Assembly: GCF_004324835.1 (NCBI RefSeq)
Contig: NW_021163190.1
Coordinates: 319,242 to 375,850 of the forward strand
Direction of reading: 5' to 3'
Source: Dendronephthya gigantea
Taxonomy: Eukaryota
DNA: 56,609 nucleotides
Shown: piece after piece, positions 1-56,609 of the stretch
How positions within the stretch are numbered: position 1 is the stretch's first letter
Layout of the letters: the number at the start of each line of letters is the position of its first letter
Notes under the pieces: generated by a model
What the model was told of the DNA's origin: nothing
The model's database searches: none
The model's input: the letters and a program-made list of their open reading frames with translations, nothing else
Translations under genes and position numbers: made by a program

Positions 1-226
1 GTGCATTGCAAGCTAATGGGTTAACAAGAGACACTGACAGATAGTTTTGTTAACTTTTTAACTGACAGTACTCTTCCACTGATGAGTAAAATCATCTGAC
101 ATTAGACAGAGTAAAATACTAAAGCAGGTCACATCTGGGTGCATTGCAAGCTAATGGGTTAACAAGAGACACTGACAGATAGTTTTGTTAACTTATTAAC
201 TGACGTACTGTACTCTTCCACTGACC
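1..226 (-). repeat. Short array (about 1.6 units) of a ~140-bp repeat family, here called R140, truncated by the window edge and in inverted orientation relative to the copy at 581..817
   Basis: About 56 bp seen at 1..56 recurs at 136..191. The whole block is the reverse complement of 581..817 and of 54789..54960. Confidence 0.8.
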
Positions 227-249
227 ATCTTTAAATTTCCAACCAACAG

Positions 250-537
250 GTCTTCACAGATATTCATGATGGTTTTGCTGGCCTCTCATCGAGTATACTT
301 CAAGATTTAGCGGACGATTATTCAAAAAAGTTTTCTTTGTGTTTTGCAATGATGCCTGGAATTCTTGGTGATGATGGTAAACAGACTGTTGAAAAGACTA
401 TGTTAAATACTATGCTAAGTTTTGGAAAGTATATTGAGTCAGATTGTCAGGTGATACCACTGTCCTTGAGGAGTAGTTATGGATTGAGAAGGGAACCAGT
501 TGAATTCCCATACATCAATTATAAGGTAAAATATTTT
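250..537 (+). CDS. MSTO1-like: Misato/DML1-like tubulin-related protein, penultimate coding exon (phase 0 at both ends, 96 codons)
   Basis: Acceptor AG at 248-249 and donor GTAAAA at 538. Translation VFTDIHDGFAGLSSSILQDLADDYSKKFSLCFAMMPGILGDD...PLSLRSSYGLRREPVEFPYINYK matches, from my recollection of the human MSTO1 sequence (not checked), a C-terminal segment ([25 protein letters not shown]...[23 protein letters not shown]). Confidence 0.7.
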
Positions 538-580
538 TAATTACAAACTATGAGAGTTTATTTAATGAGTTAAGTGTCTT

Positions 581-817
581 TTGTTAACCCATTAGCTTAC
601 AATGCACCCAGATGTGGCCTACTTTAGTATTTTACTCTGTCTAATGTCAGATGATTTTACCCATCAGTGGAAGAGTACTGTCAGTTAATAAGTTAACAAA
701 ACTGTCTGTCAGTGTCTCTTGTTAACCATTAGCTTGCAATGCACCCAGATGTGACCTAAATAGTATTTTACTCTGTCTAATGTCAGATGATTTTAGTCAT
801 CAGTGGAAGAGTACTGT
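581..817 (+). repeat. R140 repeat family, about 1.6 tandem units, lying inside the Misato intron
   Basis: Direct repetition of ttgttaacccattagcttgcaatgcacccagatgtgacctac...gtcagtgtctc. Same family as 1..226 (inverted) and 54789..54960. Confidence 0.8.
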
Positions 818-866
818 TTATAGGTCAAAAACCAATTCACAATATGACTAACCATGGTATTTTTAG

Positions 867-1577
867 GCTAGTTCCACATACCAAACAAGTGCGATCCTTG
901 CCTCAGCGATAGACACAGCGACATTACCATTTCGACTTTCAAATGACCAGGCTACAGACATCAGCACTTTAATTGGACCCATCTCAGTGGCTGGTAGAAA
1001 GATTTCTGCATTGACTATGGGCTTACCGATTCCTCTGAGCAGCACAGGCTCTGTAAACGACATACTAAATGGACCGATGGATTTTAACATCTCCCTGACA
1101 CCAGATACAAGCCGACCTGAAAGCATTCTTGCACAAACCACTGTAGTCCGTGGAATACCAACCCATTTGCTAAAACTGGAGGAATACAATCTCGTTTCAC
1201 GAAGGTTATCTGCAATGCTTCAGTACAAAACCAACCATGGACATATTTGCCCAAGTTATGTCGTTCAGACCCCTTGTAAGTTCACCCTACAATTTCCAGA
1301 CATTTTTAAACCCTCTGTTACTCAAATTGGTTGCATTATCGAAGATTATAACCGACCAGAAGAGGTCAAAGTTAGTTCTACATCAGCAATGGCTAGTCTT
1401 GTAAATTGTGAAGAAATCTCAAGGCCTTTGGAAAGGCTGTACAAAGACACAAACAAGTTTGACGGAATGAACTATTCAGGGTTTTTAAAAGCAGGAACTG
1501 AACAGGCAGATATTGAAGACAGTAGAGAGAAACTGAAGGTCTTGGCTGAAGCATATAAGTCTGACTATGAACTCTAA
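867..1577 (+). CDS. MSTO1-like: Misato/DML1-like protein, terminal coding exon with stop TAA at 1575..1577
   Basis: Acceptor TTTTAG at 861-866. In frame with the previous exon. ASSTYQTSAILASAIDTATLPFRL matches my recollection of human SAILATALDTVTVPYRL, and the C-terminal LAEAYKSDYEL resembles LAQCYQGGDSLVD. The track's ORF 987..1577 is the tail of this exon. Confidence 0.7.
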   Translation, partial: ASSTYQTSAILASAIDTATLPFRLSNDQATDISTLIGPISVAGRKISALTMGLPIPLSSTGSVNDILNGPMDFNISLTPDTSRPESILAQTTVVRGIPTHLLKLEEYNLVSRRLSAMLQYKTNHGHICPSYVVQTPCKFTLQFPDIFKPSVTQIGCIIEDYNRPEEVKVSSTSAMASLVNCEEISRPLERLYKDTNKFDGMNYSGFLKAGTEQADIEDSREKLKVLAEAYKSDYEL

Positions 1578-2083
1578 GGGCAGGGGGGTTGCCAACATCC
1601 ATACATTAGGGGGGCAAGCATATTTACAGGGCACCATCGTCATAGATTAAACCACTGATCTTCTTAATATATCTGGACTAGTCTTGGTTTTGACTGACCT
1701 TCGCAAATTCTGGAAATCATTATCAATTTGAAAGCTTTTGAAACTAACACAGTTATTTGGAAATGCAAACAAGAATGGTGTGAACAGATTTGATCAATGA
1801 TTTATTCATCAAACTCAAAAAAATAGAATGCATTTATTTACAAATATCAAATATTTTTCAACTATTTAAATAGTTTTCATATTATGTACAATATTCTTGG
1901 ATGAATTCACCATTAAATAATATTCACGAACAGAACTAATATTCAACAAAACAAATTATCAATAATTTTTGTGAACTTTATATATATTGTTTTCCTCTGT
2001 AAACTTCAATGAAATGGTTTTATGCATGAGTCAATTCGAACTCCCCCCCGGGCGACCCCAGGAACACTACTGCAAAATAATTT

Positions 2084-2132
2084 ATCCCGGGGGGCGGATT
2101 GTCAAACAGATTTCATCCCGGGGGGCGGAATC
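2084..2132 (+). promoter_or_regulatory. Two GC-box-like motifs (atcccggggggcgga, twice; core GGGGCGG), with a third cccccccgggcga at ~2044
   Basis: Direct sequence observation. They lie 3' of the Misato stop and 5' of the palindromic CRE/CCAAT element. Confidence 0.4.
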
Positions 2133-2170
2133 TAGTGAAGGAGAGGTATACGTAAATAGGATCCACTAAA

Positions 2171-2297
2171 TAGACCTTTTTCATGATGACGTCAAACGCG
2201 GGAGGTCCGATGTTACACGAAGTTTGATTGGCTCAATGACTTTTGTGGAGCCAATCAAATTTCGTGTAACATCAGACTTTCGCGTTTGCCGCCATTT
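2171..2297. mobile_element. Palindromic (MITE-like) element carrying TGACGTCA (CRE, 2187..2194) and a CCAAT/ATTGG pair (2226..2231, 2251..2256). Copy 1, with the right arm degenerated to gccgccattt.
   Basis: Near-perfect hairpin. The same about 140-bp element recurs at 45139..45278 with both arms intact. Confidence 0.65.
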
Positions 2298-2319
2298 ACT
2301 TCAAAAAGCTCCATTCAAA

Positions 2320-2413
2320 ATGGCGAAAAATTCAAAGCAGTTCTTTCGGGAAAGTCCAGAAGTTGCCGCGTGGTTAGAAAGAAATTTAGGAAAGCTAAAG
2401 GCAAATTTTGAAG
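2320..2413 (+). CDS. Putative first coding exon (MAKNSKQFFRESPEVAAWLERNLGKLKANFEG) with ATG in the context aaaATGg, followed by donor GTATGG
   Basis: Lies immediately 3' of the GC-box + CRE + CCAAT block. It ends at a consensus GT donor. No downstream exons identified. Confidence 0.25.
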
Positions 2414-2951
2414 GTATGGATTTTTAAAATGTGTAAATTTCAAACTTTTATGTAAAGCGGCGGTTAAAAACATTAAAAACATGATGAAAAACAATACTAT
2501 CAAGATCGGAGACGAAAAAGCATTCTGGTGAAGGGTTTATTTTGCTAAATAAAACTATTCTTTGCAGTTAGTTGTGTTAAATAAATGCAAATTCATATCT
2601 GTAGTTAACAAGAGGGTAGATTTAGCATTTCGTATTTTGAAGTTTTAATAAAAGAAAGAAACGATATAAGTAATATAAATAAAAGAAACGACATAAATAA
2701 TCTTGGGAGAAGGGAATTTGCTCATATAAAATGAAAAAATATATACAAATCTCAGGGGTACTGCCCGAAGGGAAAATCGTAATAGTTCAAATTGACTCAC
2801 ATAATATAATATAGAGCGCCATAGTTTATTATAACAGGACTGCCTTTCTTATTTTTTTCATAAGGTTGCCTCCAGTATTTTTCACACTAAAAAAATATGA
2901 GATATACGTTAGATAAAGGTAAATTTGACCGTGAAAATGATAAGAAAAGAT

Positions 2952-3440
2952 ACATCAACTATCATTGCCTGATTAAAGCATTAAAACAAGAACAAGAGTT
3001 GCATGAGAGTTGACAAGTGAGGGTTTACATGAGAGTTTCATCAACTATCATTGCTTGATCAAACGAGAACTAGAGTTGCATGAGAGTTGACAAGTGAGGG
3101 TTTACATGAGAGTTTCATCAACTATCATTGCTTGATCAAACGAGAACAAGAGTTGCATGAGAGTTGACAAGTGAGAGTTTACATGAGAGTTTCATCAACT
3201 ATCATTGCTTGATCAAACGAGAACAAGAGTTGCATGAGAGTTGACAAGTGAGAGTTTACATGAGAGTTTCATCAACTATCATTGCTTGATCAAACGAGAA
3301 CAAGAGTTGCATGAGAGTTGACAAGCGAGAGTTTACATGAGAGTTTCATCAACTATCATTACTTGATCGAACGAGAACAAGAGTTGCATGAGAGTTGACA
3401 AGCGAGAGTTTACATGAGAGTTTCATCAACTATCATTGCA
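2952..3440 (+). repeat. 77-bp satellite (tcatcaactatcattgcttgatcaaacgagaacaagagttgcatgagagttgacaagtgagagtttacatgagagtt), about 6.3 copies
   Basis: Exact period of 77 measured (copy starts 3038, 3115, 3192...). The same family occurs inverted at 11822..12330 and 19890..20085. Confidence 0.9.
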
Positions 3441-3448
3441 AAACATTC

Positions 3449-6400
3449 TCACCTTTTCGGCCGACATTTAACCATTTTCTTAATGCCTTTCGTCTTTTTT
3501 GTCACACGTTTGGCCGCTTCTTTTGTCACCTCAACTTGTTTGGCGGCTTTCTCTTTTGATTTTTCCGTATCTTCCTCAACTTGTGGGGTGCTGTCTGAAG
3601 TCTTCATCGACTGTCTTTGCGTTTTAACTTTATTCATCAACTCGTACTGTTTCCGCATCGTTTGAAAAAACTGTAATTTCCGAGAAACGAAGAACGCTTC
3701 GTCGACATCTGGTCCCATTATCCAAGCATAATGATTTTCGAGTTTCTCCAAAACTTTTTTCTTGTTCTTTGTCTTCCAAGGCGTCTTTTCTTCCTCGATA
3801 CTTTCCTTGACTTGGGCAATTCGCCCTTGTAAAATTTCTGTCCATTCAGCTAAAGAAAGTTCTTCTTTCTGCTGCGTCTCTTTCCCCGGTGACGTGGAGC
3901 GCGCAATCTCCAGGGGTTGAATCTCGTGGAGCTGGGGGTCATTTTCCTGGCCATTTTTGTCGTAGGTTTTTTCTTCCCAGGGTTGAGTTGGGCTTGGTTT
4001 TCTCACCGAGGGTTGAATATCGTGGGGGTTTTTCTCCGAGGGACTTAACACTGGGGAGTTAGGATCTGCTGTTGTTATTATGATACGCGAATTACTGTCT
4101 TTTGTGACGAGAAGCAAGTTATTAAGATCCTTAGGCGGACATATCGATGTCTGTGTTGTCGTTTTGGGCACGTCATCAGTAGTGAAATCGCCATCTTGAA
4201 TTCCGCCTTCTTCCGACAATTTCCGACGTTTGTACTGCTCCGAAACAAGTTTCGTAGAATCATGGAACTTGTACGATTTCTGACCCGAGCTTTTTCGCTT
4301 TCGATTTTCGTCGCCGGATTCTCGGTTTTCCTCGGCCAAAAATCCCGTCTCTAATTCTTTCCAGGAATTTCGCCTGATGTCAGGAGAGACAGTTGAATTT
4401 TCACTACAACTATCCTTTGTCGCGTTACTCTGCTCAAGTTTCAGCGAATAAGTCTCCCACTGCTGCGATACAGGTTTCTTATCACGTGAGCCGACTATGC
4501 TGTTCACGTGAGCTTCGGACTTTGCTCCCTTGGGTGTTGCATCCTTTTTGACAACGCTAAAATGAAGTACATTCAAATCATCGCCGAGCTCGGGACTCTC
4601 CGTCTTGTGTATTACATCATCTTCTTCGGGTATGACGATGTATTTTATACCAGAGTCCTTTGCAGGTTTTTCTGAGCCCGCACTCCCGCATTGCAGCAGT
4701 TGCTTCAATTCGTTGTCCAAACCAATGACCTGAGGTTTTAGCAAATTTTTCAATTCACTTTTCGAGCCCAAAGACTCCTGTTTCAGCGGTTGCTTGACCT
4801 CCGGTGACTTCTTCACACCGACCACGATTCCGGTCGGTTTTGGACCAACTTTAGGTAGTTTCACGACGGTCTGGTTGCTGTCGGTTCCAGGCTTCTCAGT
4901 GAACTCGGTGTCATATTTGCGACATAAAAGTTCGTCACGTGGCATTGTCTTCAAAGGCTTGCTGTCATCCAGGCAGTCTTGAATACTCGATTTAAATTTT
5001 TCAACAAATTCGTTCTTGGTAATGCAATTCTCTCGGTTTTTTAATCCGTGTGACGAATATCTCGGTTCATAGGTAAGACTCCTAGATCGTTCACTTTTGA
5101 ATTCCGGCCTGCTTTCCGTCCGATCATATTCCGAAAGAGATCGTATCAACTTCGGCATGCCTTCGTAGTTTCTCGTCGGCTTTTGGTATTCTCCAGAGTT
5201 TACAGAACCGCTCCTTTCCGGGAAGGACTGGCGACTGGAAGAAATGTCCATTCTCTGATCGAAACTCAGGCTTCCATCATTGGCGTGGTTCTTGGAAACA
5301 TTTGACAACATTCTGCGAATTTTTCTCGCAGCATCCTGGAGAGAATTCCCAGCGATTTCTGCGGATCCCGCGACAAAATACTCCGATTTATCATCAAGAC
5401 ACCTCTTAAGTCCCCTGCTCTCATCCGACAACAACTGCTCACTCATGATGGCACTCTGTGTACCTGAATGTCCCGCACTTTCCCGCTCGTATAGAACAGA
5501 CCGATAACTCGTGCTCAGCCCATTCCCCCCATGCTCGCGGTTCGTTCCCAAGCCATTCTGCTTGTAGTTCGACGTGGTCACCTCTTGACTATCATTCGTA
5601 TTATTGTTGAAATCATAGGAATCTCTTCTGACCCTACTCGGCCCAGTTTCATCAATCGTCTTACGGCCGAGTTTTTCGCTTTCTAACCGAACGGACTGTT
5701 CCCCGGGTGCTTTAACCCCGGTAATAACACAGGCACTTTCACCATCGCTATTACGAGATGGATTTAAATCCACATTCTCCCGTAGAAAATCGTCGCTACC
5801 TCCATCTATTCTGTAAACCGGACTGGCAGCTGTGAAAACATCTCCATTTTCGTCGCTGGAAAGCGGTGAAGATATCTTCAATCCTTCGTCTTCCGAATCT
5901 GATATGACCACAACGGTTGGTGAACTACGACGCTTTTTTCTCCGTTGCGCCTTTCGCTGTTCAATAATGTCCGCAACTTTCATAGCTAACAAAGTCGAAT
6001 TCTTCACATCACCGGCATTTAGTCCCTTCGAATTAGGTTCCTTCGAATTTGGTCCCCCCGAATAAGGTTCCCTTGAAACAGGTTCCTTCGAATTCGTTTC
6101 CCCTGAATAAGGTTCCCTCGAAATAGGTTCCTTCCAAATAGGTTCTTTCGAAATAGGTTCCTTCGAATTTAGTTCCTCCGAATTAGGTTCCTTCGAGTTT
6201 AGTCCCTTCGAATTTGGTCCCTTCGAATAAAGTTCCTTTAAGTTCTTTGGTGCCTCGACATTTCGCACCACGGAGCAAAGTTTCTCGATAGATTGACTTG
6301 ATGCTCTTGTGTACCCGGCATTTGTGTCCTCGGAGTTTCGTACTACGGGATTGTGTCCCTCGGTAGCAGATGTTCTTATCTCGGTATTTCTTGTATTTGA

Positions 6401-6691
6401 ACTATATTTCGCGTAGGTCCAATCTTCCCGGGAGGTGTAAGTGCCGGTAGTAGAAGTTTCAGAATATTGTGAGCCAACGTGACCGGTACTATATCTCCTC
6501 ATATCACTGGTGGGTTGAATATTTGCCACATATTTCCCCGCTTGGATTGTGGACTGGGGTTTCGAGGTGAGGGTTTGGCCTATGGGTTGTGAGTGTGTCT
6601 CGCGATGGGGTAGAGTTTGGCCTATGGGTTGTGGGTGTGTCTCGCGATGGGGTAGAGTTTGGCCTATGGGTTGTGGGTGTGTCTCGCGACG
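3449..6691 (-). CDS. Large single-exon gene, 3' part (frame A). Low-complexity Ser/Lys/Glu-rich protein with (NSKEP)n repeats, a lysine-rich C-terminus and a predicted helical C-terminal segment. Function unknown.
   Basis: 1026-codon open frame in AT-rich DNA. The frame stays open upstream of the listed GTG 'start', through the 42-bp repeats, reading PHRETHPQPIGQTL repeats, up to the 1-nt deletion at ~6690. Confidence 0.55.
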   Translation of the reverse strand, partial: RRETHPQPIGQTLPHRETHPQPIGQTLPHRETHSQPIGQTLTSKPQSTIQAGKYVANIQPTSDMRRYSTGHVGSQYSETSTTGTYTSREDWTYAKYSSNTRNTEIRTSATEGHNPVVRNSEDTNAGYTRASSQSIEKLCSVVRNVEAPKNLKELYSKGPNSKGLNSKEPNSEELNSKEPISKEPIWKEPISREPYSGETNSKEPVSREPYSGGPNSKEPNSKGLNAGDVKNSTLLAMKVADIIEQRKAQRRKKRRSSPTVVVISDSEDEGLKISSPLSSDENGDVFTAASPVYRIDGGSDDFLRENVDLNPSRNSDGESACVITGVKAPGEQSVRLESEKLGRKTIDETGPSRVRRDSYDFNNNTNDSQEVTTSNYKQNGLGTNREHGGNGLSTSYRSVLYERESAGHSGTQSAIMSEQLLSDESRGLKRCLDDKSEYFVAGSAEIAGNSLQDAARKIRRMLSNVSKNHANDGSLSFDQRMDISSSRQSFPERSGSVNSGEYQKPTRNYEGMPKLIRSLSEYDRTESRPEFKSERSRSLTYEPRYSSHGLKNRENCITKNEFVEKFKSSIQDCLDDSKPLKTMPRDELLCRKYDTEFTEKPGTDSNQTVVKLPKVGPKPTGIVVGVKKSPEVKQPLKQESLGSKSELKNLLKPQVIGLDNELKQLLQCGSAGSEKPAKDSGIKYIVIPEEDDVIHKTESPELGDDLNVLHFSVVKKDATPKGAKSEAHVNSIVGSRDKKPVSQQWETYSLKLEQSNATKDSCSENSTVSPDIRRNSWKELETGFLAEENRESGDENRKRKSSGQKSYKFHDSTKLVSEQYKRRKLSEEGGIQDGDFTTDDVPKTTTQTSICPPKDLNNLLLVTKDSNSRIIITTADPNSPVLSPSEKNPHDIQPSVRKPSPTQPWEEKTYDKNGQENDPQLHEIQPLEIARSTSPGKETQQKEELSLAEWTEILQGRIAQVKESIEEEKTPWKTKNKKKVLEKLENHYAWIMGPDVDEAFFVSRKLQFFQTMRKQYELMNKVKTQRQSMKTSDSTPQVEEDTEKSKEKAAKQVEVTKEAAKRVTKKTKGIKKMVKCRPKR
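6000..6245 (-). repeat. 15-nt coding tandem repeat (ggttccttcgaatta; about 16 copies) encoding (NSKEP)n-like pentapeptides inside the large gene
   Basis: Direct observation. The period is a multiple of 3 and preserves the frame. Confidence 0.85.
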
Positions 6692-6740
6692 GGTAGAGTT
6701 TGGCCTATGGGTTGTGGGTGTGTCTCGCGATGGGGTGGAT
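6574..6740 (-). repeat. 42-bp coding minisatellite, 4 units (tttggcctatgggttgtgggtgtgtctcgcgatggggtagag). The third unit is 41 bp.
   Basis: Unit starts at 6574, 6616, 6658 and 6699. The unit at 6658..6698 has gcgacgggtag instead of gcgatggggtag. Confidence 0.9.
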
Positions 6741-7800
6741 TTTCAACCATTTCATTTCGGTGGACGAGACCTGGTCGTTCATGCGAACCGGTGGACAATG
6801 ACCGATGGCGGAGTACCTCCAGATTATGATTAGAGGCCAGTGGCTGGTGTGCGGGTTGTTCTTGCCCGGAAGCAGGTGGATACCATTCCCTTGCAGCACG
6901 ATCGTGACTTTGGCGCCAAACTTTTAGATGAAAGTCCCTTGAGAATCTATCTGTGGAAGACGGCATGGATAACTGACGCGCGTATTGTCGAGCTCTTGCG
7001 CCGTTTTCCGAGTACGGTACGACGTTCTGACGAAGTTGGATACCGCTTTCCGATTGTTGGCCGATACTTTGCCGATGTTGTGTTAGATCTTGCGTGCCTA
7101 GTACGATGTTTTCTTGATACTGAACGGCGTTCTTCGGGTGCTGTACGATGTTCTGCCGAAGTGGGACGACGTTTTCCGGATGGGACCGAAATGTGCCGGT
7201 GGAGTTTCGCCTTATCGTTGCTTCCTGCGTGCGTGGCGATAGATTCGCTGCGTGTCGAGGGTATTGCATTTGCATATTGTGCGCTTTGGATATCGTAGGA
7301 GGAATTGGACGGCCATTGTAAAAGGGGGGAGAGGGAACATTTGTTTTTCCCGTTTGAGGGGAGATAACCCGCTGTTCTGTTGAATAACGGCTTGGTGTGT
7401 GAATCAACGCTGGAGGGGACCTTTGTACGGTCGGATAATGTTGCGTAGTTGCTGCCCGTTGGTTGGAATACCCGGTATCGAACCTTTCCAGGGACAAATT
7501 TCCGACGGGGTATCGTCTCTGACGAGGACGTCCGGTGGGATATTTCCTCCCGGTAGGGGAACTATTTTCGACAAGGTGCGTTTCCCCGGTATGTCGTTTT
7601 CCCCCGGTAGGGTTTGTTTCCCCGCTACGTACTTTTTCGCCGGATTTCTTAGGAACAGATGAGACCGTGACGATTTTCGGCATGGAAGGATGGTCGAAGA
7701 CGAGTCCTTGTATTTCTTTGCCATCTGGTTGCTTCCTTGATCGGCATAAAACAACGCTTTTTGATTTCCGTTGGATATTCGCTTCACCGTTCATGTCTGA
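6664..7800 (-). CDS. Same gene, 5' part (frame B), ending in ...ENPPHRETHPQPIGQTLP then a frameshift and stop. Strong 3' splice site ccccattttattttcag immediately before ACATGAACGG at ~7800.
   Basis: 387-codon ORF, Pro/Gln/Ser/Thr-rich. Its repeat peptide is identical to the one read in frame A downstream of the deletion. Confidence 0.5.
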   Translation of the reverse strand, partial: SDMNGEANIQRKSKSVVLCRSRKQPDGKEIQGLVFDHPSMPKIVTVSSVPKKSGEKVRSGETNPTGGKRHTGETHLVENSSPTGRKYPTGRPRQRRYPVGNLSLERFDTGYSNQRAATTQHYPTVQRSPPALIHTPSRYSTEQRVISPQTGKTNVPSPPFYNGRPIPPTISKAHNMQMQYPRHAANLSPRTQEATIRRNSTGTFRSHPENVVPLRQNIVQHPKNAVQYQENIVLGTQDLTQHRQSIGQQSESGIQLRQNVVPYSENGARARQYARQLSMPSSTDRFSRDFHLKVWRQSHDRAAREWYPPASGQEQPAHQPLASNHNLEVLRHRSLSTGSHERPGLVHRNEMVENPPHRETHPQPIGQTLPVARHTHNP

Positions 7801-7887
7801 AAATAAAATGGGGAAAAATTTTCGCAAATTTTGATAAATTATGATAATATTAGAAGACTTTAAATTATAGTGCTTTCAATGATAGCG

Positions 7888-8048
7888 TGGGTCTCCACCG
7901 CAGAGAAATACTTCGCTAGCGAAATATTCGCATATTTTCTTTAGAATTTTGACGGAATAACTACATTAGTTCAGTTTAACTCTATGCATTTCAAATGAAA
8001 ATATGCAAATATTTCGCTAGCAACTATTCGCTGGAAGTGGAAATCCAG
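7888..8048. mobile_element. Divergent member of the Tourist-like MITE family (gggtctccaccgcagagaaat...ggaagtggaaatccagcc)
   Basis: Terminal inverted repeats (TIRs). Related to 46610..46778, 35172..35339 and 27756..27921. Confidence 0.5.
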
Positions 8049-8809
8049 CCTTAAGTCTCAAAATTGTTTCGAAGTTACTCAGATGATCTCGACGAAGCGA
8101 ATTTGTAACGTTTGTTAGATGAGGATTTTACATTAATGTGGTTCAGATCTCAGTTTAACTACTACTTTTATTACCATCGAGGGAACATCGACCAAGAGAG
8201 AAATTTTAGGCTTGCATTTATTAGAATTGATGTCATCGATGTCATAATAGAAATGACTTGAAATTTGCATAGCGGAAAAAATTCGTCGGGATGGCTACGC
8301 CATTGCAAAGAAGGTAGTTTTCATCTCGTTTTTGTATCATTTGCGAGAAGAATTTTCAATGCTTCCGTCAAGTAAACTTCTATCACGTTGAATACTTTGA
8401 AATCATCTAGTTCGGTTTATAAATTTCAAAAATTTGTATGCGCGACGGAGAATATAATCTTAACTGCCTGAAACTCGCATAAAAAACGAACTTGAAGATC
8501 TTTGCGAGACGCAAGATCGATATCAAATGGATTTGAAGCCATCTCAATTTAGATAGACAAAGATTGACTCTCAGACACTCAGACTCCAGACATGCTTCCA
8601 ATAGCAATATTATTATTTAATTACAGAGTGCTTGAACAGTACCCTAAGAACGAACAGACGTTTTTGAGACGGGAACATCGATTCGGCGCCAGAATAAATT
8701 GCTTCGCGCGCTATTTCAATTGTTTACATAATATATACCTGCATATCGTGTAGACATCACACTTAAAATATTTGGATGTCAGGATATATTTCAGGTATCC
8801 ATTTTGTTT

Positions 8810-8956
8810 AAGCCCGTTTTCCATTAGGCGAATTTATTCGCGCGAACAGATAAAGAAGCGGTTCTACTTTTTCGCGGCGAGTTTCTTCGCAAACCAATCA
8901 CATCACCGGATTTCAGATACCGGTTATTTATTCGCTTATAGTGGAAAACGGGCTTT
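8810..8956. mobile_element. MITE with TIR aagcccgttttccattaggcgaatttattcgcgcgaa
   Basis: TIRs seen directly. Paralogous copy at 16129..16268 with a truncated right TIR. Confidence 0.55.
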
Positions 8957-9017
8957 AAACTTGTTTATGTATCGTCGTACAAATGTTTCAATGCTGGAAA
9001 ATTTAACTAAAGGCCTA

Positions 9018-9275
9018 ATTGTGAAGTGCCGAAAATGATAATCGATTTACCCTCGCCTATTCCCGGCATTACCATCCTATACACATTAACTATGCTCGCT
9101 CTTGTCAGCTACCTCTGTAGCTCAGCGGCAAGAGCATTGCACCGGCATCGCAAAAGCGTAGGTTCGATTTGTCCCGGAGGACCGATAGTTGACTCATTTT
9201 TCCATCAACTGTTCCTGGCTTGAATTTGAAGTATGTATAATTCCACTCGAAATTAAGACCCTTTAAAAAACCTCT
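9018..9275 (+). mobile_element. tRNA-like SINE-type element. It has an A-box-like TAGCTCAGCGG and a B-box-like GGTTCGATTTGTCC, and folds as a degenerate cloverleaf.
   Basis: D-arm GCTC/AGCGGCAA/GAGC. Acceptor CCTCTG pairs with CGGAGG. T-loop TTCGATT, but only 3 of 5 T-stem pairs and no U33. A second copy lies inverted at 20510..20772. Absent from the paralogous position in block 2. Confidence 0.45.
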
Positions 9276-10227
9276 AAAGGCCTAATCCCAACACGGTTGA
9301 TAGAAATGTGAAATAGAAAATTCCGTACAAAGAATGCTGACCAAATATACCAAGACAATTGTCAATATCACTAAGATTATAAACTCACAACCGGCAATAC
9401 TTCATTGAGACAACAACACCTACATGGCGCAGGTTAATATCAAAACGATGTCAGATTTCTACAACATCTTTGGTCGAGAGCTTCTTGGAGTAAAGGAATT
9501 TGGTTTGTCGACGTGTACGTTTAAAATAATCACAAGTCGCAAACATTGATATGTTAATATACTGTAAAAGTTTCCGGTATGGTACCAGAATACTCTAAAT
9601 GATTATACACAATGGACAATGAAGTCTTTGGAGTTTCTTCACGCGCCGTGGAGCGAGGTAAGTGTGTGATTATTTAGTTCATTTATCAAAGCTTTCCCGT
9701 CCGGAAATGTGGCTACTTCCATGGCAAGTATAGAAAACATATTCTGATAAACACAATAATACCATCTGCAATTCTTATTCGTCCATAAATATACTATTCT
9801 TTCCGAAAAAGCGAACATATTTCAGGTAGCCCCATTGTAGAGTGATTAGACTATACTCTCTCTATACTATCAAGAGCATTTAAATCAGAGATCGTAGCTA
9901 AAAAAATCACACAATTTTAGAGAAATCCTTCAAAGAGGAACTTCTGGTTTCGAGTGATCTGTGACGTAAAGACCGTAATGACAAAAAAAATACAAAAAAA
10001 ATATTTAAATCATCAAATATTTTCGGTCAAACACTCGAAGATCGTTTAACCAGTTTATATACCTTGCATTATGTTGTGAACGAAGTTTTAAACAGTATTT
10101 AATGGTTGCTAAACACCAAACGACAAAGGTTTTTTCAAAATATAATCGGGATATAATGAATACAGAAGTATATAGCTTCGATTCAAGGGTAGGTACAGTT
10201 GCTTACTTGCTAAATCAAGTGTATTGT

Positions 10228-10598
10228 GAGATCAGTGGTGCTATATCCAGTTATTATTGGATCAGTGGTACTATATCCAGTTATTATGAGATCAGTGGTG
10301 CTATATCCAGTTATTATGAGATCAGTGGTGCTATATCCAGTTATTATGAGATCAGTGGTGCTATATCCAGTTATGAGATCAGTGGTGCTTTATCCAGTTA
10401 TTATGAGATCAGTGATGCTATATCCAGTTATTATGAGATCAGTGGTGCTATATCCAGTTATTATGAGATCAGTGGTGCTATATCCAGTTATTATGAGATC
10501 AGTGATGCTATATCCAGTTATTATGAGATCAGTGGTGCTATATCCAGTTATTATGAGATCAGTGGTGCTATGTCCAGTGTGATATGAGATCAGTGGAA
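10228..10598 (+). repeat. 30-bp satellite (gagatcagtggtgctatatccagttattat), about 12 copies
   Basis: Direct observation. The long ORFs here are artefacts of the repeat. Confidence 0.9.
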
Positions 10599-11204
10599 TG
10601 GTTTTTCCCGCGCGCTGCAGGCTGTTTTGAAATACACTAAACTAAAAAAACACTAAACTTTTTAAGTTCGTAATCATTTGTACAAGCGCTGGTCAATGGA
10701 ACATATTTTGCCAAAGGTCCTCCTTTTTCTATACTTGTCATTGTATTAAGGCAAAGTTGTTCTCGTCTTTCATTCAATCCTCCTTATAAGAGTAGCCTGG
10801 TAAAATAATTCTCAGAGCTCGTTTTCAGTGTACTCGCTCTAACTCTTTAGCAAAATATAAAGGTAAAGCGTGGTGCCATACAACGCAACCGGGAACGCCA
10901 CCTCGTCGTAAAGAAACGGATGAATACATATTAAACGTTCAGAGGTCTTGGATACAACTGACTCTATATGATCATTCCATTTAAGATCACTTTGAATTCT
11001 TGCATTTCTTGGCATTGGCTTCATAAAATTACCGAAGCCAAGAATTGATTGAATCCAAACCGAACTGAATCTTTGAATTGCTGCCTTTTGTAGTATATTC
11101 ATATGTTGATACATCATCTACAAACTTCCAAATACCCATTTCGCGTGTTTTACATCAAGGTCATTTATCATGACCAAAAACAAAATTGGTCCAAGCTTAG
11201 TCAC

Positions 11205-11447
11205 TCGGGCTTGTTTGAAAGGCGTTTAGCTTAAACGGTGGATAAGCCAAAGTTTCAACTGAAATACTCTCATACATCTTGCGAATTACTAAGCCCGCAT
11301 CTAATGCATTTAATATGTACTTCCATTGAAAATTAAACTATTTACATCGAAATATTTCAGCTCAGTTGTTCAATAAATAGATAATTTGGTTTTCCATTTT
11401 GAACTTATCCACCGTTTAAGCTAAACGCATTTCGAACAACCGGCCCC
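11205..11447. mobile_element. MITE family with TIR GGGGCCGGTTGTATCAAGCCCGTTTAGCTTAAACGGTGGATAAG (degenerate copy)
   Basis: TIRs. Other copies at 18644, 30511, 43251, 43716, 44683 and 52438. Confidence 0.55.
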
Positions 11448-11821
11448 TGGGGTACGCCTACTTTCATTGGCAACCAATCCGAGATTTCTCCCCCAAGTTT
11501 AACGTGATGTCGGCGCTTAGTGAGGAGGTAACAGAGACAATCTAACACCTATGCCTAACAGCTTTGATATTAATAAATTATGCCCTATACGGTCGAACGC
11601 CTTTGCGAGATTATGCCATTTACCGCGATCCTATTTCATATAAACAACATCCTAAGCGACACAAGTAGAAATATATTTGTTTTGGTGACGAGACGGTCCA
11701 ATATATTACTTGCTTTAAATGCGTGGAATGAGGGTTGCTAGAATAGACTGGCGCTCTAGTTGCATCGCATTGTTTGGCCGAAGCGTCCAAAATACGCTCG
11801 TGAACGCGACTCTCGTTTCAT

Positions 11822-12330
11822 GAAGCAATGATACTGATAGTTGATGAAACTCTCATGTAAACTCTCGCTTGTCAACTCTCATGCAACTATTGTTCTCGTT
11901 TGATCAAGCAATGATAGTTGATGAAACTCTCATGTAAACTCTCGCTTGTCAACTCTCATGCAACTCTTGTTCTCTTTGATCAAGCGATGATAGTTGATGA
12001 AACTCTCATGTAAACTCTCGCTTGTAACTCTCATGCAACTCTTGTTCTCGTTTGATCAAGCAATGATAGTTGATGAAACTCTCATGTAAACTCTCGCTTG
12101 TCAACTCTCATGTAACTCTTGTTCTCGTTTGATCAAGCAATGATAGTTGATGAAACTCTCATGTAAACTCTCGCTTGTCAACTCTCATGCAACTCTTGTT
12201 CTACTTTGATCAAGCAATGATAGTTGATGAAACTCTCATGTAAACTCTCGCTTGTCAACTCTCATGCAACTCTTGTTCTACTTTGATCAAGCAATGATAG
12301 TTGATGAAACTCTCATAAACTCTCGTAAAT
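11822..12330 (-). repeat. 77-bp satellite, inverted array
   Basis: Reverse complement of the unit at 2952..3440. Confidence 0.9.
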
Positions 12331-12339
12331 TCTAGGGTT

Positions 12340-14590
12340 TAAAGGGTCTTAATTTCGAGTGGAATTTTACACACTTCAAATTGTCAATAGTCAATATTTT
12401 TTTAATATACTAGGCAGCAAAAATGTGATTAATTGCTTTGTAAAAGGTTAATTTTTATGGTGAACGCAAAATGATTTCCACGACATCGTTTTTAAATTTG
12501 ATTTCATCCCGTTCGCTAACTACAGGGTGTCTCAAAAAAAACGCAACACTTAAATATGCAAGAACATTAATACAGCTCTAAAGCGCAATAGATAAGCACC
12601 TCTGGGAATTGAAAAGGCCTCTTAATCCTTCATTTAAAATGCTAAAAGTCATTTTAGCTGAAGTGTAGTGCAAACCCGAACAATATTATAATATTCTTGC
12701 ATATTTAAGTGTTGCGTTTTCTTTGAGACATCCTGACATCCTGTTTATCGTAACTTTTCAGCCAGTTTAAGCCTCTGCATTAAATAAATACTTTTCAAAA
12801 AAAAAACATTTACCCCGCCGAAAATCAAAATTAATCCATGCTGGGACTAAGAGCGCTATATTGTGGCTCTAGCCTGAAAATTTACAGGGCGTATAAAAAA
12901 AACTGCAACCCTAATAATTCCAAGGGGGCGACGATTTTTTTTTGCTGAATAAAAGCGAACAGATTTGAATATTAATTGTGGTTGCAGTTTTTTTATATAT
13001 ATTCTTCCATACCGGCTTCTGGGTAAGTCTACACTGACATTCAAATGTATTACGAAATAAACTAGTTCTTTATTTGTTACATAAATTTTCAATGAAAATT
13101 TAATCGTTCACGTCAACCCGTCACTTCCACCGACGAATTAGTTGGATAATTGAAATAATAATGAACTGCAATTAGATGCTAATTGCTCGCAATAAAGTTT
13201 GTGAAATGATTCATTTCTTCGCAACGTTCGGCGGTCGACAGCGAAAAGTAAGTTGAAAGCGAATATCTCCATTCAATATCATCTCTTTGTACTGCCGAAG
13301 ATTTTTAATACGATTTCACCTAAGTTTTCCTTGCAAGGCAAGTTTTCCTTGCCAAGTTTTATTTGCTCTCTCGTACGCGATAAACATGTTTTTCTTTGAC
13401 AAGAAGTCTTGTTCAAAAGTTTTCCTTGACAAGGAGGCTTGTTCAAAAGCTAGTCATGACTTCAAAAGCTTTTCAACAAGGAAAAATGCTCGCGTGCACG
13501 GTCGTCAAGGAAAACTTGACAAGGAATTGCGCAGTAGGGAACAACAATCTTCCAGCCAATCGAGCAGGTTTTTAAAGTTTTATATCATCTTTATTCAAGA
13601 AAATTTTTCGCCTACACACGAGGAAATAAAACTCGGCAAGGAAAGGTGGAAAACTTGTTCGCCATATACACCAGCAAGTGAACTGGTCAGGAAAACTTGT
13701 TAAGGAAAACTTGGCAGTCTGCGTATGGGGCTTTATCAAAATATTCAGGCCTACAATGTAACGTTTAATCTTGCCGCAACCGTACATGATGGTCGTACTA
13801 AACATTAAAGAAAAGCCGGCTCGCACGAAAAAAACGTCACTGCCAGGGAATTGGTGTCGTCAACCATTCATTTAAATGCATTGAAATGGTGTTTCGAGGA
13901 CAAGCTCACTATCATCTGAGACATCTGAGGTATAGACCTCGCGAGGTTGTTAGCTCAGCAAGTTACTCTCGTGTGCGGATAGTTTTTCGTGAGGAATTCA
14001 CCTCGAGAGGCAAGTTTCTCGCGTTTGTGGATAGATTTCGGGCGCACACTAGGCCAACTAGTGACACGACTCGTGTGCGCTGGCATTTAAGGCATCAGAT
14101 CATAATTGACTAACCTTCTGGCTAATTGTGGTATACTTGTCCTCGCTATTTCGTACTCTTTTATCTCCAATCTGCAAAAAACATTAAAAAATATGTCACG
14201 TACAATTTCCCATTCGTCATTTTTGATGGAGTATCGTCTACGCTTTCTGTCGGTGGAGTGAAGGTTCTCAGAACCCCATCACCAGAATGGTATCAGATGA
14301 CGTCGAGAAAAATTATATGAGCCTTCTGGTATTCGCCTTGTCTAGGGTATATTTGTATAATGAAGAAGGTTGGATTCCTTGGTATGTGAAAAGATAATTT
14401 AGAATAGCTTAAGGCGTTTAAAAAGGCTGCTTTCGCAGGAAGTTTTGCAAGAAGTGTAGAGTCCTTCCAACGAACCGGTTAGAGAAAATGTACAGACGAG
14501 TTTATACCTAAGACAACCTAATCAAACTGAGGTGTTTTGACAGAGGTGTTTGTTCAAAACTGACCTTTAAAGTATTGTTCGTCGGTTAAA
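12340..14590 (+). repeat. About 2.2-kb dispersed repeat, copy A (non-coding, family unknown)
   Basis: Colinear with 20800..21800 (copy B, internally deleted) and 23870..26575 (copy C, 5'-truncated, with extra insertions). Confidence 0.75.
12523..12735. mobile_element. TA-flanked MITE with TIR CAGGGTGTCTCAAAAAAAACGCAAC
   Basis: Absent from the paralogous site in copy B (~21000). Confidence 0.6.
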
Positions 14591-14651
14591 TTTGGATAAA
14601 GTACGATAATATATTAGAAAACTTTATATTATAGTGCTTCCAATGATGAGT

Positions 14652-14814
14652 GGATCTCCACCGCAGAGAAATAGTTCGCTAGCGAAATATTCCCATATTT
14701 TCTTTAGAATTTTCACGGAATAACTACATTAGTTCAGTTTGGCTCAATTCATTTTAAAAGAAAATATACAAATATTTTGCCAGCGAACTATTCGCTGGAA
14801 GTGGAAATCCAGCC
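14652..14814. mobile_element. Paralogous copy of the MITE at 7888..8048
   Basis: Block duplication. Confidence 0.5.
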
Positions 14815-15611
14815 CTAAGTCTCAAAATTGTCTCCAAGTTGCTCAGATGATCTCGACGAAGCGAATTTGTAACGTTTGTTAGATGAGGTTTTACATTAAT
14901 GTGGTTCAGATCTCAGTTAAACTACTACTATTTTTACCATCGAGGGAACATCGACCAATCAAATGCGAGAAATCTTTCGGAATAACCAATCAAAAACGCG
15001 ATACGTCAGCGAAGGCTAGTTCCGATAAGGCTGGTACATGTTCAGTGGCGCAGCTAGCCCGACAATTTATTCATGCTATGCTAATATTTTGGTGTTCATT
15101 GACTGTAAAAACAATGCATTTCTAAAGAAATGAATATTGAAAAAAAAACGTCAGGCTGGGCCGGCTGGCTACGCCACTGTAATATGTGAAATTCAGAAAG
15201 ACCCCGAAATTTTACGCTTGCATTTATTAGAATTGATGCCATCGTTATAATAGAAATGACTTGAAATGTGCATAGCGGGAAAAATTCGTCGGGCTGGCTA
15301 CGCCATGGCAAAGAAGGTAGTTTTCATCTCGCTTTTGTGCCATTTGCGAGAAGAATTTTCAATGCTTCCGTCAAGTAAACCTATATCATCACGTTGAATA
15401 CTTTGAAATTATCTAGTTCGGTTTATAAATTTCAAAAATTTGTATGCGCGACGGAGAATATAAATTGCCTGAAACTCGCGTAAAAAACGAACTTGAAGAT
15501 CTTTGCAAGACGCAAGACCGATATCAAATGGATTTGAAGCCATCTCAATTTAGGTAGACAAAGATTGACTCTCAGACTACAGACATACTTCCAATAGCTA
15601 TAGCAATATTA

Positions 15612-15855
15612 GGGCCATTTATACGAGTGAAAATAAGCCGCGGCCTAAATAAGCCGCGGCTTAAATACGTCGCAAAGAACTCGTATAAACGGTCTATTTT
15701 CAATTAGCCGCGGCTTATTTAAGCCTAGGCTTCAACCCTGGGCTTATTTTAGCCGCGGCTTGCGAACAAAATGACCGTTTATACGGGCCCTTCACGACTT
15801 ATTTAAGCCGCGGCTTATTTAGACCGCGGCTTATTTTCACTCGTATAAATGGCCC
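15612..15855. mobile_element. MITE with TIR GGGCCATTTATACGAGTGAAAATAAGCCGCGG and TA (or TATTA) TSD
   Basis: Perfect 32-bp TIRs. Empty site in the block 1 paralogue at ~8608 (gcaatattattatt). Confidence 0.8.
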
Positions 15856-16128
15856 TATTATTATGTAATCACAAAGTACTTGAACAGTACCTTATAAGAA
15901 CGAATAGAGACGTTTTTGAGAAGGCAACATCGGCGCCAGAATAAATTGATTCGCGCGCTATTTTAATTGTTTATATAACTATAACTGCATATCGTGTAGA
16001 CATCACACTTGAAATATTTCTAAAAGTATGCGTTTAAAAAACATCTGAAATATTATGACTGCTTAACCTTGAAGGCTCTTCACTTAATGTCAGGATATAT
16101 TTGGTATCCATTTTGTTCAAGCCCGTTT

Positions 16129-16268
16129 TCCACTAGGCAAATTTATTCGCGCGAACAGATAAAGAAGCGGTTCTACTTTTTCGCGGCGAATTTCTTCACA
16201 AACCAATCAAATCGCTGGATTTCAGATAACGCTTCGCGTCGCGCGAATAAGCTCGCCTAGTGGAAAAC
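16129..16268. mobile_element. Paralogous copy of the MITE at 8810..8956 (right TIR truncated)
   Basis: Block duplication. Confidence 0.5.
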
Positions 16269-16407
16269 TGATTTAAACTTGTGTTACGCAAGGCTATATT
16301 GTGAAACTGAACATTATTGAACTTTAGTAAAACCATTGTAAAGATCTCCTACCTCGTGCATAGAAGAAAATAAAACTATAATTATAACACTTGTTTATGA
16401 CTTAAGG

Positions 16408-16602
16408 CCCTGTTACACGGTGCGATTTTTCTTGCAACTTGCAATGCAATTCTTCTTTTGAGAGATGTAAATTTAGCAACTACAGAACTTTTGTATTTAT
16501 TATTTTCTTACACTAACATTTTGAAGCCTTTTCACCAATTTAGATCTCTTAAAAGTAGAATTGCATTGCAAGTTGCAAGAAAAATTGCACCGTGTAACAT
16601 GG
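16408..16602. mobile_element. MITE with TIR CCCTGTTACACGGTG...TTTTGAGAGATGTAAAT
   Basis: Long TIRs. Related copies at 23530..23760 and 27075..27305. Confidence 0.6.
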
Positions 16603-18057
16603 CTTTTATGTATCGTCGTACATGACTCACTGGTAGAAAATTTCACTAACGCCTGTAAGACCCATCTTTTAAAAAATAAACGAATTCCAAGCCACTTATT
16701 GTGGTCGATTTTTCCGAAGCCAATATACCATATTTATCGTATATCTCAATCGGAAACAATGTCTAGACGCAATGTATATCTTGAGAAATATTCGCGCAAA
16801 TCTATACGCCGGTAGCTTCAAATACAGAAGGTAATCATACTTCTTCAAATCTTTATCATCGCTTTCGGGTTATTTCTTCCTCGGAGAAAACAATCTAGCA
16901 AAATCTAGGCAAAGCTAAAAGGGTTTAAAAAAATTCCTGCCGGATCCGACGTTTGTAGCTATATTTGCTCTGCATTAAAAATCACGGATGCATATACAAT
17001 CATGATAAACATTATAAATTTTTCCTCAATCAAAAAGAGCCATTTTGTTTGCCATTAATTGTCTGTTCCCGATCTGAATAAAGAATTTTTTTACGTTTTA
17101 GACAAAGCATACATGTAATATAGGAGGCAATTTGGAAATCACGGATACCATATTTAAAAAGACGGTCATGCATTAATCACAACAACGAAATGAAAGACCA
17201 CTGTTATTGCATTGTATATACTGAATTGTATTCGCGTTTCGAAGAGGCTTTTCCTTATCAAATTCCATAATGCCTTTTGCAAAATGGCGTACCTAATTAG
17301 CTACTTTCCCCATTTACAAATGATAACAGAATTGCGTGTGGAATTGTTGAATGAAGCAGGCATATTGTATATATTATCTTTGAGATTTGGTTTTGTAACA
17401 GTTTTGCTTCTTTTTAAGCGAACTAACTCGTATAATTAACATAGTTAAAATTACATGTATGCACTACAATCATTGCAACCTATTGCGACAATTATTGCGA
17501 CTGATATATAAAAAATTCCTCACAAAAAATGTTGACCAAATATACCTAGACAATTGGCAATATCACTAGAATTATAAACTCAAAAAATACAATACTTCAT
17601 TGAAACAACAACACTTACATCCTGCACGATAATATCGAAACGAGGTCAGAATTCTACAACATCTTTGGTCGAGAACTTTTTGGAGTAAAGGAACTTGGTT
17701 TGTCGACGAGTACGCGTAACAATAATCACAATTTACAAGTCGCAAGCATTGATGTGTTAATATATTCTAAAAGCTTCCGGTATGGTACCAAAACACTCTA
17801 ATTGATTATACACAATGGACAATGAAGTCTTTGGAGTTTCTTCACGCGCCGTGGAGCAAGGTACGTGTGTGATTATTTAGTTCATTTATCAAAGCTTTCC
17901 TGTCCGGAAATGTGGCTACTTCCATGGCAAGTATAGAAAACATATTCTGATAAGCACAATAATACCATGTGCGATTCTTATTCGTCCGTAAATATACTAT
18001 TCTTTTCGAAAAAGCGAACATATTTCAGGTAGCCGCATTGTAAAGTGTTAGACTATA

Positions 18058-18272
18058 CAGGGTGAGTCAAAAAAAAGTCCCCCCTATTGAAATGAAGCCT
18101 TTGTTGATTTGAATGCATGATCAACGCAGTAGTGTGTAAATAGCATAGTTATTAGGTTGAGGCATTCAAATAAAGCGTCTTGCTTTCAATTGGGTTTATC
18201 ATAATATTAAGGCAATCAGATTCTAACAAAGGCTTGATTTCAATAGAGAGGACTTTTTTCTGACTCACCCTG
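18058..18272. mobile_element. TA-flanked MITE with TIR CAGGGTGAGTCAAAAAAA
   Basis: TA at 18056-57 and 18273-74. Absent from the block 1 paralogue (~9850). Confidence 0.65.
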
Positions 18273-18643
18273 TAGTTATCTTCAGCATCAGACTGTGAAA
18301 TCTCACTCGCATGGTCAACCAACCAGTAGGAACAAAGTTTGTGGTCACCATTCAAAACATTTCACTCAGAGATCATTGCTAAAAAAATCACACAATTTTA
18401 GAGAAATCCTTCAAAGAGGAACTTCTGGTTTCGAGTGATCTGTGACGTAAAACCGTAATGACAAAAAAAATGAAAAAAATTTTAAATCATCAAATATTTT
18501 CGCCCAAACACTCGAAGATCGTTTAAACTAGTTTATATACCTTGCATTAGGTTGTGAACGAAGTTTTGAACAGTATTTAATGGTTGCTAAACACCAAACG
18601 ACAAGGGTTTCTTCAAAATATAATCGGGATTTAATGAATACAG

Positions 18644-18883
18644 GAGCCGGTTGTATCACGCCCGTTTAGCTTAAACGGCGGATAAGTCAAAATTAAATAA
18701 CACTTTTACATCTCTCTTGAATGAGTTAACTTGAATATTATGCACTGAATATGTAGTTGTAAACAGTATCTTTGTATTAAGGTTGAAAACATTTAGTTTG
18801 CTTGTTGAATAAAACGATAGACTTGCTTTCTATTTTGAACTTATCCGCCGTTTAAGCTAAACGGGCTTGATACAACCAGGCCC
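18644..18883. mobile_element. GGCCGGTTGTATC-TIR MITE
   Basis: Empty site present in the block 1 paralogue (aatacag|aagtatatagc at ~10158). Confidence 0.7.
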
Positions 18884-18952
18884 AGAAGTATATAGCTTCC
18901 AAGCCTTCCATTCAAGGTGGGTAGGTAAAGTTGCTATATCAAGTGTATTGTG

Positions 18953-19625
18953 AAATCTGTGGTGCTATACCCAGTTATTATGAGATCAGTGGTGCTATAT
19001 CAAATTATTATTAGATCAGTGGTGCTATATCCAGTTATTATTGGATCAGTGGTGCTATGTTCAGTTATTATGTGATCAGTGGTGCTATATCAAATTATTA
19101 TTAGATCAGTGGTGCTATATTCAGTTATTATGAGATCAGTGGTGCTATATCCAGTTATTATTGGATCAGTGGTGCTATGTTCAGTTATTATGTGATCAGT
19201 GGTGCTATATCAAATTATTATTAGATCAGTGGTGCTATATTCAGTTATTATGAGATCAGTGGTGCTATATCCAGTTATTATTGGATCAGTGGTGCTATGT
19301 TCAGTTATTATGTGATCAGTGGTGCTATATCAAATTATTATTAGATCAGTGGTGCTATATTCAGTTATTATGAGATCAGTGGTGCTATAACTAGTTATTA
19401 TGAGATCAGCGGTGCAAAACTAGTTATTATGAGATCAGTGGTGCTATATCCAGTTATTTTGAGATCAGTGGTGGTATATCCCGTTATTATAAGATCAGTG
19501 GTACTATTTCTAGTTATTATGAGATCAGTGGTGCTATATACAGTTATTATGAAATCAGTGGTGTTATATCCAGTTATTATGAGATCAGTGGTGCTATATA
19601 CAGTGCAATATGAGATCAGTGGAAT
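18953..19625 (+). repeat. 30-bp satellite, paralogous array of about 22 copies
   Basis: Same unit and same flanks as 10228..10598. Confidence 0.9.
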
Positions 19626-19889
19626 GGTTTTTTCCCGCGCGCTGCAGGCTCAACGTTTGTCTGCTCACGGACGGCCTGTTTTGAAATTTACAATGCAGAA
19701 CACAAATATATACAACTTAAAAAACACTAAACTATGCCCATAAGCAACATTGTAAGCGACACAAGTATAAATATATTTGTTTTGGTGGCGAGACGGTCCA
19801 GTATATTACTTGCTTTAAATGCGTGGAAATGAGTGTGCTACAGTTCTAGAGTGCTAGTCAAATAGACTGGCGCTCTAGTTGAACGCGAC

Positions 19890-20085
19890 TCTCGTTTGAT
19901 CAAGCAATGATAGTAGACGAAACTCTCATGTAAACTCTCGCTTGTCAACTCTCATGCAACTCTTGTTCTCGTTTGATCAAGCAATGATAGTTGATGAAAC
20001 TCTCATGTAAACTCTCGCTTGTCAACTCTTGTGCAACTCTTGTTCTCGTTTGATCAAGCAATGATAGTTGATGAAACCATGGTTT
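19890..20085 (-). repeat. 77-bp satellite, paralogous shorter array
   Basis: Same unit, preceded by the same ~130-bp unique segment as 11640..11770. Confidence 0.9.
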
Positions 20086-20509
20086 GGCAAACTGAATCGC
20101 GAAGAAATTTAACATACCTAACTCCTATACCAAATAAAGTCCTTGGCTCCAACGTCAGTCCACGATTAACACGAACTTCAACGAAAGTCGTTGCCCGGCT
20201 GATTACCGCGCAAACATGCACACTGCGATATTTATGTCATTTGAATTACAAAGTGTTGACCGGTTTGGCATTAAATAGGCGAATTTCAAAGACAGTTTTG
20301 ATACTTTCCGTCAAGACAAACACCTCACACCACGCATTGTCAATAAGGACAATGTACATTTCATTAAGAGCCTAATGGTGCATGAAATTAATATTATGTT
20401 AATCCCCCAAAGCAAACGGCTTTGAAAATGTTGAGTTTTTTGTGTGTCGAGGTGATTTTCCAAAATCTTATGTTTGCATAAGCAGAAATCACCAGATTAT
20501 GGAAAGATA

Positions 20510-20772
20510 TTTCGTATATTCTTGGGTTTAAAGGGCCTTAATTTCGAGTGGAATAATTTATACACACTTAAAATTCTAGCCAGGAACAGTTGAAGGAGAA
20601 ATGAGTCAACTATAAGTCCTCCGGGACAAATCGAACCTACGCTATTGCGATGCCGGTGCAATGCTCTTGCCGCTGAGCTACAGAGGTAGCTGACAAGAGC
20701 GAGCATAGTTAATGTGTATAGGATGGTAATGCCGGGAATAGGCGAGGGTAAATCGATTATGATTTTTGGCAC
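20510..20772 (-). mobile_element. Second copy of the tRNA-like SINE-type element
   Basis: About 95% identical reverse complement of 9018..9275. Confidence 0.45.
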
Positions 20773-20799
20773 TTCACTCGATGCAGGTAAATTCTAGAG

Positions 20800-21800
20800 G
20801 TTTAAAGGGCCTTAATTTCGAGTGGAATTAATTATACGCACTTCAAATTCGTATAGTCAATGTTTTTTTAATATACTAGACAGCAAGAATGTGATTAATT
20901 GCTTTGTAAAAGGGTTAATTTCTATGCTGAACGCGAAATAATTTTCACGACATCATTTTTAAATATGATTTCATCCCGTCCGTAAACTATATCGTAACTT
21001 TTCGGCCAGTTTAGGCCTCTGCATTAAATAAATACTTTAAAAAAAAAAAAACACGCCGCCGACAATTGCTGGGAACAAAATCACCCACAAATTTATGCTT
21101 ACAAAGAGCGCTATATGAAGGCTCTAACCCGAAAATTTACAGGGTGTATCAAAAAACTACAAGCCTAATAATTTCAAGGCGCCAACGATATTTTGTTGTT
21201 GAATAGAAGCGAACATATAAATGAATATTAGGTGTGGTTTTTTAACACCCTTTATATTCTTCCATCGCCTCTGGGTAAGTCTATGCTGACATTCAAATAA
21301 GACCTAGTATATTACGAAACAAACTAGTCCTTTATCATATATTATCATAAATTTTCAATGAAAATTTAATCGTTCACGTCAACCCGTCAATTCCACCGAC
21401 GAATTAGTTGGATAATTGAAATAATAATGAACTGCAATTAGATACTAATTGCTTGCATTAAAGAGATTTCTCACAACGTTTGCCGGTCAACAACGAACAG
21501 TCAAGTTCAAAGCGAATATCTTCGTACAATAATCACTTTGTTGTACCGAAATTCTTTGAAATCAACTTCACCATATTAGATGTATGTTATCGAAATGTTC
21601 CCGCCTACAATGTGAGGTTTAATCTTGCCGAAACGGTAACATTAAAGGCCTAATTTTTTCTTCAGATTTTCTTTGATTTGCAGTCCATCAAATATCAGAT
21701 CATATTCGACTAACCTTTTCCTTAATTGCGGTAAACTCGCTCTTGTTTTTTCCTTGATTTTCTTCTCCAATCTGCAAAAGTCATAAAAAATCAGTGTCAC
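20800..21800 (+). repeat. Dispersed repeat copy B
   Basis: See copy A. Confidence 0.7.
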
Positions 21801-22184
21801 GTAAACTCCGTGTTTTTGTTATTTTTATTAATGCTTAACGTAGATAATTCTTACGCTAATACTCTCTTGTGATAAATAAAGATTCTCTCTATTCCCCAAG
21901 ATGACGATGAGTGAAGTTATATGTTATTATTCGTATATCAAATACTCGAGTAGTTTTTTTTGTGGAATGCTTGGAATGCAGGAAAAAAGTAGTCGAAGAG
22001 TCGCTCAACGCGTGTTACAATGCTTCTTTTACAAAGTTTTGCTGCGGGTATAGGACCCTTCTAATGAAAATACACAAACTAGGTTATGTATTAAAACAAC
22101 TTCTTCGATTTTAAGCTTATTTATTATCCCCGCCTTCGTTTAATATCAGAGAGATATTTACCCTCATATTTGGCGCAAAGCGTG

Positions 22185-22615
22185 AAAATAACCTTTTTTA
22201 TCCCTCTGAAACGTCGAAAATGACCCTTTTTATCCCTCTGGAACGTCGAAAATAACCTTTTTTATCCCTCTAGGACGTCGAAAATAATCTTTTTTCCCTC
22301 TAAAACGTCGAAAATAGCTTTTTATCCCTCTGGAACGTCGAAAATAACCTTTTTTATCTCTCTAGAACGTCGAAAATAACCTTTTTTATCCCTCTAGAAC
22401 GTCGAAAATAACCTTTTTTCCCTCTAGAAGGTCGAAAATAACCTTTTTATCCCTCTAGAACGTCGAAAATAACCTTTTTTCCCTCTAGAACGTCGAAAAT
22501 AACCTTTTTTCCCTCTGGAACGTCGAAAATAACCTTTTTATCCCTCTGGAACGTCGAAAATAATCTCTTTTATCCCTCTGGAACGTCTGAAATGACCTTT
22601 TCTATCCCTCAGACT
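22185..22615 (+). repeat. Satellite of about 31 bp (tatccctctggaacgtcgaaaataaccttttt), about 13 copies
   Basis: Direct observation. Confidence 0.9.
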
Positions 22616-22619
22616 AGAC

Positions 22620-22990
22620 AATTCCTAAATTAGGGGCCGATTACATGGGTCATTTTCCACCCCGGGGCTGAGAACTTCAGAATAACAAATTCGCATTTTG
22701 TTTTCAGTCACGTGCGTAAATGGCACAACTACGCATGCTCGAATATCTTCAGCCCTACGTTGAAACGATTACATAACAAATTTTCAGCCCCGGGGCTAGT
22801 TTCACCCTAGGGTTGAGATTTCAGCTCGGGTGGCTCAGGCAGGGATGAAATTTCAACCCTGGGGCTGAAAATTTGTCATTTTTTTGAGGCTGTCACCCCC
22901 CCTGCCAAAATTTAGCAATATGGCGCGCGCGATATTGCTAAATTTTGGCAGGGGGTGACTGCCTCAAAAAAATGCACTTACTAAGTGACG
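22620..22990. repeat. Palindrome-rich segment. Three CAGCCCCGGGGCTG-type mini-palindromes, followed by a near-perfect ~93-bp palindrome centred on ggcgcgcgcg (~22880..22972).
   Basis: Arms gaggctgtcaccccccctgccaaaatttagcaatat / atattgctaaattttggcagggggtgactgcctc. Confidence 0.8.
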
Positions 22991-23394
22991 AATCATGACG
23001 AATCACGCTTACGAAAAAAGTACAGGAGTTCTACTTCTGTTAGGTATTCTGTGCCTGAAGGGAGGATATGAATTCAAGACTGTCGCTGATGTTTGCAATG
23101 GTGGAAAATTTTAATAAATTCAAATTGAAATGAGTATATTAAAGCATATCACAAATATAGTTTAGTGCGAGCTTGAATTTGTACTTTTTTTTCTTTGTAC
23201 ATTTCATTAAAATTTGAATCTAAACCTTAAAATGGTTGTAATGAGTTTAGGTTGGGCAAATCTTTAAACAACCTTATCAGGGATGATTATGTTGTTTAAA
23301 GGAATAATTTTAGCAAAAATTACCCGAATTTTGGTACAATTTGATGAAAAAATTTGCTAAACTCAACTTCTCTAGACTTAAATACCTCTAGAAG

Positions 23395-23512
23395 GCTAGC
23401 TGCCCCCGCTCGTATCACTCCCCCCCCCGTATCACTCCCCCCCCCGTATCACTCCCCCCGTATCACTCCCCCCCCGTATCACTCCCCCCCGTATCACTCC
23501 CTCAAGCGTTCC
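23395..23512 (+). repeat. C-rich 15-17-bp tandem repeat (CCCCCCCGTATCACT)n, about 7 copies
   Basis: Direct observation. The complementary strand carries G7 runs. Confidence 0.9.
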
Positions 23513-23529
23513 ACGCTTATGGGTAATTA

Positions 23530-23760
23530 GATATTCGACCCCGTTCTTCCCTGTTACACGGTGGATTTTTCTTCACGAGCGTGAAATACAATTCTACTTT
23601 TAAGAGATGTAAATTAGTGAAGAGTCTTGAAAATACGAGTATTGGACGCACGGTAATAACGTCGATGCAGTGTAATAAACACAAACGTTTCGTAGTTGCC
23701 ACATTTACATCTCTCAAAAGTACAGCAAGCTGCACAAAAATTGCATATATGAAACTGCAT
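23530..23760. mobile_element. Related GTTACACGGTG-TIR MITE
   Basis: Shares TIR and internal sequence with 27075..27305. Confidence 0.55.
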
Positions 23761-23796
23761 TAAAGCACGACTCATTTCTTTATCATTAGCATTATA

Positions 23797-23845
23797 GATT
23801 AGATTAGCATTAGATTAGATTAGATTAGATTAAATTTGTCATCTA
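23797..23845 (+). repeat. (GATTA)n-type microsatellite
   Basis: Direct observation. Confidence 0.9.
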
Positions 23846-23967
23846 GTACATTATTACTAGATGACAAATTTTTGTTTACAAAGAGCGCTATATCACGGCT
23901 CTAAGCCGAAAATTTACATAATTTCAAGGGGCCTACGATGTTCTGTTGTTGAATAAAAGCGAACATA

Positions 23968-24494
23968 CCGTAAATGATCGATTAAGCACCGCTACTCGAA
24001 TAAGCGCCGCTGTCGAATAAGCGCCGCACCTCAATAAAAAAAAATTAATAAGCGCCGCTATCGAATAAGCGCCGCGGCGCCTATTTAGGAAGATATAAAT
24101 AAACGCTAAAAAATGTAGAAATAAACGATTCTTTATTTAAACGCGTTAATCCTAACATTTAAACTATTTAGAACGACGGCCAGTATTGAAACTTTAAAGT
24201 TTTATTGTCGAATATCTCTTACAACCGGGCTCTTATGACAGTTCTGATAGGTTAAAACACTTCGGTATGTCGTCGATTCACCCTATATGCTGTGAACAGT
24301 TAGCGGAAATCATTAACCCAACTTCGCGCTTTCTTTTTCCTGTAACTTCTACCAAAAGTTTATTCCATTCATCGGCCTTCAGAAACTGATAATCTATTTG
24401 CTCACTTTGAAATAAGCGCCGCTGTCGAATAAGCGCCGCGTTTTTAAATCGATATTTGCAATGAGTGCCGCGGCCTTTAATCGATCATTTACGG
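23968..24494. mobile_element. TA-flanked non-autonomous DNA element (TIR CCGTAAATGATCGATTAA, internal cgaataagcgccgc repeats) inserted in repeat copy C
   Basis: TA at 23966-67 and 24495-96. The paralogous empty site in copy B reads gcgaacatataaatgaatat. Confidence 0.75.
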
Positions 24495-24988
24495 TATATG
24501 AATATAAGTGTCGTTGCAGCTACACCCTATATATTCTTCCATGGCCTCTGGGCAATACTGACAATCAAACGAGACCTGGTAGCTATATTATGAAATAAAC
24601 TAGTCCTTTATTTGTTACATAAAATCAATGAAAACTTCATTGTTCACTTCAACCCGTCACTTCCACCGACGAATTAGTTGGATAATTGAAGTAATAATGA
24701 ACCGTAATTAGATGCTAATTGCTCGCATTAAAGTTTGTAAAATGATTCATTTTGTCACAACGTTCGGCGATCGACAACGAACAGTCAGTTGAAAGCGAAT
24801 ATCTCCATTCAATATAATCTCTTTGTTGAACCGAAAATTTTCAATACGATTTCAAGTTTTTCTTGGCAAGTTTTATTTGCTCTTTCGTACGCGAAAAAAT
24901 TGACAAGTTTTCCTTGACAAGGAGCCTTGTTCAAAAGCTAGTCATGACTTCAAAAGCTTTTCAACAGGCAAAAATGCTCTTGTAACCG

Positions 24989-25500
24989 CGCAGTAGGGAA
25001 CAGCGCAGTAGGGAACAGCGCAGTGGGGAACAGCGCAGTAGGGGACAGCGCAGTGGGGAACAGCGCAGTAGGGGACAGCGCAGTAGGGAACAGCGCAGTA
25101 GGATACAGCGCAGTAGGATACAGCGCAGTAGGGAACAGCGCAGTAGGGAACAGCGCAGTAGGGAACAGCGCAGTAGGGAACAGCGCAGTTGGGAACAGCG
25201 CAGTAGGGGACAGCGCAGTAGGGAACAGCGCAGTAGGGAACAGCGCAGTGGGGAACAGCGCAGTAGGGGACAGCGCAGTAGGGAACAGCGCAGTAGGGAA
25301 CAGCGCAGTAGGGAACAGCGCAGTAGGGAACAGCGCAGTAGGGAACAGCGCAGTAGGGAACAGCGCAGTTGGGAACAGCGCAGCAGGGAACAGCGCAGCA
25401 GGGAACAGCGCAGCAGGGAACAGCGCAGCAGGGAACAGCGCAGTAGGGAACAGCGCAGTAGGGAACAGCGCAGTAGGGAACAGCGCAGTAGGGAACAGCG
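24989..25500 (+). repeat. 15-bp minisatellite (gcgcagtagggaaca), about 34 copies
   Basis: Copy A has a single copy of the motif at the orthologous site (~13530). Confidence 0.9.
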
Positions 25501-27074
25501 CAACAATCTTCGTGCCAATAGAACAGGTTTGTTTTCTTTTGAGGTTTTATCATTTCTGTTTGTTTGGAGATTCGGTCGTATACTCATTTTATCATCCCTC
25601 GTTTTATCGTAAATATACTCCTATTATTGTAAAACTTGTCAAGAAAAAAATGGTCAATTTTTTCGCGTAAACACAAGCAAATAAAACTTGTCAAGGAAAA
25701 CTTGCCCGTCTGTACGGGGCTTTATCAAAATATTCACGCCCACAATCTAACGTTAAATCTTGCCGCAGCCGTAAATGATGGTCGTACTAAACATTAAAAA
25801 AAAAGCCGGCGCGCACGAAAAATGTCACTGGTGAGCATTGGTGTCATGGTCAACCATTCATTTCAATGCATTGAAATGGTGTTAACAGGACAAGCTCACT
25901 ATCATCTGAGGTAAAGACCTCGCGAGGCTGTTAGTTCAGCAAGTTACTCTCGTGTGCGGATCGTTTTCGTGAGGAACTCGCCTCGAGAAGCAAGTTTCTC
26001 ACGTTTGTGGATAGATTTCGGGCGCACACTAGGCAACTAGTGACACGACTCGTGTGCACCGACATTTAAGGCATCAGATCATGATTGACTAACCTTCTGG
26101 CTAATTGTGGTATACTTGTCCTCGCTATTTCGTACTCTTTTATCTCCAATCTGCAAAAGCATTGAAAAAAATGTCACGTACAATTTCCCATTCGGTGTTT
26201 TTTATGGAGTATTGTCTACGCTTTCTGTCGGTGGAATGAATGTTCACAACCGCATCACCAGAATGGTATCAGATGACGTCGAGAAATTATATGAGCCTTC
26301 TGGTATTCGCCTTGTCTCGGTTATATTTGTATAATGAAGAAGGTTGGATTCCTTGGTATGTGAGAAGATAATTTAGAATAGCTTAAGGCGTTTAAAAAGG
26401 CTGCTTTCGCAGGAAGTTTTGCAAGAAGTGTACAGTCCTTCCAACCGGAACTGGTCAGTGAAAATGTACAGACGAGTTTATACATAAGACAACCTAATCA
26501 ATTTAAGGTTTTTGGGCAAAGGTGTTTGTACAAAACTGACTATTAAAATATTGTTTGTCGGTTCCATAATAAACGAAAGGCAGAACTTTAATATTATATG
26601 GGGAGATGCTTTGCGCCTGCATAGTTCTTTAAAATTTGTGCCTGAGTTCTGGGACGTTGAAAATGGCCTTTTTTCGCTATTAGGCAGCAGTTCTTCACTA
26701 TAATGAATAATAAAACCATACCACAAATATAGTAAAGTGCGATCTTGAATTTTTACATTTTTATTGTGTACATGCATTTACCGTATCTATTCGTTTGAGG
26801 TCCACCGAACGACTAAATTCGGTATTCAATATTTGAATCCGAAATGAATTTGTATCATTCACATAAGAATCGGGACATGAAAAGTTCAAAGTCTGAAACA
26901 GGGCTTGCGAGCGTGCATGCGAGAGCTTGAATTTGTAGCCTTTGAGCGCCGCCGCAAGTTCTAAAAATTTAAACAGCACCGCTGTTCTGAAACGACTAAA
27001 TACGGTATATAATACTTGAATCTCAAATGATTTCAACTTGCCCAACTTTTCTAGATTTAAATATTTACGCTTAG

Positions 27075-27305
27075 GGGTAATTAGATATTCGACCGGCGTT
27101 CTTACAGGCTGGTTTTTCTTCACGAGCGTTCAATACAATTCTACTTTTAAGAGATGTAAATTAGTGAAGAGTCTTGAAAATGCGAGTGTTGGAGGCACGG
27201 TAATAACTTCGATGCAGTGTAATAAAACACAAACGTTTCGTAGCTGCCACATTTACATCTCTCAAAAGTACAGCAAGTTGCATAAAAATCGCACCTTATG
27301 AAATC
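27075..27305. mobile_element. Related GTTACACGGTG-TIR MITE
   Basis: About 90% identical to 23530..23760. Confidence 0.55.
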
Positions 27306-27755
27306 GCCTCAAAGCACGACTCATTTCCTTATCATTAGCATTATATAATTACTGGATGCTGATTGGTCGAGGGTGGTACGGTCATTTCATTAATTACAGA
27401 GCAATACAATTAATGATTTTGTCAAAATAAACAAAATGGCGGAAAAAACAGCTTTGGGCAAACTAAATAAAACACCGCCAGATAGGTAAACAAAAATACT
27501 GCAAAAAGTACAAAATATTAGATAAGTCTAGAAAAGATGTATTTTTACAAATAACTATCGTGTTTGCATTGTAAATTGGATAGTATTCATGCTGATATTA
27601 AACAAATTATCAAGCGATTTTGCTGGCATATTTCGGGGTTCATAGACTAATAATACTCGAGTTGTTTGAAATTTTGTTTAAATTTATCGTTCAATTTTTC
27701 AAAAATTTTCAAACATCGCTCCCACTATTAGTTCGAGAATCACATGATACAACTA

Positions 27756-27921
27756 GGGATGGATTTCCTCTTGTAGAGAAATTGCTTGCTATCGAAATAT
27801 TTGCATATATTTTCTTTTGAATTTTAACAGCATATAAATAGCTACATTTGTTCAACTTCAATTTAAAAGAAAATATGCAAATATTTCGCAAACGAAGCAT
27901 TTCTCTACAAGTGGAATCCAG
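27756..27921. mobile_element. Tourist-like MITE family member (gggatggatttcctcttgtagagaaat ... atttctctacaagtggaatccag)
   Basis: TIRs. The internal gcatattttcttttgaattttaacagcat...aaaagaaaatatgcaaatatttcg is shared with 46610..46778. Confidence 0.55.
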
Positions 27922-29630
27922 ACAAGGTCATAATTATTATTTAAACCCAAAAATATCCGACCGTCATATTACTGTTTATTTTTTTACGCCATTCGAAGCA
28001 CAAATATACTTTCTTACCGGTTGTCTCACAATATTCCTCTCTGTGTCAATCACAGATGATCATGTTTTAAATTAATAATTGATCATAAAATCTATATTAT
28101 AATCGAGTCTTGAATAAAAGATTGAAAAATTAAATATTTTGAAAGTCATTTAAAGTTCTAGTCTTAACTAAATATGCTACGATTCAAAGGAATAAATTAG
28201 TCAAAAGATAGATTCTGCGATGTTCAATTCTTACTGTCCGAACTAAACGACAACACTAAAAATGTTTAAAACGCCTGAACGATCTTGACATTATAAATTT
28301 CCCTGCCTAAACTACAAAGTAAAAACAACTCCAAAAACTACAAGCAAGCAAGCTAAATTTCAATAACTGGGACCCAGGTTATGTTATACGTTTCACCTAT
28401 CGTAGATGTGTTCAATTGTGATTGGACGATGAAGGGACCTAATAAAACTGTCTTTATTCAAATATTTAAAGCTTCTTCGGTTCTTACAGCAATTGACACA
28501 TAATCAACACAAAATTAGCGATTTTAAAAGCTGTTAAGCCCTTCTAAATGCACTTTGTTTCAACGGCACTTGAATACGAACGAACACGCGCTGTCTGCCT
28601 GCCCTGAAATAATTATAAAATTAACTTGTAAAAGCCTTCCCCCCTGCTACGAAAGGCGATACTTAGACTAAACTTTATGTCTCAAAACAATCACGTATAG
28701 ACATTTCCTCAATTATTATATGTATTTTATAGTTTTCACTGCAACGTAATATTGACCAAATCCATTTCAAGTCAATGATTAATTTCAAATGTAACAAAGA
28801 TGTATACTGTTGTTATGTTAGAGATACAATATATTGATATAAATAACGTGCATATAAAGCTATTCATACCCCCACGATTAACGATAAGTATTCTATATAC
28901 ATTACCGGATAATTTTGGACAGCCATTCGCAAAGGTTAAAGATAATATCAGAATATATCTCGCACAATATAAAAGAACCAATTTCTAATTATGTGTATAT
29001 ATCATAACAATCTGACAATCGTGACGTCTACCGGTTACAGATGACAGGGTAATTTTAATATATGCATTGCATCACCTCTATGCAGACATTTATATGACTA
29101 TAAATATAAAACGCTTTCCATGACAGCATCAAAACAAACGTAAAGCAAGTAATTCTCAATCGAGTAAATAGCAACTCTCGCTGTCAATGCAGCAAAGGAA
29201 TTTCCATTACTGCTTCAGCGAGCAATTTTCTAGATAATAACACCACTTTGAATCAAAAAGCAAAGCAATCTCCATGCCTTGCTATCTTTTTAAAAATAGT
29301 CTTCTTTGAGACCGTTGTATACCGACTGATATTAAAGCACAAGGAGTTTCCAACGGCCTTCTCATGGTCGAGATCATGGTATCATAGAAAATTTTTCGTG
29401 TTTGCATAAACGAGATGCGGCCTAAATATACTCGCTTTTGATGCCCTTCGGAGGTTGCTTGAGTTTATTTTTGTTAAGGATCTGTTGTTTCGCGTCTTTG
29501 GTGCGCAGCAGGGATAATTTGAGAGCATTTCCGCTGTTATATATTTGATATCGGCTGCCGAAAAACCTCGTGGAACGTGGAACAAGACGAAGAAGAGAGC
29601 GCGGGGAAAATTTTAAGAATGACGTGTACT

Positions 29631-30240
29631 GTCTAGAACTGTCTAGAACTGATAGAGCTATCCAGTAGAAATAAAGTTAGTTTAGTTTAGGTTTCCTCCT
29701 GTAGTAACACTGGATCAATAAGAGATGATCCTTACTGGACCTCTAGGAAGAACAGTTTAGAACTGATAGAGCTATCCAGTATAAATAAAGTTAGTTTAGT
29801 TTAGGTTTCCTCCTGTAGTAACACTGGATCAATAAGAGATGTTCCTTACTGGACCTCTAGGAAGATCAGTTTAGAACTGATAGAACTATCCAGTATAAAT
29901 AAAGTTAGTTTAGTTTAGGTTTCCTCCTGTAGTAACACTGGATCAATAAGAGATGATCCTTACTGGACCTCTAGGAAGAACAGTTTAGAACTGATAGAAC
30001 TATCCAGTATAAATAAAGTTAGTTTAGTTTAGGTTTCCTCCTGTAGTAACACTGGATCAATAAGAGATGATCCTTACTGGACCTCTAGGAAGAACAGTTT
30101 AGAACTGATAGAGCTATCCAGTATAAATAAAGTTAGTTTAGTTTAGGTTTCCTCCTGTGGTAACACTGGATCAATTACTGGACCTCTAGGAAAAACAGTT
30201 TAGAACTGATAGAGCTATCCAGTATAAATAAAGTTGGTTT
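29631..30240 (+). repeat. 114-bp satellite, about 5.4 copies
   Basis: Period counted as 114. Unit: cagtttagaactgatagagctatccagtataaataaagttagtttagtttaggtttcctcctgtagtaacactggatcaataagagatgatccttactggacctctaggaagaa. Confidence 0.9.
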
Positions 30241-30510
30241 ACCATAATTGGAGTAAGTACTCTGTGGGGTTGCCTGTCGCTTGCGACCAAGTTTATAAAT
30301 AAATAAATAAGTTCAGGTTTCCTCCTGTAGTAACCTGGATCAATAATAGATGATTGTCAAAAAGGTTTCTTTCATGGAAATACCCAGCGGCCGGTTACAT
30401 AAAACTCTTAACTTCATTTTCAGCGATTAAATCTAAGTTAACCGGCAAATGTACACTCTTCTTTGGGAATTCTAGCCAGCGCTAAAAGTTAGCTATCGTT
30501 TTAACAATCT

Positions 30511-30751
30511 GGGCCTGGTTGTATCAAGCCCGTTTAGCTTAAACGGTGAATAAGTTTAAAATAGAAAGCAAGTCTATCGTTTTATTCAACAAGCAAACTA
30601 AATGTTTTTAACCTTAATACAAAGATACTGTTTACAACTACATATTCAGTGCATAATATTCAAGTTGAGTCATTCAAGAGAGATGTAAGAGTGTTATTTA
30701 ATTTTGACTTATCCGCTGTTTAAGCTAAACGGGCTTGATACGACCGGCCCC
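30511..30751. mobile_element. GGCCGGTTGTATC-TIR MITE
   Basis: About 40-bp TIRs; the internal sequence is shared with the other copies. Confidence 0.65.
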
Positions 30752-32105
30752 TGACCAGGTGTTCAATTCAAGAGTTGCATGTTTGGACAGGATATGCAAC
30801 ATATGGCCCACGTTAAAATGCATAAGCCGTGAATATAGGCACTTAATATTAACAACAAAATGTTGGGCGATCTTTTCCATGCACGGCTGAACGAAAGCCT
30901 TCGCAGGAAGACAGCAACGCTTGCATGTAGTTTTACGATTCTTTTAAACTATGAATGTTGTTGTCACTTGTTAGAGCAGCCATGCAATGCAGCTTCATAT
31001 ATATAAACAAATCGATCTGATTTGCTTTCAACTCGCAGTAAAAGTTACAAGAGCAGCTCATGGGTATCAGGAAAGGTCGAAAGATTGCGACAAACGATTG
31101 AAGTTTGCATTTAAAGCGATTAATCTGCTTTCCTAGAAGACGATACAGCGATTATTATATTTTTAAAAACAGTTTGTATTAATTTCTTTGGCGGGAAAAG
31201 TATTTGTATGTAAACACGCGCATATTAGCCACAATTTGCGAGTCTCAGAAATTCGTTTAGAATACGGAATTTTGCATTCAAACAATTGAAACAAACTAAA
31301 ATATATTTGCCGCCGAATAAATAGAACTAGCTTTGCAACTGAGCGAGGAGGACTAACGAGTAACGAGCAAGTTCCTTTAAGTTCGTTCCACGAACCACTA
31401 GTGTATGGCGCGTTTACATTTGTCGGATATTTGAACAAAGTGTCTTTCATATATATAATAAACTCGCGTAACCTTGGCTAAATGAATTATGCTATACCCG
31501 TAATCTACAATAACAACAACAAACTCATTCAAATCGCAAACACCATAAATCCTGTGGTTCATAGCACGAGTTCTTTGGTGTATCGACATGACACGATGTT
31601 TGAAGTGTTTTCATACGATACACGCAATAACATCGGTTATAATTTCACAACACAGTGATTTTCAATCAAAATACCTCAGATAAACCGCCTGAACGCCTTC
31701 CAGCCGTCGGGAACAACTCCGAAGCATCTATTAGACGTATTTCAATAAAATATCCCGGTCGCTTACCTTAAATAGTGGTTGATTTTCGAAACAGGCATCT
31801 CTAATGAACTCTGATCCCCATTACACGTCTTCAAGCGATTTGTCTCGTCATGCAAATTTCGTCTTTTATACTTTTAGTTAATTACATACCAGAAGCTACG
31901 GGAAGTCAACGTTGATTGACAAATGGCTCGCAAATGATGACAGATTGCTCTAAGAGCGTATATCCCGTCAATGAGTTAACACGCGTCGTTGGTGAATTGC
32001 CAAGTTGTGGAAATTCAAAAAGGTGAAAGGCTATTATAAAGACGTGATTGTCGCATTTCTCGACCACATACACTACTGAGCTGTTGATGATTAAACGTTT
32101 ACGTT

Positions 32106-32412
32106 TTCTCCTGTAGTAACACTGGATATTGAAGAGATGATCCTTACTGGACGTCTAGGAAGAACAGTTTAGAACTGATAGAGCTATCCAGTATAAATAA
32201 AGTTAGTTTAGTTTAGGTTTCCTCCTGTAGTAACACTGGATCAATAAGAGTTGATCCTTACTGGACCTCTAGGAAGAACAGTTTAGAACTGATAGAGCTA
32301 TCCAGTATAAATAAAGTTAGTTTAGTTTAGGTTTCCTCCTGTAGTAACACTGGATCAATAAGAGATGATCCTAGCTAAACCTCTAGGAAGAGCTATATCC
32401 AGTATAAATATT
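32106..32412 (+). repeat. 114-bp satellite, about 2.7 copies (left arm of an inverted pair)
   Basis: Same unit. Confidence 0.9.
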
Positions 32413-32794
32413 GTTGTGATTAGTTTTAAGTGCTCAAGTAGGTGACAAAGTCTTTAAACAGTTTAGCAATGCAAATTTTTAGCGGAAAAGGTTTATCATT
32501 TTCTGTCCATAAAACACCAGAAAGGCTGCGCGTTTCCTTTGCTGTGCAATCGTGTTTAGCCTCTTTGCGTTCTGACGGAGAAGGGAAATTCCTAGCTTTA
32601 TACTTCCATATTTGACAAGTTCCTAACCGACCCAGAAACGTCATTTTTTTGTTCTTGCGTTATAACATTGAAAACGAAATTGATCTGACGTTTATTAGTT
32701 GACTGCTAGTGGTTTTCAAATCACTGAAATTGACATTCGGATATGATTAATCGGCTTAGAGTAGAGAAGATATATATTAGATTAACCGCATTAG

Positions 32795-33222
32795 AGGTTC
32801 GGTAAGGATCATCTCTTATTGATCCAGTGTTACTACAGGAGGAAACCTAAACTAAACTAACTTTATTTATGCTGGATAACTCTATCAGTTCTAAACTGTT
32901 CTTCCTAGAGGTCCAGTAAGGATCATCTCTTATTGATCCAATGTTACTACAGGAGGAAACCTAAACTAAACTAACTTTATTTATACTGGATAACTCTATC
33001 AGTTCTAAACTGTTCTTTCTAGAGGTCCAGTAAGGATCAACTCTTATTGATCCAGTGTTACTACAGGAGGAAACCTAAACTAAACTAACTTTATTTATAC
33101 TGGATAGCTTTATCAGTTCTAAACTGTTCTTCCTAGAGGTCCAGTAAGGATCATCTCTTATTGATCCAGTGTTACTACAGGATGAAACCTAAACTAAACT
33201 AACTTTATCTATACTGTTATAA
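32795..33222 (-). repeat. 114-bp satellite, about 3.8 copies in inverted orientation (right arm)
   Basis: Reverse complement of the unit. Confidence 0.9.
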
Positions 33223-35171
33223 TATGACCTAATGTATCACAAATAAACAACATACTACACACGGAAAAACAATTAAAACATGACCGGCAATTCCTCACTA
33301 TCCTGCTTTATCATTCGGATTGTTCTGTTGGTTTCCGGCCGCATCTTTTACAACGGAAAAAACAGCAACAAATGACAAAAGGCTGTGTCACTTCACAGTT
33401 CAAACTTGATAATTCGTGCCACAACACATGCTTTACGCATGTACATCACATGAACCATCTCAGCGTTTCGCCATAAAAGCAGTTATTATATCTTTCAGTT
33501 AAAGAAACACTGGTTGAAATACTTCGGAGCGTAAAAAATGCTTCAAAAGTATATGAAAATGAGATAAAAACTGTAATATCGCAATCAATATGGATTCGAA
33601 GGTCAAGATTGCATCATATTTCACACATGAGCGCTTAAACACTCAGTTTGATGAAAAGATATTAGATTTTTCGATGAAAGGTCAAGATGGCGGTTTTTCT
33701 TAAGCAGCCTTTGAATGGTTAGTTTGCGTCAGTTAAAAACGCCTTCCGTGTGTCTGTAACTATTTATTTTTTTAAGGGATTTACTATAAGATCAACGAAG
33801 ATTCCATTCTGTTCCGTGGTTCGACAATTGAAGGTCATTTTGATCATCTTTCGTTCGATAGCTCTCAGTCGGTCTCGGCGGGCCTTTTCAGTTGTCGTTT
33901 GAAAATGCCGGCGTTCAAGCAACGCTTACTCGCAGAAATTACGACGAAATATAGACCATGATTAGCCTTTAAGAGACTGTAAATTAGGTGAAAAGTCGTG
34001 TCGTTTAGTTCCTCTAGAGATCTTCCGAAAAAAAGCTAGAAATCTGCTCAGTTTAATATGTTAAAATGCCCTTCGCAGTTTATAGCTCAAAGGTCCTACT
34101 TGCTGTGAAAACGGCCACGGTTTCAATGGGTATAAACATTGCATGTTATCGCGTTTTTTATTACAAACGGCGTGTGTTTGTTCCTAGCAATTGACATGTC
34201 GGCTTTCCACAAGTTCCGACCTTTGGAAATATGCATTAATTCATTAGCGTTTGGCACAATCGCTTTTTAAAGAATCACACGCACGTTGATGGGTCGCTTG
34301 AGGCAGCCACGGGTTTGAGCGATAAAGCCTTTCTGTCATGAAATAACACTTTCAGGAAATGTTTATATATCTCCATCTATCAAATTGTCGTCACGAAAAC
34401 CTCTCCTGTAAACTGTGGTCGTATGCTCGGGTCTACACTTCGATTTTTTCGAGTGAAAATCGATTTGTTTGTATGGCCATTGAGATTTCAGATTTTGATC
34501 TAAATTTCAAACGCTTCACGTTTGCAAGACGATTTTGTTCAAGTATTTTGAGAGTCGTTTTGAAGTGAAGAACCGTGGCGGTTTTTCACCATTTATTTGC
34601 TTGGCTTAATTGTGAATATTTAAAATATTGACAATGCTATAGCTGTTGACTACGGTATATATCACGTTACCAACAGCACAGCTCTAGAAATGGCATCTTT
34701 GAATGGCAATTAATGATGTAAGCTTGTTGCCAAACGCTATGCAGAAAATATAGCTCTGGGAAAGCTCAAAGCGAGCAAAAATCGCTCTATAATCAAAGTA
34801 ACCTTCATAAAAAACCTTTTAATAACGTCTCGGGTTTTGCAGTTGTATTTTTTTCACGAAAGAAGCAACTGAATACAATCATATTTTCATATCGCAACGG
34901 GTTACTAGTAACCTGCCGATAAGAGCGGTATTTTTGGCCGGTTTCCACGAATTATGTTTGGTAAAGTTAACCAGACTTCCTGCCATGAATGGGGTCAATT
35001 TCCGGCTCTTCCAAGGGATGCATTCACCTCAATTAAACCTTCTATAAAGGCGATACTCCATCACGGTCGCAGCATATAGGAAGATTTTTCAAATGGAGGA
35101 TTGTTATTATTATCATATTTAACCAGGATACCTACATCATCTATAGTGTTTTTCAGTGGGGCCCTGATTAA

Positions 35172-35339
35172 AGGCGGATTTCCACTTACAGCGAAATCGT
35201 TCCTAGCGAGATATTTGCATATTTTCTTTTGTTTCTAGAACAGTCAAATCGAACTACTTTATTTATGCTGTTAAAATTCAAAAGAAAATATGCAAATATT
35301 TCGCTAGCGAACGATTTTGCTGTAACTGGAAATCCGCTT
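35172..35339. mobile_element. Tourist-like MITE (AGGCGGATTTCCACTTACAGCGAAATCG ...)
   Basis: About 90% identical to 46610..46778. Confidence 0.65.
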
Positions 35340-38300
35340 TGCTACTAGTTGTGTGCGAATTCTAAACAGGCTCAAGCGATGCAGACATTTGACTGATCTC
35401 AAAGATATACTGTTTCATGTTTTCCCATATAACTTGTCAAAAAAAAAGACCACTTTACTTTCTCGAATTGCTTTCGGATATGAAACTAACTACGCGAGAG
35501 TTTATCTTTGATGATGTCTCTAATGCAAATTCTTTAGACGCGCCTAACAAATAAAATCCCCCTCAAAGAATGTGTCAAAATGGTTTAGAATTTATATATC
35601 ATGTCTTACAGCGTAATGAGTTATGAATTACAGCTTCTCGGGTAGCACTTCGTTTTCTAAATGCAACTTTGAACCTAATTTAACAAGGTATAGTTGAGTT
35701 TCGTTTGCATTTAATTTGAGAACATGCTTGACGTTTGAAACGAATTTTTGTGAACGCGATTGTAAAAAGCTTGTAATAGGCTTAGGCCTATCGATACAGA
35801 CGTGAACTTAATAACTCCAGATATGATCGAGTTGAAATTCGATTTCAGCTGAGAGCCATTGAGATTGTATCGTATTGTTACACAATATATATCTTTAACA
35901 AGTGCACGGAATTTGCAAGGAATTCACTAGTTTCGTAATATTTTTAAACCAAAGTTTGTATGTATCGTGTAAGATAGATTAGATTGAAATTGAACACGTA
36001 TTATTTTGTAAATATTGTACTCTGTACTTGCCGTCCAAATAGTTTTCATTTTCAATGACTATGGGGAGTTTTATTTGCTCTATAAATACATCTAGAAATT
36101 TCTAGAAATTTGGTGCATAAACGCATTTATAAATTCAGTCATCGGGTTAGTTCCATTGCTCTGCTTCTAATCAGTGGCCCCTGTGTTTGTTAAAAAGGTT
36201 TCGTAGGTTAAAGGTAACCTTTTTTAAAAAATCCACTCTTGCTTGCGTGGTGGCCTGGTGGGTGAACAGCGGTTAGTCCATTAAGTTAATAGGATACAAT
36301 TGCCATCATCTCTTTTTTATTGCCGGCTGAATTTAACGTGTTATAACTTGCGCCCCTCTTGACCAAGTTCATGGTCGGCATAATTTGCATGGTTTGCGCA
36401 ACGCTTATATTTCAAAACATTGGAATTTCGATAGAAGTATAATGTTGCACTAGTAGATAATATATTGTTTATAACTTCATCTTTTAAAAGCCACGGGGTC
36501 CATAGAACCCGTTTAACATGACATTAATACTTAATCGTCTTAATGCTAGTTTCAAGAACTTTTCCATTGGGTAATCAGTGTTAAGGCTGCTTTCCAGTTA
36601 CGCGTTTTTTATACGCACGTACACGTACGGAAAATTTGAAATGCTTTTAGATTTTTATTATTTAACATCTGGGTAACGCATGCTAAAATCGAACTCGAGA
36701 CCATCAATGACGCAAAGAATTTTGCCGGGAAGTCTATTTGGAATGATTGCAGATTTTCTGCTTAAAAAATCGTGATCAGTCAAAGAGAAATTATTCATCC
36801 GCGAATCAGAAAACGTTTGACAACAGATTTTATTCTTTCCGGAACAGTGTTCTGGGATTTGAACCCAGAAGCCAAACAGTGCATTTCAACAATGGAATTT
36901 GAAAGACAGGACTTCGTCTTTTGCCATAGCTTTGGTTGGCCATACGGAAAAGTTTTCGTATGAATTGGCATTGAAATTGTATATAGTTTAAAAAAGGGAA
37001 GTAATTTTGATGAATTTGTTTGGCCCCAGACATGGACACTGTTTTTTACAAGCCAAACGAAAAGGAGGGAAACCGGAGTACCCGGAGAAAAACCCTCCTG
37101 GTGGTCTGCGGTATTGCCCATTACCAGGCAGTAACACTGACTACCATACGATGGTCCGAATTTGATATTTTTGATTTTGAAATTCCGCAATCGTTAGTTG
37201 GGAGGGTGGGACAGTACACCCCACCCACCCCCCTATAGTCCGAATTATTGCTTCTCGCTTCTCATTGGCTGGCTTTCAAACGCATCACAGTCAGTAGAAC
37301 TCGCCATATTCATTTGCTAGATTGCTACGCAATATTGATCCGCCATTTTGTTTTTTTCGCCATTTTGTTTTTTCGCCATTTTGTTTTTTCATATAATGCT
37401 CTAAGAATTTGTTCGCCGTTCATATTTTCAGTCAATTTAGGTGATTATATTTTACTTTGGTTATCTAATAAATATTCGTCTGACAATTGCCATTTATTTC
37501 AATGCTTTCTCCGTGGAAAAATCGTGCAAAAAACCCAGGAACAAGTCATTGTTCCAACATGCAGCTAATTTTTGGCCTTTGTCAGACGTTCCTGGTGGTC
37601 TAAATAGGTTCTTTATTTATTGTTTATTTTATTGTAACTTTTGAATGCCTTTTAACTTCGAACGCGCGCTTGTATGAAGGACATTTACATTTACTACAAT
37701 TTTTCTCATGATCTCATCAACTGATTTCAAATTTCGATGAAATTTGAATAAAATCTCACAATCATGACATGCATTTACATACTATACTTCAAATTCATGA
37801 TTACTATGATATGGTGCTCGATATGTAATCAATTATGCTTAAATTTTGCGTTGTAATGCAATGCAATGACATTTTTATCAAAACTGAATTGTTGCCAAGC
37901 GAAACTGTCGCTTTATCGAATGATAATACTGGAAATAAAGTGATTGTATTCTCAAATAACTGATGTCTAGTGAAAATTTGCAGCCTAGAATGTGTCGTGT
38001 GTAGCTCAGCAGACATCGTTTGTTATTATGAATTGATTTCTGTTATTCTTTTATTTGAAACAGACGCTTATAGACAAGATCATCCAGTATCCTCTCGTGA
38101 AATATCATAAAAATTCTGTTTTACCAAACTGAAAACGACCGCTAATTTTACCCTGGGTTAAGTTGCTTCGAACATCGAGAAAACACAGAAGGGAATATTC
38201 AATAGAGGGGCTTATAGAATTATCAAAATATATATTTGATACTTATCTTCGTAAACTTGAACCATATTCTGGATTTTTTAGATCACGGATCAACCAACAG

Positions 38301-40411
38301 TTCTTGATTTTCGTCCGATCAAATACCGCGATAAAGTTGGAGCCAGTCCGTTCTGCGCATGTGCTGTATCAGACAACTCATCTGCGAACGAAGGTGACAA
38401 TCTTGTTGAATTGTTTTCGTATATGCCACCATCTTGACCACGGATACCTTCAAAGACTCAAAACTAAATGATTCAAAAAAAGGGTTAGTACGTTCAATTC
38501 GATGCTATTTTGAGCTCTTGTTTCAAATTGTCAATGTTTCTGTTGTTCTATGTAGTGCAATTGGTCAGGAATTGTTGGGCATTATCGTTAGGTGCCTTCG
38601 GATATCTTTGTTCGAAGTCATGTAGTGGTTAACATGCAAAACACACCACCCCATTCCAATACCCCATCAACAGAGGGTTCAAATTATATACCAGTTCACT
38701 CAATATTCGAAGCAACCAGTTTAAACCATCACAGGATCAGAGTGTGCCAAACCACGAAAATAGTCAATCGAATATCGAAGAGGATTTTTAAAAAAGGATC
38801 GAGTCTATGCGTCAAAATAATTCAGGAATAATTTTTGTTTATACCGTGAGAAAAACCGAACATTAATTACTACTACAGCGAAATTTGTCCAAAAATTTGA
38901 TTAGGTTTTGAAAAGTTTTATGTGTCTTATATAAATAAATATTACAGTAAAGTCATGTGCAAAGTCGTGATGCAATGTAATGCAATGTGTTTCAATGTTA
39001 TTCAATTATTTTCAAATATGAGAAAAAAATCAGTGCTAAATGTCCTTCAAAATTTCCGCCATTTTTTGTCCAAAGCGCTGATATATAACACGTATATAAT
39101 CGCTTTGGTTTGCAACTTGCACCGGATGCTACATTAGATCCGAGCTTGTCGCGCATGCGCATCGCAAATCGCATTACCGCTGGCATCTAAGCTTGACAGG
39201 TCATCTGTCATCAAGCGCCCTACACAAGGATATTCAAATATATTTAGTTAGACCACCAGGCGAGTTCGACTTCAGAACAAATAATGATATTATTCATGCA
39301 TTGACTACGAAAGTTCTGAAGTCGATATCTAACTATAATACCTATAGTACCTATAGTATAAACCTGAATGAGCTTCCTCTTCACTTGAAACAGCTACTCC
39401 ATCCATTATCGAAGCATCTTTTTAATCTCCACAGCCTCCAATCGCACTCTAGTATCCGCGCTGACTTGTATCTCCAAGTAAGTCCAGTTGATATACATCG
39501 TCATCAGTCATGCGTAGATCACACTCCAGTATTCGTGCTGACGTGTGTCCCCCAAGTCAGTCCAGTCGATATACAACACCACCAGTCGTCTCTTCATCCA
39601 ATGCTCATCGTAGGCTCCAGTTCGCGGGTCTGTCTGCTCGCCAAGTCACCCACTTGTCGTACGCAAATACAAAAATGCTTCTATGTGCCCTTTTCAGGCG
39701 AAAATATTCCGTCGAAAATTAAGTAATCTTAATCAGAAATCAATTTATCGCAACTTATTTCATGAATTGTTGCCATGCAGCCAAATTACCTATGTTTTAA
39801 AAGCAAATCTAACGTACTTGGTTCGTTTTGTTCACTCGAAAACAGACATGCATACACAACAGCAAATTTTCAATTTTGCCGAAATAAATAAATAAACAAG
39901 AACACAAAATAAATAGATTAAACCGTTAACAAAGCGAAATACGTTTTCTTTTTCTTTTTAAAAACTTTTTGTGTCCTCTCTTACAGACGAAAATATTTTA
40001 TAGAAATCTGAAATCGTAATCGAAACCAACAATAAATTTATCCCAACTTTAAGAATTTTTTGTCCGCGCAACCATTTTATTTCAAAACTTTATTTTTTGG
40101 TTCAGTTTTTCATTTATTTAAAAGCAACGTGTCACAGTCACACTCACAAGTTCTCTTCTAAATTCTCATGCATCACGAATTAAGTTTTGAGCCGCTATAA
40201 AAGCGACATAATTTTCCCCCATTCCGCGCCTATTGAATCGAGCATGAAAAATACGAATGAGGGGCCCCTATCATTCGTATTTCTCGTGCCCAAAACACCA
40301 GTTCTTAATCCAGGGTTGGCCAATAAAATGTAAACCGAAAATTGAAGAATAAGGATCGAACAAGCGAGTGAATTATAGATTTATAGTCAATAGACACACG
40401 TTGATAGAAGG

Positions 40412-41000
40412 AAATGAACAACACGTTTTTAGAATGAAATCGAAATGAACAACACGTTTTTAGAATGAAATGAACAACACGTTTTTAGAATGAAATGAAC
40501 AACACGTTTTTAGAATGAAATGAACAAACACGTTTTTAGAACGAAATGAACAACGCGTTTTTAGAACGAAATGAAGAACACGTTTTTAGAATGAAATGAA
40601 CAACACGTTTTTAGAACGAAATGAACAACACGTTTTTAGAATGAAATGAACAATACGTTTTTAGAACGAAATGAACAACACGTTTTTAGAATGAAATGAA
40701 CAACACGTTTTTAGAATGAAATGAACAATACGTTTTTAGAACGAAATGAACAACACGTTTTTAGAATGAAATGAAGAACACGTTTTTAGAATGAAATGAA
40801 CAACACGTTTTTAGAACGAAATGAACAACACGTTTTTAGAACGAAATGAACAACACGTTTTTAGAACGAAATGAACAACACGTTTTTAGAACGAAATGAA
40901 CAACACGTTTTTAGAACGAAATGAACAACACGTTTTTAGAACGAAATGAACGACACGTTTTTAGAACGAAATGAACAACACGTTTTTAGAACGAAATGAA
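40412..41000 (+). repeat. 25-bp satellite (acgtttttagaatgaaatgaacaac), about 23 copies
   Basis: Direct observation. Confidence 0.9.
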
Positions 41001-42040
41001 CTCAATTGAAACATAATTTTGTCGCTTACTATAGCAGCCTTTACGAGGCGAAAACTTGGTCGTAATTTTTGGAATATATTTAGTATTTGCTCACATTTAG
41101 TGAATGACTTGCATACAGCGATTTCATCATCTATAAAAAAATTAAGATCATTAGACATCTGGGTTATAAACTGTATGTTTCTCGGGGTATCATTTGATCT
41201 CATTTCATTGTTTGAGAAACACGGATTATCTTGAAATTCACCCGAGCAAAGAATCAATAAAAACAGATCGAATAATACCTTTTTGCTTTGTTGAGTTCAC
41301 TGCGATTAAAGCTCGACAGGGGACACACGAGTTCTTCAAATTTCGACGCTTTTCCTCGATGATTTTCGCTCTAAAATACAGAGAATTATTAACACTACTA
41401 GTAACGTCTAGTCTTTACCAAAATATAAAAGCAAATTTGAATTTATTATGAGCTTTGATGCGTGTCCCAACCGTAAACGAATGTTGTTTTCAACAAGGAA
41501 TTTTCAACATGCGATTACTTGGTTATTTCTCGCGATAATGGCAATAAAAATATACTGTTAGAAAGCTAAATAAGTCCTCTATCTCGCTACGTAAAAGTTA
41601 AATCGATAAATTCAATATTTAATGCATTACGACATGTTAAACTTGCTGCTTCATTTTAACGAGACAACCTAAATTACTGATTTGAATTAAAACAAAGGAA
41701 TCCATAAGCTACCTCTTTGTGAAATCATAACTTGATCAGTCTGTCCGTTGAACATCTATCCTTTTAAGCTCTTCAGATCCTTAGATATTAGTATTTTCTT
41801 CTGATACTAATACTTTCTTCGCAAGTTTTGTTCCACTTCGACCATCCCGTTGTACTGATTAAAACGAAGCGCTATTCAGAAAGCCTCAAACTTTTATAAC
41901 CTGTTTGAATCTCCCGCCTGGCGCATAAATGAATAATAAAGATGCTTTTCATTGGTCAAATTGCACCAAATTACTTCCTTCGATCCTTCATAGTTTACAA
42001 CAGGGTCATCAGTTGGAATAACAAGTACGATCGTACAATA

Positions 42041-42336
42041 CAGGGTGAGTAAAAAAACCTGACACCTTTGAAATTCAAATTAGCTGCGAACTTATGGCTG
42101 GAATATGACAATTCCCATGTATAATCAACAAAAACGATTTGATAATACTGTTCTTTTGTATTTACAGAGCTTAGAATGCATTTTAACTCCCAATGGGAAC
42201 AAACTTTATGTTTTAGGTTAATTAATATGATATGCTTCGTATACCTATGAAACATTTTAAGCAATTTCTGCCACATTACAGCCGCTATGCGACTAATTTG
42301 CATTTCAAAGGTGTCAGTTTTTTTTTACTCACCCTG
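42041..42336. mobile_element. TA-flanked CAGGGTG-TIR MITE
   Basis: TIR cagggtgagtaaaaaaacctgacacctttgaaat / atttcaaaggtgtcagtttttttttactcaccctg, with TA on both sides. Confidence 0.65.
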
Positions 42337-42338
42337 TA

Positions 42339-42710
42339 CAGGGTGTATAAAAAAAAACGCAACTTAATATTCATGAATATCCTCTTTGTTCTACAACACA
42401 AAAGACGTTTGCCCCCTGGAATGCGAGAAAGCTTGTAATCATATTCTAGCGGCACAATCGTCGATAAACAAAGTCAGGTGCGTAAACCAACGAGCTGAAT
42501 TGAAAGTATTTAACGAGTAAAATTTTACTTACAACTTATTTTATAAGGTTGACAATAAAAACTGCACCATTATTAGTTTAGCTGATTTGACTATTAGCAG
42601 TTAAACTGTACGATTAGAAGCCATTTTAAAATCCCAGGGGCATAAAATCTATTGAGCTTATAAACAATATGAATTTTAAAATATTGTCGCGTTTTTTTTG
42701 AGACACCCTG
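42339..42710. mobile_element. Second CAGGGTG-TIR MITE (cagggtgtataaaaaaaaacgcaac ... gtcgcgttttttttgagacaccctg), inserted at the TA that abuts the previous element
   Basis: The two elements share the central TA at 42337-38. A TA follows at 42711-12. Confidence 0.6.
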
Positions 42711-43018
42711 TATAGTGGACCAGGAACTCTGCGTAACCGAGTTTAATTTCTGAACTGCATTGTATTTATAACAATGGAGAGGACAATGTATTTCTAATCG
42801 TTTGCGTTTACTTATATATAGGCTGAATATTAATGATATGTATATATTATTTGCTGCAAATATATCAAGAATTGCTTGTAAGTTGTAACTTGCTTCAAAG
42901 GTCAAAAGTAAAAATTCGAACTCCGTCAATCGATGCGGAATATTGCTTATAGAATAATTGTGCCAAGTTTCATTCCGATCAAACAAGTAATGCTAGAGTC
43001 TTGGGGTTTTTTTAAAGA

Positions 43019-43044
43019 GCGTCACCTTCTAACAACAACAACAA
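43019..43044 (+). repeat. (CAA)n microsatellite
   Basis: Direct observation. Confidence 0.9.
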
Positions 43045-43250
43045 CAACAACAAGAAGATAAGCAGCAAAAATTTTATCAAACAGAGCCCTTAAGCCTGTT
43101 TTCCACTGTCGTTTTCTTTTTTTTGGAAGTACGTATAAGGTACGTAAAAGTTTAAAATAGTTTAAATGATACTCGTGAAATGAACGATTGAATAGATGCA
43201 TACTGCATAGGGTATGCAGAACATAAAATATTTTCAGACTTAAACTCCTC

Positions 43251-43490
43251 GGGCCGGTTGTATCAAGCCCGTTTAGCTTAAACGGTGGATAAGTTCAAAA
43301 TAGAAAGCAAGTCTGCCGTTTTATTCAACAAGGGAACAAAATATTTTTGACCTTATTACAAAGATACTGTTTACAACTACATATTCAGTGCATAATATTC
43401 AAGTTGACTCGTTCAAGAGAGATGTAAGAGTGTTATTTAGTTTTGACTTATCCACCGTTTAAGCTAAACGGGCTTGATACAACCGGCCCC
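43251..43490. mobile_element. GGCCGGTTGTATC-TIR MITE
   Basis: As above. Confidence 0.65.
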
Positions 43491-43715
43491 TGAAAAACGG
43501 ATGCCATTGTTAAACTGGTTTTTATTTTTCTATGCGAGGTAGCAGGATCTTTACAACGTTGAAACTACTGTTCTTAAATGTTTGCCTTTGGTTATGTCTT
43601 TTATGCCTTTCGTATATGTTCTTCCTTATTGAACTTCTAAAGGTTTCATATGATTTTTACTCCGTACTTGGGTACGTCAAAAGCCCGAGTGGGCTGACCC
43701 TTATCCAACCAATCA

Positions 43716-43956
43716 GGGGCCGGTTGTATCAGGCCCGTTTAGCTTAAACGGTGGATAAGTCAAAATTAAATAACACTCTTACAACTCTTTTGAATGAGTC
43801 AACTTGAATATTATGCACTGAATATGTAGTTGTAAACAGTATCTTTGTATTAAGGTTAAAAACATTTAGTTCGCTTGTTGAGTAAAACAATAGACTTGCT
43901 TTCTATTTTGAACTTATCCACCGTTTAAGCTAAACGGGCTTGATACAACCAGCCCC
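43716..43956. mobile_element. GGCCGGTTGTATC-TIR MITE (opposite orientation to the 43251 copy)
   Basis: As above. Confidence 0.65.
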
Positions 43957-44292
43957 TGCGTTGTAAGGTATAAATGTGTGTTGGTCTTAGAAGCTCGTTC
44001 CAACTCTCATATCTTGTTTGTTTAAGGCGTTGTTGCACTAGTCGAGTTGGTCTTCTGCTCAATCGATCAATATTTCTCATCAACAGCTAGTAAAATTTTC
44101 AAACATTATACCTCTGTGAGCATTAGTTTTCAACTTAGCTAACTACATACACTACAAATTTTATCGAATGAAGCTTTCTGTGACATAATGCTTAAAATGC
44201 TCGACCGTGCGAAGATATACATGCGAGTGATTCACACAAGAGCTTGCAGCTGCGAACAGCATATACATATTTTTTAAATGTAACAGTTGAGC

Positions 44293-44664
44293 TTAGGGCC
44301 TGTTTATATGATCCCGCCTAGCCGGGACGGGACAGTTTCCGAGATCCTGCTTGTGATACAAACACTAATTAGTGTTTATATGACCACTTTTCCATCCCGC
44401 GTAGTCGGGATCCCGGCACTTCTTGACGAGAAATTGCCATATAAACACTCCATCCCGCTTGCCCGGGATGATTCGCGATTACCATACATTAGGAGCATGT
44501 GTATATATTGGCATATTCGTTTTCTACAATAAAACATGCCGTCGAAGGGACCTGCACTACAAAATGAACTCCATATAAACACGCCATCCCACCTAGGCGA
44601 GTTTCCCGGCTAAGCGGGATGAACATCCCGTCCCGGCTGACGGGATCATATAAACAGGCCCTAA
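44293..44664. mobile_element. MITE with TIR TTAGGGCCTGTTTATATGATCCCG and internal catataaacac..catcccgc subrepeats
   Basis: 24-bp perfect TIRs at 44293 and 44641..44664. Confidence 0.7.
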
Positions 44665-44682
44665 GCAACCGTGCATACGACA

Positions 44683-44923
44683 GGGGCCGGTTGTATCAAG
44701 CCCGTTTAACTTAAACGGTGGATAAGTCAAAATTAAATAACACTCTTACAACTCTCTTGAGTGAGTCAACTTGAATATTATGCACTGAATATGTAGTTGT
44801 AAACAGTATCTTTGTATTAAGGTTAAAAACATTTTGTTTGCTTCTTGAATAAAACGATAGACTTGCTTTCTATTTTGAACTTAACCACCGTTTAAGCTAA
44901 ACGGGCTTGATACAACCGGCCCC
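44683..44923. mobile_element. GGCCGGTTGTATC-TIR MITE
   Basis: As above. Confidence 0.65.
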
Positions 44924-45138
44924 AGGGTGATTAATGTTTTCGCCTTATTAATAGCTTTATGATGTCTTAAACCGGTTTTTTAAATTATGGAATGGAATAC
45001 CAGAAATACCTCTCATGCAATCATTATAAAGTTAAGTATATATAATATAGTCAAATTGTTTGAATATTATCAGTTAGCAAATGTATAATAATAGTTTGCG
45101 TGTATTAGAAATAGCCGTTTCATTTTGTATATAGTTAA

Positions 45139-45278
45139 TAGACCTTTTTTATAATGACGTCAAACGCGGAAAGTGTGATCTTACACGAAGTTTGATTAGC
45201 TCGATAGTTTTGTGGAGCCAATCAAATTTCGTGTAACATCAGACTTTCCGCGTTTGACGTCATTATAAGAAAGGTCTA
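45139..45278. mobile_element. Palindromic CRE/CCAAT element, copy 2. TGACGTCA on both arms (45155..45162 and 45255..45262); CCAATC at 45218.
   Basis: Perfect hairpin tagacctttttt ataatgacgtcaaacgcgg ... ccgcgtttgacgtcattataagaaaggtcta. Confidence 0.7.
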
Positions 45279-45400
45279 TTGCACACGCCAGTCACGTCTC
45301 ATGGAAATCAGCAAATGTTGATTGAGACAAGTAATAATAATCTGTTTATTAAAACCAACTTGCAGTATTAAAACTGAATTACATGGTTATATACTCTACC

Positions 45401-46198
45401 CTAATAATTATATTTAACAGTGATAAAATTACTAAATCGTTCTGTATTTGTTTGTAGTTGTCGGCTTCCGTGTTCATGCCTCAAATTATATTCATTGGTA
45501 GAAACGCTAGTCTGTCTTTCAATTGCATCACGAGGGGGGTTAATTGTAACATTATCTTCTTTTAATTTATTTATAAATAATTTGCAAGAACTATCTCTCC
45601 GTGACCATAAAGTTTGGAGTCCAATATGGTTCAGTGCGTTTGCATACGACAAATCTGGGATAATAATACGTAGAGCTCTTTTTTGAATGGATTCGATCAT
45701 GTCCGACTGCTTCTTCGTTAACGCTGACCATGCTGGGTACTCCAAACAAGGCCTAATAAAGGTGGAATATATAGTTACGAGATTCTTGACACTTAGTCTG
45801 GCTTTTTTTAATTGTCGCAAAGCATAAAGCCTAGAATTCGATTTTTTGATGACATAATCAACGTGATCAAACCAAGAGAGATCATCCCTCAACTATACTC
45901 CAAGCAATTTAACCGATTGTACCAATTCACCGTCAATATAGATTGGATTCCCGTACGGGAGTTCATATTGGAGAAAGGATATACTCATATCTTTACACTT
46001 CTTAGAGTTTAATTTCATTCCTCTGGCAGATGCAAACTGGGAAATTTCATTTACGAGAATGGGCATAAGGCTGGGGGAGCAACGGTGAATAACTTCCAGG
46101 GCGCTTGTGTCATCAACATACTTAATTCGCGCGTTCCAATCTTTCAGAAGGGAATTCAACCATGGTCGAGTTCGCCGGAAAACGACTAATTCAACCAT
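45401..46198 (-). pseudogene. Fragment of a non-LTR (LINE) reverse transcriptase, with one in-frame stop
   Basis: Has YVDD (the YXDD motif), then GMKLNSKKCKDM, then ...KLLGV*MRDDLSWFDHVDYVIKKSNSRLYALRQLKK. From my recollection of LINE RTs, the usual consensus there is LGVxIDxxLSWxxHI...RLxxLRxLK. The two listed ORFs are contiguous in one frame across a stop at 45893-95. Confidence 0.7.
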
Positions 46199-46609
46199 GG
46201 TCGAGTTCGCCGGAAAACGACTAATTCGACCATGGTCGAGTTCGCCGGAAAACGACTAACTCGACCATAGTCGAGTTCGCCGGAAAACGACTAATTCGAC
46301 CATGGTCGAGTTCTCCGGAAAACGACTAATTCGACCATGGTCGAGTTCTCCGGAAAACGACTAATTCGACCATGGTCGAGTTCGCCGGAAAACGACTAAT
46401 TGGACCATGGTCGAGTTCTCCGGAAAACGACTAATTGGACCATGGTCGAGTTCTCCGGAAAACGACTAATTGGACCATGGTCGAGTTCTCCGGAAAACGA
46501 CTAATTGGACCATGGTCGAGTTCTCCGGAAAACGACTAATTGGACCATGGTCGAGTTCTCCGGAAAACGACTAATTGGACCATGGTCGAGTTCGCCGGAA
46601 AACGACTAA
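46140..46609 (+). repeat. 35-bp satellite (accatggtcgagttcgccggaaaacgactaattcg), about 13 copies, beginning seamlessly inside the LINE RT sequence
   Basis: The unit read on the minus strand encodes VELVVFRRTRPW, which is the N-terminal peptide of the LINE ORF fragment. Confidence 0.9.
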
Positions 46610-46778
46610 AGGCGGATCTCCACTTACAGCGAAATCGTTCGCCAGCGAAATATTTGCATATTTTCTTTTGAATTTTAACAGCATAAATAAATTAGTTCGA
46701 CTTGACTGTTCTCAATTCAAAAGAAAATATGCAAATATTTCGCTAGCGAACGATTTCGCTGTAAGTGGAAATCCGCCT
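46610..46778. mobile_element. Tourist-like MITE with 3-bp TAA TSD, inserted in the 35-bp satellite
   Basis: TAA at 46607-09 and 46779-81. Removing the element restores the satellite unit cgactaactcgacc. Confidence 0.8.
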
Positions 46779-46832
46779 TAACTCGACCATGGTCGAGTTC
46801 GCCGGAAAACGACTAATTCGACCATGGTCGAG
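46779..46832 (+). repeat. 35-bp satellite, the segment between the MITE and the copia element
   Basis: Same unit. Confidence 0.9.
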
Positions 46833-47154
46833 TGTTAAAGTATGCTCTATTATATTCCAAATATTCCAATATATATGTATCAATCAACTGTAAATAGATT
46901 TAATTTAGATTTATGAGTGATCAAATGATTCCATAGATTCCATAGATGCAAGTGTAGTAAATGTTTCTTTAATGAAAGCCAAATATGGTAACCAAATGTA
47001 AAATGAAATGTTATCCGTCCTAAAGAGATTATCATGTAACCACTTATATATAGATGTAACTTTCCTTGTATACATCAGAGTGAATAAAACTGTGTAACCC
47101 TAAAGTTGTGCTGTGAATATAAAGGAGTGGCAAATGGCTACCCAAAACTCAACA
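46833..47154 (+). repeat. copia 5' LTR
   Basis: About 2 mismatches over 322 bp against the 3' LTR. Confidence 0.9.
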
Positions 47155-47353
47155 GGTTATGGGCCCAGGAGAGCTCTGGTCTTCGATGGAAACGAATCGA
47201 AGTACGAATTATGGGAGGTAAAGTTTTTATCCTTTATGCGGATCCAAAAACTTTACAACTATTTTTGTGCCTAGCAGCGATGAGCGTGAGCTAGATTAGT
47301 CGAAGAATGCCGATGCCTTCGCCGAACTTGTACAGTGTTTAGATGACCGAAGC

Positions 47354-50300
47354 TTGTCCCTAGTCATAAGGGAGGCAAAAGATGAGGGTCGAAAGGCTTT
47401 AACAGTGCTGAGAGAGCACTACCAAGGAATAGGAAAACCCCGAATTATAGCCCTGTACACCGAACTTACTTCACTGAGAAAGGGGGAAAGCGAGTCAACA
47501 ACGGACTACATCATACGAGCGGAGACCGCGGCGACAGCGCTGAAAGCAGCAGAGGAAATAATAAGCGACGGCTTATTAATTGCAATGGTTTTGAAAGGCC
47601 TTCCTAGGAACTATAAAACATTCTCTACTGTGATAATCCAACGAGAAAAGCAGATGACATTCAGCGAATTCAAAATAGCCCTGCGAAACTACGAAGAGAT
47701 TGAAAAGAGTTGCCATGGTACGGAAGGCAAAGACAACGTGATGTATGCCGCCAAGACGAAATTCGACGGAAAATGCTTCAAATGTGATAAGAAAGGTCAT
47801 AAGAGTTCCGAATGTTGGCTAAAGAGCGAAAAATGGTGTGCCAAATGTCGAACCAAGACCCACAATACAAGAGATTGTAGAGCCGCAAAGAAGGACGCAG
47901 CGAAGCTTATCAACGGACAAGTGAAGAATCAAGATTTGGATGAACATTCATTCGCATTTACGTTAAAAGATGGTAAAGGTAGGAGTACGAAGAATTCGAA
48001 GCTTCTCGTGGACACTGGGGCGACCAGCCACATAATTAATGATAGGTCTAGGTTTGTAAGCTTTGACAAGAACTTTGATCCGAACAGTCACTTTATAGAA
48101 CTTGCCGATGGAAGCAAGGCTAACGTAGTTTTAGGGAAGGGAAATGCAATGGTTAAATTGTTTGATGTAAGGGGTAATGTACAAAATCTAATGCTAAGCG
48201 ACGCACTTTATATACCGTCCTACAGTCAAAATATTTTTTCAGTTTCGGCAGAAATAGGTAGAGGAGGATCGGTTGCTTTAGGAGAACAGGTAAGTAAATA
48301 CACTACAGCTGAAGGTCAGGTATTTGAGATAGAAGAGAGAGAGCGTTTGTACTATTTAAATAGTATCTCTTCTTCGTGTAACAATGCTACCTCCATTAAT
48401 GAGTGGCACAGGATTTTAGGCCATTGTAACTTTGGAGATGTGCGTAAATTAGAGCAGGTAGTCAAAGGGATGAAAATCATAGACCACAGCGAGAAAGATT
48501 GTGAAGTATGCATTCAAGGAAAGATGTGTCAGAATAGAAACCGAGAGCCAGATCAGAGAGCTAAAGCACCTTTAGATTTTGTCCACTGTGACTTGGCAGG
48601 GCCAATTGAGCCCGTTGCCAGAGACGGATTTAAATATGCATTGTCTTTTATAGACGATTATACAGGTATCAACATGATATATTTCTTAAAGCGAAAGAGC
48701 GACACTTTAGAAGCCACAGAAAAATTTTTGGCCGATGTTGCGCCTTATGGTAAAGTTAAAAGGATACGAAGCGATAATGGTGGTGAGTTTACGAGTCAAG
48801 AATTTAAATCTCTCTTACGAAAGCAGTCAATAAGACACGAGACGAGTGCCCCGTATTCCCCTCACCAAAATGGAACTGCAGAAAGAGCGTGGCGAAGCCT
48901 TTTTAGCATGGCTAGGTGCTTGCTATTGGAGGCAAAACTACCAAAACGGTTGTGGACCTACGCTGTGATGGCTTCAGCCTACATAAGAAATAGATGCTTC
49001 AACCAACGCTTAGAGAAGACACCATTTGAGGCGTTGACAGGTAAGAAACCAAATTTAAATAATATGCATGTATTCGGCACAACACGCTATGCTTTTTTGC
49101 AGAACACCAAGAAAATAGACGCAAAGAGCCGTAAAGGTATATTTATAGGGTACGACAGAGGTAGCCCATCTTACTTGATATACTATCCGGAATTAGACAA
49201 GATAGAAAAGGTACGTTGTGTCAAATTCATTGACAACTTCCAAGGCAAAGACAATAAACTCAACGATCTTGATGAGTTTGTACCCGCCAGAAAACCTTCG
49301 AGTACTAGCAATGAAAACCCCAAAATGCCGAGTACAGTTGAGGAGAGCTCGAATAATCTCGAAACAATCAGCGAAAATGTAACAAACAACACCGAGGTGG
49401 TTGCCGAGGGAGATAGGTATCCAACAAGAGTTCGCAATAAGCCAAATTATTTCGATCAAAGCAAATTAGATGACACATTAGGTGAGAATGTTAATTACAC
49501 TGTTGATTATTGCTATAGAGTTGCGAACATTCCAGTGTGCTATAAACAAGCACTTGAGTTGCCTGAGGCAAACAAATGGCAAAAGGCAATGGAAATTGAG
49601 ATGAAAGCGTTGACAGATAATGACACTTTTGATTTAGTACCGCGACCTAAGGATAGACAGGTAGTGGGGGCAAAGTGGGTTTACACTATAAAAACAAATC
49701 AAGAGGGAGAGGAAAAATATAAAGCTAGATTTGTAGCGAAAGGGTATTCTCAAGTTTCAGATATAGATTACCAAGAAACGTTTGCACCAACTGCACGCAT
49801 GAGTTCGATCCGAATGTTATTACAACGTGCCGTGCAAAACGACATGATTATTCACCAAATGGATGTGAAAACAGCATACCTTAATGCGCCAATCGACTGC
49901 GAAATATATATAGAACAACCTGAAGGTTTTGAAAAGCGAAATGATAGCGGTGAAACGTTAGTTTGTAAGCTGAAAAAGTCGCTATATGGTCTAAAACAAA
50001 GCGGCAGGAATTGGAATAATCTACTCCATCAATATTTGATTAACGAAAACTTTATTCAATCTCTTGCAGATCCATGTGTGTATGTGCGTACAATAGATGA
50101 TAAACGATGTGTGATCGTAATCGTTTGGGTCGACGATATCATAATCGCCTCGAGTGATTCAAATTCACTACAGAGCGTGAAAAAGTCTCTTAAAGAAAGG
50201 TTTAAAATGACCGACCTAGGGATTCTAAAATGGTTTTTAGGCACTGAATTTCAATGCAGTGAAAACACAATTAAAATGAGTCAAACCCGGTACATTGAAA

Positions 50301-51088
50301 AGATTCTTGAGAAATTCAAAATGACCGATTGTAAGCCAAAGCCGACGCCGTGTGAGTTAGGAGTAGACAAAGTTTTGGAAGTGGAATCTCCTGAAATGGA
50401 GGACCCCGGGCTTTATAGAGCTATAGTAGGTAGTCTCATATATGTAATGACTGGCACTAGGCCAGATCTGTGTTACATCGTGACAAAATTGTCACAGAAA
50501 ATGTCAAAACCAACCCAGGCAGATTTAACTAAGGCAAAGCACGTTTTGAGATATCTAAAAGGTACTTCAAAATTTGGTCTAACGTTCACAAAGTCCATTA
50601 ACCCCCTCATTCTTCAAGGTTTTTGCGATTCAGATTGGGGAGCATCTATCGCAGATAGACGGAGTATAACAGGATACAACTATCAACTAGCGCAAAAGGG
50701 ACCGTTGATATCATGGAAGAGTCGCAAACAGCCGACAGTGGCACTATCCACCTGTGAAGCGGAATATATTGCATTGACAAACGCGATGCAAGAAGCAAAA
50801 TTTCTGAAACAACTCTGCATCGACATGAAGGTAAGTATACATGAAGGTAAGGCTTTCATAAAGATAGATAACCAGGGAGCGATGAATCTGGCGAAGAATC
50901 CTATTCATCATCAGAGAACAAAACATATAGACATCAGGTACCATTTCATTAGGGAAGAAGTGAAGGAAGGACGAGTTAGTTTAGAGTACGTTTCAACAGA
51001 GGAAAATATTGCAGACATATTTACAAAGCCAGCCAGTAAAATAAAATTAGAAAAATTTAAAGAGACCATATTAGGTAAGTATACATAG
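47354..51088 (+). CDS. copia Gag-Pol polyprotein, 1244 aa, uninterrupted
   Basis: CCHC knuckle CFKCDKKGHKSSEC. Protease LVDTGATSH. Integrase HHCC (HRILGHC...CEVC) and D,D,E (HCDLAGP, FIDDYTG, ...PHQNGTAER). RT ...VWVDDIIIA. RNase H DSDWGAS...TGYNY...STCEAEYIAL. Confidence 0.92.
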   Translation: MSLVIREAKDEGRKALTVLREHYQGIGKPRIIALYTELTSLRKGESESTTDYIIRAETAATALKAAEEIISDGLLIAMVLKGLPRNYKTFSTVIIQREKQMTFSEFKIALRNYEEIEKSCHGTEGKDNVMYAAKTKFDGKCFKCDKKGHKSSECWLKSEKWCAKCRTKTHNTRDCRAAKKDAAKLINGQVKNQDLDEHSFAFTLKDGKGRSTKNSKLLVDTGATSHIINDRSRFVSFDKNFDPNSHFIELADGSKANVVLGKGNAMVKLFDVRGNVQNLMLSDALYIPSYSQNIFSVSAEIGRGGSVALGEQVSKYTTAEGQVFEIEERERLYYLNSISSSCNNATSINEWHRILGHCNFGDVRKLEQVVKGMKIIDHSEKDCEVCIQGKMCQNRNREPDQRAKAPLDFVHCDLAGPIEPVARDGFKYALSFIDDYTGINMIYFLKRKSDTLEATEKFLADVAPYGKVKRIRSDNGGEFTSQEFKSLLRKQSIRHETSAPYSPHQNGTAERAWRSLFSMARCLLLEAKLPKRLWTYAVMASAYIRNRCFNQRLEKTPFEALTGKKPNLNNMHVFGTTRYAFLQNTKKIDAKSRKGIFIGYDRGSPSYLIYYPELDKIEKVRCVKFIDNFQGKDNKLNDLDEFVPARKPSSTSNENPKMPSTVEESSNNLETISENVTNNTEVVAEGDRYPTRVRNKPNYFDQSKLDDTLGENVNYTVDYCYRVANIPVCYKQALELPEANKWQKAMEIEMKALTDNDTFDLVPRPKDRQVVGAKWVYTIKTNQEGEEKYKARFVAKGYSQVSDIDYQETFAPTARMSSIRMLLQRAVQNDMIIHQMDVKTAYLNAPIDCEIYIEQPEGFEKRNDSGETLVCKLKKSLYGLKQSGRNWNNLLHQYLINENFIQSLADPCVYVRTIDDKRCVIVIVWVDDIIIASSDSNSLQSVKKSLKERFKMTDLGILKWFLGTEFQCSENTIKMSQTRYIEKILEKFKMTDCKPKPTPCELGVDKVLEVESPEMEDPGLYRAIVGSLIYVMTGTRPDLCYIVTKLSQKMSKPTQADLTKAKHVLRYLKGTSKFGLTFTKSINPLILQGFCDSDWGASIADRRSITGYNYQLAQKGPLISWKSRKQPTVALSTCEAEYIALTNAMQEAKFLKQLCIDMKVSIHEGKAFIKIDNQGAMNLAKNPIHHQRTKHIDIRYHFIREEVKEGRVSLEYVSTEENIADIFTKPASKIKLEKFKETILGKYT

Positions 51089-51184
51089 GTTCATAATTGC
51101 GCATATAATTTTAAAGCGATGGCCCGCCCTGCTGCACGCCATCAAATAAATAATTTACTATAGAACATAAAGAGCAAGTGGGGG

Positions 51185-51506
51185 TGTTAAAGTATGCTCT
51201 ATTATATTCCAAATATTCCAATATATATGTATCAATCAACTGTAAATAGATTTAATTTAGATTTATGAGTGATCAAATGATTCCATAGATTCCATAGATG
51301 CAAGTGTAGTAAATGTTTCTTTAATGAAAGCCAAATATGGTAACCAAATGTAAAATGAAATGTTATCCGCCCTAAAGAGATTATCATGTAACCACTTATA
51401 TATAGATGTAATTTTCCTTGTATACATCAGAGTGAATAAAACTGTGTAACCCTAAAGTTGTGCTGTGAATATAAAGGAGTGGCAAATGGCTACCCAAAAC
51501 TCAACA
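51185..51506 (+). repeat. copia 3' LTR
   Basis: See the 5' LTR. Confidence 0.9.
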
Positions 51507-51775
51507 TCGAGTTCGCCGGAAAACGACTAACTCGACCATGGTCGAGTTCGCCGGAAAACGACTAACTCGACCATGGTCGAGTTCGCCGGAAAACGAAACT
51601 CGACCATGGTCGAGTTCGCAGGAAATCGACTAACTCGACCATGGTCGAGTTCGCCGGAAAAAGACTAATTCAACCATGGTCGAGTTCGCCGGAAAACGAC
51701 TAACTTGACCATGGTCGAGTTCGCCGAAAAACAATATGTCCAATTGGCCGGAAAACGACTAATTCGACCAGGGGA
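51507..51775 (+). repeat. 35-bp satellite continuing 3' of the copia element, about 7.5 copies
   Basis: Same unit. Confidence 0.9.
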
Positions 51776-52437
51776 TGTAATCATCCCACTAATTAATGGG
51801 ATCTATGTTCACTGCGCATGTCAGTCAAATTTGCAACAAGCTTAATTAACAAGCTGGGAGCTCCCTTCTCAAATGTGAATCCTTAAAATTAGGAATTTTG
51901 TAAAAACTATATTAACAACTTGTACTATATATATTACGGAAATCTTTAGGAAAACTGGGAAATATATCAAAAACTTCCATAGAAATCTACAATCTCAAGC
52001 AGCTGGTAAACTTGTTGTTAAAAACAGCTGTTGCTAAGTCAAGTTTATTTATTTTTTTATCGATTTAAAACTCATAAACAAGCCATGAAGCTCATCGCTG
52101 TGTATATATTGAAAGATGAAGATAATTTCAAAAGGTAGGGTTTGTATTTTACCGCATTTCTAACCGCTCAAATTCGTAGGTGATAAAAGTTAATGCCTTG
52201 TAATGTGTGTGAACTTTTCATTTGTAATAAACGATTTCTTTATTAAGTGGTTCTTTGTGCAAATAATGAGCTATAATCCACAGTTTTAATATAAATTGAC
52301 AAGCTACAAGTATGATTTAAAGCTCTGTTAGATTTAAAGCAATCTTTGTTTGCAAAATACGAACTACAGTCGCGGTAAAATGCTTCAAGTATAAAGCTTG
52401 ATATTTGGCTCGGCTTTTGGGCAGTTTGTATTCTTCT

Positions 52438-52680
52438 GGGGCCGGTTGTATCAAGCCCGTTTAGCTTAAACGGTGGATAATAAAGCTCAAAATAGAAAGC
52501 AAGTCTATCGTTTTATTCAACAAGCAAACAAAATGTTTTTAACCTTAATACAAAGATACTGTTTACAACTACATATTCAGTGCATAATATTCAAGTTGAC
52601 TCATTCAAGAGAGATGTAAAAGTGTTATTTAACTTTGACTTATCCACCGTTTAAGCTAAACGGGCTTGATACAACCGGCC
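52438..52680. mobile_element. GGCCGGTTGTATC-TIR MITE
   Basis: As above. Confidence 0.65.
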
Positions 52681-53242
52681 TCAGATCGCTTTTGATAAAG
52701 CCTAATCTTCTCTGAGGGAAAGTTAAGCTTCATTGCAACGCAATTTGCAAAGGCGTAGGTTTAATTTTTGCCTTGGAAACTTGTATGATTACAAACTTTC
52801 CTCAAATCTTTCTGGCTTTAAAATATGTATAGTCAGTGGGCCTCGATTGATACCTTGGAAATTGGCAAGACTTCTCACCGCAATTCTCAATACTTTGGCT
52901 TCAAATTTGGTGAGAAAAAAGCTTTATAAATACTCAACAAAATATGTCTTGCACAAAAGGTCTGAAGCTTGCACACAATCGTCTGAATTAATAACCTTGT
53001 TTATACTTAAGCTTCAAAATGGCCATTTCACAGCTGTCAGATGTGTATGATGAGCTGTCAAAAGATTGTAGAATGCGTATCCGGAAGAAATATTGAACTT
53101 TTTAAAGTTATTCAATAGTTTTCTCTTTGATAGCGATACAGAAATGCACAATTGGCAAGTGTCTATTTGGCCATCTCTGTAAAAGTTGCAATCTTAACAT
53201 TAACTTTAATTTTCATTCCAGGTAATTTTGGCTGACGATATT

Positions 53243-53527
53243 ATGAGGCTGCCAGCACCGTTACGAAGATTCCTTGCTGAATCAGAAGATGAGGTCTACT
53301 TTCTTATCCGCCTGTTGATATTCACCGTCAATGTCATTGCGTGGATATTTTCGATTTTCTTCATATGCATTGGAATATGGATTCTTCAGGAGAAAAATAA
53401 TCTGGGTGTTGACAATTTGAGTTCAGACCCGGCCGCAGTGCTGATTGCGATTGGTACCATATTGTTCCTCATCACCTTCACCGGTTGTATCGGCACTTTG
53501 AGAGAGAATTTGTTTCTTTTGAAAGTG
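53243..53527 (+). CDS. Tetraspanin exon 1 (MRLPAPLRRFLAESEDEVYFLIRLL...TM1...TM2...NLFLLKV), donor GTGAGT
   Basis: Two hydrophobic TM segments. ATG at 53243, in frame. The track ORF begins at a TTG upstream. Confidence 0.7.
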
Positions 53528-53539
53528 GTGAGTCAGTAG

Positions 53540-54350
53540 ACATCTCTTTAATACAGACATCTCTCTAATACAGACATATTTCTAATACAGACATCTTTCT
53601 AATACAGACATCTCTCTAATACAGACACCTTTCTCTAATACAGACATCTCTCTAATACAAACATCTCTCTAATACAGACATCTCTCTAATACAGACATCT
53701 CTCTAATACAGACACCTCTCTAATACAGACATCTCTCTAATACAGACATTTCTCCAATACAGACATCTCTCTAATACAGACATCCCTCTAATACAGACAA
53801 CTCTCTAATACAGACATCTCTCTAATACAGACATCTCTCTAATACAGACATCTCTCTAATACAGACATCTCTCTAATACAGACATCTCTCTTATACAGAC
53901 ATCTCTCTAATACAGGCATCTCTCTAATACAGACATCTCACTAATACAGACACCTCTCTAATACAGACACCTCTTTAATGCAGACATCTCTCTAATACAG
54001 ACACTTCTCTAATACAGACATCTCTCTAATACAGACATCTCTCTAATACAGACATCTCTCTAATACAGACATCTCTCTAATACAGACATCTCTCTAATAC
54101 AGACACTTCTCTAATACAGACATCTCTCTTATACAGACATCTCTTTAATACAGACATCTCTCTAATACAGACACCTCTCTAAAACAGACATCTCTCTAAA
54201 ACAGACATCTCTCTAAAACAGACATCTCTCTAAAACAGACATCTCTCTAATACAGACATCTCTCTAATACAGACATCTCTCTAATTCAGACATCTCTCTA
54301 ATACAGACATCTCTAATACAGACATCTCTAATACAAACATCTTTGAAGAC
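53540..54350 (+). repeat. 17-bp intronic satellite (acagacatctctctaat), about 45 copies, in tetraspanin intron 1
   Basis: Direct observation. Confidence 0.9.
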
Positions 54351-54399
54351 AATCATCTCTCTATAACTTTCTAATATGTGGATAATCTTTTCTTTGCAG

Positions 54400-54474
54400 T
54401 ACTTGGGAATGATTGTAGTCCTGTTTATAATTGAAATTGTGACGGGTCTGGTTGCATTTCTATATGCCAACAAG
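54400..54474 (+). CDS. Tetraspanin exon 2 (YLGMIVVLFIIEIVTGLVAFLYANK; TM3)
   Basis: Acceptor tctttgcag, donor GTAATG, phase 0. The intron is filled by a (acagacatctctctaat)n array. Confidence 0.75.
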
Positions 54475-54565
54475 GTAATGGTTACTACAGTACAAAGTAA
54501 GATTGGAATATGAACTTTACGTATTACCCCCAAGAGTCTGTTTAATGTTCTTGGTATTTTCTTAG

Positions 54566-54772
54566 ACAGAGGACAGAGTGTTTGAGGTGATAAAAAAAGG
54601 TATTATGGAGTACCATGATGATCCTGACTCAAAATTCCTGATGGACGAATTGCAGAAGAAATTTGAATGTTGTGGGGCCTATTCCTTCAATGACTGGGAG
54701 CACAATGCTTATTTCCAGTGCTCATCTGAAGATGTCCTGGCTTGCGGAGTCCCGTTCTCTTGCTGCATAACT
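54566..54772 (+). CDS. Tetraspanin exon 3 (large extracellular loop with the CCG motif: ...LQKKFECCGAYSFNDWEHN...PFSCCIT)
   Basis: Acceptor ttttcttag, donor GTAAGT, phase 0. Confidence 0.8.
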
Positions 54773-54788
54773 GTAAGTTACTAGGAGG

Positions 54789-54960
54789 CATTAGCTTGCA
54801 ATGCACCCAGATGTGACCTACTTTAGTATTTTACTCTGTCTAATGTCAGATGATTTTACTCATCAGTGGAAGAGTACTGTCAGTTAATAAGTTAACAAAA
54901 CTATCTGTCAGTGTCTCTTGTTAACCCATTAGCTTGCAATGCACCCAGATGTGACCTACT
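54789..54960 (+). repeat. R140 repeat family copy (about 1.2 units) in tetraspanin intron 3
   Basis: Same family as 1..226 and 581..817. Confidence 0.8.
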
Positions 54961-54988
54961 AAAAATAATATATTCACATAAACTGTAG

Positions 54989-55033
54989 GTGGGGAAAAAC
55001 AGTCAATGTGGTTTTGGAATCAGAAAAAAAGAT
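54989..55033 (+). CDS. Tetraspanin exon 4 (VGKNSQCGFGIRKKD)
   Basis: Acceptor aaactgtag, donor GTAAGT. 15 codons. Carries a conserved Cys of the extracellular loop 2 (EC2). Confidence 0.65.
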
Positions 55034-55148
55034 GTAAGTGTAATCTGATTGGGTTACTGAAAATCTAAAGAAACTTGCTGTTTGATCTAAAGCAAAATCC
55101 CCCTTGTCGTCTGACCATTAACTATATGATAATGTGATTTATTTCAAG

Positions 55149-55265
55149 GAAATTGAGGCAAAGCATGTTGTGTACACAGATGGTTGTATTACCAAGCTAA
55201 AATGGTGGATTAATGATTATCTGCACATCATTGGAGCACTTGGCTTCGCTTTTGCCTGTGTACAG
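55149..55265 (+). CDS. Tetraspanin exon 5 (EIEAKHVVYTDGCITKLKWWINDYLHIIGALGFAFACVQ; TM4 start)
   Basis: Acceptor tttcaag, donor GTATTG. 39 codons. Confidence 0.75.
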
Positions 55266-55280
55266 GTATTGTACTGTATG

Positions 55281-55487
55281 ATAGAGTTATCCAGTATAAA
55301 TAAATTAGTTTAGTTTAGGTTTCCTCCTGTAGTAACACTGGATCAATAAGAGATGATCCTTACTGGACCTCTAGGAAGAACAGTTTAGAACTGATAGAGT
55401 TATCCAGTATAAATAAAGTTAGTTTAGGTTTCCTCCTGTAGTAACACTGGATCAATAAGAGATGATCCTTACTGTACCTCTAGGAAC
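55281..55487 (+). repeat. 114-bp satellite, about 1.8 copies inside a tetraspanin intron
   Basis: Same unit. Confidence 0.9.
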
Positions 55488-55522
55488 AATTAGAAACAGT
55501 CTAATTACTCGTTTTTTTCCAG

Positions 55523-55636
55523 CTTTTCCTAATTCTGATTGTGAACAAACTTATAATGGATCTTGAAGAGATATCAAAGACAACTGGTCATAAAAACGAG
55601 CTCACGAATTCGAATGAAATAACTAGTGGAGTCTAG
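55523..55636 (+). CDS. Tetraspanin terminal exon (LFLILIVNKLIMDLEEISKTTGHKNELTNSNEITSGV*)
   Basis: Acceptor gtttttttccag. Stop TAG at 55634..55636. Confidence 0.7.
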   Translation, partial: LFLILIVNKLIMDLEEISKTTGHKNELTNSNEITSGV

Positions 55637-56609
55637 CTGGAAATTCTTTTCAGCCCGACAAAACTTTGTCATCAGATCCGGCGACATCCAAGCCCAAGGT
55701 ACGAAGCGTTGTGTGCCGAAAATGTAGTTTTAATGATTGTGATGATTCCCCAGCTTGGTCCAAACACGGTGATAATGCTGAAAACCTACGCGATGTTTTC
55801 TCTGTTGGTATATTTGTTCGACGGTCCTACTAATAACCGACAACAACCGACAACAAGCTAAAAATTACCGACAGAAAGCTTATTATCATCGACAACGATG
55901 AAATAGACGCTAATAAAGGATCTCTTCGACTATATTGGTAAAAAACACGAATTTCCCGTCCAAAATTCCCGTCTTGTTGTTTTTGTATGCTTCCACTGAG
56001 ATGATTCCTGGCTGGTTTCCTAAACGCCAAATTGGCGTTTTTCAACCTGGTTTTGCCAACCTAATTTGCTATTTATAATCGTGCTTTTTAGTCAGAGAAA
56101 TAATGAACAATTAGGAACCAATTGATAGCACGATTAACACTATCTGAAAACGACTTCATTCAATCAAAAAAGAATCGTAAAACTAGCAAAATCTTGTGAA
56201 AATGAAACGACAAAGACTTTCTTTCTGACTTTCAAGTTTGAAGCCATATAAGCCTACATTTACACATTCGGTTGGCATTCGCTTCGCTGACAAACACTTT
56301 GCTAACGTTACTCAGATCTTTGGTAAACTTTCTGCCATATTTTTTTTGGCAATTTATCCAAGAAATACTCTTCCAAGATGGCGGCCGGGTTATTAACATT
56401 CACTAAACATTGGTAAAGTCCGAACATTCAAAGATTGATTTTGAGAAATATGGTTGAACTGCATTCATTGATTTCCTTCCTGTGGGTCTTGCAAGAAACT
56501 GAGCCAATAATCGATTAAATCGTCGTTTGCCGCAAGATATATTATATAATATAAACTAGCTTTAAGTCTTAAGATAAATAAAAATATGTAACATGATTTT
56601 GTAATATAT

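Follow-up and report, generated by a model that had tools for sequence, protein, structure and literature searches.

A promoter-like block downstream of Misato in the octocoral Dendronephthya gigantea is probably nested mobile DNA

Introduction

Vertebrate TATA-less housekeeping promoters contain Sp1, NF-Y, CREB and YY1 sites, and YY1 motifs can overlap the start codon. In the rice MITE Youren, a CCAAT (NF-Y) motif promotes transcription of the element, and the family has been proposed as a dispersed source of cis-elements (PMC9314911). For octocorals, our literature search found no papers describing MITEs, and the genome paper of Dendronephthya gigantea, which reports about 12% repeats, chiefly tandem repeats and LTR elements, leaves MITEs unmentioned (PMC6447388).

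We analysed a 56.6-kb stretch of genomic DNA (the window), in which a preliminary description had pointed to a promoter-like block followed by an ATG exon and had read it as a MITE-like element exapted as, or mimicking, a TATA-less promoter. The block resembles TATA-less housekeeping promoters in its motif content, approximate motif order and spacing to a AAAATGGCG start, but differs from them in that its motifs all come from two repeats and in that it lies in a 3'-3' spacer with neither a downstream gene nor conservation. The palindromic repeat within it, about 145 bp long and non-coding, shares with hairpin-type MITEs its inverted-repeat arms, its AT-rich ends, its dispersal across non-homologous positions of several related genomes, its presence or absence at an orthologous spacer, and the occurrence of copies in introns and near gene ends; it differs from them in showing no clear target-site duplication (TSD), at most a self-complementary TA being possible, in being best conserved in its internal CRE/CCAAT segments rather than at its termini, and in having no known autonomous partner, none of its copies adjoining a transposase in the window. 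It also resembles Youren, both being MITE families with a consensus CCAAT box beside an inverted repeat, whereas Youren is a plant MITE with measured transcription and the octocoral palindrome, known here from sequence alone, has two inverted CCAAT boxes and two CREs in a symmetric arrangement. The outer insertion, which we call element X, resembles non-autonomous hAT, P or PIF-type deletion derivatives in its 16-nt terminal inverted repeats (TIRs), its G/C-run motifs near both ends, its lack of a long ORF and an insertion site unoccupied in relatives; unlike them, it has flanks that share only CA, and one copy was seen.

Results

The translated Misato exons (250-525 and 867-1574) were, along the whole translation, 100% identical to XP_028415286.1, protein misato homolog 1-like [Dendronephthya gigantea], which identified the window as DNA of this octocoral. 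Downstream of Misato lies a convergent gene on the minus strand, and its minus-strand orthologues adjoin Misato in L001, L006 (Xenia), L007 and L008, so that the promoter-like block sits between two convergent 3' ends in a gene arrangement kept in four other octocoral-like loci (Table 1). At the Xenia locus, 228 nt separate the coding regions of the convergent pair in the NCBI annotation, with zero genes annotated there. The D. gigantea spacer retains two conserved blocks. Block 1, which carries an invariant CATTAAATAATG (ATTAAA at 1912-1917), probably corresponds to the terminal part of the Misato 3' UTR and includes a putative poly(A) signal, and block 2, beside a TTTATT at 2826-2831 that reads AATAAA on the minus strand, is probably the end of the convergent gene's 3' UTR. 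The 77-nt tandem array that follows is also lineage-specific spacer filler, and its unit is arrayed elsewhere in the window at 11817-12387 and 19813-20154.

Table 1. Coordinates of the features in the window
Feature	Position	Strand	Remarks
Misato homologue, last coding exon and stop codon	867..1577	+	identity to XP_028415286.1; stop = 1575-1577
Conserved spacer block 1	1790..1981	+	aligns to L001 10948-11131, L007 11437-11597, L008 2519-2751; 66-69% identity, E about 1e-13
Element X, insertion bounded by terminal inverted repeats	2027..2799	.	773 bp; D. gigantea lineage-specific
Left TIR of element X	2027..2042	+	16 nt; pair = TGAGTCAATTCGAACT / AGTTCAAATTGACTCA
Inverted C/G-run motif CCCCCCCGGGCG	2043..2054	-	sequence reading and end-to-end alignment of element X
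Tandem duplication bearing both GC boxes	2074..2129	+	31 nt; exact 15-mer ATCCCGGGGGGCGGA at 2084-2098, 2115-2129
GC boxes GGGGCGG	2091-2097 and 2122-2128		both GGGGCGG sites of the window
Copy A, decayed palindromic MITE-like repeat	2169..2318	.	~145 bp; nhmmer E = 3e-41
CRE TGACGTCA	2187-2194		in copy A
Inverted CCAAT pair	ATTGG 2227-2231, CCAAT 2251-2255
YY1-like motif gccgccattt	2288-2297		reads AAATGGCGGC on minus strand
ATG ORF	2320..2427	+	35 codons unspliced (stop 2425-2427); 31 codons to donor-like AAG/GT at 2413/2414
Degenerate partner of CCCCCCCGGGCG C/G-run motif	2761-2772		near opposite end of element X
Right TIR of element X	2784..2799	-	16 nt; pair = TGAGTCAATTCGAACT / AGTTCAAATTGACTCA
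Conserved spacer block 2	2833..2902	.	aligns to L008 2773-2854 (E = 2e-7), also L007 and L001
77-nt tandem array	2907..3516	.	abuts and overlaps stop codon of convergent gene
Convergent neighbour gene, last large coding exon	3449..6529	-	1026 codons; orthologues adjoin Misato in relatives
Copy B, intact palindromic repeat	45137..45280	.	per arm, outside to inside: AATAGACC, TATAA, TGACGTCA, CCAAT

The entire promoter-like block and the ATG ORF are contained within element X. Its TIRs are 15/16 complementary, a comparable pair occurring in 0/300 shuffles, and their sequence has only these two matches within the window; an extended alignment of the two ends scored 13 versus 2.4 ± 1.3 in shuffled sequence (0/2000 shuffles). 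The orthologous site was empty of element X in three relatives (L008, L007 and L001), where blocks 1 and 2 are spaced by 20-100 nt, compared with about 850 nt in D. gigantea. Neither the window nor the eight loci searched contained a further copy of element X or an autonomous relative, and the lack of a second copy counts against a mobile-DNA reading. So does the absence of any TSD exceeding 2 nt at element X and at the palindromic repeat, and a classical cut-and-paste insertion thus stays putative.

The individual features of the preliminary description (two GGGGCGG boxes, a CRE, inverted ATTGG/CCAAT, an aaaATGg ORF of 31 codons and GTATGG) were all found where it had placed them, as was the gccgccattt into which the right arm of the palindrome had mutated. 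The second palindrome that it reported with both CREs intact was recovered as copy B, which is 89% identical to copy A over 129 nt and retains both TGACGTCA sites, at 45155 and 45255. The left arm of copy A is close to the family consensus, and its right arm is decayed: the CRE has changed to GCCGCCAT, 3 nt have been gained by insertion and no TATAA-like end is left. The palindrome core accounts for four arms in the window versus 0 expected from shuffles, and, folded as a DNA hairpin, copy A has a z-score of -8.3 and copy B one of -17.8 (-60.9 kcal/mol), the arms of the latter being 93-96% complementary. The repeat is 144-150 bp long and has no Pfam match; copy B has stop codons in all frames.

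Other copies of the family lie at non-syntenic positions in L001 (558-686), L003, L002/L004 and L007, and an alignment of 12 arms shows the strongest conservation in the CRE and CCAAT core rather than at the extreme termini. The 82-83% identity of this family is unexceptional, since other MITE families common to the window and L001 show 78-84%. The element is missing from the Misato spacer in L001, L008 and Xenia. The L007 Misato spacer does contain a copy, but it lies on the other flank of block 1 from copy A; orthology of the two was therefore rejected, and their positions point to an independent insertion. Among six copies, none stands at a recognisable gene 5' end; three follow shortly after stop codons or poly(A) regions (12 nt past the stop in L007 and about 270 nt in L003) and one is intronic. 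In five copies, a systematic TSD scan that varied both the boundary offset and the length (2-10 nt) left at most TA or AT as possibilities, both self-complementary and thus indistinguishable from the palindrome's own inverted repeat. The palindrome core had no matches in viral and prokaryotic genome collections, and a literature search by sequence string returned nothing relevant to it. With Rfam, no family reached the gathering score across the whole window at the gathering threshold or across 1900-2700 at permissive E-values, the best sub-threshold matches (E = 0.13-0.27) being hairpin look-alikes. A metagenome match (L005) was rejected as a chance 24-mer in a bacterial helicase-like coding region, and a parvovirus-like hairpin telomere or endogenous viral element was set aside, the copies being solo 145-bp units without adjoining viral genes. 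That the palindrome is a MITE-like dispersed repeat carrying CRE and CCAAT motifs is supported.

A motif cluster with spacing suited to a promoter is present by sequence, and all of it derives from two repeat units. The GC boxes, said to lie immediately 3' of the Misato stop, are in fact about 515-545 nt downstream and past block 1, and they are not independent evidence, since both belong to one 15-mer, ATCCCGGGGGGCGGA, that is repeated at an interval of 31 nt. Copies A and B contain every TGACGTCA site present in the window, three in total. Since TGACGTCA and the paired CCAAT belong to the consensus of the palindrome family, they are not local adaptations, and since the CRE and both CCAAT boxes were brought by one repeat, they too are not independent of each other as evidence. 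The NF-Y-type CCAAT boxes stand 93 and 69 nt upstream of the ATG at 2320, and the order of GC boxes, CRE, two CCAAT boxes and a YY1-like site resembles that of a genuine TATA-less promoter, which counts against a mobile-DNA reading.

The ORF begins with aaaATGg in a frame that is open from 2167 (an 85-residue open frame), and its putative donor, AAG/GTATGG with the GT at 2414-2415, fits the consensus at 7/9 positions (AAGGTATGG at 2411-2419). The window contains 225 ATG ORFs of at least 31 codons, about 4 per kb, and 194 GT sites scoring at least 7 on the two strands, so that both the ORF and its donor occur at chance frequency. Two observations count against mobile DNA. The codon-usage score of the ORF (0.235 per codon) is coding-like, in the top ~3% of non-coding ORFs (non-coding ATG ORFs, -0.06 ± 0.15; real coding windows, 0.27 ± 0.15), and the start context AAAATGGCG is enriched tenfold in the window (7 observed vs 0.67 expected), a context that is also the true Misato start in L001. 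An exhaustive search among 1.84 billion representative proteins found no homologue of the peptide; two protein matches (E = 2e-5 and 1e-4) were rejected, their scores being inflated by internal repeats of 2,200-2,300-residue proteins. The 85-residue open frame matched no Pfam family and gave no candidates in a word-index search, a weak negative given that the index also missed the 100% identical Misato protein. A tblastn search with the peptide found no counterpart in any of the related loci, and no counterpart of 2040-2430 was found in L001, L007, L008 or L006, barring non-orthologous MITE copies. No downstream transcription unit was found for the ORF, the next coding sequence being the convergent gene's last exon at 3449.

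Discussion

The promoter-like block is probably nested mobile DNA rather than a host promoter. Because the block and its ORF lie inside a TIR-bound insertion between converging gene tails, they are most likely ordinary mobile DNA instead of the start of a gene. A 773-bp non-autonomous element resembling a DNA transposon, with 16-nt TIRs and G/C-run subterminal repeats, would have inserted in the D. gigantea lineage, presumably mobilised by a transposase acting in trans. Its landing site would be the narrow gap between the putative poly(A) regions of Misato (+) and the large gene (-), where an insertion would harm neither transcript. Nested within element X, the decaying palindromic repeat of ~145 bp would have contributed the CRE and CCAAT boxes, both arms of its family consensus being equipped with TGACGTCA and a CCAAT box as well as a TATAA-like end. 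The apparent GC boxes would be subterminal repeats of the outer element, the YY1-like GCCGCCATTT a decay product of the inner element's right arm; the 31-codon ORF with its GT would have arisen by chance or be left over from the outer element. The first half of the earlier proposal, a MITE-like dispersed repeat, is borne out, whereas convergent 3' ends, a lineage-specific insertion and a peptide without homologue speak against a gene 5' end; exaptation of the repeat as a promoter is, as judged from these features, unproven and disfavoured, and the block presumably lacks promoter activity.

A transposon-borne start site is conceivable, in line with the exaptation idea of the preliminary description: along with the YY1-like sites, the GC boxes, CRE and CCAAT pair brought in by the nested elements might drive a lineage-specific transcript starting near 2260-2320. 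Such a transcript would be non-coding or would encode a micro-protein of 35 aa unspliced or 36 aa spliced, the latter if 2413 were joined to the acceptor ttctttgcag/TT at 2567/2568, giving a peptide that ends in ...NFEVSCVK and a stop codon, with AATAAA at 2580-2585. We consider this unlikely. The motif cluster and its distances from the ATG, the enrichment of a start context with which a genuine gene begins in a relative, the codon usage of the ORF and the precedent of the transcription-promoting CCAAT (NF-Y) motif in Youren (PMC9314911) all favour it; however, the site lies between convergent 3' ends with no room for a conserved gene (as the 228 nt in Xenia indicate), the sequence is missing from three relatives, the peptide lacks a homologue, and neither the ORF nor the donor exceeds chance. 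Moreover, one CRE and both TATAA-like ends of the intact copies are missing from copy A, and 0/6 palindrome copies lie at a known 5' end.

It is still more doubtful that element X is an internal-deletion derivative of an autonomous transposon whose transposase gene supplied both the 5' subterminal region, with its G/C-run repeats and promoter, and a genuine first coding exon running from the ATG at 2320 to the GT, the palindromic MITE having arrived afterwards in the promoter or 5' UTR of this gene. DNA transposons carry a promoter in their 5' subterminal region, and the order of TIR, subterminal repeats, ATG, coding-like ORF, donor, AT-rich remainder and TIR fits a deletion derivative. Against this, the N-terminus was unmatched among the 1.84 billion representative proteins, Pfam assigned no family to the 85-residue open frame, and a second copy of element X or an autonomous relative was not found in the window or the loci.

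Read outwards, each arm of the intact copies runs from CCAAT through about 30 nt to TGACGTCA, TATAA and the element end. From this layout the palindrome could be taken for a portable, symmetric, outward-facing promoter cassette that spreads through octocoral genomes, at roughly one copy per 20-30 kb in the loci seen, and seeds new start sites or read-out transcription, copy A having become the source of a transcript or micro-protein gene specific to D. gigantea between the convergent genes, although we regard this, too, as quite improbable. Transcription of the hairpin within a neighbouring 3' region as a source of structured or small RNAs seems very improbable: hairpin RNAs derived from MITEs are processed into small RNAs, the hairpins here are very stable, and the L007 and L003 copies, by their distances past stop codons, are likely in 3' UTRs, but no Rfam family reached its gathering score (best E = 0.13-0.27), copy A lies outside both putative poly(A) sites, and arm-to-arm complementarity is typical of any palindromic transposon.

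Read as nested mobile DNA, the locus carries a caution: two nested transposons in a harmless convergent gap can assemble a convincing TATA-less promoter signature, here Sp1-like, CREB, YY1-like and two NF-Y motifs ahead of an ATG with a splice donor. The palindromic repeat and element X are apparently two octocoral repeats new to description. Should the palindrome prove to act as an outward-facing promoter cassette, the hairpin family would offer a natural system for the spread of NF-Y/CREB sites by mobile DNA in cnidarians, and possibly also for the distribution of new genes among them.

Results

Misato, on the plus strand, adjoins a large minus-strand gene whose last exon is a 1026-codon ORF, and this convergent pair is conserved in three octocoral-like relatives (L001, L007 and L008) and in Xenia sp., where the two coding regions lie just 228 nt apart with no annotated features between them in the NCBI annotation. 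Two pieces of the 3'-3' spacer, blocks 1 and 2, retain 66-69% identity in the four octocoral-like species, compared with just ~50-56% for the Misato C-termini there, and are probably the 3' UTR/poly(A) regions of the two genes, the invariant CATTAAATAATG in block 1 being Misato's putative ATTAAA poly(A) signal and the TTTATT before block 2 the presumptive signal of the convergent gene. These presumed 3' regions nearly abut in the relatives, with 20-100 nt between the blocks in L001, L007 and L008 versus ~850 nt in D. gigantea. A pair of TIRs delimits the extra DNA; they are 15/16 complementary, match nowhere else in the window and had a comparable pair in 0/300 dinucleotide shuffles, and alignment of the two ends extends past the TIRs via a C/G-run motif. 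A lineage-specific insertion of 773 bp, the outer element, therefore contains the whole promoter-like block (2040-2420). Nearby, a 77-nt tandem-repeat array overlaps the convergent gene's stop codon, and L001 carries a perfect 16-nt palindrome with a CRE, TATGTGACGTCACATA, unrelated to the MITE, just inside that gene's 3' end region (11944-11961).

Coordinates of the features (window positions unless a contig is named)
Feature	Position	Remarks
Misato, spliced translation	250-525 + 867-1574	100% identical, full length, to XP_028415286.1, 'protein misato homolog 1-like [Dendronephthya gigantea]'
Spacer block 1	1790-1981	D. gigantea, L001, L007, L008; CATTAAATAATG
Outer element	2027-2799	773 bp
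Left TIR	2027-2042	TGAGTCAATTCGAACT
Right TIR	2784-2799	AGTTCAAATTGACTCA, inverted copy of TGAGTCAATTCGAACT
GGGGCGG	2091, 2122
GC-box repeat, inverted copy	2043-2054
GC-box repeat, degenerate partner	2761-2772	near right end
Palindrome copy A	2169-2318	inner element
CRE	2187	TGACGTCA
ATTGG; CCAAT	2227; 2251
gccgccattt	2288-2297	YY1-core-like, mutated right arm
ATG of ORF	2320	31 codons, then AAG before GTATGG
Spacer block 2	2833-2902	D. gigantea, L001, L007, L008; preceded by TTTATT
77-nt array	2907-3516
77-nt unit, inverted relative to that array	11817-12387, 19813-20154
Convergent gene, last exon	3449-6529	minus strand
Palindrome copy B	45137-45280	both CREs intact; 89% identity
Palindrome copy	L001 558-686	82-83% identical; ~7.4 kb upstream of L001 Misato start
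Palindrome copy	L003	~270 nt past stop of intronless FAF2/UBXD8-like ORF
Palindrome copy	L002/L004	amid proprotein-convertase-like exon fragments
Palindrome copy	L007 10768-10908	12 nt past Misato stop

Every motif reported in the preliminary description, namely the GC boxes, CRE, paired CCAAT boxes, YY1-core-like arm, ATG exon with GT donor and second palindrome copy, was recovered at its stated position, but the promoter motifs are not independent, because the GC boxes belong to two exact copies of a single 15-mer spaced at a 31-nt period and one repeat brings in the CRE together with both CCAAT boxes. Both occurrences of GGGGCGG in the 56.6-kb window belong to the block, where they are repeats close to the outer element's left end, and 3/3 occurrences of TGACGTCA fall in palindrome copies. 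Within 2285-2330, TTTGCCGCCATTT of the mutated right arm pairs in inverted orientation with AAATGGCGAAAAA of the ATG context over 13 nt, with 85% complementarity and a distance of 20 nt, which yields two opposed YY1-core-like sites; the pairing may be coincidental.

The inner repeat (~145 bp) is palindromic along essentially its entire length, far beyond chance. Alignment of 12 arms gave the consensus AATAGACCTTTTTyATAATGACGTCAAACGCGGAAAGTCTGATGTTACACGAAATTTGATTGGCTC followed by a 12-13-nt loop, with ATGACGTCAAAC and GAAATTTGATTGGCTC as its best-conserved segments, so the CRE and CCAAT boxes are family properties and not adaptations of copy A. Intact copies carry TATAA on each arm between the CRE and the terminus (outward order CCAAT, CRE, TATAA, end); in copy A one CRE and the TATAA-like ends of both arms have been lost. 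A profile search found two copies only in the window and none in the Xenia locus; the L008 locus also has none, and the copies outside the window (L001, L003, L002/L004 and L007) stand in contigs that belong to other species. The search for target-site duplications found nothing above 2 nt, and within the window nothing resembling the repeat adjoins a transposase. None of the copies, on whose number (n=6) all statements of abundance and position rest, lies at a recognisable gene 5' end. Three of the six were seen just 3' of coding regions; the L007 copy is probably within the Misato 3' UTR and the L002/L004 copy probably intronic. Since the L007 copy lies upstream and copy A downstream of block 1, the two are independent spacer insertions. 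The cross-species identity is normal for shared repeats, as other MITE families common to the window and L001 stand at 78-84%. A match in L005 was discarded as a chance 24-mer in a bacterial coding region.

The 31-codon ORF and its donor are unremarkable, because 225 ATG ORFs in the window reach 31 codons, placing this one at chance frequency, and 194 GT sites that by window-wide tally match the consensus at least as well as AAGGTATGG (7/9 positions, read by eye). No homologue was found among 1.84 billion representatives, whose sole matches were rejected as repeat-inflated artefacts, no Pfam family was assigned, and tblastn gave no counterpart of the peptide in related loci. A word-indexed protein database also returned none, a weak negative for so short a query, given that with 196 residues as query the index overlooked a D. 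gigantea protein of 100% identity, which a query of 328 residues did retrieve. No plausible continuation precedes the convergent gene, except a 5-codon terminal exon (2568-2584) constructed by eye. These results weigh against the ORF being an exon. In its favour, the ORF's codon usage (0.235 per codon) approaches that of real coding windows (0.27 ± 0.15) and ranks within the top ~3% when set beside 171 non-coding ATG ORFs, and AAAATGGCG, the word at its start, was counted 7 times in the window versus 0.67 expected (~tenfold enriched), the sole L001 occurrence, at 8062, being the exact Misato start codon context. With these hints, two minority readings stand: an active transposon-derived promoter, which we consider unlikely, and a first exon left over from a gene that the outer element once carried, which is more doubtful still. 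That the palindromic hairpin is a small-RNA source is very improbable.

Further AAAATGGCG sites lie at 17281, at 27433 (ATTGG box ~65 nt upstream; 17-codon ORF ending in AG before GTAAAC), at 37341-37382 on the minus strand (three tandem copies beside a CCAAT box) and at 39057 on the minus strand (NRF1-like GCGCATGCGC ~90 nt upstream). Each of these falls in unique sequence and could be an unannotated start site.

The full-length identity of the Misato translation assigns the window to the soft coral D. gigantea. The window's GC content (37.9%) and CpG observed/expected ratio (1.06) agree with the published genome GC of 37% (PMC6447388) and repeat CpG ratio of 1.03 (PMC8857923), and its composition thus suits D. 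gigantea. Minisatellites, MITE-like repeats and retroelements are abundant. A second MITE-like family forms an inverted pair in the introns around a Misato exon (1-240 and 590-830), with a 78-84% identical copy in L001 (6563-6674). An apparently intact Ty1/copia-type retrotransposon (46832-51483), flanked by 35-nt minisatellite arrays, has an uninterrupted 1244-codon ORF (47354-51088) and 300-nt direct repeats (46832-47131 and 51184-51483) whose 99% identity suggests recent insertion. A tetraspanin first exon (53228-53539; Pfam PF00335, E = 4e-13) continues straight into a minisatellite of more than 40 copies of a 17-nt unit (53445-54300).

Discussion

We favour, with reasonable confidence, the reading that the promoter-like block consists of two nested non-autonomous DNA elements in the convergent-gene spacer. 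The MITE-like character proposed earlier holds, the inner element showing most MITE features, and the outer one resembles a TIR transposon of the deletion-derivative type; nested insertion is preferred to a promoter with first exon. The promoter look would arise from the outer element's subterminal G/C-run repeats together with the CRE and CCAAT boxes that belong to the consensus of the inner element, and the YY1 core would be a chance reading of the one mutated arm. Vertebrate TATA-less promoters can have YY1 motifs overlapping start codons, and the block may be likened to them by analogy. Among published functional systems the nearest is the rice MITE Youren, in which a CCAAT (NF-Y) motif promotes transcription (PMC9314911). 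No description of MITEs in octocorals was found in the literature, so both elements, though of a well-known kind, are probably undescribed. They would occupy the sole part of the spacer where insertion spares both convergent transcripts.

Follow-up and report, generated by a model that had tools for sequence, protein, structure and literature searches.

Two adjacent open reading frames in the soft coral Dendronephthya gigantea as one conserved gene interrupted at a coding minisatellite

Two long open reading frames (ORFs) lie side by side on the minus strand of a contig from the soft coral Dendronephthya gigantea, and RefSeq files them as separate uncharacterized genes, LOC114538332 and LOC114538312. 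Are these two genes, or one gene broken within a short tandem repeat, and if the latter, does the break belong to the animal or to its assembly? The window analyzed here is the whole stretch of 56,609 nucleotides that surrounds these ORFs. We conclude that positions 7794..2829 of its minus strand are almost certainly a single protein-coding gene. A literature search found no paper mentioning the identifiers LOC114538332, LOC114538312 or LOC114544730, the last of which is a protein model from a second D. gigantea contig.

Gene structure across the frame break

Minus-strand frame A runs without interruption from a stop at 7878 down to another at 6666..6664. Frame B is bounded by stops at 6745..6743 and 3451..3449 and overlaps frame A across a 41-bp minisatellite unit (6658..6698). 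With one base inserted at the lesion in this unit, the open frame spans 1,475 codons and encodes 1,448 aa from the first ATG at 7794, which is likely to be the translation start rather than the TTG at 7827. By our estimate, a frame that stays open over more than 1,000 codons would arise by chance in DNA of such composition with a probability of about 1e-20 or less; whatever the value of this estimate, status as a gene is settled by the matching orthologues. The parts of the gene are as follows.

6664..7794, minus strand: upstream half, the CDS of RefSeq LOC114538332, 376 aa (MNGEAN...QTLPVARHTHNP, then stop), with a translation exactly that of P0041
3453..6742, minus strand: downstream half, frame B open from 6742, RefSeq LOC114538312 (P0037, 1,035 aa)
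2887..3452, minus strand: last intron, 566 nt, GTGAGA...TTTTTTTAG, located by rebuilding the RefSeq product
2829..2886, minus strand: terminal coding mini-exon of 19 codons, (S)VKNTGGNLMKKIRKAVLL and stop, with which the RefSeq product is rebuilt exactly

The CDS of LOC114538312 starts at the ATG at 6502..6500 and leaves the long exon at the donor AAAAG/GTGAGA, with 3453 as the final exon base; the stop at 3451..3449 is that of the unspliced frame. The downstream exon accounts for 1,016 aa identical to P0037, and the complete RefSeq CDS is rebuilt exactly once the 3' mini-exon is spliced on. Both D. gigantea RefSeq products, P0041 and P0037, are thereby reconstructed exactly from window coordinates. 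The last intron also contains a 77-bp minisatellite (2984..3439). Rfam and tRNA scans of the window found no RNA genes.

The original prediction, made from the DNA letters, had described one gene in a single exon of about 1450 codons, restored by one base, with a downstream frame open up to a deletion in the repeat. The fusion is reproduced by a one-base insertion, which gives a 1,448-codon ORF from ATG 7794, and frame B does reach past the deletion to the stop at 6745..6743, overlapping the 41-bp unit. The peptides written for the two frames across the repeat agree with our translations, which end in ...NPPHRETHPQPIGQTLPVARHTHNP and a stop in frame A and read ...RRETHPQPIGQTLPHRETHPQPIGQTLPHRETHSQPIGQTLTSKPQ... 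in frame B. Full-length colinear orthologues uphold the single gene but the single exon has to be given up, as the long exon is followed by the 566-nt intron and the 19-codon terminal exon. The intact product would be about 1,466 aa long, largely disordered and rich in S, K, E and P.

Orthologues and protein family

The repaired product is colinear with the closest orthologue, P0001, at 62% identity and 100% coverage, and matches P0002 and P0004–P0007 at 32–40% identity and 99–100% coverage; its upstream half aligns with the N-termini of P0001–P0008. An uninterrupted ORF, colinear across the break, is present at six orthologous loci (L001, L002, L004, L005, L006 and L007), and the Xenia sp. 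RefSeq protein XP_046849664 (LOC124443176) contains both halves. Orthologue comparison had been named as a check on the prediction of one broken gene, and these single ORFs support it. The locus L003, from another octocoral assembly (GCA_949826985.1), has its own one-base insertion in the orthologue, at about position 9535. Compared with the 98.7%-identical and intact contig L007, the insertion falls in a PTGxK repeat region. Recurrent truncation in other species, suggested by cluster members of 1,119 and 1,180 aa, was rejected since the DNA holds intact full-length ORFs; the short members therefore reflect start-codon choices of the gene caller.

Xenia sp. LOC124443176 and Paramuricea clavata CAB4015547 are true orthologues of the same length class, with colinear motifs and the C-terminal helical domain. 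The Paramuricea gene resembles that of D. gigantea also in its misato neighbour (contig L002) and in its 3' mini-exon tail, the annotated protein ending in SVKNSQGGMMKKIRKAVLS, similar to the terminal mini-exon product. Unlike both, D. gigantea alone has expansions of a 14-aa repeat (four copies) and a 5-aa repeat (about 14 copies), together with the frame break. The neighbouring gene provides a synteny anchor.

840..1577, plus strand: final exon of a convergently oriented misato-like gene (tblastn)

This exon has 53% identity (tblastn) to an ORF in L004 located between the orthologue and the misato N-terminal exon. Genes with Misat_Tub_SegII/Tubulin_3 are found downstream of the orthologue, on the opposite strand, in L002, L003 and L004, and the neighbourhood with a convergent misato-like gene is conserved. 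Five conserved segments were located in the protein, the first three by motif mapping in the upstream half.

7722..7666, minus strand: conserved N-terminal motif GKEIQGLVFDHPSMPKIVT
7419..7390, minus strand: conserved N-terminal motif SPPALIHTPS
6945..6904, minus strand: conserved N-terminal motif FSRDFHLKVWRQSH
5885..5920, minus strand: motif PTVVVISDSEDE (VVVISDSEDE), from the family alignment
3596..3853, minus strand: C-terminal helical domain, EWTEILQGRIAQV...QYELMNKVK, conserved more strongly than any other part of the family (alignment A2)

The VVVISDSEDE motif includes the invariant family columns V629, I631, S632, D633, S634 and E637 and fits, as a pattern match only, V/I-V/I-x-V/I followed by S/D/E. 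It looks like a putative SUMO-interaction motif with an acidic/serine tail, presumably comparable to the PML/PIAS type with an acidic/phospho-serine tail. Alignment A2 of the C-terminal domain has 43 invariant columns, and EWTEILxGRIxQVxESIExExTPWKxKNKxKVL...QYELM is present in the D. gigantea product. A search of 1.84 billion proteins with the A2 profile returned only 12 cluster representatives, every one at E < 1e-30. The AlphaFold2 model of this domain has four helices, with 43 residues at a pLDDT of at least 90; Foldseek comparison of the model with the PDB gave generic helical-bundle matches only (E of at least 0.36), and sequence-profile searches of the PDB with the whole protein and with the C-terminal domain returned nothing significant. 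A Pfam family assignment was rejected, the only match being a sub-threshold, low-complexity one to Extensin_1. The gene belongs to a small unannotated family so far seen only in octocorals and a few relatives. A taxon-restricted, mostly disordered protein with a SUMO-interaction-like motif, a conserved helical C-terminal domain and in-frame lineage-specific expansions is of mild biological interest and not surprising.

The repeat lesion and the absence of decay

Two coding repeats distinguish the D. gigantea gene, one of which contains the break.

6573..6743, minus strand: 42-bp coding minisatellite, 4.1 copies, encoding (P)HRETHPQPIGQTL (Tandem Repeats Finder and unit sequences)
6658..6698, minus strand: 41-bp unit, the frameshift site; on the plus strand it has T>C at 6690 and, at 6691..6693, GGG in place of GGGG
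6025..6238, minus strand: another coding repeat restricted to this lineage, 14.3 copies of a 15-bp period encoding (S)KEPN-type pentapeptides (Tandem Repeats Finder), fully in frame

Tandem Repeats Finder scored the first array at 307, with 94% matches and 1% indels. Units 6574..6615, 6616..6657 and 6699..6740 are each 42 bp long, which bears out the predicted three full units and the 41-bp unit at 6658..6698. The short unit reads GCGACGGGTAGAG and its siblings GCGATGGGGTAGAG; on the minus strand CCCCAT is replaced by CCCGT, and the unit there is CCCGTCGCG. The original prediction had seen a single-base deletion. A one-base loss in the G run is indeed present (three instead of four), but it is accompanied by T>C at 6690, so the lesion consists of two changes and not one. 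The one-base shortfall at 6690..6693 leads to the stop at 6666..6664 and is disabling by comparison with the intact orthologues.

The closest orthologue (P0001, locus L001) has one copy of the 14-aa unit (PHHEAHPQTIGPTL) and reads through the junction; D. gigantea has four, and the 42-bp expansion is specific to its lineage. There the 14-codon segment was amplified to four copies, presumably by replication slippage. Because one unit of the deposited sequence lacks a base, the two gene parts lie in different frames, which is why annotation pipelines call two genes. In the alignment, the 15-bp repeat corresponds to a 71-residue insertion relative to P0001.

Indels relative to L001 are multiples of three in 19 of 20 cases, the sole exception being 125 nt (3x42-1) at the repeat. 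Estimates of dN/dS are 0.38–0.55 for the upstream half and 0.35–0.47 for the downstream half. Frame B comprises 1,098 open codons (about 1,080 beyond the lesion) with no stop or further frameshift, and 5.1% of the possible substitutions in it would create a stop. A bound derived from stop-creating substitutions and frameshifting indels over frame B limits neutral divergence since any inactivation to at most about 0.5–1.8% (95%), and dS to L001 is 0.33–0.45. Because orthologues are intact, indels are in frame, constraint acts on both sides and no other disruption is present, the break must be of very recent origin or spurious. A unitary (non-processed) pseudogene likewise has a disabling frameshift where its relatives are intact, yet here the lesion is single and constraint is unrelaxed in either half, so that the gene would be at most at the very first step of this process.

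Assembly error, real allele and weaker alternatives

A fresh pseudogene, a repeat-length error of the assembly and a frame difference between alleles were the options proposed at the outset; this was the right set, and the evidence favours the assembly error. We consider it probable that the two ORFs are one conserved gene and that the PacBio RS II/FALCON assembly left a consensus error uncorrected at the lesion, comprising the missing base and perhaps also the neighbouring T>C. The D. gigantea genome was assembled from PacBio RS II data with FALCON 0.3.0 (PMC6447388). Its correction step replaced bases only where short reads called a homozygous or a non-reference heterozygous variant, and the text of PMC6447388 names no long-read consensus-polishing step. 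Short-read variant correction works poorly in near-identical tandem units such as those of 6573..6743, and the lesion is in part a G-run contraction within such 42-bp units. Reads from a unit truly identical to its neighbour would align better 42 bp away than across the erroneous unit, so the error would never show as a homozygous variant and would survive all correction rounds.

The protein model LOC114544730 points to a comparable site within the same gene.

3755..3760, minus strand: A6 run (GAAAAAAG) inside the C-terminal domain, where A5 would explain model LOC114544730

This model (P0012, 149 aa, second D. gigantea contig of 17,956 bp) follows the +1 frame of the window to ...EQEK and then the true frame, VLEKLENH.... 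It probably represents part of an allelic copy of this gene, and the protein model implies that this copy would carry A6>A5 in the best-conserved domain. Were the contig allelic and the two breaks both real, the sequenced colony would be left with no intact version of a gene on which purifying selection acts throughout the family.

Several observations count against an artefact. The lesion joins a substitution to a one-base loss and is not a pure homopolymer miscount, and T>C would give the 41-bp unit its own sequence, which should have made it easier for short reads to map there and correct it. Twelve other tandem arrays in the window (about 6 kb) contain 28 gap events and 206 substitutions, and four of them have no gaps; there is no obvious excess of one-base indels, so the assembly has no gross burden of errors in its repeats. 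The D. gigantea genome is highly heterozygous, and its assembly amounts to 103.6% of the estimated size (PMC6447388). With such heterozygosity, real loss-of-function alleles are expected in some genes. The insertion in L003 beside the intact L007 fits either errors or real segregating frameshifts in a repeat-rich gene. Exact-pattern and protein-guided scans of public metagenome contigs found no second D. gigantea sequence across the repeat, and a protein search with the junction region matched the RefSeq N-terminal model alone.

The frameshift may instead belong to the animal as an allele of very recent origin, carried in the heterozygous state by the sequenced colony or newly fixed, which we regard as possible but unlikely. 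It would be a TG>C-type lesion in one unit of a slippage-prone coding minisatellite and would encode a 376-aa N-terminal fragment ending in VARHTHNP, leaving the downstream 1,080 codons untranslated and undecayed, as a loss-of-function allele or fresh pseudogene. The combined substitution and deletion, less typical of simple homopolymer miscalls, agree with such an allele, as do the high heterozygosity, the ordinary indel-to-substitution ratio of the other arrays and the independent frameshift in L003 next to the near-identical L007. However, the absence of a second disabling change in 1,098 codons and the equal constraint in both halves would put the age of this allele below about 0.5–1.8% neutral divergence. 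Six other loci (L001, L002, L004–L007) have an intact gene, a second real and allelic break would leave the animal without an intact copy, and the assembly and correction method leaves precisely such sites uncorrected. With one ancestral gene, the lesion, the lack of decay and the assembly method as established points, we infer that an artefact is most likely, rather than a real allele.

Residual one-base indels are known to split or truncate gene models in long-read drafts (e.g. PMC12007338), and apparent frameshifts have been removed by allele-specific assembly (PMC8445201). Such split models share with the D. gigantea gene a one-base length error (a probable one in this gene), a low-complexity or homopolymer context and two adjacent same-strand ORFs annotated as two genes, and their usual signature is likewise intact orthologues with no further decay. 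The D. gigantea lesion differs in that it includes a substitution and lies in a minisatellite unit and not in a long homopolymer. A counterpart among real alleles is the MUC1 VNTR, where insertion of a single cytosine in one 60-bp unit forms a frameshift allele (PMC5843638, PMC9039432). In both genes, a one-base change in a short G/C run of one coding-minisatellite unit shifts the downstream frame at a site that is hard for short reads. The MUC1 array comprises 20–125 units, and its frameshift, documented as a dominant disease allele, makes a toxic neo-protein, whereas the D. gigantea array has only four units, a shifted frame that stops after 8 codons, and at most a putative allele.

If the lesion is an uncorrected assembly error, as we favour, the finding is correct but ordinary. 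Its value lies in annotation: the entries LOC114538332 and LOC114538312 should become a single locus or carry a flag that marks them as one disrupted gene. Errors or real variants in short coding tandem repeats escape short-read correction and inflate first-generation long-read coral gene counts.

All explanations other than an assembly error or a real recent allele together receive only a small share of our confidence. It is improbable that the 41-bp unit is real and the repeat acts as a polymorphic frame switch, in which slippage and point mutation within the gene's young coding minisatellites would repeatedly generate two kinds of allele, one for the full-length protein (about 1,466 aa) and one for the 376-aa N-terminal module alone. 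The difference between L003 and L007 is a similar event. Were this so, such alleles would persist in highly heterozygous coral populations through a functional N-terminal fragment or separate downstream expression, and gene fission would have been caught in progress.

Completed fission, as in the RefSeq models, is a shade less credible still. Separate 376-aa N-terminal and 1,035-aa C-terminal proteins would be made, the latter from ATG 6502 (MRRYSTGH) by its own transcript or by reinitiation. Both halves retain open frames and conserved motifs, RefSeq lists two protein-coding genes, and by our own reasoning the truncating stop is not expected to trigger exon-junction-dependent decay because the last intron lies downstream of both stops. 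However, no orthologue is split in this way, many upstream AUGs precede ATG 6502 on a shared transcript, and the split point is an out-of-frame repeat unit and not a new stop with a promoter. Paired RefSeq models are the pipeline outcome at any frameshift and are not independent evidence.

Restoration of the frame after transcription, by a small cryptic intron in the repeat or by ribosomal frameshifting, is the least probable source of a full-length protein. An open frame is recovered by 36 formal GT/GC..AG pairs, each 2 mod 3 in length (e.g. donor CAG/GTCTCG at 6770 with acceptors CCCATAG/G at 6664, 6622 or 6580), and the T>C change introduces a coding-strand GT. However, these donors are weak, introns of 41–290 nt would remove residues that orthologues conserve (PGLVHRNEMVENPPH...), and orthologues have no intron at the repeat position. 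Programmed -1 frameshifting was rejected too, as the frame overlap from 6750 to 6666 contains no canonical X XXY YYZ slippery heptamer and the frame change is conserved in no relative, the orthologues reading through in one frame.

Elsewhere in the window, a copia LTR pair differs by 2 mismatches and no gaps; neither this pair nor the twelve tandem arrays are decisive for the indel rate of the assembly. In the copia gag region the disruption goes beyond one indel.

A short unit in a 42-bp coding minisatellite

Tandem Repeats Finder and the unit sequences bear out the predicted 42-bp coding repeat with one short unit. The array occupies 6573..6743 (4.1 copies, 94% matches); three units measure 42 bp, whereas that at 6658..6698 measures 41 bp, with GCGACGGGTAGAG in place of the GCGATGGGGTAGAG of the other units. 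These differ by T>C at 6690 and by three Gs rather than four at 6691..6693. The lesion had been described as a single-base deletion, and the loss of one base in the G run holds, but the substitution accompanies it. Translations agree with the prediction that both frames read the repeat. The upstream minus-strand frame is open from 7878 to a stop at 6666..6664 (peptide at the break ...NPPHRETHPQPIGQTLPVARHTHNP and stop), and the downstream frame, frame B, is open from 6745 to a stop at 3451..3449 (peptide RRETHPQPIGQTLPHRETHPQPIGQTLPHRETHSQPIGQTLTSKPQ...); their overlap is exactly the 41-bp unit. Adding one base yields an open frame of 1,475 codons, or 1,448 amino acids from the ATG at 7794. 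The proposed fusion of about 1450 codons thus stands in length but not as a single exon, since a terminal exon follows a 566-nt intron. The observation of the original prediction is confirmed.

One gene listed as two

The two halves of the gene are listed in RefSeq for D. gigantea as two uncharacterised genes, and correcting this annotation would be a useful outcome. These models and the neighbouring gene are:

7794..6664, minus strand: LOC114538332 (P0041, 376 aa), upstream half, rebuilt exactly from the window
6502..3453 and 2886..2829, minus strand: LOC114538312 (P0037, XP_028415262.1, 1,035 aa), downstream half, rebuilt exactly from the window
840..1577, plus strand: misato-like gene (last exon), downstream of the gene and convergent with it

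The last intron, seen via the RefSeq model, has the donor AAAAG/GTGAGA and the acceptor TTTTTTTAG/T. The terminal exon of LOC114538312 comprises 19 codons, and a similar tail is present in the annotated Paramuricea clavata protein.

The one-gene reading is supported by full-length homologues and by orthologous DNA. The repaired protein is colinear with the homologue P0001 (62% identity, 100% coverage) and, over the full length, with P0002 from Paramuricea clavata (40%) and P0004–P0007 (32–34%); P0008 is more distant. In Xenia, one protein (RefSeq XP_046849664) likewise spans both halves. Comparison with related species, which had been suggested as a check, showed a single ORF unbroken across the junction at six orthologous loci (L001, L002, L004, L005, L006 and L007). 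Truncation in database entries of 1,119 and 1,180 aa was considered and rejected, as these lengths reflect start-codon choices of the gene caller. A convergent misato-like gene also lies downstream of the orthologue in three other octocoral contigs or species.

In the closest orthologue the junction is read straight through. The 14-residue unit (PHHEAHPQTIGPTL) occurs there once, against four times in D. gigantea, and the KEPNS-type 15-bp repeat found in about 14 copies at 6025..6238 of the window is absent. Hence both repeats are young, lineage-specific, in-frame expansions in a disordered region.

Age and origin of the frame break

Of the 20 gaps in a nucleotide alignment with L001, the closest orthologous locus, 19 have lengths divisible by three, and the one that does not is the 125-nt (3x42-1) gap at the repeat. 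Upstream of the break dN/dS is 0.38 (NG86) or 0.55 (YN00), and downstream it is 0.35 or 0.47, at dS of 0.33–0.45. Frame B runs for 1,098 codons free of stops, some 1,080 of which lie downstream of the lesion, and 5.1% of possible substitutions in the gene sequence would create a stop. When frameshifting indels are also allowed for, these figures put neutral divergence after any inactivation at less than about 0.5–1.8% (95%). The lesion must therefore be of very recent date, if it is real at all. At such a site, genuine slippage mutations are to be expected, and so are consensus errors that cannot be corrected.

We regard an assembly error as the probable, if far from certain, explanation. The assembly was built from PacBio RS II reads with FALCON 0.3.0 and corrected in three rounds by replacing homozygous and non-reference heterozygous variants from self-mapped Illumina reads (PMC6447388). 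If the true unit matches its neighbor exactly, short reads would fit better 42 bp away than across the erroneous unit, which would then never be called as a homozygous variant, and the error would survive correction. Heterozygosity of the genome is high, and the assembled sequence amounts to 103.6% of the estimated size (PMC6447388). A second contig of 17,956 bp in the same assembly carries LOC114544730, which implies a second, probably allelic, copy of the gene. Its protein (P0012, 149 aa) is a chimera, following the window's +1 frame to ...EQEK and the true frame from VLEKLENH. As judged from this protein model, A5 instead of the window's A6 at 3755..3760, in the most conserved domain, would explain the chimera. 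Should this contig represent the other allele, and should both breaks be real, the colony would have no intact copy of a gene under family-wide purifying selection; an error is then likely in one break or in both.

A real, recent frameshift allele is possible, though rather unlikely. Against an artefact, the lesion is more than a pure homopolymer miscount, T>C should have rendered the unit mappable, and the window's other tandem arrays are ordinary (28 gap events vs 206 substitutions). Locus L003, the orthologue in a different octocoral assembly (GCA_949826985.1), has its own one-base insertion at about 9530..9540 in a PTGxK repeat region (CCGGAGGAAAG vs CCGG-GGAAAG in L007), splitting the ORF. 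The ORF is intact in L007, which comes from another dataset, is 98.7% identical and also differs by one 21-bp unit (VRGLNPP). We counted this against an artefact, yet it fits errors or segregating alleles alike.

True gene fission in D. gigantea is very improbable. Restoration of the frame after transcription is hardly credible: 36 formal GT/GC..AG pairs (length 2 mod 3) could bring it back, but only with weak donors and at the cost of residues that orthologues conserve; relatives have no intron at this position, and the stretch shared by both frames holds no canonical slippery heptamer. The case is an ordinary one of a conserved gene seemingly split in a first-generation long-read assembly.

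Protein family and other features of the window

The repaired protein matched no Pfam family and nothing in a PDB sequence search. Searched against 1.84 billion proteins, a profile of the C-terminal domain matched no more than 12 cluster representatives, with octocorals (D. gigantea, Xenia) as the only named organisms. AlphaFold2 predicts four helices in this domain, with 43 residues at pLDDT >= 90; a fold search with the model gave no significant match. Invariant motifs include GKEIQGLVFDHPSMPKIVT, PTVVVISDSEDE, KPTGIVVG and SQQWE. VVVISDSEDE looks like a SUMO-interaction motif that carries an acidic/serine tail. In combination with the several basic clusters present, this putative motif could tentatively point to a disordered nuclear protein of scaffold type.

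The window is eukaryotic in character, at 38% G+C with sparse ORFs, a copia retrotransposon and many minisatellites, and its tRNA and Rfam scans gave no matches. Its other features are:

46832..51506: young Ty1/copia LTR retrotransposon
47354..51088: copia pol ORF (RVT_2, rve, gag_pre-integrs, Retrotran_gag_2)
45401..45892, minus strand: ORF of 163 aa that matches Pfam ALKBH8_N over a short stretch (E = 7e-6)
24942..25670, both strands: overlapping ORFs of about 200 aa from a 15-bp tandem repeat
2984..3439, 11835..12325 and 19890..20077: 77-bp minisatellite family
10208–10596 and 18932–19622: 30-bp dispersed minisatellite family
29635–30241, 32097–32391, 32792–33216 and 55279–55486: 114-bp dispersed minisatellite family

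The 323-bp copia LTRs (46832–47154, 51184–51506) align without gaps and with two mismatches. At about 47130–47270, the gag N-terminus is encoded in another frame, and stops in all frames separate it from the main ORF. Since a 35-bp satellite flanks both ends (46153–46609, 51507–51732), the element may have inserted into that array. The ALKBH8_N-matching ORF lies just upstream of the element and may be a mobile-element fragment. The ORFs at 24942..25670 are probably not a gene, because their Pfam matches are only low-complexity; the underlying repeat (24984..25502) has 34.6 copies with 95% matches. Minisatellite content is unusually high, with single arrays of 32, 25 and 17 bp in addition to the dispersed families. 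Of the 77-bp arrays, that at 2984..3439 sits within the gene's last intron, and that at 11835..12325 is oppositely oriented.

Follow-up and report, generated by a model that had tools for sequence, protein, structure and literature searches.

The question raised by this locus is whether the two copies of its tandem duplication differ from each other only by discrete transposable element (TE) insertions, as the initial annotation proposed, or also by losses. The window, i.e., the whole stretch of 56,609 nucleotides that was analysed, contains two copies, A (7826-14587; 6,762 bp) and B (14588-26563; 11,976 bp), which were delimited by global alignment and junction sequences and, in the case of B, by self-BLAST. 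They have the same orientation, form one colinear chain throughout, and abut exactly, the novel junction being 14587|14588 and the right edge of B 26563|26564. The self-BLAST pieces between A and B have E values of 0 to 1e-90 and 78-96% identity, far above chance. Thus, the duplication first described as 7860-14590 and 14600-21800 is real and colinear, but its copies start at 7826 and 14588 and no spacer separates them. Copy B was originally thought to end at 21800, after 7.2 kb, but it is about 12 kb long and runs to 26563, since in the global alignment A 13170-14587 matches B 24706-26563 (about 89-93% identity). The stretch 21436-21828, formerly taken as the tail of B, is a weaker and older paralogue of that tail, with 70-85% identity.

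A neighbouring gene (3449-7794, minus strand) has its ATG at 7794, and copy A begins 31 nt upstream of this codon. The gene encodes an uncharacterised protein and is single-copy, lying outside the duplication. Among the relatives of the protein, P0001 is the best overall (62%), whereas the best named one comes from Paramuricea clavata (42% identity); for the first ORF of the gene, an exact-protein look-up gave no record. The orthologous scaffold of a related species (L001), which served as outgroup, is unbroken from the gene into A (L001 1479-1399 corresponds to 7784-7866 of the window) and, of B, covers no more than the initial 2.6 kb. Polarity calls made with it rest mainly on BLAST matches; only one value, reported below for B 14963-15027, comes from a three-way MAFFT alignment, which is unreliable at 50-60% identity (e.g., the MITE at 15612 was spuriously aligned).

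The substitutions between A and B amount to p = 8.05% (K2P 8.55%; 3,737 aligned bp; ts/tv 162/139), with only moderate variation along the copies (4.9-11.7% per block) and a per-lineage block divergence of about 4.3%. These values bear on the possibility that two diverged haplotypes have been stacked by the assembly, so that the empty sites described below would be allelic presence/absence variants. Marine invertebrates can be very heterozygous, and a base-exact junction without a spacer can be given by stacking as well as by a real duplication. However, the 8% of substitutions reaches at most about a quarter of the apparent divergence between this locus and the outgroup species in the same region, the window contains no N gaps, and the copies differ by more than 15 indels above 50 bp and by a nearly two-fold difference in length, which far exceeds usual allelic variation. 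Such an artefact appears improbable, and we are largely confident that, in this one assembly, the locus represents a genuine and fairly old tandem duplication, in which non-coding DNA directly 5' of a single-copy gene was copied in a genome of octocoral type.

The locus has been duplicated at least twice, first as an old pair of direct repeats, P1 and P2 (period of about 2.8 kb), and then as the whole unit. This history, together with the abundance of tandem repeats in the window, might recall a large mobile or satellite-like element, i.e., a macrosatellite or the tandem insertion of a large non-autonomous element. On the other hand, the unit has neither terminal repeats nor a TSD at its ends, has no coding capacity, and its first 1.5 kb are the ordinary upstream flank of the gene in L001; no other copy of it was found in the 38 kb of the window that lie outside A and B. 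This origin is considered highly improbable. A duplicated gene or a TE protein within the blocks is likewise unsupported, the Pfam scans of 10 of the 14 non-repeat ORFs of at least 75 aa located there having given no match. ARAGORN found no tRNA gene, and Rfam returned nothing over the whole window at gathering thresholds.

As far as the differences between the copies are concerned, at least four large ones are losses from A, three of them disclosed by the outgroup. The first is a B-only segment of 235 bp (14971-15205), which is partly ancestral: L001 1345-1196 matches B 14875-15027 (71% overall, E = 2e-18), reaching 57 bp into the segment, and the three-way alignment gives 82-84% identity over B 14963-15027. 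At least 14971-15027 is therefore ancestral and has been deleted from A. The second, of 65 bp (16019-16083), is crossed without any break by the match between L001 656-525 and B 15981-16117, and so has been deleted from A. The third, of 848 bp (16650-17497), in whose place A now has a SINE-like element, is ancestral and lost from A, since L001 486-4 matches B 16632-17161 (61.8% over 547 bp, E = 1.6e-23).

The fourth is the B-only stretch of 3.27 kb (21436-24705) located between P1 (21101-21828) and P2 (23878-26205), two repeats with a similarity of about 78%. In B both repeats are kept, whereas A carries a single hybrid one, the left part of which resembles P1 and the right part P2 (about 88-91% identity); its informative sites switch from P1 to P2 at 13170-13178, so that A has lost this stretch by unequal recombination. 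Formally, an LTR-type element of which A retains a solo LTR would give the same pattern, but this reading was dropped because the P1/P2 similarity, although gapped, takes in more than 1.4 kb of ordinary flanking sequence and shows neither LTR ends nor a coding remnant. All of this weighs on the initial view, in which a unit of 6.7 kb was duplicated a single time and the copies came to differ solely through later TE insertions. Insertions bounded by TIRs do explain several of the differences; nevertheless, B extends to 26563, three B-only segments are ancestral according to L001, the repeat of A arose by recombination between P1 and P2, and changes in minisatellites account for about 1.1 kb, so that the view in its strict form is scarcely credible. 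The accompanying list of differences was correct in part, and had missed 14971-15205, 16019-16083, 16282-16604, 16650-17497, 20078-20786, 21436-24705, and three minisatellites.

The pairwise alignment of the colinear blocks places the TIRs of four MITEs exactly at the ends of the inserted segments (15612/15855, 18058/18272, 18644/18882, and 12523/12735), and the TIR ends originally given were right to within 1-3 bp. No TIRs were found at the exact ends of 14971-15205, 16650-17497, and 10659-11639. The B-only MITE at 15612-15855 (244 bp), of which the window contains a single copy, is bounded by a perfect TIR of 19 nt (GGGCCATTTATACGAGTGA), and its 95-nt arms show 89% complementarity. Its empty site in A, which had been placed at about 8608, is clean and lies at 8607|8608 (GCAA|TATTA|TTATT at 8604-8617); the TSD reads TATTA, TA or TTA each requiring one more slippage event. 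The corresponding interval of L001 measures 180 bp between the BLAST anchors, like that of A (157 bp) and not that of B (402 bp), and is too short for the MITE, which supports an insertion into B. The outgroup interval is similarly short (39 bp between anchors versus 515 bp in B) at a B-only segment of 323 bp (16282-16606), absent from A, the right 203 bp of which (16404-16606) are a MITE with 70-nt, 91% complementary arms. Related copies are located at 23513-23796 and 27067-27345, and this family has three or more copies in the window.

The B-only MITE at 18644-18882 (239 bp), whose right end had been set at 18883, has a TIR beginning with GGG and a 3-bp TSD (CAG), and belongs to a family represented six times in the window. 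Its empty site, expected at about 10158, is clean in A at 10159-10169 (AATA-CAG-AAGT, with a single CAG at 10163-10165). The six copies diverge from their consensus by 2.5-4.6%, and five of them fall below the per-lineage block divergence; the B insertion is among these, and its 3.3% against about 4.3% fits an insertion after the duplication. A scan of public metagenomes with the TIR of this family gave zero matches. In the case of the B-only MITE at 18058-18272 (215 bp; TIR CAGGGTGAGTCAAAAAAA, Tc1/mariner or Stowaway type), the TIR ends agree with the earlier description and TA flanks the element on both sides, but the empty site is untidy, B having 81 more bp opposite 19 bp in A. In A, an element of 213 bp (12523-12735) followed by a 10-bp duplicated tip (up to 12745) has the TIR CAGGGTGTCTCAAAAAAA, 47-nt arms that are 94% complementary and TA as TSD; its ends match those proposed, and the empty site in B at 20989|20990 (ACTA|TATCG) is clean and shows TA once. 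At 18058, 18644, and 12523, precise excision from one copy and insertion into the other are formally alike without an outgroup.

The A-only segment of about 1 kb, formerly 10620-11640, is indeed present (10659-11639; about 980 bp) and contains a degenerate relative of the 18644 family at about 11206-11449 (36-nt arms at 11211-11246 and 11404-11439); neither a terminal TIR, nor a TSD, nor a clean empty site was found, and its 92-aa ORF has no Pfam match. The SINE-like element of A (9021-9275, plus strand), previously reported as 9018-9275, does have a tRNA-like core (9111-9182; Rfam tRNA, 28 bits against a cut-off of 29, E = 5.7e-4, relaxed search only) and an 11-bp direct repeat, AAAGGCCTAAT, at 9009-9019 and 9276-9286, but a clean empty site was not found in B. 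A second, inverted copy (20521-20777, minus strand), 94% identical to the first, occurs only in B, at a non-orthologous place within the B-only block 20078-20786. A 5'-truncated SINE tail fragment (12325-12382, minus strand) has its counterpart at 20787-20850 and, being in both copies, is older than the duplication. The statement that MITEs were mobile after the duplication and that their TSDs can be read directly is thus borne out at 15612, 18644, and 12523; it does not extend to the SINE-like element, the MITE at 18058 and the 1-kb segment, whose history, for lack of a clean empty site, is not directly readable. Since L001 ends 2.6 kb into B, it gives no polarity for 10659-11639, 20078-20786, and 18273-18355.

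A tandem duplication as a source of paralogous empty sites is a known kind of event, and its use is a standard method: BRAMI-1 was confirmed against non-insertion paralogues (PMC3626606), and the TSD of NuwaI was established from paralogous empty sites (PMC4482050). Here too, the paralogue without the element shows the target once, which makes mobility and TSD directly readable. The known cases involve dispersed or whole-genome-duplication paralogues, whereas the copies described here are adjacent, non-coding and contained in one 19-kb stretch; moreover, a third, older paralogue (P1) and the outgroup add two more time layers.

The NuwaI group of the PHIS superfamily (PIF/Harbinger-ISL2EU-Spy) has a 3-bp CWG TSD and a TIR of 12-61 nt starting from GGG, and has been reported from animals, one anthozoan among them (PMC4482050). 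Judging from its termini and flanks, the 18644 family fits this group: the 3-bp flanks agree with CWG at 11 of 12 ends and are identical on both sides in three of the six copies, and the consensus, which starts with GGGCCGGTTGTATCAAGCCCGTTTAGC, has the GGG start and a TIR length inside that range. It departs from NuwaI in the middle flank base, which in two of the six copies is not the same on the two sides (CAG versus CTG), and it is represented here by non-autonomous copies alone, without a transposase for phylogeny; the window holds no autonomous NuwaI element (DDE transposase plus Myb/SANT ORF). The elements at 12523-12735 and 18058-18272 resemble Stowaway (Tc1/mariner-derived) MITEs in their TA flanks, their length of about 215 bp, their long hairpin arms and the TIR that they have in common (CAGGGTG..TCAAAAAAA). 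They are alike in the TIR of about 20 nt only and not in their interiors, and so represent separate families; no autonomous partner was found in the window. The SINE-like element resembles a tRNA-derived SINE in its tRNA-like part with A-box-like and B-box-like motifs, in its 10-11-bp TSD and in the 5'-truncated copy present elsewhere; the differences are that the tRNA-like part, which scores 28 against a cut-off of 29, begins 90 nt inside the element and not at its 5' end, and that no clear A-rich or simple-repeat tail is present. The variable-length TSD (11 bp in the case of AAAGGCCTAAT) and the truncated tails at 12325-12382 and 20787-20850 are marks of LINE-mediated retroposition.

Other elements are common to both copies. 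The MITE at 7889-8057 (14651-14821 in B) has further copies at 27754-27921, 35171-35335, and 46604-46781, for a total of five in the window; the interval of L001 is far too short for it, so that its arrival falls between the species split and the duplication. An inverted-repeat element (13339-13713), whose B counterpart (24853-25704) is enlarged by a 15-bp minisatellite (24984-25502), is absent from P1 (21570|21587), and a 533-bp element with a 28-nt TIR and AT or TA as TSD (23965-24497) occurs in P2 only. The window as a whole is very rich in tandem repeats. Three minisatellites differ in length between A and B, including the 30-bp one, with 13 units in A (10208-10596) versus 23 in B (18932-19622), and the 77-bp one, with 6.4 units (11835-12325) versus 2.4 (19890-20077). 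A third 77-bp array (2984-3439), inverted, begins 10 bp past the stop codon of the neighbouring gene; the repeat therefore flanks the gene on both sides, and it is 94-97% identical to that of the sister species, whereas the coding sequence is only 78% identical. The folding of the 77-bp unit as RNA was not better than that of shuffles on either strand (z = -1.1 and -0.8), and a scan of public metagenomes with it gave zero matches. From its identity with the sister species, the repeat might be under constraint, with a regulatory or structural role.

The most probable course of events can be outlined for the tandem duplication. The original unit was roughly 10-12 kb of non-coding DNA, duplicated head to tail, and demonstrably already held the P1/P2 pair, several MITEs, the truncated SINE tail and the 30-bp and 77-bp minisatellites. 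As the edges and the junction have no common repeat or microhomology, the duplication more likely arose by a non-homologous event, either end joining or template switching during replication. Unequal crossing-over between dispersed repeats was rejected, none being found in the junction sequences at 7826, 14587|14588, and 26563; the nearest common MITE lies 63 bp inside the unit edge, with no partner at the far edge. After the duplication, B gained at least three MITEs and probably a fourth, which belong to four or more families, and, presumably, a SINE-like copy in a complex block, while A gained one TA-type MITE and, presumably, the SINE-like element lacking a clean empty site. Copy A also lost about 4.4 kb by four deletions, the largest one through recombination between P1 and P2, and the three minisatellites changed length; these changes were independent in each copy. 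The later drift of A and B is ordinary genome turnover, made of small transposon insertions, deletions and repeat-length changes; the duplication looks neutral, and no function of its own is indicated.

The locus opens no long-standing question. It is rather doubtful that it represents a small natural time series ordering MITE families or, separately, that the 77-bp repeat is constrained and not junk. Such a series may comprise four dated layers, namely the separation of the two species, the older P1/P2 repeat, the duplication that gave A and B, and the present, against which at least five MITE families may be placed, including the NuwaI-type one with CWG targets. If the locus is such a series, several DNA transposon families would have been active in this octocoral lineage within the last 4% or so of divergence, and some are perhaps still mobile. 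A caution also emerges: when only one copy of a duplicate pair has a given sequence, a deletion from the other copy is as frequent a cause as an insertion, so that an outgroup is needed before mobility is called. The main value of the locus lies in annotation, i.e., in base-exact ends and TSDs for several probably uncatalogued MITE families of octocoral type, including one that fits NuwaI, a group little sampled so far.

Self-BLAST and long-gap global alignment revealed a single colinear chain linking two tandem copies, A (7826-14587; 6,762 bp) and B (14588-26563; 11,976 bp), in a eukaryotic window (38% G+C) crowded with minisatellites and small transposons. The two copies abut with zero spacer, and the duplicated DNA starts 31 nt 5' of the ATG of a neighbouring gene. 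The limits proposed for A in the initial annotation (7860-14590) were essentially correct; those proposed for B (14600-21800) have to be revised, since A 13170-14587 aligns with B 24706-26563 in blocks of about 85-93% identity, and the end assigned to B (21436-21828) resembles the same part of A at just 75-85%, with large gaps. Over 3,737 confidently aligned bases, A and B differ by 8.05% substitutions (162 transitions and 139 transversions; K2P 8.55%), with a per-block divergence of 4.9%-11.7%. This degree of substitution, the nearly two-fold difference in length and the presence of more than 15 large indels make it unlikely that two stacked haplotypes, instead of a true duplication, are represented here. 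No microhomology was found at the three duplication edges (...TTTTCGC|AAATTTTGATAAA, ...GTCGGTT|AAATTTGGATAAAG and ...GTCGGTT|CCATAATAAAC), from which we infer a non-homologous origin of the copies. Pfam scans of ten of the 14 non-repeat ORFs of at least 75 aa present in the blocks gave no match; the duplication consists of non-coding DNA.

The neighbouring gene comprises two large minus-strand ORFs (3449-6529 and 6664-7827), whose product is an uncharacterised protein. Among its named relatives, the best comes from the octocoral Paramuricea clavata (42% identity), and its top relative of all is P0001 (62% identity), whose gene, made up of one exon and preceded by 1,468 bp, lies on L001, a 5.8-kb Tara metagenome scaffold (TARA_SAMEA6035503_METAG-scaffold_26903) used as outgroup. 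From these relatives, the DNA most probably comes from an octocoral or a closely related anthozoan. The N-terminus of P0001 (MNGEA...) allowed the start codon of the gene to be set at 7794 on the minus strand. The frame break separating the two ORFs (6529-6664) lies within or beside a tandem repeat of 14 codons (42 bp) in the coding sequence (6573-6743), and, unlike this frame-broken version, the L001 ortholog is a single uninterrupted exon; the break could be a short intron, a true frameshift or a repeat-length assembly error.

The identity between L001 and the window is about 78% in the coding region and 62-89% upstream. The outgroup is continuous from the gene into A (L001 1479-1399 corresponding to window 7784-7866), so that the gene-proximal copy retains the ancestral arrangement. 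A mobile or satellite-like nature of the unit as a whole is unlikely: in the outgroup its first 1.5 kb is the gene's conserved 5' flank, and the window contains no further copy. L001 also matches B at 14875-15027 (E = 2e-18, extending 57 bp into 14971-15205, missing from A), at 15981-16117 (E = 2e-15, covering A-missing 16019-16083) and at 16632-17161 (E = 1.6e-23, inside A-missing 16650-17497). Since the outgroup carries these three "B-only" segments, they are ancestral at least in part and were lost by A.

The largest difference between the copies (3.27 kb) involves two direct repeats internal to B, P1 (about 21101-21828) and P2 (about 23878-26205), which are about 78% alike over 21218-21570/24495-24854 and less so outside. 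The single repeat of A is about 88-91% identical to P1 through 13169 and to P2 from 13170. In a three-way alignment, A groups with P1 at eight of the nine informative sites within 13088-13169, and from 13178 onward with P2 at about 30 sites and with P1 at about 7. P1 and P2 have diverged from each other more than A has from either, so that the repeat pair predates the A/B split. A lost 21436-24705 by unequal recombination between P1 and P2; an insertion of 3.27 kb in B was rejected, P1 and P2 being older than the split and A switching from P1 to P2. An inverted-repeat element present in A (13339-13713) and B (24853-25704) is missing from P1, which thus represents an older empty site, and a 533-bp element with 28-nt TIRs is found only in P2.

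Five MITEs (at 12523, 15612, 16404, 18058 and 18644) are inserted in one duplicate only. The ends reported earlier for the first MITE of B (15612-15855; 95-nt arms) were confirmed, a perfect 19-nt TIR lying exactly there. The comparison of the A site (GCAA-TATTA-TTATT) with that of B (GCAA-TATTA-[element]-TATTA-TTATG) makes TATTA the simplest TSD; in this (TTA)n context, the alternatives TA and TTA each require an additional slippage step. The MITE at B 18644-18882 is one of six copies that a 239-bp family has in the window, each lying 2.5-4.6% off the consensus; its site is a single AATA-CAG-AAGT in A, and CAG flanks it on both sides in B. CWG occurs in 11 of the 12 flanking triplets of the six copies, and the TIR (GGGCCGGTTGTATCA) begins with GGG. 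These features match the NuwaI group (PHIS superfamily), known in animals including one anthozoan, which has CWG TSDs and TIRs usually beginning with GGG, and whose TSD was itself determined from paralogous empty sites (PMC4482050). The 18644 copy is 3.3% off the consensus, a value consistent with an insertion postdating the duplication, given that the blocks have diverged by about 4.3% per lineage. Three copies of this family are clustered within 1.7 kb at 43241-44922 (43251-43489, 43717-43955 and 44684-44922).

The TA-flanked, Tc1/mariner-like MITEs share the TIR CAGGGTG..TCAAAAAAA. One lies at A 12523-12735, with a 10-bp duplicated tip (TIR CAGGGTGTCTCAAAAAAA), and its empty site in B (ACTA|TATCG) indicates TA as the TSD; another, at B 18058-18272, shares this TIR type and is bordered by TA at both ends, its empty site being unclean because of the adjoining 81 bp in B versus 19 bp in A. 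A further segment, B 16282-16604, absent from the initial annotation, carries a 203-bp MITE with 70-nt arms and has related copies at 23513-23796 and 27067-27345. At the 15612 MITE, the interval is 402 bp long in B and 157 bp in A, and at 180 bp that of L001 cannot accommodate the element; the L001 intervals for the 16282-16604 segment and for two MITEs shared by A and B (7889-8057 and 8807-8958) are also too small. All four thus arrived after the species split.

A SINE-like element with a tRNA-like core lies at A 9021-9275, flanked by an 11-bp repeat (AAAGGCCTAAT). The core scores 28 bits against the Rfam tRNA model (E = 5.7e-4), below the cut-off of 29, and, in contrast to the usual SINE layout, the tRNA-like part begins 90 nt inside. 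A second copy (B 20521-20777), inverted and 94% identical, occupies another position in the unit, and a 5'-truncated tail is common to both duplicates (A 12325-12382, B 20787-20850) and is older than the duplication. The flanking repeat, the tRNA-like core, the second copy and the truncated tail together favour a LINE-dependent retroposon. No clean empty site for A 9021-9275 was found in B, where 848 other bases occupy the place. At the orthologous position, B 16655-16680, about 25 bp (GTAAGACCCATCTTTTAAAAAATAAAC) are similar to the SINE tail (TTAAGACCCTTTAAAAAAC); this likeness may be due to chance in low-complexity sequence or to a site history beyond one insertion and one deletion. Both MITE types and the tRNA-related retroposon are known kinds of element; these particular families are probably uncatalogued.

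The copies also differ in their minisatellites, with a 30-bp unit repeated 13 times in A and 23 in B, a 77-bp unit 6.4 and 2.4 times, respectively, and a 15-bp unit 34.6 times in B, no such array being detected in A by the repeat finder. A 980-bp segment found only in A (10659-11639) contains a degenerate element related to the NuwaI-like family; neither terminal repeats nor a TSD were found for the segment. Besides the SINE-like copy, the B-only block 20078-20786 contains 433 unclassified bases. The 77-bp minisatellite is located 5' of the gene in A (11835-12325) and B (19890-20077) and, inverted, 10 bp beyond its stop codon (2984-3439). It recurs at the matching post-stop position of L001 (5723-5800) with 94-97% identity, versus just about 78% for the coding sequence, and is thus much better conserved than its surroundings. 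Its unit comprises four AACTCT(C) sub-motifs, and no significant RNA fold was found in it.

Elsewhere in the window, a 114-bp tandem repeat forms four arrays in both orientations (29635-30241, 32097-32391, 32792-33216 and, as a 109-bp unit, 55279-55486), about 92-97% alike; it may be carried internally by a dispersed element. An apparently intact Ty1/copia retrotransposon that looks young occupies 46832-51506; its 1,244-aa ORF harbours gag, integrase and RVT_2 domains, its LTRs (323 bp) are 99.4% identical and its TSD is 5 bp long (TCGAG). Its insertion site is within a 35-bp minisatellite (46153-46609 and 51507-51732), where a MITE (46604-46781) is also found; just upstream of the retrotransposon, a 163-aa minus-strand ORF (45401-45892) matches Pfam ALKBH8_N (E = 7e-6).

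These data are best read as a tandem duplication, real and neutral, of the gene's 5' flank, which would have arisen through a non-homologous event and was followed by ordinary decay. Paralogues lacking the insertion routinely serve as "related empty sites" (PMC3626606; PMC4482050), and this duplication, with its empty sites, represents a sound yet ordinary example.

Follow-up and report, generated by a model that had tools for sequence, protein, structure and literature searches.

How a minisatellite starts is harder to study than how it grows afterwards. As outlined in two accounts of tandem-repeat origins (PMC3389668, PMC6947457), the model of Haber & Louis has slippage or unequal exchange between direct repeats of 5-10 bp that flank the future unit, and that of Taylor & Breden has slippage at noncontiguous repeats. 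Transposable elements (TEs) are a large source of such sequences: 23% of human minisatellites and satellites are TE-derived, and the two established initiation models cover about 6% of the human TE-derived tandem repeats (PMC3389668). Microhomology-mediated tandem duplications (MTDs), which form at high frequency and revert readily, are known from S. pombe (PMC8639346). Tandem arrays are also linked to short elements with inverted termini, among them MITEs with central arrays of variable copy number such as DTC84/pearl in bivalves (PMC3879986), the tandem-repeat-containing MITE Xstir of Xenopus (listed in PMC6947457) and the foldback transposon Tetris, which seeded a satellite in Drosophila virilis (PMC4079207).

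Here we describe a 15-bp minisatellite of the cnidarian Dendronephthya gigantea and a paralogous site that holds a single unit. Both lie in the 56,609 bp of contig NW_021163190.1 that we analysed (positions 319,242 to 375,850, forward strand; hereafter the window, and all coordinates are counted from its first base). As in DTC84/pearl (PMC3879986), Xstir and the TE-derived minisatellites described by Ahmed & Liang (2012, PMC3389668), the array is central in a short non-coding element with inverted termini and its copy number varies between copies of that element. A short palindrome (GCGC) stands at the unit junction, as it does in DTC84 repeats; the core repeats of DTC84, however, are longer than the 15-bp unit described here, which is present once in one element and 34 times in the other. 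Tetris offers another parallel, a hairpin-forming inverted-repeat element giving rise to a tandem array. The repeats of Tetris, however, come from its inverted-repeat arms and spread as a satellite, while the unit described here is a unique internal 15-mer and the array a single local expansion.

Thirty-four units in one paralogue, one in another

Self-comparison of the window detected a tandem segmental duplication of a non-coding unit of ~6.8 kb, present as copy A (7826-14587), copy B (14588 to ~21800) and a partial copy C (~23864-26563). Identity between copies A and B is about 90% over the first half but about 78% over the last part, and their history is therefore mosaic.

In copy C, Tandem Repeats Finder (TRF) reports a period-15 array at 24984-25502, with 34.6 copies, 95% matches, 0% indels and a score of 912. 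It can be written as GCGCA(GTAGGGAACAGCGCA)x34 (24988-25502) and has the form DR-(X-DR)n, where the direct repeat DR is GCGCA, found at 24988-24992 and again at 25498-25502. This last GCGCA follows unit 34, represents 5/15 nt of an incomplete terminal unit, as is described for tandem repeats in PMC3389668, and is itself followed by ACAATCTTCGTGCC. We searched the whole window for GCGCAGTAGGGAACA with up to three mismatches and obtained 37 matches, where shuffling gives an expectation of 0.57 and a maximum of 3; 34 of the 37 adjoin one another in register at 24988-25497, as units that each have 0-2 mismatches. Two further matches, at 29503 and 29840, have three mismatches each and were taken as chance. 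The exact 15-mer is found once outside the array, at 13529-13543 in copy A. The features of both sites and of other repeats of the window are listed in Table 1.

Table 1. Positions of the array, its paralogous site, the surrounding module and other repeats in the window.
Feature	Position	Strand	Remarks
15-bp minisatellite, copy C	24988-25502	+	34 full GCGCAGTAGGGAACA units (24988-25497) and terminal GCGCA (25498-25502)
AACC, left-edge partial match to unit end AACA	24984-24987	+	TRF array start; homologous to AATT 13525-13528 in copy A
Solo unit, copy A	13529-13543	+	15/15 identical to array consensus; ACAATCTTC directly after, no second GCGCA
Left flank of array	24496-24979	+	homologous to 12963-13491 in copy A, E=1e-130 (BLAST)
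Right flank of array	25683-26563	+	homologous to 13692-14587 in copy A, 89.8% over 902 bp (BLAST)
29 bp in A, missing from C	13496-13524	+	inner inverted arm 13504-13517, 14/14 complementary to 13417-13430
Inverted-repeat (MITE/foldback-like) module, copy C	24853-25704		arms 24853-24911 / 25646-25704, 59 nt, 85% complementary
Inverted-repeat module, copy A	13319-13714		inverted arms 13344-13384 / 13604-13644 and 13339-13360 / 13692-13713
Copy B site	21563-21581	+	19 bp where A and C have the whole module; both B flanks align to A and C
Second tandem event, same module	13390-13449	+	30-bp unit x2 in A vs x1 in C (24908-24937)
~245-bp family copies	18641-18886, 30508-30753, 43245-43494, 43712-43956, 44680-44925, 52433-52686		weaker copy 11223-11451
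~170-bp family copies	7889-8057, 14652-14821, 27761-27921, 35166-35340, 46604-46784		
114-bp repeat arrays	29635-30241, 32097-32391, 32792-33216, 55279-55486		32792-33216 inverted
Three further large minisatellites	53538-54342, 40396-41001, 22184-22610		17 bp x47.5, 25 bp x24 and 32 bp x13.7, respectively

The array qualifies as a minisatellite: its units are arranged head to tail and in register (34 units), their length of 15 bp falls within the 10-100 bp range, and the unit is G+C-rich (9/15, 60%) with a strand asymmetry of 11/15 purines on the + strand. The interval 24001-26000 has a G+C content of 0.443, compared with ~0.35-0.39 in neighbouring intervals.

Both flanks of the array align to copy A by BLAST and, once the array is collapsed to align with MAFFT, A/C homology reaches the motif from both sides. 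Directly downstream of the motif the two copies match as ACAATCTTC(CA/GT)GCCAAT(C/A)GA(G/A)CAGGT, and their identity in aligned columns outside the array is 88-93%, which corresponds to a flank divergence of 7-12%. The preliminary description of this DNA had placed about 34 tandem copies in C at the homologous position of a single copy in A, and our analysis agrees on both counts, with 34 in-register units facing one exact solo unit between flanks that align on either side. It had also read the sequence after the motif as the same in A and C; the downstream bases do match, but C has five extra bases, GCGCA.

Assemblies are prone to errors in tandem arrays, and the length or even the presence of this one might stem from faulty long-read assembly or polishing. 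We consider this very improbable, as the units include five variants in an ordered, non-random pattern without indels and the flanks on either side are unique and clean; assemblers may miscount copies, but they do not invent structured arrays.

The window as a whole has a G+C content of 38% and gives 38 TRF rows. Several other arrays vary in copy number between paralogues, among them a 30-bp unit with 13.0 copies at 10208-10596 versus 23.0 at 18932-19622, and a 77-bp unit with 6.4 copies at 11835-12325 versus 2.4 at 19890-20077, the latter also forming an inverted array of 5.9 copies at 2984-3439. Among ten arrays of the window that we tested, the 15-bp array is the only one with a solo unit in a paralogue, and no solo units of the other nine minisatellites tested were found in the window. 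For the minisatellites of 17, 25 and 32 bp, neither a solo unit nor a second array was found elsewhere in the window.

An inverted-repeat module around the site

In copies A and C, the site is enclosed in a module with inverted arms. Without the array the copy C module measures ~337 bp, and the array occupies its central, non-TIR part. Folded as single-strand DNA, the copy C module reaches -149 kcal/mol (z=-11.4), and the copy A module has a z of -4.8; in the latter the solo unit is buried well inside the hairpin (nesting depth 73-79, the maximum being 86). The motif CAAGTTTTCCTTGNCAAG is present four times in the C module and five times in the A module, and these nine occurrences, none of which lies outside the two modules, compare with 0.25 expected in the window. 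What copy B has in place of the module is either an empty site or the product of a deletion.

Several features of this module, namely its terminal inverted repeats, its small size (~340-400 bp without the array) and its lack of coding sequence (its ORFs are periodicity ORFs only), suggest that it resembles a MITE or foldback element. Within the window, the module and CAAGTTTTCCTTGNCAAG occur only at the two paralogous sites and not at many non-homologous ones, and no third copy of the module was found there. A search for a target-site duplication gave no matching direct repeat visible at the ends of the A or C modules, the comparator in B being ~78% identical with 19 unalignable bp. Unlike mobile MITEs, the module is known from two copies that are related by segmental duplication, with no target-site duplication found, and it is at most a candidate mobile element.

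We also looked for these sequences elsewhere. In viral contigs, CAAGTTTTCCTTGNCAAG matched 10 contigs with one match each, which we took as chance, the modules of the window carrying 4-5 each, and the array dimer had no match. Neither a conserved 22-mer of the module nor a 30-mer of the array matched the JGI metagenomes. The high identity of the module core to the left of the array (59/60) was considered as a sign of constraint and set aside: it is not significant against the ~90% background in a binomial estimate that allows for the number of 60-bp windows.

Other short repeat families are dispersed through the window. Copies of a ~245-bp family, which are 91-95% identical and lie in both orientations, probably represent a young MITE or SINE-like family; it is partly palindromic, one copy weakly matching another in both orientations. 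A ~170-bp palindromic family matches itself in both orientations at 72-92% identity. A 114-bp satellite-like repeat has a dispersed short-array organisation, with four short arrays of 1.9-5.4 copies, 93-95% identical and in both orientations. Copy C itself is bracketed by a 284-bp direct repeat (88.9%; 23513-23796 and 27067-27345), to which a partly palindromic piece at 16408-16602, inside an insertion specific to copy B, is related; this looks like another short dispersed element family.

The window also contains a Ty1/copia LTR retrotransposon (46832-51506), whose insertion would be recent, judging from the 99.4% identity of its two LTRs (46832-47154 and 51184-51506). Its pol ORF (47354-51088) has gag, integrase (rve) and RVT_2 domains, and the best protein match of the polyprotein, at 77% identity, comes from an ENA metagenome contig. 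On its outer side each LTR directly adjoins units of a 35-bp array (46777-46838 and 51505-51732), and a larger array lies at 46153-46609; the element appears to have inserted into this 35-bp minisatellite. One copy of the ~170-bp family sits between the 35-bp array and the 5' LTR.

Unit variants, reading frames and age of the array

The variant map of the 34 units reads NNababNccNNNNdbNNabNNNNNNdeeeeNNNN. There are five variant types, which derive from six substitutions confined to unit positions 7, 8, 11 and 12; positions 1-6, 9-10 and 13-15 are invariant in 34/34 units. Each variant type is found in 2-4 units, with no singleton, identical variants are neighbours four times (shuffle p=0.011) and the block 'ab' occurs three times. 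Because the variants lie in adjacent blocks, we conclude that they have spread through local duplications of single units or groups of units. No higher-order periodicity was detected in the array: mean unit identity stays within 0.933-0.952 at every lag, and repeated dimers show no excess (p=0.62).

In the 510 bp of the array we found 0 private substitutions, against roughly 18-31 expected on the C lineage from the 7-12% A/C flank divergence if the array had been static. Because private substitutions are absent despite this divergence, the present units coalesce well after the A/C split, and by this measure the array looks younger than the duplication. A young coalescence of the units is not proof of a young origin of the array, since turnover of an old array also erases private substitutions.

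We considered whether the array may have a function, by encoding a protein of repeated pentapeptides, by forming a structured RNA or by serving as a set of regulatory or binding sites. Five of the six frames of the consensus unit are stop-free, ORFs of 203-215 aa run across the array, weak Pfam matches were obtained to Keratin_B2_2 (30.8 bits) and Pentapeptide_4 (27 bits, below the cut-off of 38), and most unit positions are invariant as given above. A stop-free period of 15 bp, however, opens reading frames automatically, and the ORFs begin and end in module DNA whose counterpart in copy A has no array. The Pfam matches are of the low-complexity, periodicity type and no single stretch passes by itself, and on these grounds the coding reading was rejected. 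As to the invariant positions, they weigh little when the whole array records six substitution events. Scans of the whole window with Rfam (gathering thresholds) and for tRNAs gave no match, and an exact look-up of the array ORFs in the assembly collection returned no record. A coding, RNA or other function of the array is thus not indicated by these results and is, in our estimation, most unlikely.

A coding repeat of the same period is found elsewhere in the window, at 6025-6238, where KEPNS-like pentapeptides are encoded inside an ORF of 1026 aa (3449-6529, - strand). This ORF has no Pfam domain and is rich in low-complexity sequence; its homologues share 33-62% identity with it, and one of them, from the octocoral Paramuricea clavata and described as a hypothetical protein, shares 42%. 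The ORF probably corresponds to a large exon of a genuine gene with a lineage-restricted distribution.

Junctions and origin of the array

The two ends of the array differ from copy A in different ways. At the right junction, A reads GGGAACA-ACAATC and C reads GGGAACA-GCGCA-ACAATC, a 5-bp indel that a CA microhomology prevents from being placed exactly. The left junction differs by 29 bp (13496-13524), which adjoin the unit in A and are missing from C. Because A keeps a perfectly complementary inner arm there and C is without it, C looks like the rearranged copy at this junction.

The array in C carries the same short direct repeat (within the range of about 5-10 bp) at both ends, GCGCA and GCGCA. 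Copy A has no such arrangement around its unit, after which it reads ACAAT, a 1/5 match to GCGCA, and on reading its sequence we found no microhomology able to yield a 15-bp period in the observed register. A progenitor of the form GCGCA-N10-GCGCA would yield that period in that register. Because the second GCGCA and any suitable microhomology are absent from A, its sequence identifies it as a close relative of the progenitor rather than the literal pre-expansion allele.

In the form in which the Haber & Louis and Taylor & Breden models are summarised in the accounts cited above, the DR-(X-DR)n structure of this array and its incomplete terminal unit are signatures of both. As in models based on flanking direct repeats, a 5-bp GCGCA bounds the array at either end and a one-unit homologue is at hand for comparison. 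Unlike in those models, the one-unit paralogue A is without the second repeat, and GCGCA-N10-GCGCA is a reconstructed progenitor, not an observed one; the comparison is also between paralogues in one genome, and not between alleles or species. Like the MTDs of S. pombe (PMC8639346), the first duplication would be made by a closely spaced pair of short microhomologies and would be reversible. Such reversibility fits the ambiguity between expansion and collapse that the A/C pair presents. The S. pombe events are subclonal and lead from one to two copies, whereas here the array is fixed at 34 units and its first step is one that we infer.

We think it probable, if some way from assured, that the array is a selectively neutral, non-coding minisatellite that expanded in C after the segmental duplication had separated C from A. 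The starting site would have contained a single unit or, at the most, 1.33 of them (GCGCA-GTAGGGAACA-GCGCA). The first 15-bp duplication may have occurred by replication slippage or by microhomology-mediated tandem duplication between GCGCA repeats 15 bp apart, and the array may later have grown, one to several units at a time, through further rounds of slippage, unequal sister-chromatid exchange or gene conversion; a step size of this order fits the variant blocks. The module has another tandem event on record, this one in the opposite copy, where A has two of the 30-bp units and C one (Table 1). The second GCGCA would have been either lost from A, by a 5-bp deletion across the CA microhomology, or gained by C. 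The hairpin may have promoted these events by causing forks to stall or break, a role suggested by the fact that the left junction of C also lost the 29-bp inner hairpin arm, and we regard this contribution as plausible.

The polarity of the change rests on the two copies A and C, B being without the module, so that the window holds no outgroup. This leaves room for a contraction, in which the ancestor of A and C had a multi-unit array that collapsed to one unit in A but persisted, with continuing turnover, in C. The route would be an out-of-register deletion of (n-1)x15+5 bp ending in the right flank, and the 5-bp register offset at the right junction is the expected remnant of such a deletion across the CA microhomology. 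It is also known that minisatellites shrink as well as grow (PMC3389668), no outgroup sets the polarity, and the 0 private substitutions would fit ongoing homogenisation too. Copy A, however, has exactly one perfect unit and no partial remnant, and reaching exactly 1.0 units needs a specific out-of-register event; moreover, it is A that keeps the symmetric inner hairpin arm and C that is the rearranged copy at the left junction. We therefore hold a contraction to be unlikely, though a serious contender. A birth in C and a collapse in A would each need at least one extra 5-bp event. The balance of the sequence evidence, with a symmetric inner arm and exactly one perfect unit kept in A and units in C that coalesce recently, leans towards an expansion in C, which we favour with some reserve.

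The preliminary description had seen here the birth of a minisatellite from a unique sequence. The presence of 1 versus 34 units at homologous sites, in an array younger by appearance than the duplication, accords with this. The birth itself, however, is to be put more cautiously, as only two copies carry the site, B is without the module, A is not the exact progenitor and a 29-bp indel separates A and C on the left.

A more specific version of an expansion in C would trace three changes in C to one repair event at a stalled or broken module hairpin: the loss of the 29-bp arm, the additional GCGCA and the first seeding of an array. We judge this doubtful, a long shot among the possible histories. 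If it were true, nature would have preserved in the A/C pair the states before and after a hairpin triggered the de novo formation of a minisatellite. The pair would then bear on how such arrays are initiated, a step for which published models account in only 6% of TE-derived tandem repeats (PMC3389668).

Overall, the array is a further instance of a known event, tandem-repeat growth in a repeat-rich animal genome, and changes no concept. Many other arrays of the window differ in copy number between paralogues, making this array one case of a general tandem-repeat turnover. With 1 versus 34 units, intact flanks and an array bounded by direct repeats, the A/C pair is a tidy illustration of the slippage or microhomology route and, should the array prove polymorphic, it might be usable as a VNTR marker in this cnidarian.

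Follow-up and report, generated by a model that had tools for sequence, protein, structure and literature searches.

Satellites are usually pictured as diverging by species-specific concerted evolution, and BIV160 of bivalves and the sturgeon satellites represent ancient, slowly changing satellite DNAs. Unique segments that lie between inverted repeats are known to flip, as in the plastid inverted-repeat flip-flop, the yeast 2-micron plasmid and human inverted low-copy repeats. Among foldback elements, Tetris of Drosophila virilis has arms composed of an outer flanking domain, tandem repeats and an inner domain, together with a middle domain, and generates TSDs of 8-10 bp (PMC4079207). Cg_HINE of Crassostrea gigas carries conserved 50-100-bp flanks, subterminal inverted repeats, a microsatellite and a 3′ palindrome (PMC7492417). 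For the Tribolium satellites, no regular pattern of array ends was reported, and extrachromosomal circular DNA has been proposed as a route of dispersed-satellite spread (PMC11610590).

Here we analyze a 56,609-nt stretch of the Dendronephthya gigantea genome (contig NW_021163190.1, positions 319,242 to 375,850; hereafter the window), in which two oppositely oriented arrays of a 114-bp repeat flank a unique spacer. An earlier note, made from the letters of the window, had compared this arrangement to a foldback like Drosophila FB.

Arrays of the 114-bp repeat in the window

The inverted arrays had been placed at 32106..32412 (+) and 32795..33222 (-), around a unique spacer of ~380 bp. Both arrays were recovered within ~10 bp of these positions (arrays B and C in Table 1), and the spacer has no match elsewhere in the window. 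Tandem Repeats Finder delimits array B at 32097-32391 (2.6 copies, 93% matches) and array C at 32792-33216 (3.7 copies, 95% matches). Traced by hand and with nhmmer, array B continues in degenerate form to ~32410-32424. Its 3′ end corresponds to unit position 40 in a strict reading or 52 by nhmmer, and its last unit carries a 19-bp internal deletion and a 2-bp insertion. The outer end of array C lies exactly at unit position 29 and its inner end at 111.

Table 1. Features of the window and 114-bp arrays of the Paramuricea clavata tetraspanin locus (L003)
Feature	Coordinates	Strand	Description
Array A	29635-30246 (Tandem Repeats Finder 29635-30241)	+	5.4 units, positions 1 to 50, 96% to consensus
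Relic partial unit	30288..30355	+	positions ~28-96, ~87% identical, 47 bp past array A
MITE-like element	30508..30754	+	246 bp, ~50-60-bp terminal inverted repeats; not satellite
Block b	31502..32042	+	single-copy, non-coding, homologous to P. clavata L003 4414-4945
Array B, left arm	32097-32410	+	~2.9 units of 114-bp repeat, starts at unit position 51
Spacer between B and C	32411-32791	.	unique, 381 bp
Array C, right arm	32792-33216	-	3.7 units, 97% identical to consensus
Array D	55279..55495 (Tandem Repeats Finder 55279-55486)	+	1.9 units, last intron of tetraspanin-33-like gene
P. clavata array P1	L003 4001-4276	-	
P. clavata array P2	L003 5143-5901	+	
P. clavata array P3	L003 6303-6673	-	
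P. clavata array P4	L003 9344-10313	-	
P. clavata array P5	L003 12332-12474	-	

A repeat search identified inverted arms at 32097-32391 and 32900-33194, which are 95% complementary over 295 nt. When 32080-33240 was folded as single-stranded DNA, B paired with C in one long hairpin of -355.8 kcal/mol, in agreement with the large hairpin that the earlier note had expected of these arms. No Pfam domain was found in ORFs of the spacer or of the A-B interval.

Plain arrays of the same unit had been reported at 29631..30240 and in a tetraspanin intron at 55281..55487, and arrays A and D lie within ~10 bp of these positions. The tetraspanin assignment holds: the spliced exons match PF00335 at E=6.9e-43 and are identical to the NCBI protein 'tetraspanin-33-like [Dendronephthya gigantea]'. 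Array D occupies most of the ~255-bp intron between ...FAFACVQ and LFLILIV.... The relic unit beyond array A shows that an older generation of the 114-bp repeat was present at the locus.

The MITE-like element in the A-B interval is one of six 246-bp copies in the window (30508-30754, 18641-18886, 43251-43493, 43713-43956, 44681-44922 and 52435-52680), which are 92-96% identical among themselves. The first coding intron of the tetraspanin gene (53538-54342) is full of a 17-bp satellite (47 copies), and its P. clavata counterpart contains an 8.5-unit 114-bp array (L003 9344-10313). The last tetraspanin intron (window 55268-55522; L003 12273-12474) carries the 114-bp repeat in both species, with array D (+) beginning 13 bp past the 5′ splice site and the P. 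clavata array (-) 62 bp past it. These arrays represent either two independent insertions into one small intron or one old array that was inverted.

A 35-bp satellite array (46153-51770) hosts a Copia-type LTR retrotransposon (46832-51506) with LTRs that are 99.4% identical, an intact 1244-aa gag-pol ORF and a flanking 5-bp TSD (TCGAG). A palindromic MITE-like element of ~175 bp (46604-46781) forms a second interruption of this array. A tandem segmental duplication (7826-14587 vs 14588-26563, ~89-93% identity) includes two satellites, one of 30 bp (10208-10596 / 18932-19622) and one of 77 bp (11835-12325 / 19890-20077). Beyond the large-ORF gene at 3449-7827, a third 77-bp array (2984-3439) runs in the opposite direction.

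The 114-bp family across octocorals

We sourced further loci through matches to unit peptides and through orthologues of the large ORF (window 3449-7827), which added arrays from GCA_949826985.1 and four ENA assemblies. The eight sampled regions contain ~34 arrays of 0.6-8.8 units, introns included, with at least five at the P. clavata tetraspanin locus. The repeat had been described as mobile or dispersed, and its dispersal is borne out by its presence in two separate parts of the window (cluster A-B-C, and array D), in P. clavata, in four further octocoral assemblies and on a host contig within a bacterial MAG. The family appears to be undescribed; literature searches on octocoral and cnidarian satellites, with partial unit sequence in full text, retrieved neither the unit nor descriptions of octocoral satellites.

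The MAG contig was found by an exact 27-mer of the unit, which matched one 'Mycoplasmatales bacterium' contig in the bacterial genome collection; exact-pattern scans returned no match in the metagenome collection (two patterns) or the viral collection. This contig (CBDATY010000004.1, positions 8001-17385; L001+L002) carries an 8.8-unit direct 114-bp array, a 33-bp satellite in 51 copies and an ORF for a LINE-type reverse transcriptase (RVT_1, E=5e-13), and has no long ORF typical of a bacterial genome. It is octocoral host DNA binned into a bacterial MAG. The repeat thereby pollutes databases, with host DNA in at least one bacterial MAG and at least 767 spurious ORF 'proteins' recovered by a unit-derived peptide from ENA, JGI and NCBI-derived collections. 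One such satellite translation (P0058) is named 'ribosomal protein L7Ae-like RNA K-turn-binding protein'.

The family has the makeup of a dispersed satellite, with head-to-tail non-coding monomers in many short arrays that lie in gene-rich DNA and share no flanks. Coding potential was ruled out, as all six reading frames of the unit are closed and neighbouring ORFs have no Pfam domain. We also rejected an RNA gene or self-cleaving ribozyme repeat: the unit matched no Rfam family at gathering score (chance-level hits only, E>1), and its fold is not unusually stable (z-scores -0.6 and -1.3).

The 3′ ends of arrays cluster, with 17/30 falling in a 20-bp interval at unit positions 35-54 (scan p<0.001) and a broader cluster across the family at positions 35-63; the clustered ends fall inside an AATAAA + (AGTTT)n stretch. 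The 5′ starts are not clustered (p=0.15). This 3′-fixed, 5′-variable polarity resembles 5′-truncated retroposition. LINE retroposition was nonetheless set aside as no more than a possible mechanism: the 3′-end clustering fits, but there are no TSDs at any array and no LINE recurs upstream of arrays. The single reverse-transcriptase ORF near an array, 1.4 kb upstream on the MAG contig, has no relatives beside the other arrays of this small sample. If the arrays were LINE-driven, the 3′ UTR of the partner LINE would end in ...CCAGTATAAATAAAGTTAGTTTAG. A Helentron- or MITE-type carrier with conserved flanks was likewise rejected, as an all-against-all comparison of the 200-bp flanks of ~26 arrays found only an orthologous exon and degenerate units to be shared.

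The majority consensus of the unit is identical (0/114 differences) in seven octocoral sources, namely the window, P. clavata, GCA_949826985.1, three ENA assemblies and the MAG contig. Among five sources (the window, P. clavata, GCA_949826985.1 and two ENA assemblies), the large-ORF orthologues are only 35-55% identical, and over the sources as a whole 33-55%. Individual arrays are 79% to 99.5% identical to the consensus, a spread which indicates that old and young copies coexist, and the array identity matrix has no species structure.

We infer that arrays are renewed from a pool without sequence drift, for which constraint on the unit, a conserved mobilisation signal and repeated horizontal spread are candidate explanations. 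A further reading, possible but less likely than not, is that the unit is sequence-constrained, either as a platform to which a host protein binds or as the cis-sequence of a mobile system that remains active. The master copy would then have remained unchanged across octocoral genera, while arrays, the inverted pair and the tetraspanin intron array among them, would persist very long at their loci and be overwritten from the pool.

The inverted pair and other inverted neighbours

If the locus were an FB/Tetris-like element, B and C would be its terminal inverted repeats and the spacer its middle domain, and it would move by cut and paste. Part of this comparison stood: B and C are long inverted arms built from tandem 114-bp subrepeats around a non-coding middle, and, as with FB and Tetris, plain arrays of the subrepeat occur elsewhere (PMC4079207). 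The proposed TSD, common termini and homogenisation of the arms did not.

At the outer ends of the pair (32097/33216), the longest common word is 5 bp, equal to the chance median. With array A taken as the left arm instead, the longest shared word is 6 bp and lies inside the satellite, again giving no TSD. This differs from Tetris, with its 8-10-bp TSD and its outer flanking domain (PMC4079207). The outer termini of B and C differ (unit positions 51 vs 29). Their outer flanks are no more alike than shuffled controls, and no common domain was found in outer or inner array flanks against such controls. Arm-to-arm identity is 94.9% for B and C, compared to 96.2% for C and A and 96.7% for C and P. 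clavata P4. B and C are not homogenised with each other, unlike the arms of FB and Tetris.

Other inverted pairs with different spacers had been suggested as a check. They exist, with unrelated spacers, at other loci and in other species, but they have no common termini and are no more frequent than random orientation predicts (13/24 adjacent array pairs in seven sampled loci). Convergent and divergent neighbours are both present, with spacers of 4 to 866 bp; among the convergent pairs, the short spacers measure 381 bp (window), 401 bp (L003), 640 bp (L011), 863 bp (L014) and 4 bp (L016). One pair, L011 2203-2898 / 3539-3810, has near-equal outer ends (unit positions 15 and 13), as would suit a foldback. 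The inverted pairs therefore follow from the dense scatter and random orientation of arrays.

At L016 19825-20257 (ERZ25071788), the + and - arrays on either side of the 4-bp spacer form a near-perfect palindromic junction; this locus is truncated on the right.

The tetraspanin locus of Paramuricea clavata and the origin of the pair

Our sole cross-species comparison is with the P. clavata tetraspanin locus, represented by the draft contig L003. After satellite masking, only the tetraspanin exons (~77-78% DNA identity), block b and one weak ~100-bp match align between L003 and the window. Block b aligns to L003 on the same strand (60% identity over 512 bp, E=1.4e-17) and reciprocally by nhmmer (E=5e-21 and 7e-20), and no other copy was found in the ~250 kb sampled. 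The two species have in common the order of block b, + array, spacer (381 bp / 401 bp) and - array, and the right arms, C and P3, both start at exactly unit position 29.

About 108 bp of the spacer (32445-32552) match L003 6171-6272 in reverse complement, at ~62% identity. The local score of this alignment (24.5) was reached by 0/1000 dinucleotide shuffles, and its nhmmer E value is 0.003; no same-orientation similarity between the two spacers was detected. B and P3 end near position 52 in unit orientation, with homologous unique sequence within ~6 bp; the arm that bears this junction is the left one in the window and the right one in P. clavata. No cross-species homology was found in the second half of the spacer, the outer right flank or the interval between block b and the left arm.

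The weak match (~100 bp, E about 1e-4 to 1e-5, 70% identity) joins window 34654-34763 to L003 87-199; the piece is inverted between the two species and falls on a different side of the array cluster in each. This piece could reflect a further rearrangement or a small mobile element. Upstream of P. clavata tetraspanin exon 1, L003 7963-8030 contains a telomere-like interstitial (TTAGGG)n tract of ~11 copies.

The homologous arrangement, with its homologous piece of spacer, stands against a foldback transposon. Spacer and block b, both single-copy, each have a homologue at the corresponding P. clavata locus, so the structure is old and resident and not a recent insertion; and as neither has another copy in the ~250 kb sampled, they are locus sequence and not the middle domains of a transposon. 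In FB and Tetris, by comparison, the middle is not a single-copy segment conserved, together with an upstream block, at the same locus in another genus. On the defining features that were tested, the locus fails as a foldback transposon; this reading is unsupported, and we regard it as very improbable. A foldback transposon here would be the first for octocorals, and the evidence points away from it.

The dense scatter and random orientation of arrays are also what would be expected if B and C were independent insertions in the D. gigantea lineage that landed 381 bp apart in opposite orientations, carried by extrachromosomal circles, retroposition or another route, with the likeness to P. clavata being coincidental. 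B and C do differ in length, end positions and variants. Around the large-ORF gene (window 3449-7827), array positions are unshared, with arrays in L009 and none in L007 or L008, suggesting that most arrays are lineage-specific. Some of the positional agreement could be chance, as the P. clavata locus is array-dense (5 in 12 kb). However, what follows the homologous block b agrees between the two species in order and orientation, the right arms start at an identical unit position, and homologous unique sequence adjoins the same array-end junction; by a rough estimate, all of these agreements together would arise by chance in <1% of cases. We consider such a coincidence rather unlikely.

A local rearrangement could also have produced the pair, either from one A+B+C array that was split by a 1.85-kb insertion and whose distal part was inverted with its flank, or, in a variant, with C as an inverted duplication made by template switching. 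Array A stops at position 50, B begins at 51, and GTTTAC is found at either side of the 1.85 kb; the inner end of B (40-52) overlaps the outer end of C (29) by 12-24 bp, as in a staggered-break inversion; and a variant T at position 91 is common to unit 2 of B and unit 2 of C. However, the 1.85 kb holds block b, which in P. clavata also lies between arrays, P1 and P2, so the A-B interval is ancestral locus sequence and not an insertion. An end at position 50 is moreover the family norm and no breakpoint marker. On these two grounds we rejected A+B as one array split with a GTTTAC duplication. A lineage-specific staggered-break inversion is weakened by the same geometry in P. clavata, where the left arm ends at 43 and the right arm starts at 29, which argues against a one-off event in one lineage. 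Jointly, the split-array and template-switching versions are clearly improbable.

Long-read assemblies are known to fail at inverted repeats, and a foldback chimeric long read, for example, could create a spurious pair. Against such an artefact, the arms are 5% diverged and unequal (2.9 vs 3.7 units), have different end positions and enclose a unique 381-bp spacer, and an independent assembly of another species has the same layout. We assign an assembly artefact next to no probability.

On balance, B and C probably represent a long-resident inverted pair, formed by a dispersed octocoral repeat, whose arms have mediated the inversion of the intervening spacer. The two arrays would be neighbouring short members of an abundant family, set head to head, and not the ends of one element. 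The occurrence of the same order upstream of the orthologous tetraspanin gene in P. clavata suggests that the pair is old. Its inverted arms would act as a substrate for recombination between them, and one or more exchanges between the arms may have inverted the spacer after the lineages separated. Such an exchange would place the array-end junction on the left arm in the window and on the right arm in P. clavata.

Inversion of the spacer alone fits 2/4 arm junctions and inversion of the whole unit fits only 1; the junctions that disagree between the window and P. clavata are the left outer ends (51 vs 86) and the other inner ends (111 vs 43). As the cause of the spacer inversion, we infer recombination between the arms. 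The arms have no excess similarity to each other, which suggests that they seldom exchange sequence. G at unit position 114, considered as a variant private to the P. clavata arms, was discarded as a marker: it recurs in unrelated arrays and is therefore no evidence of arm exchange.

The arrays evolve unlike their flanks. Read as orthologous, B and P3 are ~92% identical, compared to ~60-62% for the adjoining sequence. Arrays stay about 92-97% identical to one cross-genus consensus, and conversion or fresh insertion out of a sequence-constrained pool may renew them continually. If the pair is homologous and its spacer flipped, the locus would be a clean natural example of inversion by inverted satellite arrays. 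Should the unit indeed be sequence-constrained, the inverted pair would represent a conserved invertible module beside tetraspanin-33, and, if the pair is transcribed, a ~300-bp hairpin RNA could result.

Among known repeat families, Cg_HINE/DINE-1 Helentron repeats resemble the 114-bp family in their short arrays (1-9 units), 100-200-bp monomer, lack of TSDs and very many copies, but, unlike in Cg_HINE, no flanks are shared among the ~30 arrays here (PMC7492417). The Tribolium castaneum satellites Cast1-9 and TCAST likewise form short arrays scattered in gene-rich DNA and introns, with abrupt junctions, no common flanks and mixed ages (PMC11610590, PMC3411249). Unlike in Tribolium, the 3′ ends of arrays are strongly clustered here and the 5′ starts are not, and the consensus is identical across deeply diverged genera, with no species-specific concerted evolution. 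A consensus that is fixed across genera with ~22% tetraspanin exon difference contradicts the usual picture of satellite divergence. The absence of any consensus difference over 114 positions is also tighter than is known for BIV160 and the sturgeon satellites. A monomer common to distant species is a feature that the family shares with these ancient satellites (PMC5139131). Overall, it behaves like a dispersed euchromatic satellite, with the additional features of an invariant cross-genus consensus and polar array ends.

The inverted pair itself can be compared with the plastid, 2-micron and human low-copy flip systems. As in those systems, a unique segment is found in both orientations, here in two species, and the junctions travel with the segment. 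Unlike in those systems, the repeats are short satellite arrays of 0.3-0.4 kb that are 95% identical, and the comparison of two species points to one inversion over a long time.

What the first reader, a model, noticed from the sequence alone, without database searches (positions are those of the whole stretch)
46140..51775. A satellite built from a LINE reverse-transcriptase segment, later hit by a Tourist-like MITE and by a copia element
The 35-bp satellite starts with no discontinuity inside the coding sequence of the degraded LINE RT at 45401..46198. Read on the minus strand, the monomer encodes VELVVFRRTRPW, so the satellite arose by tandem amplification of 35 bp of TE coding sequence. 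The array was then interrupted twice: by a MITE with a TAA TSD at 46610..46778, and by a complete copia at 46833..51506 with TSD TCGAG. Removing either insertion restores an exact satellite unit. This shows the order of events (LINE, then satellite, then MITE and copia) at a single locus.
Basis: seen in the sequence. Interest (0 to 1): 0.75.

Follow-up and report, generated by a model that had tools for sequence, protein, structure and literature searches.

The report
Short tandem array beside truncated LINE

Summary
What is confirmed:
- A 35-bp tandem array of about 22 units (772 bp without the insertions) lies at 46153-51775 and nowhere else in the window.
- It is interrupted by a 169-bp inverted-repeat MITE (46610-46778, TAA duplication).
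- It is also interrupted by a Ty1/copia element (46833-51506, TCGAG duplication, 322-bp LTRs identical at 320/322).
- Virtual excision of each insertion restores an exact unit and keeps the 35-bp phase. So the array came first, then the MITE and the copia.

What is not supported: that the array came from LINE coding sequence.
- Reverse-transcriptase homology on the minus strand stops abruptly at the Asn codon at 46156. Against the nearest relative, identity is 58/75 nt below that point and 18/75 nt above it.
- A profile of the LINE family matches positions 171-423 only, and matches the satellite in no frame.
- The relatives encode the conserved GGLPQGTKLGPLLFAVL where the window reads VELVVFRRTRPW.
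- No reverse-transcriptase sequence lies beyond the far end of the array.
- The open frame is trivial, because every frame of the array is open for 34 codons.

The LINE is a 5'-truncated copy that shares only 4 (at most 7) bp, AATT(CAA), with the first unit. This is the microhomology typical of LINE 5' junctions.

Whether the LINE or the array came first is undetermined. The locus is ordinary and of low interest.

The parts
45332..46156 (-). 5'-truncated, dead LINE copy. It keeps the C-terminal part of the reverse transcriptase (from just before the YVDD motif), the C-terminal extension, the 3' UTR and an (ATT)3 tail at 45332-45341. The ORF stop is at 45401-45403 and an internal stop is at 45893-45895.
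   Evidence: Pfam RVT_1 (profile positions 135-202 of 205, below the gathering score because only the end of the domain is left) and ALKBH8_N. 117 homologs, best 65% identity. The family HMM matches positions 171-423 of 424 at E=1e-102. The 3' UTR core and microsatellite tail are conserved with relatives L001/L002. The full-length relative L005 has ORF1, an Exo_endo_phos endonuclease and RVT_1.
46153..46159 (.). LINE/satellite junction. AATT (46153-46156) is compatible with both sequences. CAA (46157-46159) is the satellite variant and fits the LINE only weakly (Leu where relatives have Val/Ile).
46153..46609 (+). Satellite block 1: 13 units of 35 bp plus 2 bp. Consensus AATTCGACCATGGTCGAGTTCGCCGGAAAACGACT. 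There are local blocks of identical variants (units 8-12 are identical).
46607..46609 (.). Left copy of the TAA target-site duplication of the MITE.
46610..46778 (.). 169-bp MITE (here MITE-A) with long terminal inverted repeats (AGGCGGATCTCCACTTACAGCGAAATCG...). There are four other copies in the window.
   Evidence: (inverted pair I4)
46779..46781 (.). Right copy of the TAA target-site duplication of the MITE.
46782..46832 (+). Satellite block 2: the end of unit 14 and the first 18 nt of unit 15.
46828..46832 (.). Left copy of the TCGAG target-site duplication of the copia.
46833..51506 (+). Ty1/copia LTR retrotransposon, 4674 bp. LTRs at 46833-47154 and 51185-51506 (TG...CA). Primer-binding site GGTTATGGGCCCAG at 47155-47168. 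Polypurine tract at 51169-51184. gag-pol runs from ATG 47134 (inside the 5' LTR) to 51088, broken by a frameshift near 47261-65 and a TAG at 47297-99.
51507..51511 (.). Right copy of the TCGAG target-site duplication of the copia.
51512..51775 (+). Satellite block 3: the rest of unit 15 and about 7 more units, progressively degenerate (a 33-bp unit, substitutions, and a partial last unit ending ...AATTCGACCAGGG). Most of these units carry the perfect 20-bp palindrome AACTCGACCATGGTCGAGTT.

Best explanation
Two unrelated sequences are juxtaposed here. One is a short 35-bp tandem array of about 22 units. Its unit is a 16-20-bp palindrome, (AA)CTCGACCATGGTCGAG(TT), plus a 15-bp spacer. The other is the 5'-truncated end of a dead LINE copy.

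Shown:
- The LINE keeps only its last roughly 825 bp, and its homology to its family stops abruptly at 46156.
- The array shows no detectable similarity to LINE sequence beyond a 4-7-bp overlap at the junction.
- The MITE and the copia inserted into an array that already existed, and both insertions are clean.

Inferred:
- The contact most likely arose when the LINE cDNA, incompletely copied, was joined to the target by annealing of a few bases (AATT). This is the usual way 5'-truncated LINE inserts are sealed. A later microhomology-mediated deletion could have brought a LINE interior against the array instead.
- The array grew and was locally homogenised by slippage or unequal exchange, which would explain the blocks of identical neighbouring units.
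- The copia is the youngest event (LTRs 99.4% identical).

The open reading frame that runs from the reverse transcriptase into the array is an accident of a repeat that has only one stop per frame per 105 bp.
For: - RT homology boundary. Relatives read ...NGGLPQGTKLGP(L/F)LFAVL(I/V)NSLLKDW(N/S/P)(A/G)RIK(F/Y)VDD. The window reads ...VELVVFRRTRPWLNSLLKDWNARIKYVDD.
- The family HMM aligns from position 171 and finds no hit in the satellite in six frames.
- blastn to three relatives starts at 46156.
- Identity to the nearest relative L005 is 58/75 nt 3' of the junction and 18/75 nt 5' of it.
- The monomer against LINE DNA scores no better than shuffles.
- No RT lies beyond the far end of the array.
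- The LINE 3' end is genuine: a conserved UTR core plus a microsatellite tail, as in its relatives. The full-length relative has ORF1, an endonuclease and RT.
- Annealing or microhomology 5' junctions and frequent 5' truncation are documented for L2-type and L1 inserts (PMC4245944).
- Clean target-site duplications and phase-exact restoration hold for both the MITE and the copia.
- The array edge next to the LINE is sharp and undegraded (units 1-3 have at most 1 mismatch). The far edge is decayed. This fits a break made inside or against an existing array.
Against: - No target-site duplication for the LINE was found, and no satellite remnant lies to the left of the LINE 3' end. So insertion into the interior of an array would need an accompanying deletion, or insertion exactly at the array edge.
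- A 4-bp overlap is weak evidence on its own.
- The array begins (AATTCAACCATGG) and ends (AATTCGACCAGGG) at the same phase. This would also fit an array born in place between two short direct repeats.
- No second locus of the satellite or second copy of this LINE could be examined, so independence of the satellite from this LINE copy is inferred from lack of similarity, not demonstrated.
Confidence: 0.8

Rival explanations
1. A 35-bp piece of the LINE reverse-transcriptase coding sequence was tandemly amplified in place, so the satellite is LINE-derived and younger than the LINE.
For: The array abuts the RT fragment directly, and the reading frame stays open for 22 codons into the array. Satellites derived from LINE ORF2 are known elsewhere: PROsat, Pvc20 and chicken HinfI/CR1 (PMC9659126).
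Against: The satellite-encoded peptide does not match the near-invariant RT block expected at that position. The family HMM finds nothing in the satellite. DNA identity to the nearest relative drops to random exactly at the junction. No LINE sequence lies on the other side of the array. Each frame of the array is open for 34 codons anyway.
Confidence: 0.03
2. The array was born in place after the LINE inserted, from non-LINE flanking DNA. The LINE's terminal AATTC(AA) served as one of two short direct repeats, 35 bp apart, that primed the first slippage duplication. The order would be LINE then array, but at most 7 of the 35 bp come from the LINE.
For: The array starts and ends in the same phase with the same 13-mer (AATTCRACCATGG / AATTCGACCAGGG). 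The left edge is not degraded. No satellite lies to the left of the LINE. The satellite was not found anywhere else that could be searched.
Against: A coincidence of phase within a few bp is expected in roughly 10% of cases. The right-hand units are more decayed and carry the perfect palindrome, while the LINE-proximal units carry variants that break it. That is the opposite of what is expected if the proximal unit were the founder. No public data from the source species were available, so absence elsewhere means little.
Confidence: 0.15
3. The array is the internal tandem repeat of a larger non-autonomous transposon (for example Helitron/Helentron-like or foldback-like). The LINE, MITE and copia all inserted into that element.
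For: The window holds at least 14 short arrays. Some recur with shared flanks: the 30-bp and 77-bp arrays occur together at two loci, and the 114-bp array occurs at four. This matches the pattern described for Helentron-borne arrays in oyster (PMC7492417). A small hairpin, GGGATGTAATCATCCC followed by ACTAA, sits right at the array's distal end.
Against: The flanks of the 35-bp array have no other copy in the window. No transposon termini were identified. This rival does not exclude the best explanation.
Confidence: 0.15
4. The LINE/satellite junction is an assembly or cloning chimera.
For: The junction happens to form an EcoRI site, GAATTC, at 46152-46157.
Against: The satellite units read TAATTC, not GAATTC, so ligation at an EcoRI site would not give this sequence. 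The array is in perfect phase across two insertions. There is no other sign of misassembly. Read-level data could not be checked.
Confidence: 0.02

Closest known systems
5'-truncated LINE inserts sealed by microhomology (annealing-type 5' junctions of L1 and zebrafish L2-clade elements; Yamaguchi, Kajikawa and Okada 2014, PMC4245944)
   Same: Only the 3' part of the element is present. It has a genuine 3' UTR and a short-repeat tail. The break lies in the middle of the RT. A few bases are shared between the LINE end and the flank.
   Different: No target-site duplication is recognisable. The flank is a tandem array. The event cannot be told apart from a later deletion.
Satellites derived from LINE coding or UTR sequence (PROsat and Pvc20 from L1 ORF2, chicken HinfI/SCR1 from CR1, the common cetacean satellite from the L1 3' end; reviewed in PMC9659126)
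   Same: A tandem array is physically associated with a LINE fragment.
   Different: In those cases the monomer itself is similar to LINE sequence. Here the monomer has no detectable similarity to the LINE beyond a 4-7-bp overlap, so this is not a member of that class.
Nested transposon insertions in tandem arrays used as a relative clock
   Same: Clean target-site duplications and exact restoration of the repeat unit on virtual excision give the order: array first, insertions later. LTR identity dates the copia as recent.
   Different: Nothing unusual. The array is short (772 bp) and lies 1.45 kb upstream of a tetraspanin first exon, not in a large heterochromatic block.
Dispersed short satDNA-like arrays carried by mobile elements in marine invertebrates (oyster Helentron-associated arrays, PMC7492417)
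   Same: The genomic setting is similar: many short arrays per 56 kb, some recurring with shared flanks, among abundant MITEs.
   Different: The 35-bp array itself shows no shared flanks or transposon termini in this window.
Drosophila copia and Ty1-type elements
   Same: 5-bp target duplication, TG...CA LTRs, integrase before reverse transcriptase. The primer-binding site is complementary to the anticodon-stem region (nt 26-39) of initiator tRNA-Met rather than its 3' end, and gag starts inside the 5' LTR.
   Different: This copy has a frameshift and a stop near the start of gag. The host is an unidentified animal whose nearest named LINE relatives are cnidarian.

Membership tests
TE-derived satellite (LINE ORF2-derived) | The monomer is significantly similar to the internal sequence of the parent element | tested here: not met
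   The family HMM against six frames of the satellite gives no hit at E<=10. Local DNA alignment to the window LINE and to relatives L001, L002 and L005 is no better than shuffles. The only match is a 14-mer in L005, reached by 22 of 300 shuffles.
TE-derived satellite (LINE ORF2-derived) | For in-situ amplification of an internal segment, parent sequence continues on both sides of the array | tested here: not met
   No RT homology lies on either strand of 51500-53000.
Satellite DNA in the classical sense | Head-to-tail tandem repeats of one unit | tested here: met
   35-bp period, 13.1 + 1.5 + 7.5 units, 91-97% matches.
Satellite DNA in the classical sense | Long arrays and/or high genomic copy number | not testable with these tools
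   Only 772 bp at one locus in the window. No hit in JGI metagenome contigs, GTDB genome contigs, the paper library or a protein-level search. The source genome is not in any collection available here.
Non-LTR (LINE) retrotransposon, 5'-truncated copy | Reverse transcriptase of the RVT_1 type with the YxDD motif, related to elements that carry an APE endonuclease and ORF1 | tested here: met
   KYVDDT motif. RVT_1 end and ALKBH8_N-like segment. HMM E=1e-102. Relative L005 encodes ORF1, Exo_endo_phos and RVT_1.
Non-LTR (LINE) retrotransposon, 5'-truncated copy | Family-specific 3' UTR ending in a short repeat or A-rich tail | tested here: met
   The conserved core ACCATGTAATTCAG...ACTGC...TGGTTT.ATTAAAC is followed by (ATT)3 here and by (ATTC)5 in L001.
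Non-LTR (LINE) retrotransposon, 5'-truncated copy | Target-site duplication flanking the insert | tested here: inconclusive
   None found by eye between the flank after the tail (CTTGTCTC...) and the flank before the 5' end (...CCATGGTTG). Short or absent duplications are common for this kind of LINE (about 5 bp for ZfL2-1).
Ty1/copia LTR retrotransposon | Direct LTRs with TG...CA ends and a 5-bp target-site duplication | tested here: met
   322-bp LTRs, 320/322 identical, TGTT...AACA, flanked by TCGAG on both sides.
Ty1/copia LTR retrotransposon | Domain order gag - protease - integrase - reverse transcriptase (RVT_2) | tested here: met
   Retrotran_gag_2 at 15-117, gag_pre-integrs at 332-391, rve at 405-503, RVT_2 at 756-1000. 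A protease domain as such was not listed by Pfam.
Ty1/copia LTR retrotransposon | Primer-binding site next to the 5' LTR and polypurine tract next to the 3' LTR | tested here: met
   GGTTATGGGCCCAG at 47155-68 is the complement of nt 26-39 of initiator tRNA-Met, whose sequence is printed in PMC12775451. AAAGAGCAAGTGGGGG lies at 51169-84.
Ty1/copia LTR retrotransposon | Uninterrupted gag-pol reading frame (autonomous copy) | tested here: not met
   Compared with P0118, there is a frameshift near 47261-65 and a TAG at 47297-99.
PIF/Harbinger-type (Tourist-like) MITE | Short, non-coding, multi-copy, with terminal inverted repeats | tested here: met
   169 bp, 72-nt arms 94% complementary. Five copies in the window at 76-92% identity.
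PIF/Harbinger-type (Tourist-like) MITE | 3-bp TWA target-site duplication | tested here: inconclusive
   A perfect TAA/TAA flanks this copy. Other copies show TAA on one side only.
PIF/Harbinger-type (Tourist-like) MITE | Termini shared with an autonomous PIF/Harbinger transposase-encoding element | not tested
   No autonomous partner is in the window.

The most novel reading that the evidence does not exclude
The array was seeded at the LINE's 5' junction. After a 5'-truncated LINE was sealed to the target, its terminal AATTC(AA) and a matching AATTC 35 bp away in the flank acted as the direct repeats for the first slippage duplication. On this reading, a retrotransposition junction gave birth to a new palindrome-containing minisatellite just upstream of a tetraspanin gene.
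Probability: 0.15. Interest if true: 0.35.

Novelty: new member of a known kind. Interest (0 to 1): 0.15.

Why it matters
It matters little beyond annotation. The locus is a clean teaching example of ordering transposon insertions by target-site duplications and virtual excision. It also shows that an open reading frame running from a TE gene into a repeat is not evidence that the repeat is derived from the gene.

Had the LINE-derived origin been true, it would still have joined a list of known LINE-ORF2-derived satellites (PMC9659126). The 35-bp unit is not in any collection or paper that could be searched, so it is at most a new, probably lineage-specific, short tandem repeat family.

Tried and rejected
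- Exact look-up of the window's copia ORF and of the 101-aa 'RT+satellite' ORF in the contig index found nothing on record. The source genome is not in the collections.
- The satellite was scanned in JGI metagenome contigs with a 25-base pattern and with a palindrome-gap-palindrome pattern, and in GTDB genomes. All gave 0 hits.
- A full-text search for five monomer sub-strings gave 0 papers.
- A phmmer search of a 34-aa satellite-encoded peptide against 1.84 billion representatives gave one hit, P0300. It is a 4144-aa bacterial-type repeat protein with a weak 20-aa motif repeated ten times, and I judge it spurious.
- Orthologous tetraspanin loci of two related organisms (L003, L004) align in exon 1 and the intron but not upstream. 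They therefore give no test of whether the array or the LINE is present there.
- I tried to name the organism through the tetraspanin exon, cluster members and assembly accessions. No names were returned. The only named relatives are cnidarian LINE proteins at 41-44% identity and a sea-spider copia at 54%.
- Two copies of a second MITE family flank the region at 44683-44925 and 52436-52684. I considered them as possible ends of a composite element and rejected this: the family has 7 copies in 56 kb, and each copy is itself a complete inverted-repeat element.
- A 14-nt exact match between satellite units 1-2 and the ORF1-end/ORF2-start of the nearest LINE relative is at chance level, and the flanking bases do not match.
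- Hairpin formation by the monomer is only weakly better than shuffles for the perfect-palindrome variant (z=-2.1). It is no better for the commoner variants.
- Rfam and tRNA scans of the window found nothing.
Full report
**Observation.** Tandem Repeats Finder reports a 35-bp array at 46153-46609 (13.1 copies, 97% matches) and again at 51507-51732 (6.5 copies, 91% matches). A search with the consensus AATTCGACCATGGTCGAGTTCGCCGGAAAACGACT, allowing 3 mismatches, finds 19 units. All lie between 46153 and 51701, against 0 expected in shuffles, and none lies elsewhere in the 56.6-kb window. The array therefore starts at 46153, not 46140. It fades out at about 51775, where a last partial unit is still significantly satellite-like (0 of 500 shuffles reach its score).

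**The two insertions.**
- The sequence reads ...GGAAAACGAC[TAA]AGGCGGATCTCC...GGAAATCCGCCT[TAA]CTCGACC.... This is a 169-bp element (46610-46778) with 72-nt inverted arms that are 94% complementary, flanked by TAA.
- The sequence also reads ...GACCATGG[TCGAG]TGTTAAAG...CTCAACA[TCGAG]TTCGCC.... This is a 4674-bp element (46833-51506) flanked by TCGAG.
- Removing each element with one copy of its duplication gives units 14 and 15 with 1 and 0 mismatches to the consensus, and the 35-bp register runs through both sites. This part of the finding is fully confirmed: the array was there before both insertions.

**The MITE.** It has four other copies in the window at 76-92% identity. The perfect TAA duplication fits a PIF/Harbinger-type (Tourist-like) element, but other copies show TAA on one side only and no autonomous partner is available. 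The superfamily assignment is plausible, not proven.

**The copia.**
- Pfam finds copia-type gag, gag-pre-integrase, integrase, then RVT_2.
- The LTRs are 322 bp, TG...CA, and identical at 320/322.
- The 14 nt after the 5' LTR (GGTTATGGGCCCAG) are the exact complement of nt 26-39 of initiator tRNA-Met, whose sequence is printed in PMC12775451. From my own knowledge, this is the 'half-tRNA' priming known from Drosophila copia.
- A polypurine tract precedes the 3' LTR.
- Compared with a 77%-identical relative of 1314 aa (P0118), gag starts at ATG 47134 inside the LTR. The frame is then broken by a frameshift near 47261-65 and a TAG at 47297-99. The element is structurally complete and young, but this copy is not coding-intact.

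**The LINE.**
- The minus strand of 45332-46156 encodes the C-terminal part of a reverse transcriptase...LNSLLKDWNARIKYVDDTS..., with one internal stop (45893-95) and two small gaps.
- It has 117 homologs. The best is 65% identical overall, and one is 86% identical over the junction-proximal 50 residues. The few named ones come from cnidarians.
- A full-length relative (L005) encodes ORF1, an Exo_endo_phos endonuclease and RVT_1.
- The 3' UTR has a core conserved with relatives. It ends in a short microsatellite, (ATT)3 here and (ATTC)5 in L001. So the 3' end of the copy is at about 45332.
- This is a genuine LINE copy that has lost everything 5' of the middle of its RT.

**Is the satellite made of RT sequence?** No, on every test available.
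1. All 14 aligned relatives, and the six closer partial relatives read later, have the strongly conserved block NGGLPQGTKLGP(L/F)LFAVL(I/V) immediately before NSLLKDW. Q, T, K, L, P and F are at least 90% conserved there. The window has STMVELVVFRRTRPWL instead.
2. An HMM built from 13 relatives, without the window sequence, aligns to the window from profile position 171 (the residue before N-S-L-L) to 423 at E=1e-102. With all filters off it finds nothing in any of the six frames of a 12-unit satellite consensus. It also finds nothing on either strand beyond the far end of the array.
3. blastn to three relatives starts at 46156 in each case. Against the nearest one, identity is 58/75 nt on the LINE side of the Asn codon and 18/75 nt on the satellite side, which is random.
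4. Local alignment of the monomer (as a dimer, both strands) to the window's LINE and to the relatives' LINE DNA scores within the range of shuffled monomers.
5. If an internal 35-bp segment had been amplified in place, the rest of the LINE should resume on the other side of the array. It does not.

Because 35 is not a multiple of 3 and the unit has a single TAA/TAG-forming site, every frame of the array is open for exactly 34 codons. Any in-frame neighbour will therefore appear to run on. The ATG at 46198 is simply the CCATGG core of unit 2.

**What the junction is.** The bases AATT (46153-46156) belong equally to the Asn-Ser codons of the LINE and to the start of a satellite unit. The next three, CAA, are a satellite variant also seen in units 2 and 20. 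They give Leu where the relatives have Val/Ile. So the overlap is 4 bp, at most 7. Experimental LINE inserts, especially L2-type, are mostly 5'-truncated and joined through such microhomology or a few extra bases (PMC4245944).

**Scenarios for how the contact arose.**
- The simplest reading is that a truncated LINE cDNA was annealed to a target end lying in or at the edge of an existing array.
- Alternatively, a later microhomology-mediated deletion brought the two together.
- The LINE-side edge of the array is sharp and undegraded, while the distal edge is decayed. This fits a break imposed on an array.
- Against insertion into the interior of an array, no satellite remnant lies to the left of the LINE tail and no target-site duplication is visible.
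- I therefore cannot order the LINE and the array. A model in which the array arose after the LINE from flanking non-LINE DNA, using the LINE's terminal AATTC as one of two direct repeats, remains possible at about 0.15. It is mildly supported by the array beginning and ending in the same phase.
- It is mildly contradicted by the variant pattern. The perfect 20-bp palindrome AACTCGACCATGGTCGAGTT is found in the distal, older-looking units. The LINE-proximal units carry variants that break it.

**What the array is.**
- The unit is a 16-20-bp palindrome plus a 15-bp spacer. The hairpin is only marginally more stable than shuffles, and only in the perfect variant.
- Adjacent identical units (8-12) indicate recent local duplication.
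- The window as a whole is crowded with short arrays of 15, 17, 25, 30, 32, 77 and 114 bp. Several recur at more than one locus with shared flanks. This is the picture described for transposon-borne satDNA-like arrays in oyster (PMC7492417).
- The 35-bp array shows no shared flanks in this window. Whether it is locus-specific or dispersed cannot be decided here, because the source genome is absent from every collection I could query.

**Comparison with known things.** LINE-ORF2-derived satellites exist: PROsat, Pvc20 and chicken HinfI/CR1 (PMC9659126). They are defined by monomer-to-LINE similarity, which fails here, so this is not a member of that class. Every component is a standard kind: a 5'-truncated LINE, a short tandem array, a TAA-duplicating MITE and a Ty1/copia element. 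The nested arrangement is a standard way of ordering events.

**Verdict.** The headline interpretation is wrong, and the chronology is right only for 'array before MITE and copia'. The locus is ordinary. Interest 0.15.

Noticed in passing
window 29635-30241, 32097-32391, 32792-33216, 55279-55486; L003 and L004 (many arrays, e.g. L004 10395-11297): A 114-bp tandem repeat is 92-94% identical to arrays in two related organisms. The orthologous tetraspanin exon in those organisms is only 76-79% identical. So this repeat is far more conserved than coding sequence, or it is a recently active or shared mobile family.
   Followed up: partly
window 10208-10596 + 11835-12325, 18932-19622 + 19890-20077, 2984-3439: A 30-bp array and a 77-bp array occur together at two loci with partly shared flanks, and the 77-bp array occurs a third time. 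This looks like a composite, probably mobile, array-carrying element.
   Followed up: partly
window 43247-43492, 43714-43956, 44683-44925, 52436-52684, 30509-30753, 18640-18885, 11223-11451: A family of about 245-bp MITEs with about 50-nt terminal inverted repeats (GGGGCCGGTTGTATCAAGCCCGTTTAAC...). It has 7 copies in 56 kb at 93-95% identity, and two of them happen to bracket the finding.
   Followed up: partly
window 47134-47172: The copia gag ORF starts inside the 5' LTR and is read through the primer-binding site, which encodes G-Y-G-P-R-R. The same TGYGPRR is kept in the 77%-identical relative P0118. The site is complementary to the anticodon-stem region of initiator tRNA-Met, not to its 3' end.
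   Followed up: partly
window 46155-46168 and 46190-46203; L005 2359-2372: There is a 14-nt exact match (CGACCATGGTTGAA, encoding RPWL) between satellite units 1-2 and the ORF1-end/ORF2-start of the nearest LINE relative. The flanking bases do not match, and 22 of 300 shuffles of the fetched loci give a match at least as long, so it is probably chance.
   Followed up: yes
window 53228-53539 and 53538-54342: The first coding exon of a tetraspanin gene (Pfam Tetraspanin in its homologs, which are 73-88% identical) lies 1.45 kb downstream of the array. It is followed immediately by a 17-bp x 47 array in the intron.
   Followed up: partly
window 45137-45280 and 2169-2315: Another small palindromic element (66-nt arms, 92% complementary) sits just left of the LINE tail, with a second copy at the other end of the window.
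   Followed up: no
window 24984-25502, 40396-41001, 22184-22610: Further minisatellites of 15 bp x 35, 25 bp x 24 and 32 bp x 14. The 15-bp array gives long artefactual ORFs on both strands.
   Followed up: no
window 3449-7827 (minus strand): Two long open frames (1026 aa and 387 aa) lie in a region of raised G+C (46-48% against about 37% elsewhere). This is probably a large coding exon of a host gene with low-complexity sequence.
   Followed up: no

Follow-up and report, generated by a model that had tools for sequence, protein, structure and literature searches.

Positions 46833 to 51506 of the 56.6-kb stretch of DNA analysed here (the window) very probably hold a 4674-bp Ty1/copia (Pseudoviridae-type) LTR retrotransposon, inserted fairly recently in a metazoan-like genome and with a gag that is broken near its start. 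The element is ordinary, full-length, and young, and is a new member of an already known kind of retrotransposon; it opens no new biological question. Its main value lies in annotation, as it gives the exact boundaries of a metazoan copia lineage that has its start codon in the LTR.

Boundaries, cis signals, and coding content

The limits of the element are set by the following features:

46828-46832, + strand: left TSD copy, TCGAG, identical to 51507-51511
46833-47154, + strand: 5' LTR, 322 bp, TGTT...AACA, differing from the 3' LTR at two positions
51169-51184, + strand: polypurine tract (PPT) AAAGAGCAAGTGGGGG, abutting the 3' LTR
51185-51506, + strand: 3' LTR, 322 bp
51507-51511, + strand: right TSD copy, TCGAG

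The two LTRs show exactly two mismatches (47018 T/C and 47060 C/T; 99.4% identity) and have ends of the TG..CA type, as in Ty1/copia elements, and the 5-bp TSD is within the 4-6 bp range of this group. When the element and one TSD copy are deleted, the flanks close up in register to a perfect 35-bp satellite unit; the TSD is therefore real and not a chance match inside the satellite repeat. The element was inserted into a 35-bp satellite array. A reading made from the letters of the DNA alone (the sequence-only reading) had reported 322-bp LTRs with about two differences, a perfect 5-bp TSD, and a recent insertion, all of which agree with the LTR comparison and the rebuilt empty site. The first 16 nt of the LTR, TGTTAAAGTATGCTCT, are common to the relative L001. 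Outside the element, BLASTN and TBLASTN searches detected neither another copy nor a solo LTR in the window, and no Rfam family reached its gathering score anywhere in the window. Elsewhere in the window, ORFs without recognised domains are present at 3452-7875.

The 5' LTR contains a TATA-like TATATATA (47045-47052) and a single AATAAA (47083-47088), and the 15-nt core of the PPT, AAGAGCAAGTGGGGG, is identical in the relatives L001 and L002. The TATA, AATAAA, and purine-rich tract noticed earlier were all recovered. The primer-binding site (PBS) lies directly 3' of the 5' LTR and the PPT directly 5' of the 3' LTR, which is the layout of Ty1/copia elements. Transcription would start past the TATA box of the 5' LTR and end past the AATAAA of the 3' LTR, the PPT would prime the plus strand, and the integrase would generate the 5-bp TSD.

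Most of the interior is taken up by one open frame (47300-51085, 1262 codons), in which the following were located:

47300-51088, + strand: open remainder of gag-pol, 1262 codons and a TAG stop (Pfam and motif coordinates)
47303-47704, + strand: Gag core
47774-47815 and 47837-47878, + strand: two CCHC knuckles
48002-48031, + strand: protease (PR), DTGA
48407-48523, + strand: integrase (IN) zinc finger, H-x4-H/C-x2-C
48566-48862, + strand: integrase core (Pfam rve)
48590-48883, + strand: integrase catalytic residues D431/D492/E528
49619-50353, + strand: RT
50456-50947, + strand: RNase H

In residues of this frame, the Pfam matches follow each other as Retrotran_gag_2 (2-135), Pol_BBD (236-317), gag_pre-integrs (350-409), rve (423-521), and RVT_2 (774-1018); SH3_retrovirus was also matched in the polyprotein, and RNase H motifs were found at residues 1053-1216. 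The domain order is gag-PR-IN-RT-RNase H, with the integrase upstream of the RT, as in Ty1/copia. The RVT_2 match (E=2.2e-80; 270 bits vs. a cut-off of 31.6) indicates an RT of the copia type and not of the gypsy/retroviral type (RVT_1), a class assigned by family-model match and not by full phylogeny. The RT catalytic residues (D855 and the VDD at 944-946) and those of RNase H (D1110/E1153/D1190/D1211) are in place, and all invariant columns of a 110-sequence alignment are kept in the window ORF. The element had been called Ty1/copia and credited with all catalytic motifs, and both statements are borne out, the latter for the CCHC, PR, IN, RT, and RNase H residues alike. A PDB sequence search returned Ty1 integrase (7z0h) as its best match; this search gave integrase matches only and no copia capsid entry. 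PR-IN-RT-RH as a whole, like the cis signals, appears functional in this copy.

The interrupted start of gag

Upstream of the open frame, three features were found:

47134-47274, + strand: stranded first part of gag, MATQNSTGYGPRRALVFDGNESKYELWEVKFLSFMRIQKLYNYF.. in translation, ending at a TAG (47272-47274) past the frameshift
47260-47266, + strand: insertion of one nt (T47260 or a T within the run 47262-47266), seen as a single extra base in the alignment with the relatives L001, L002, and L012
47297-47299, + strand: in-frame TAG in place of a sense codon, which is GCA in L001 and L002

The gag ATG at 47134 (context AAATGG) lies in the U5 of the 5' LTR, in a frame that differs from that of the main ORF, and the gag N-termini of the relatives (MATSTNLTGYGPRRGLVFDGNESKYELWEVKFLAFMRIQKLY...) can be aligned with the peptide that precedes the window ORF in this other frame. 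With the extra base removed, the peptide reads KLYNYFVPSS here vs. KLYNIFVPSE in the related protein P0002; further on, relatives have ELDATKNA and ELDAAKNA where ELD*SKNA stands here. The insertion and the TAG thus sever the 1262-codon frame from the first 55 codons of gag, which begin in the LTR and are conserved in relatives, and gag-pol does not run uninterrupted from an authentic start codon. The sequence-only reading had described a gag-pol of 1244 codons with no interruption, a count that takes a TTG of bacterial style as its start; an ATG first occurs in this frame at codon 96. With an ORF scan that starts from the first 'start' codon past a stop, a broken element may appear intact. 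What stands of the 'intact' element is its full length, its boundaries, the positions of PBS and PPT, and its pol; the start of gag is broken, and the description as a candidate active element fails for the sequence as given. Since gag is severed from its start codon, the copy cannot make normal Gag or Gag-Pol. As sequenced, the copy would not be autonomous and is probably inactive on its own; at best, it might be mobilised in trans by intact relatives.

Both lesions are known from one assembled sequence; the insertion, possibly located in a T5 run, may be an assembly error. It is nevertheless very unlikely that faulty assembly or sequencing produced both the extra T and the TAG in an element that is in fact intact throughout and autonomous. 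The extra base can be placed in the five-T run at 47262-47266, a typical site of long-read indels, the LTRs are 99.4% identical, and the remaining 1262 codons are open with every invariant residue kept; however, a homopolymer error would not give the TAG, which requires a base substitution, it is improbable that two independent errors fall within 40 nt when the rest of the 4.7-kb element is clean, and about 12 real internal substitutions are expected anyway from the two LTR differences.

The decay expected since insertion amounts to about 12.5 substitutions and about 0.64 nonsense mutations, and the amount of damage fits the age of the element. Both lesions fall in a 40-nt stretch of a 3.9-kb ORF, a clustering that simple uniform decay does not predict. 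This clustering, together with an untouched pol and perfect cis signals (LTR ends, PBS, PPT), would suit an element that was already defective before insertion, i.e., a non-autonomous one that was packaged and reverse-transcribed in trans with the Gag and Pol of intact family members and whose lesions are family-wide rather than the result of decay after insertion. Such an origin is considered unlikely, as the window holds no second copy to show shared lesions, the number of lesions is what post-insertion decay predicts, and an intact 3.8-kb pol would not be kept for long in a purely parasitic lineage. With still less probability, the clustered gag lesions may represent a functional variant, either as a trans-mobilised non-autonomous sublineage or through an N-terminally truncated Gag(-Pol) that would be made from the internal ATG at 47585 and disturb the way in which intact relatives assemble their particles, much as p22, the copy-number-control factor of Ty1, does (PMC4599808).

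Removal of the interruption by splicing is scarcely credible. A putative 82-nt intron that opens with GTAAAG at 47218 and closes with the AG at 47298-47299 would have a good donor (GAG|GTAAAG), and excision of 47218-47299 would fuse codon 28 to the main ORF in the correct frame, delete both stops, and yield a Gag-Pol lacking 27 residues. Yet the segment encodes residues that are conserved in all relatives (VKFLxFMRIQKLY..VP..DE.ELD) and read there as plain coding sequence, the acceptor has no pyrimidine tract, and one in three random donor/acceptor pairs restores the frame. Programmed recoding was also considered, and was rejected as the main explanation.

Half-tRNA primer-binding site and conservation in the lineage

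The preferred reading, a fairly recent insertion with a broken gag, includes a start of gag that spans the end of the LTR and the following site:

47155-47168, + strand: PBS GGTTATGGGCCCAG, inside the gag ORF and translated G-Y-G-P, complementary to nt 26-39 of tRNAiMet

The letters past the 5' LTR are ggttatgggcccagg, as read before. GGTTATGGGCCCAG is the exact reverse complement (14/14) of nt 26-39 of initiator tRNA-Met, in the anticodon stem-loop. The pairing stretch of the tRNA is CTGGGCCCATAACC in the human tRNAiMet printed in PMC8216282 and PMC12775451, which may differ from that of the host. No other 14-mer of the window matches that tRNA; no tRNA genes were found by ARAGORN in the window or in 82 related loci. 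Being complementary to an internal region of tRNAiMet that ends at about nt 39, the PBS belongs to the half-tRNAiMet class already known in copia elements, which disposes of the earlier view of an unrecognisable and perhaps unusual primer. It is not unusual for the Ty1/copia superfamily and is a classic Drosophila-copia-type site; the PBS of Drosophila copia itself is the same GGTTATGGGCCCAG. By analogy, the minus strand would presumably be primed by the 5' half of a tRNAiMet cleaved after nt 39. Half-tRNAiMet priming was shown biochemically in Drosophila copia (Kikuchi 1986, as cited in PMC10275265), and half-tRNA-Met PBSs are described for Osser, Bryco, and Gymco-II among plant lineages (PMC6317226).

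The homology search returned 554 relatives at E<=1e-10, the best of which (1314 aa) is 78% identical in protein; the nearest element found has 78% identity in protein and 76.5% in DNA, and the element family appears to differ at least from everything retrieved in this search. Members of the lineage were seen in a crab (Scylla), a sea spider (Pycnogonum), and a cyprinid fish (Cirrhinus), and in many further assemblies. Twenty-two related loci carry the 14-mer GGTTATGGGCCCAG without variation, 20 of them at the gag start. In 20 loci with 39-78% protein identity to the window ORF, ACA|GGTTATGGGCCCAG is invariant and lies 147-175 nt upstream of the match to window-ORF residues 1-4; it is read as T-G-Y-G-P in all loci with a comparable gag start (20/20), and an in-frame ATG precedes the LTR end by 12-36 nt in 18 of the 20. 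GYGP is present near the N-terminus in 86 of 109 related proteins, and in nine loci at <=38% identity the PBS 12-mer was not found upstream of gag. LTRs and TSDs could be compared with those of two relatives, L001 (TSD ATTTT) and L002 (CCTTT/CCTCT), most short metagenome contigs being unsuitable because of indels and wrap-around assemblies.

Taken with the element itself, these alignments make it highly probable that a large lineage shares a single gag-pol ORF of about 1300 codons with its start codon in the U5 of the 5' LTR. This ORF runs across the LTR end and the PBS, and the PBS is complementary to nt 26-39 of tRNAiMet. A half-tRNAiMet PBS that doubles as coding sequence (T-G-Y-G-P) offers a quick signature of the lineage and locates the true start of gag.

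Position among known copia-type elements

Drosophila copia is not known to have its start codon in the LTR or a translated PBS, both of which are found in the lineage of the present element. In architecture and PBS, the two are otherwise alike in having a single gag-pol ORF, the order PR-IN-RT-RH, a 5-bp TSD, short LTRs, and a PBS that pairs with the internal anticodon stem-loop region of tRNAiMet instead of its 3' end (PMC10275265). Yeast Ty1 is likewise of the Ty1/copia type, with a tRNAiMet primer and a PBS inside the GAG ORF (PMC4974528); it differs in that its bipartite PBS uses the 3' end of an intact tRNA, in contrast to the half-tRNA PBS found here, and in that its separate GAG and POL frames are linked by a +1 frameshift, in contrast to a single ORF. 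Osser, Bryco, and Gymco-II share the PBS class of the element (type 1/2 tRNA-Met; PMC6317226) but are plant or green-algal, whereas its named relatives are from animals (Scylla, Pycnogonum, Cirrhinus).

In host range, the named relatives (from a crab, a sea spider, and a cyprinid fish) are like those described for Hydra, CoMol, and CoMar, which are aquatic metazoan Copia clades (PMC6238403, PMC8556966, PMC11889832). Clade assignment is based on grouping with reference RT/RNase H sequences at a bootstrap of at least 70 (PMC11889832); for clade naming, PBS data were not found in GyDB-type descriptions. The GalEa clade was ruled out, as the PBS of the element is GGTTATGGGCCCAG, vs. the TGGTAGCAGAGC (3' end of tRNA-Met) that is strictly conserved in metazoan GalEa (PMC5445492, PMC3587641); none of the related loci has TGGTA[TG]CAGAGC upstream of gag. 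GalEa-like elements that have been described in full, e.g., CoRex1, also encode gag and pol in two separate ORFs (PMC3587641, PMC5445492).

The copia element and its boundaries

The 4674-bp Ty1/copia LTR retrotransposon at 46833-51506 (+), here the copia element, is young, full-length and correctly delimited, with cis signals and pol intact and the gag start broken. It was annotated as follows.

46828-46832 and 51507-51511: target-site duplication (TSD) TCGAG, flanking both ends
46833-47154, +, 322 bp: 5' LTR, direct repeat, starts TGTT, ends AACA
47045-47052: TATA-like TATATATA in the 5' LTR
47083-47088: AATAAA in the 5' LTR, single occurrence
47155-47168, +, 14 nt directly after the 5' LTR: primer-binding site (PBS) GGTTATGGGCCCAG, exact reverse complement of initiator tRNA-Met (tRNAiMet) nt 26-39
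47300-51085, +: open gag-pol frame (window ORF), 1262 codons open
51185-51506, +, 322 bp: 3' LTR, direct repeat, starts TGTT, ends AACA

The sequence-only reading had described 322-bp LTRs with about two differences, and repeat comparison gave exactly two mismatches (47018 T/C and 47060 C/T). The TATA and AATAAA signals that it had reported were both located, and its purine-rich tract was found as AAAGAGCAAGTGGGGG, directly adjoining the 3' LTR. It had also claimed a perfect 5-bp TSD; a chance match was considered here, as TCGAG also occurs inside the surrounding 35-bp satellite unit. Since the left and right flanks, minus one TCGAG, rebuild a perfect in-register satellite unit (AATTCGACCATGGTCGAG joined to TTCGCCGGAAAACGACT), TCGAG is a genuine 5-bp duplication and the insertion point is precisely defined. 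The assigned boundaries are further supported by the related element at locus L001 (LTRs 99.4% identical), which has the same first 16 LTR bases (TGTTAAAGTATGCTCT), the same polypurine tract core (AAGAGCAAGTGGGGG), and likewise a 5-bp TSD (ATTTT).

In the window ORF, the order of Pfam domains, namely, Retrotran_gag_2, Pol_BBD (protease region), gag_pre-integrs, rve, SH3_retrovirus, and RVT_2, is the Ty1/copia arrangement; among solved structures, the Ty1 integrase 7z0h is the best match. As far as family models can tell, the RT stays within Ty1/copia, where it had been placed from sequence alone (RVT_2, E = 2.2e-80). All catalytic motifs had been said to be present, which holds true: the protease motif LLVDTGATSH, the integrase residues H370/H375/C401/C404 and D431/D492/E528, the RT residues D855 and VDD 944-946, and the RNase H residues (TRPDL, D1110, E1153, D1190, D1211) were located, as were two CCHC knuckles, and every invariant column in an alignment with 109 relatives is kept.

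A translated primer-binding site and a broken gag start

The primer had been called unrecognised and possibly unusual. Comparison with tRNA halves, as then suggested, was the right test, and the exact complementarity to tRNAiMet nt 26-39 (anticodon stem 5' strand, anticodon loop, and two 3'-strand bases) points to a PBS of the half-tRNA type, a known class. The tRNAiMet sequence used is human, as printed in PMC8216282 and PMC12775451, and may differ from that of the host; the PBS is its only 14-mer match in the whole 56.6-kb window. Drosophila copia likewise pairs with an internal stretch of tRNAiMet, a 5' fragment of which was demonstrated to prime it (Kikuchi et al. 1986, as cited in PMC10275265), and among plant copia lineages the same PBS class is typical of Osser, Bryco, and part of Gymco-II (PMC6317226). 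As in Ty1, where the PBS lies inside the GAG ORF (PMC4974528), the site would be translated.

Related loci were compared, comprising two close relatives (L001 and L002) and 80 from metagenome contigs. In 20 of them (39-78% protein identity), the match begins at window ORF residues 1-4 and upstream DNA is present; ACA followed by GGTTATGGGCCCAG lies 147-175 nt upstream of the match in 20/20, the base following the 14-mer is variable, and an in-frame ATG occurs 12-36 nt upstream, within the LTR, in 18/20. GYGP is found within the first ~18 residues of 86/109 related proteins, the others being mostly gene calls begun at an internal Met. This conservation across loci and proteins defines the lineage: gag-pol is a single ORF that begins at a U5 start codon, and the half-tRNAiMet PBS is translated. 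The motif was not found upstream of gag in nine loci at <=38% identity, in which the match reaches the gag N-terminus with >=260 nt of upstream sequence. The same 14-mer also occurs in L066 (about 3237) and L072 (about 2535), at 32-35% identity and away from the gag-match start, with ACA/ATA before GGTTATGGGCCCAGG at the junction; these may reflect nested or wrap-around assembly, or else belong to a second, more distant lineage sharing the PBS.

The uninterrupted 1244-codon gag-pol of the sequence-only reading does not stand. Those codons run from TTG 47354, which is the first bacterial-type start to follow a stop, and the long frame has no in-frame ATG before codon 96 (nt 47585). The closest relative proteins, P0001 and P0002 (78% and 76% identical to the window ORF; both 1314 aa), begin MATSTNLTGYGPRRGLVFDGNESKYELWEVKFLAFMRIQKLYEVFVPGADERELDATKNA, and their N-terminal peptide is found in a different frame, which reads MATQNSTGYGPRRALVFDGNESKYELWEVKFLSFMRIQKLYNYF from ATG 47134 in the 5' LTR and ends at TAG 47272-47274. 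This ATG has a good context (AAATGG) and is the only one in the LTR downstream of 47054, i.e., past the TATA box, and would therefore be the first of the inferred transcript. DNA alignment with three relatives indicated one extra base, either T47260 or a T within the run 47262-47266; when it is left out, the gag peptide reads KLYNYFVPSSDERELD. In addition, TAG 47297-47299 replaces GCA of the two closest relatives. With both lesions separating ATG 47134 from the window ORF, the copy as sequenced would be unable to produce normal Gag or Gag-Pol.

The two LTR differences correspond to a Jukes-Cantor distance of 0.0062 and an insertion age of roughly 0.3-3 Myr at an assumed, not host-calibrated, 1e-9 to 1e-8 substitutions per site per year. 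Over that time, the 4030-bp internal region is expected to gain ~12.5 substitutions and the ORF ~0.64 nonsense mutations, so one stop and one indel are unremarkable in number. Both lesions (47260-47299) lie <=40 nt apart in the first 55 codons, and the other 1262 codons are clean. Uniform decay would not predict such clustering (n = 2, viewed post hoc), for which one local mutational event, a defect already carried by the source copy, or chance could account.

Family and host range

Element families are usually delimited by the 80-80-80 convention. The nearest retrieved element is 78% identical in protein and 76.5% in DNA over 3970 nt, with LTRs aligning at the ends only, and the copia element thus belongs to a family distinct from everything retrieved. 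A homology search of the protein collection gave no match above 78% identity, and neither a second copy nor a solo LTR was found elsewhere in the window. P0001 has at least ten full-length members (1313-1314 aa) on different contigs, making activity of sister families in their own hosts probable; this says nothing direct about the element's own family. Where members of the related clusters are named, their hosts are Scylla crabs, the sea spider Pycnogonum litorale, and the carp Cirrhinus mrigala. This host range consists mainly of aquatic animals, as has also been described for Hydra, CoMol, and CoMar (PMC6238403, PMC8556966, PMC11889832). The GalEa clade was rejected, as its PBS is TGGTAGCAGAGC rather than GGTTATGGGCCCAG; fully described GalEa-like elements (e.g., CoRex1) also have separate gag and pol ORFs, in contrast to the single ORF here (PMC3587641, PMC5445492). 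The copia element is a further member of a familiar type, of low interest beyond annotation.

Repeats around the insertion

Repeats of many kinds make up a mosaic across the window, in which a tRNA gene search and an Rfam scan found no tRNA gene and no Rfam family. Three tandem-repeat families recur at several sites in both orientations; families and coordinate groups are both listed in threes, with units in the order 77, 30, and 114 bp.

2984-3439, 11835-12325, 19890-20077: first-listed family
10208-10596, 18932-19622: second-listed family
29635-30241, 32097-32391, 32792-33216, 55279-55486: third-listed family
24984-25502 (15 bp), 40396-41001 (25 bp), 53538-54342 (17 bp): other tandem arrays

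At 3452-7875 (minus), long open frames (1097 aa and 403 aa) with Pro/Thr-rich internal repeats (e.g., RETHPQPIGQTLPH) contain no Pfam domain and could represent a host gene exon, a mobile-element protein of unfamiliar type, or frames that are open across repeats by chance.

The 35-bp satellite at the insertion site (46153-46609, 46779-46832, and 51507-51732; unit AACTCGACCATGGTCGAGTTCGCCGGAAAACGACT, containing the 16-nt palindrome CTCGACCATGGTCGAG) is interrupted just upstream of the copia element by an inverted repeat at 46603-46785 (72-nt arms 46603-46674 and 46714-46785, 94% complementary, 39-nt spacer), possibly a foldback or MITE-like insertion or else an array inversion junction. Two neighbouring ORF fragments at 45404-46255 (minus) are similar to the C-terminal portion of the RT from non-LTR retrotransposons (weak RVT_1 match around YVDDT, ALKBH8_N-like tail); because they adjoin and overlap the start of the satellite, the latter might be the 3' tail array of that element. 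One satellite unit is cleanly split by the copia element, and the L002 element likewise lies within a short-period tandem array; the lineage may prefer satellite DNA or may simply be tolerated there.
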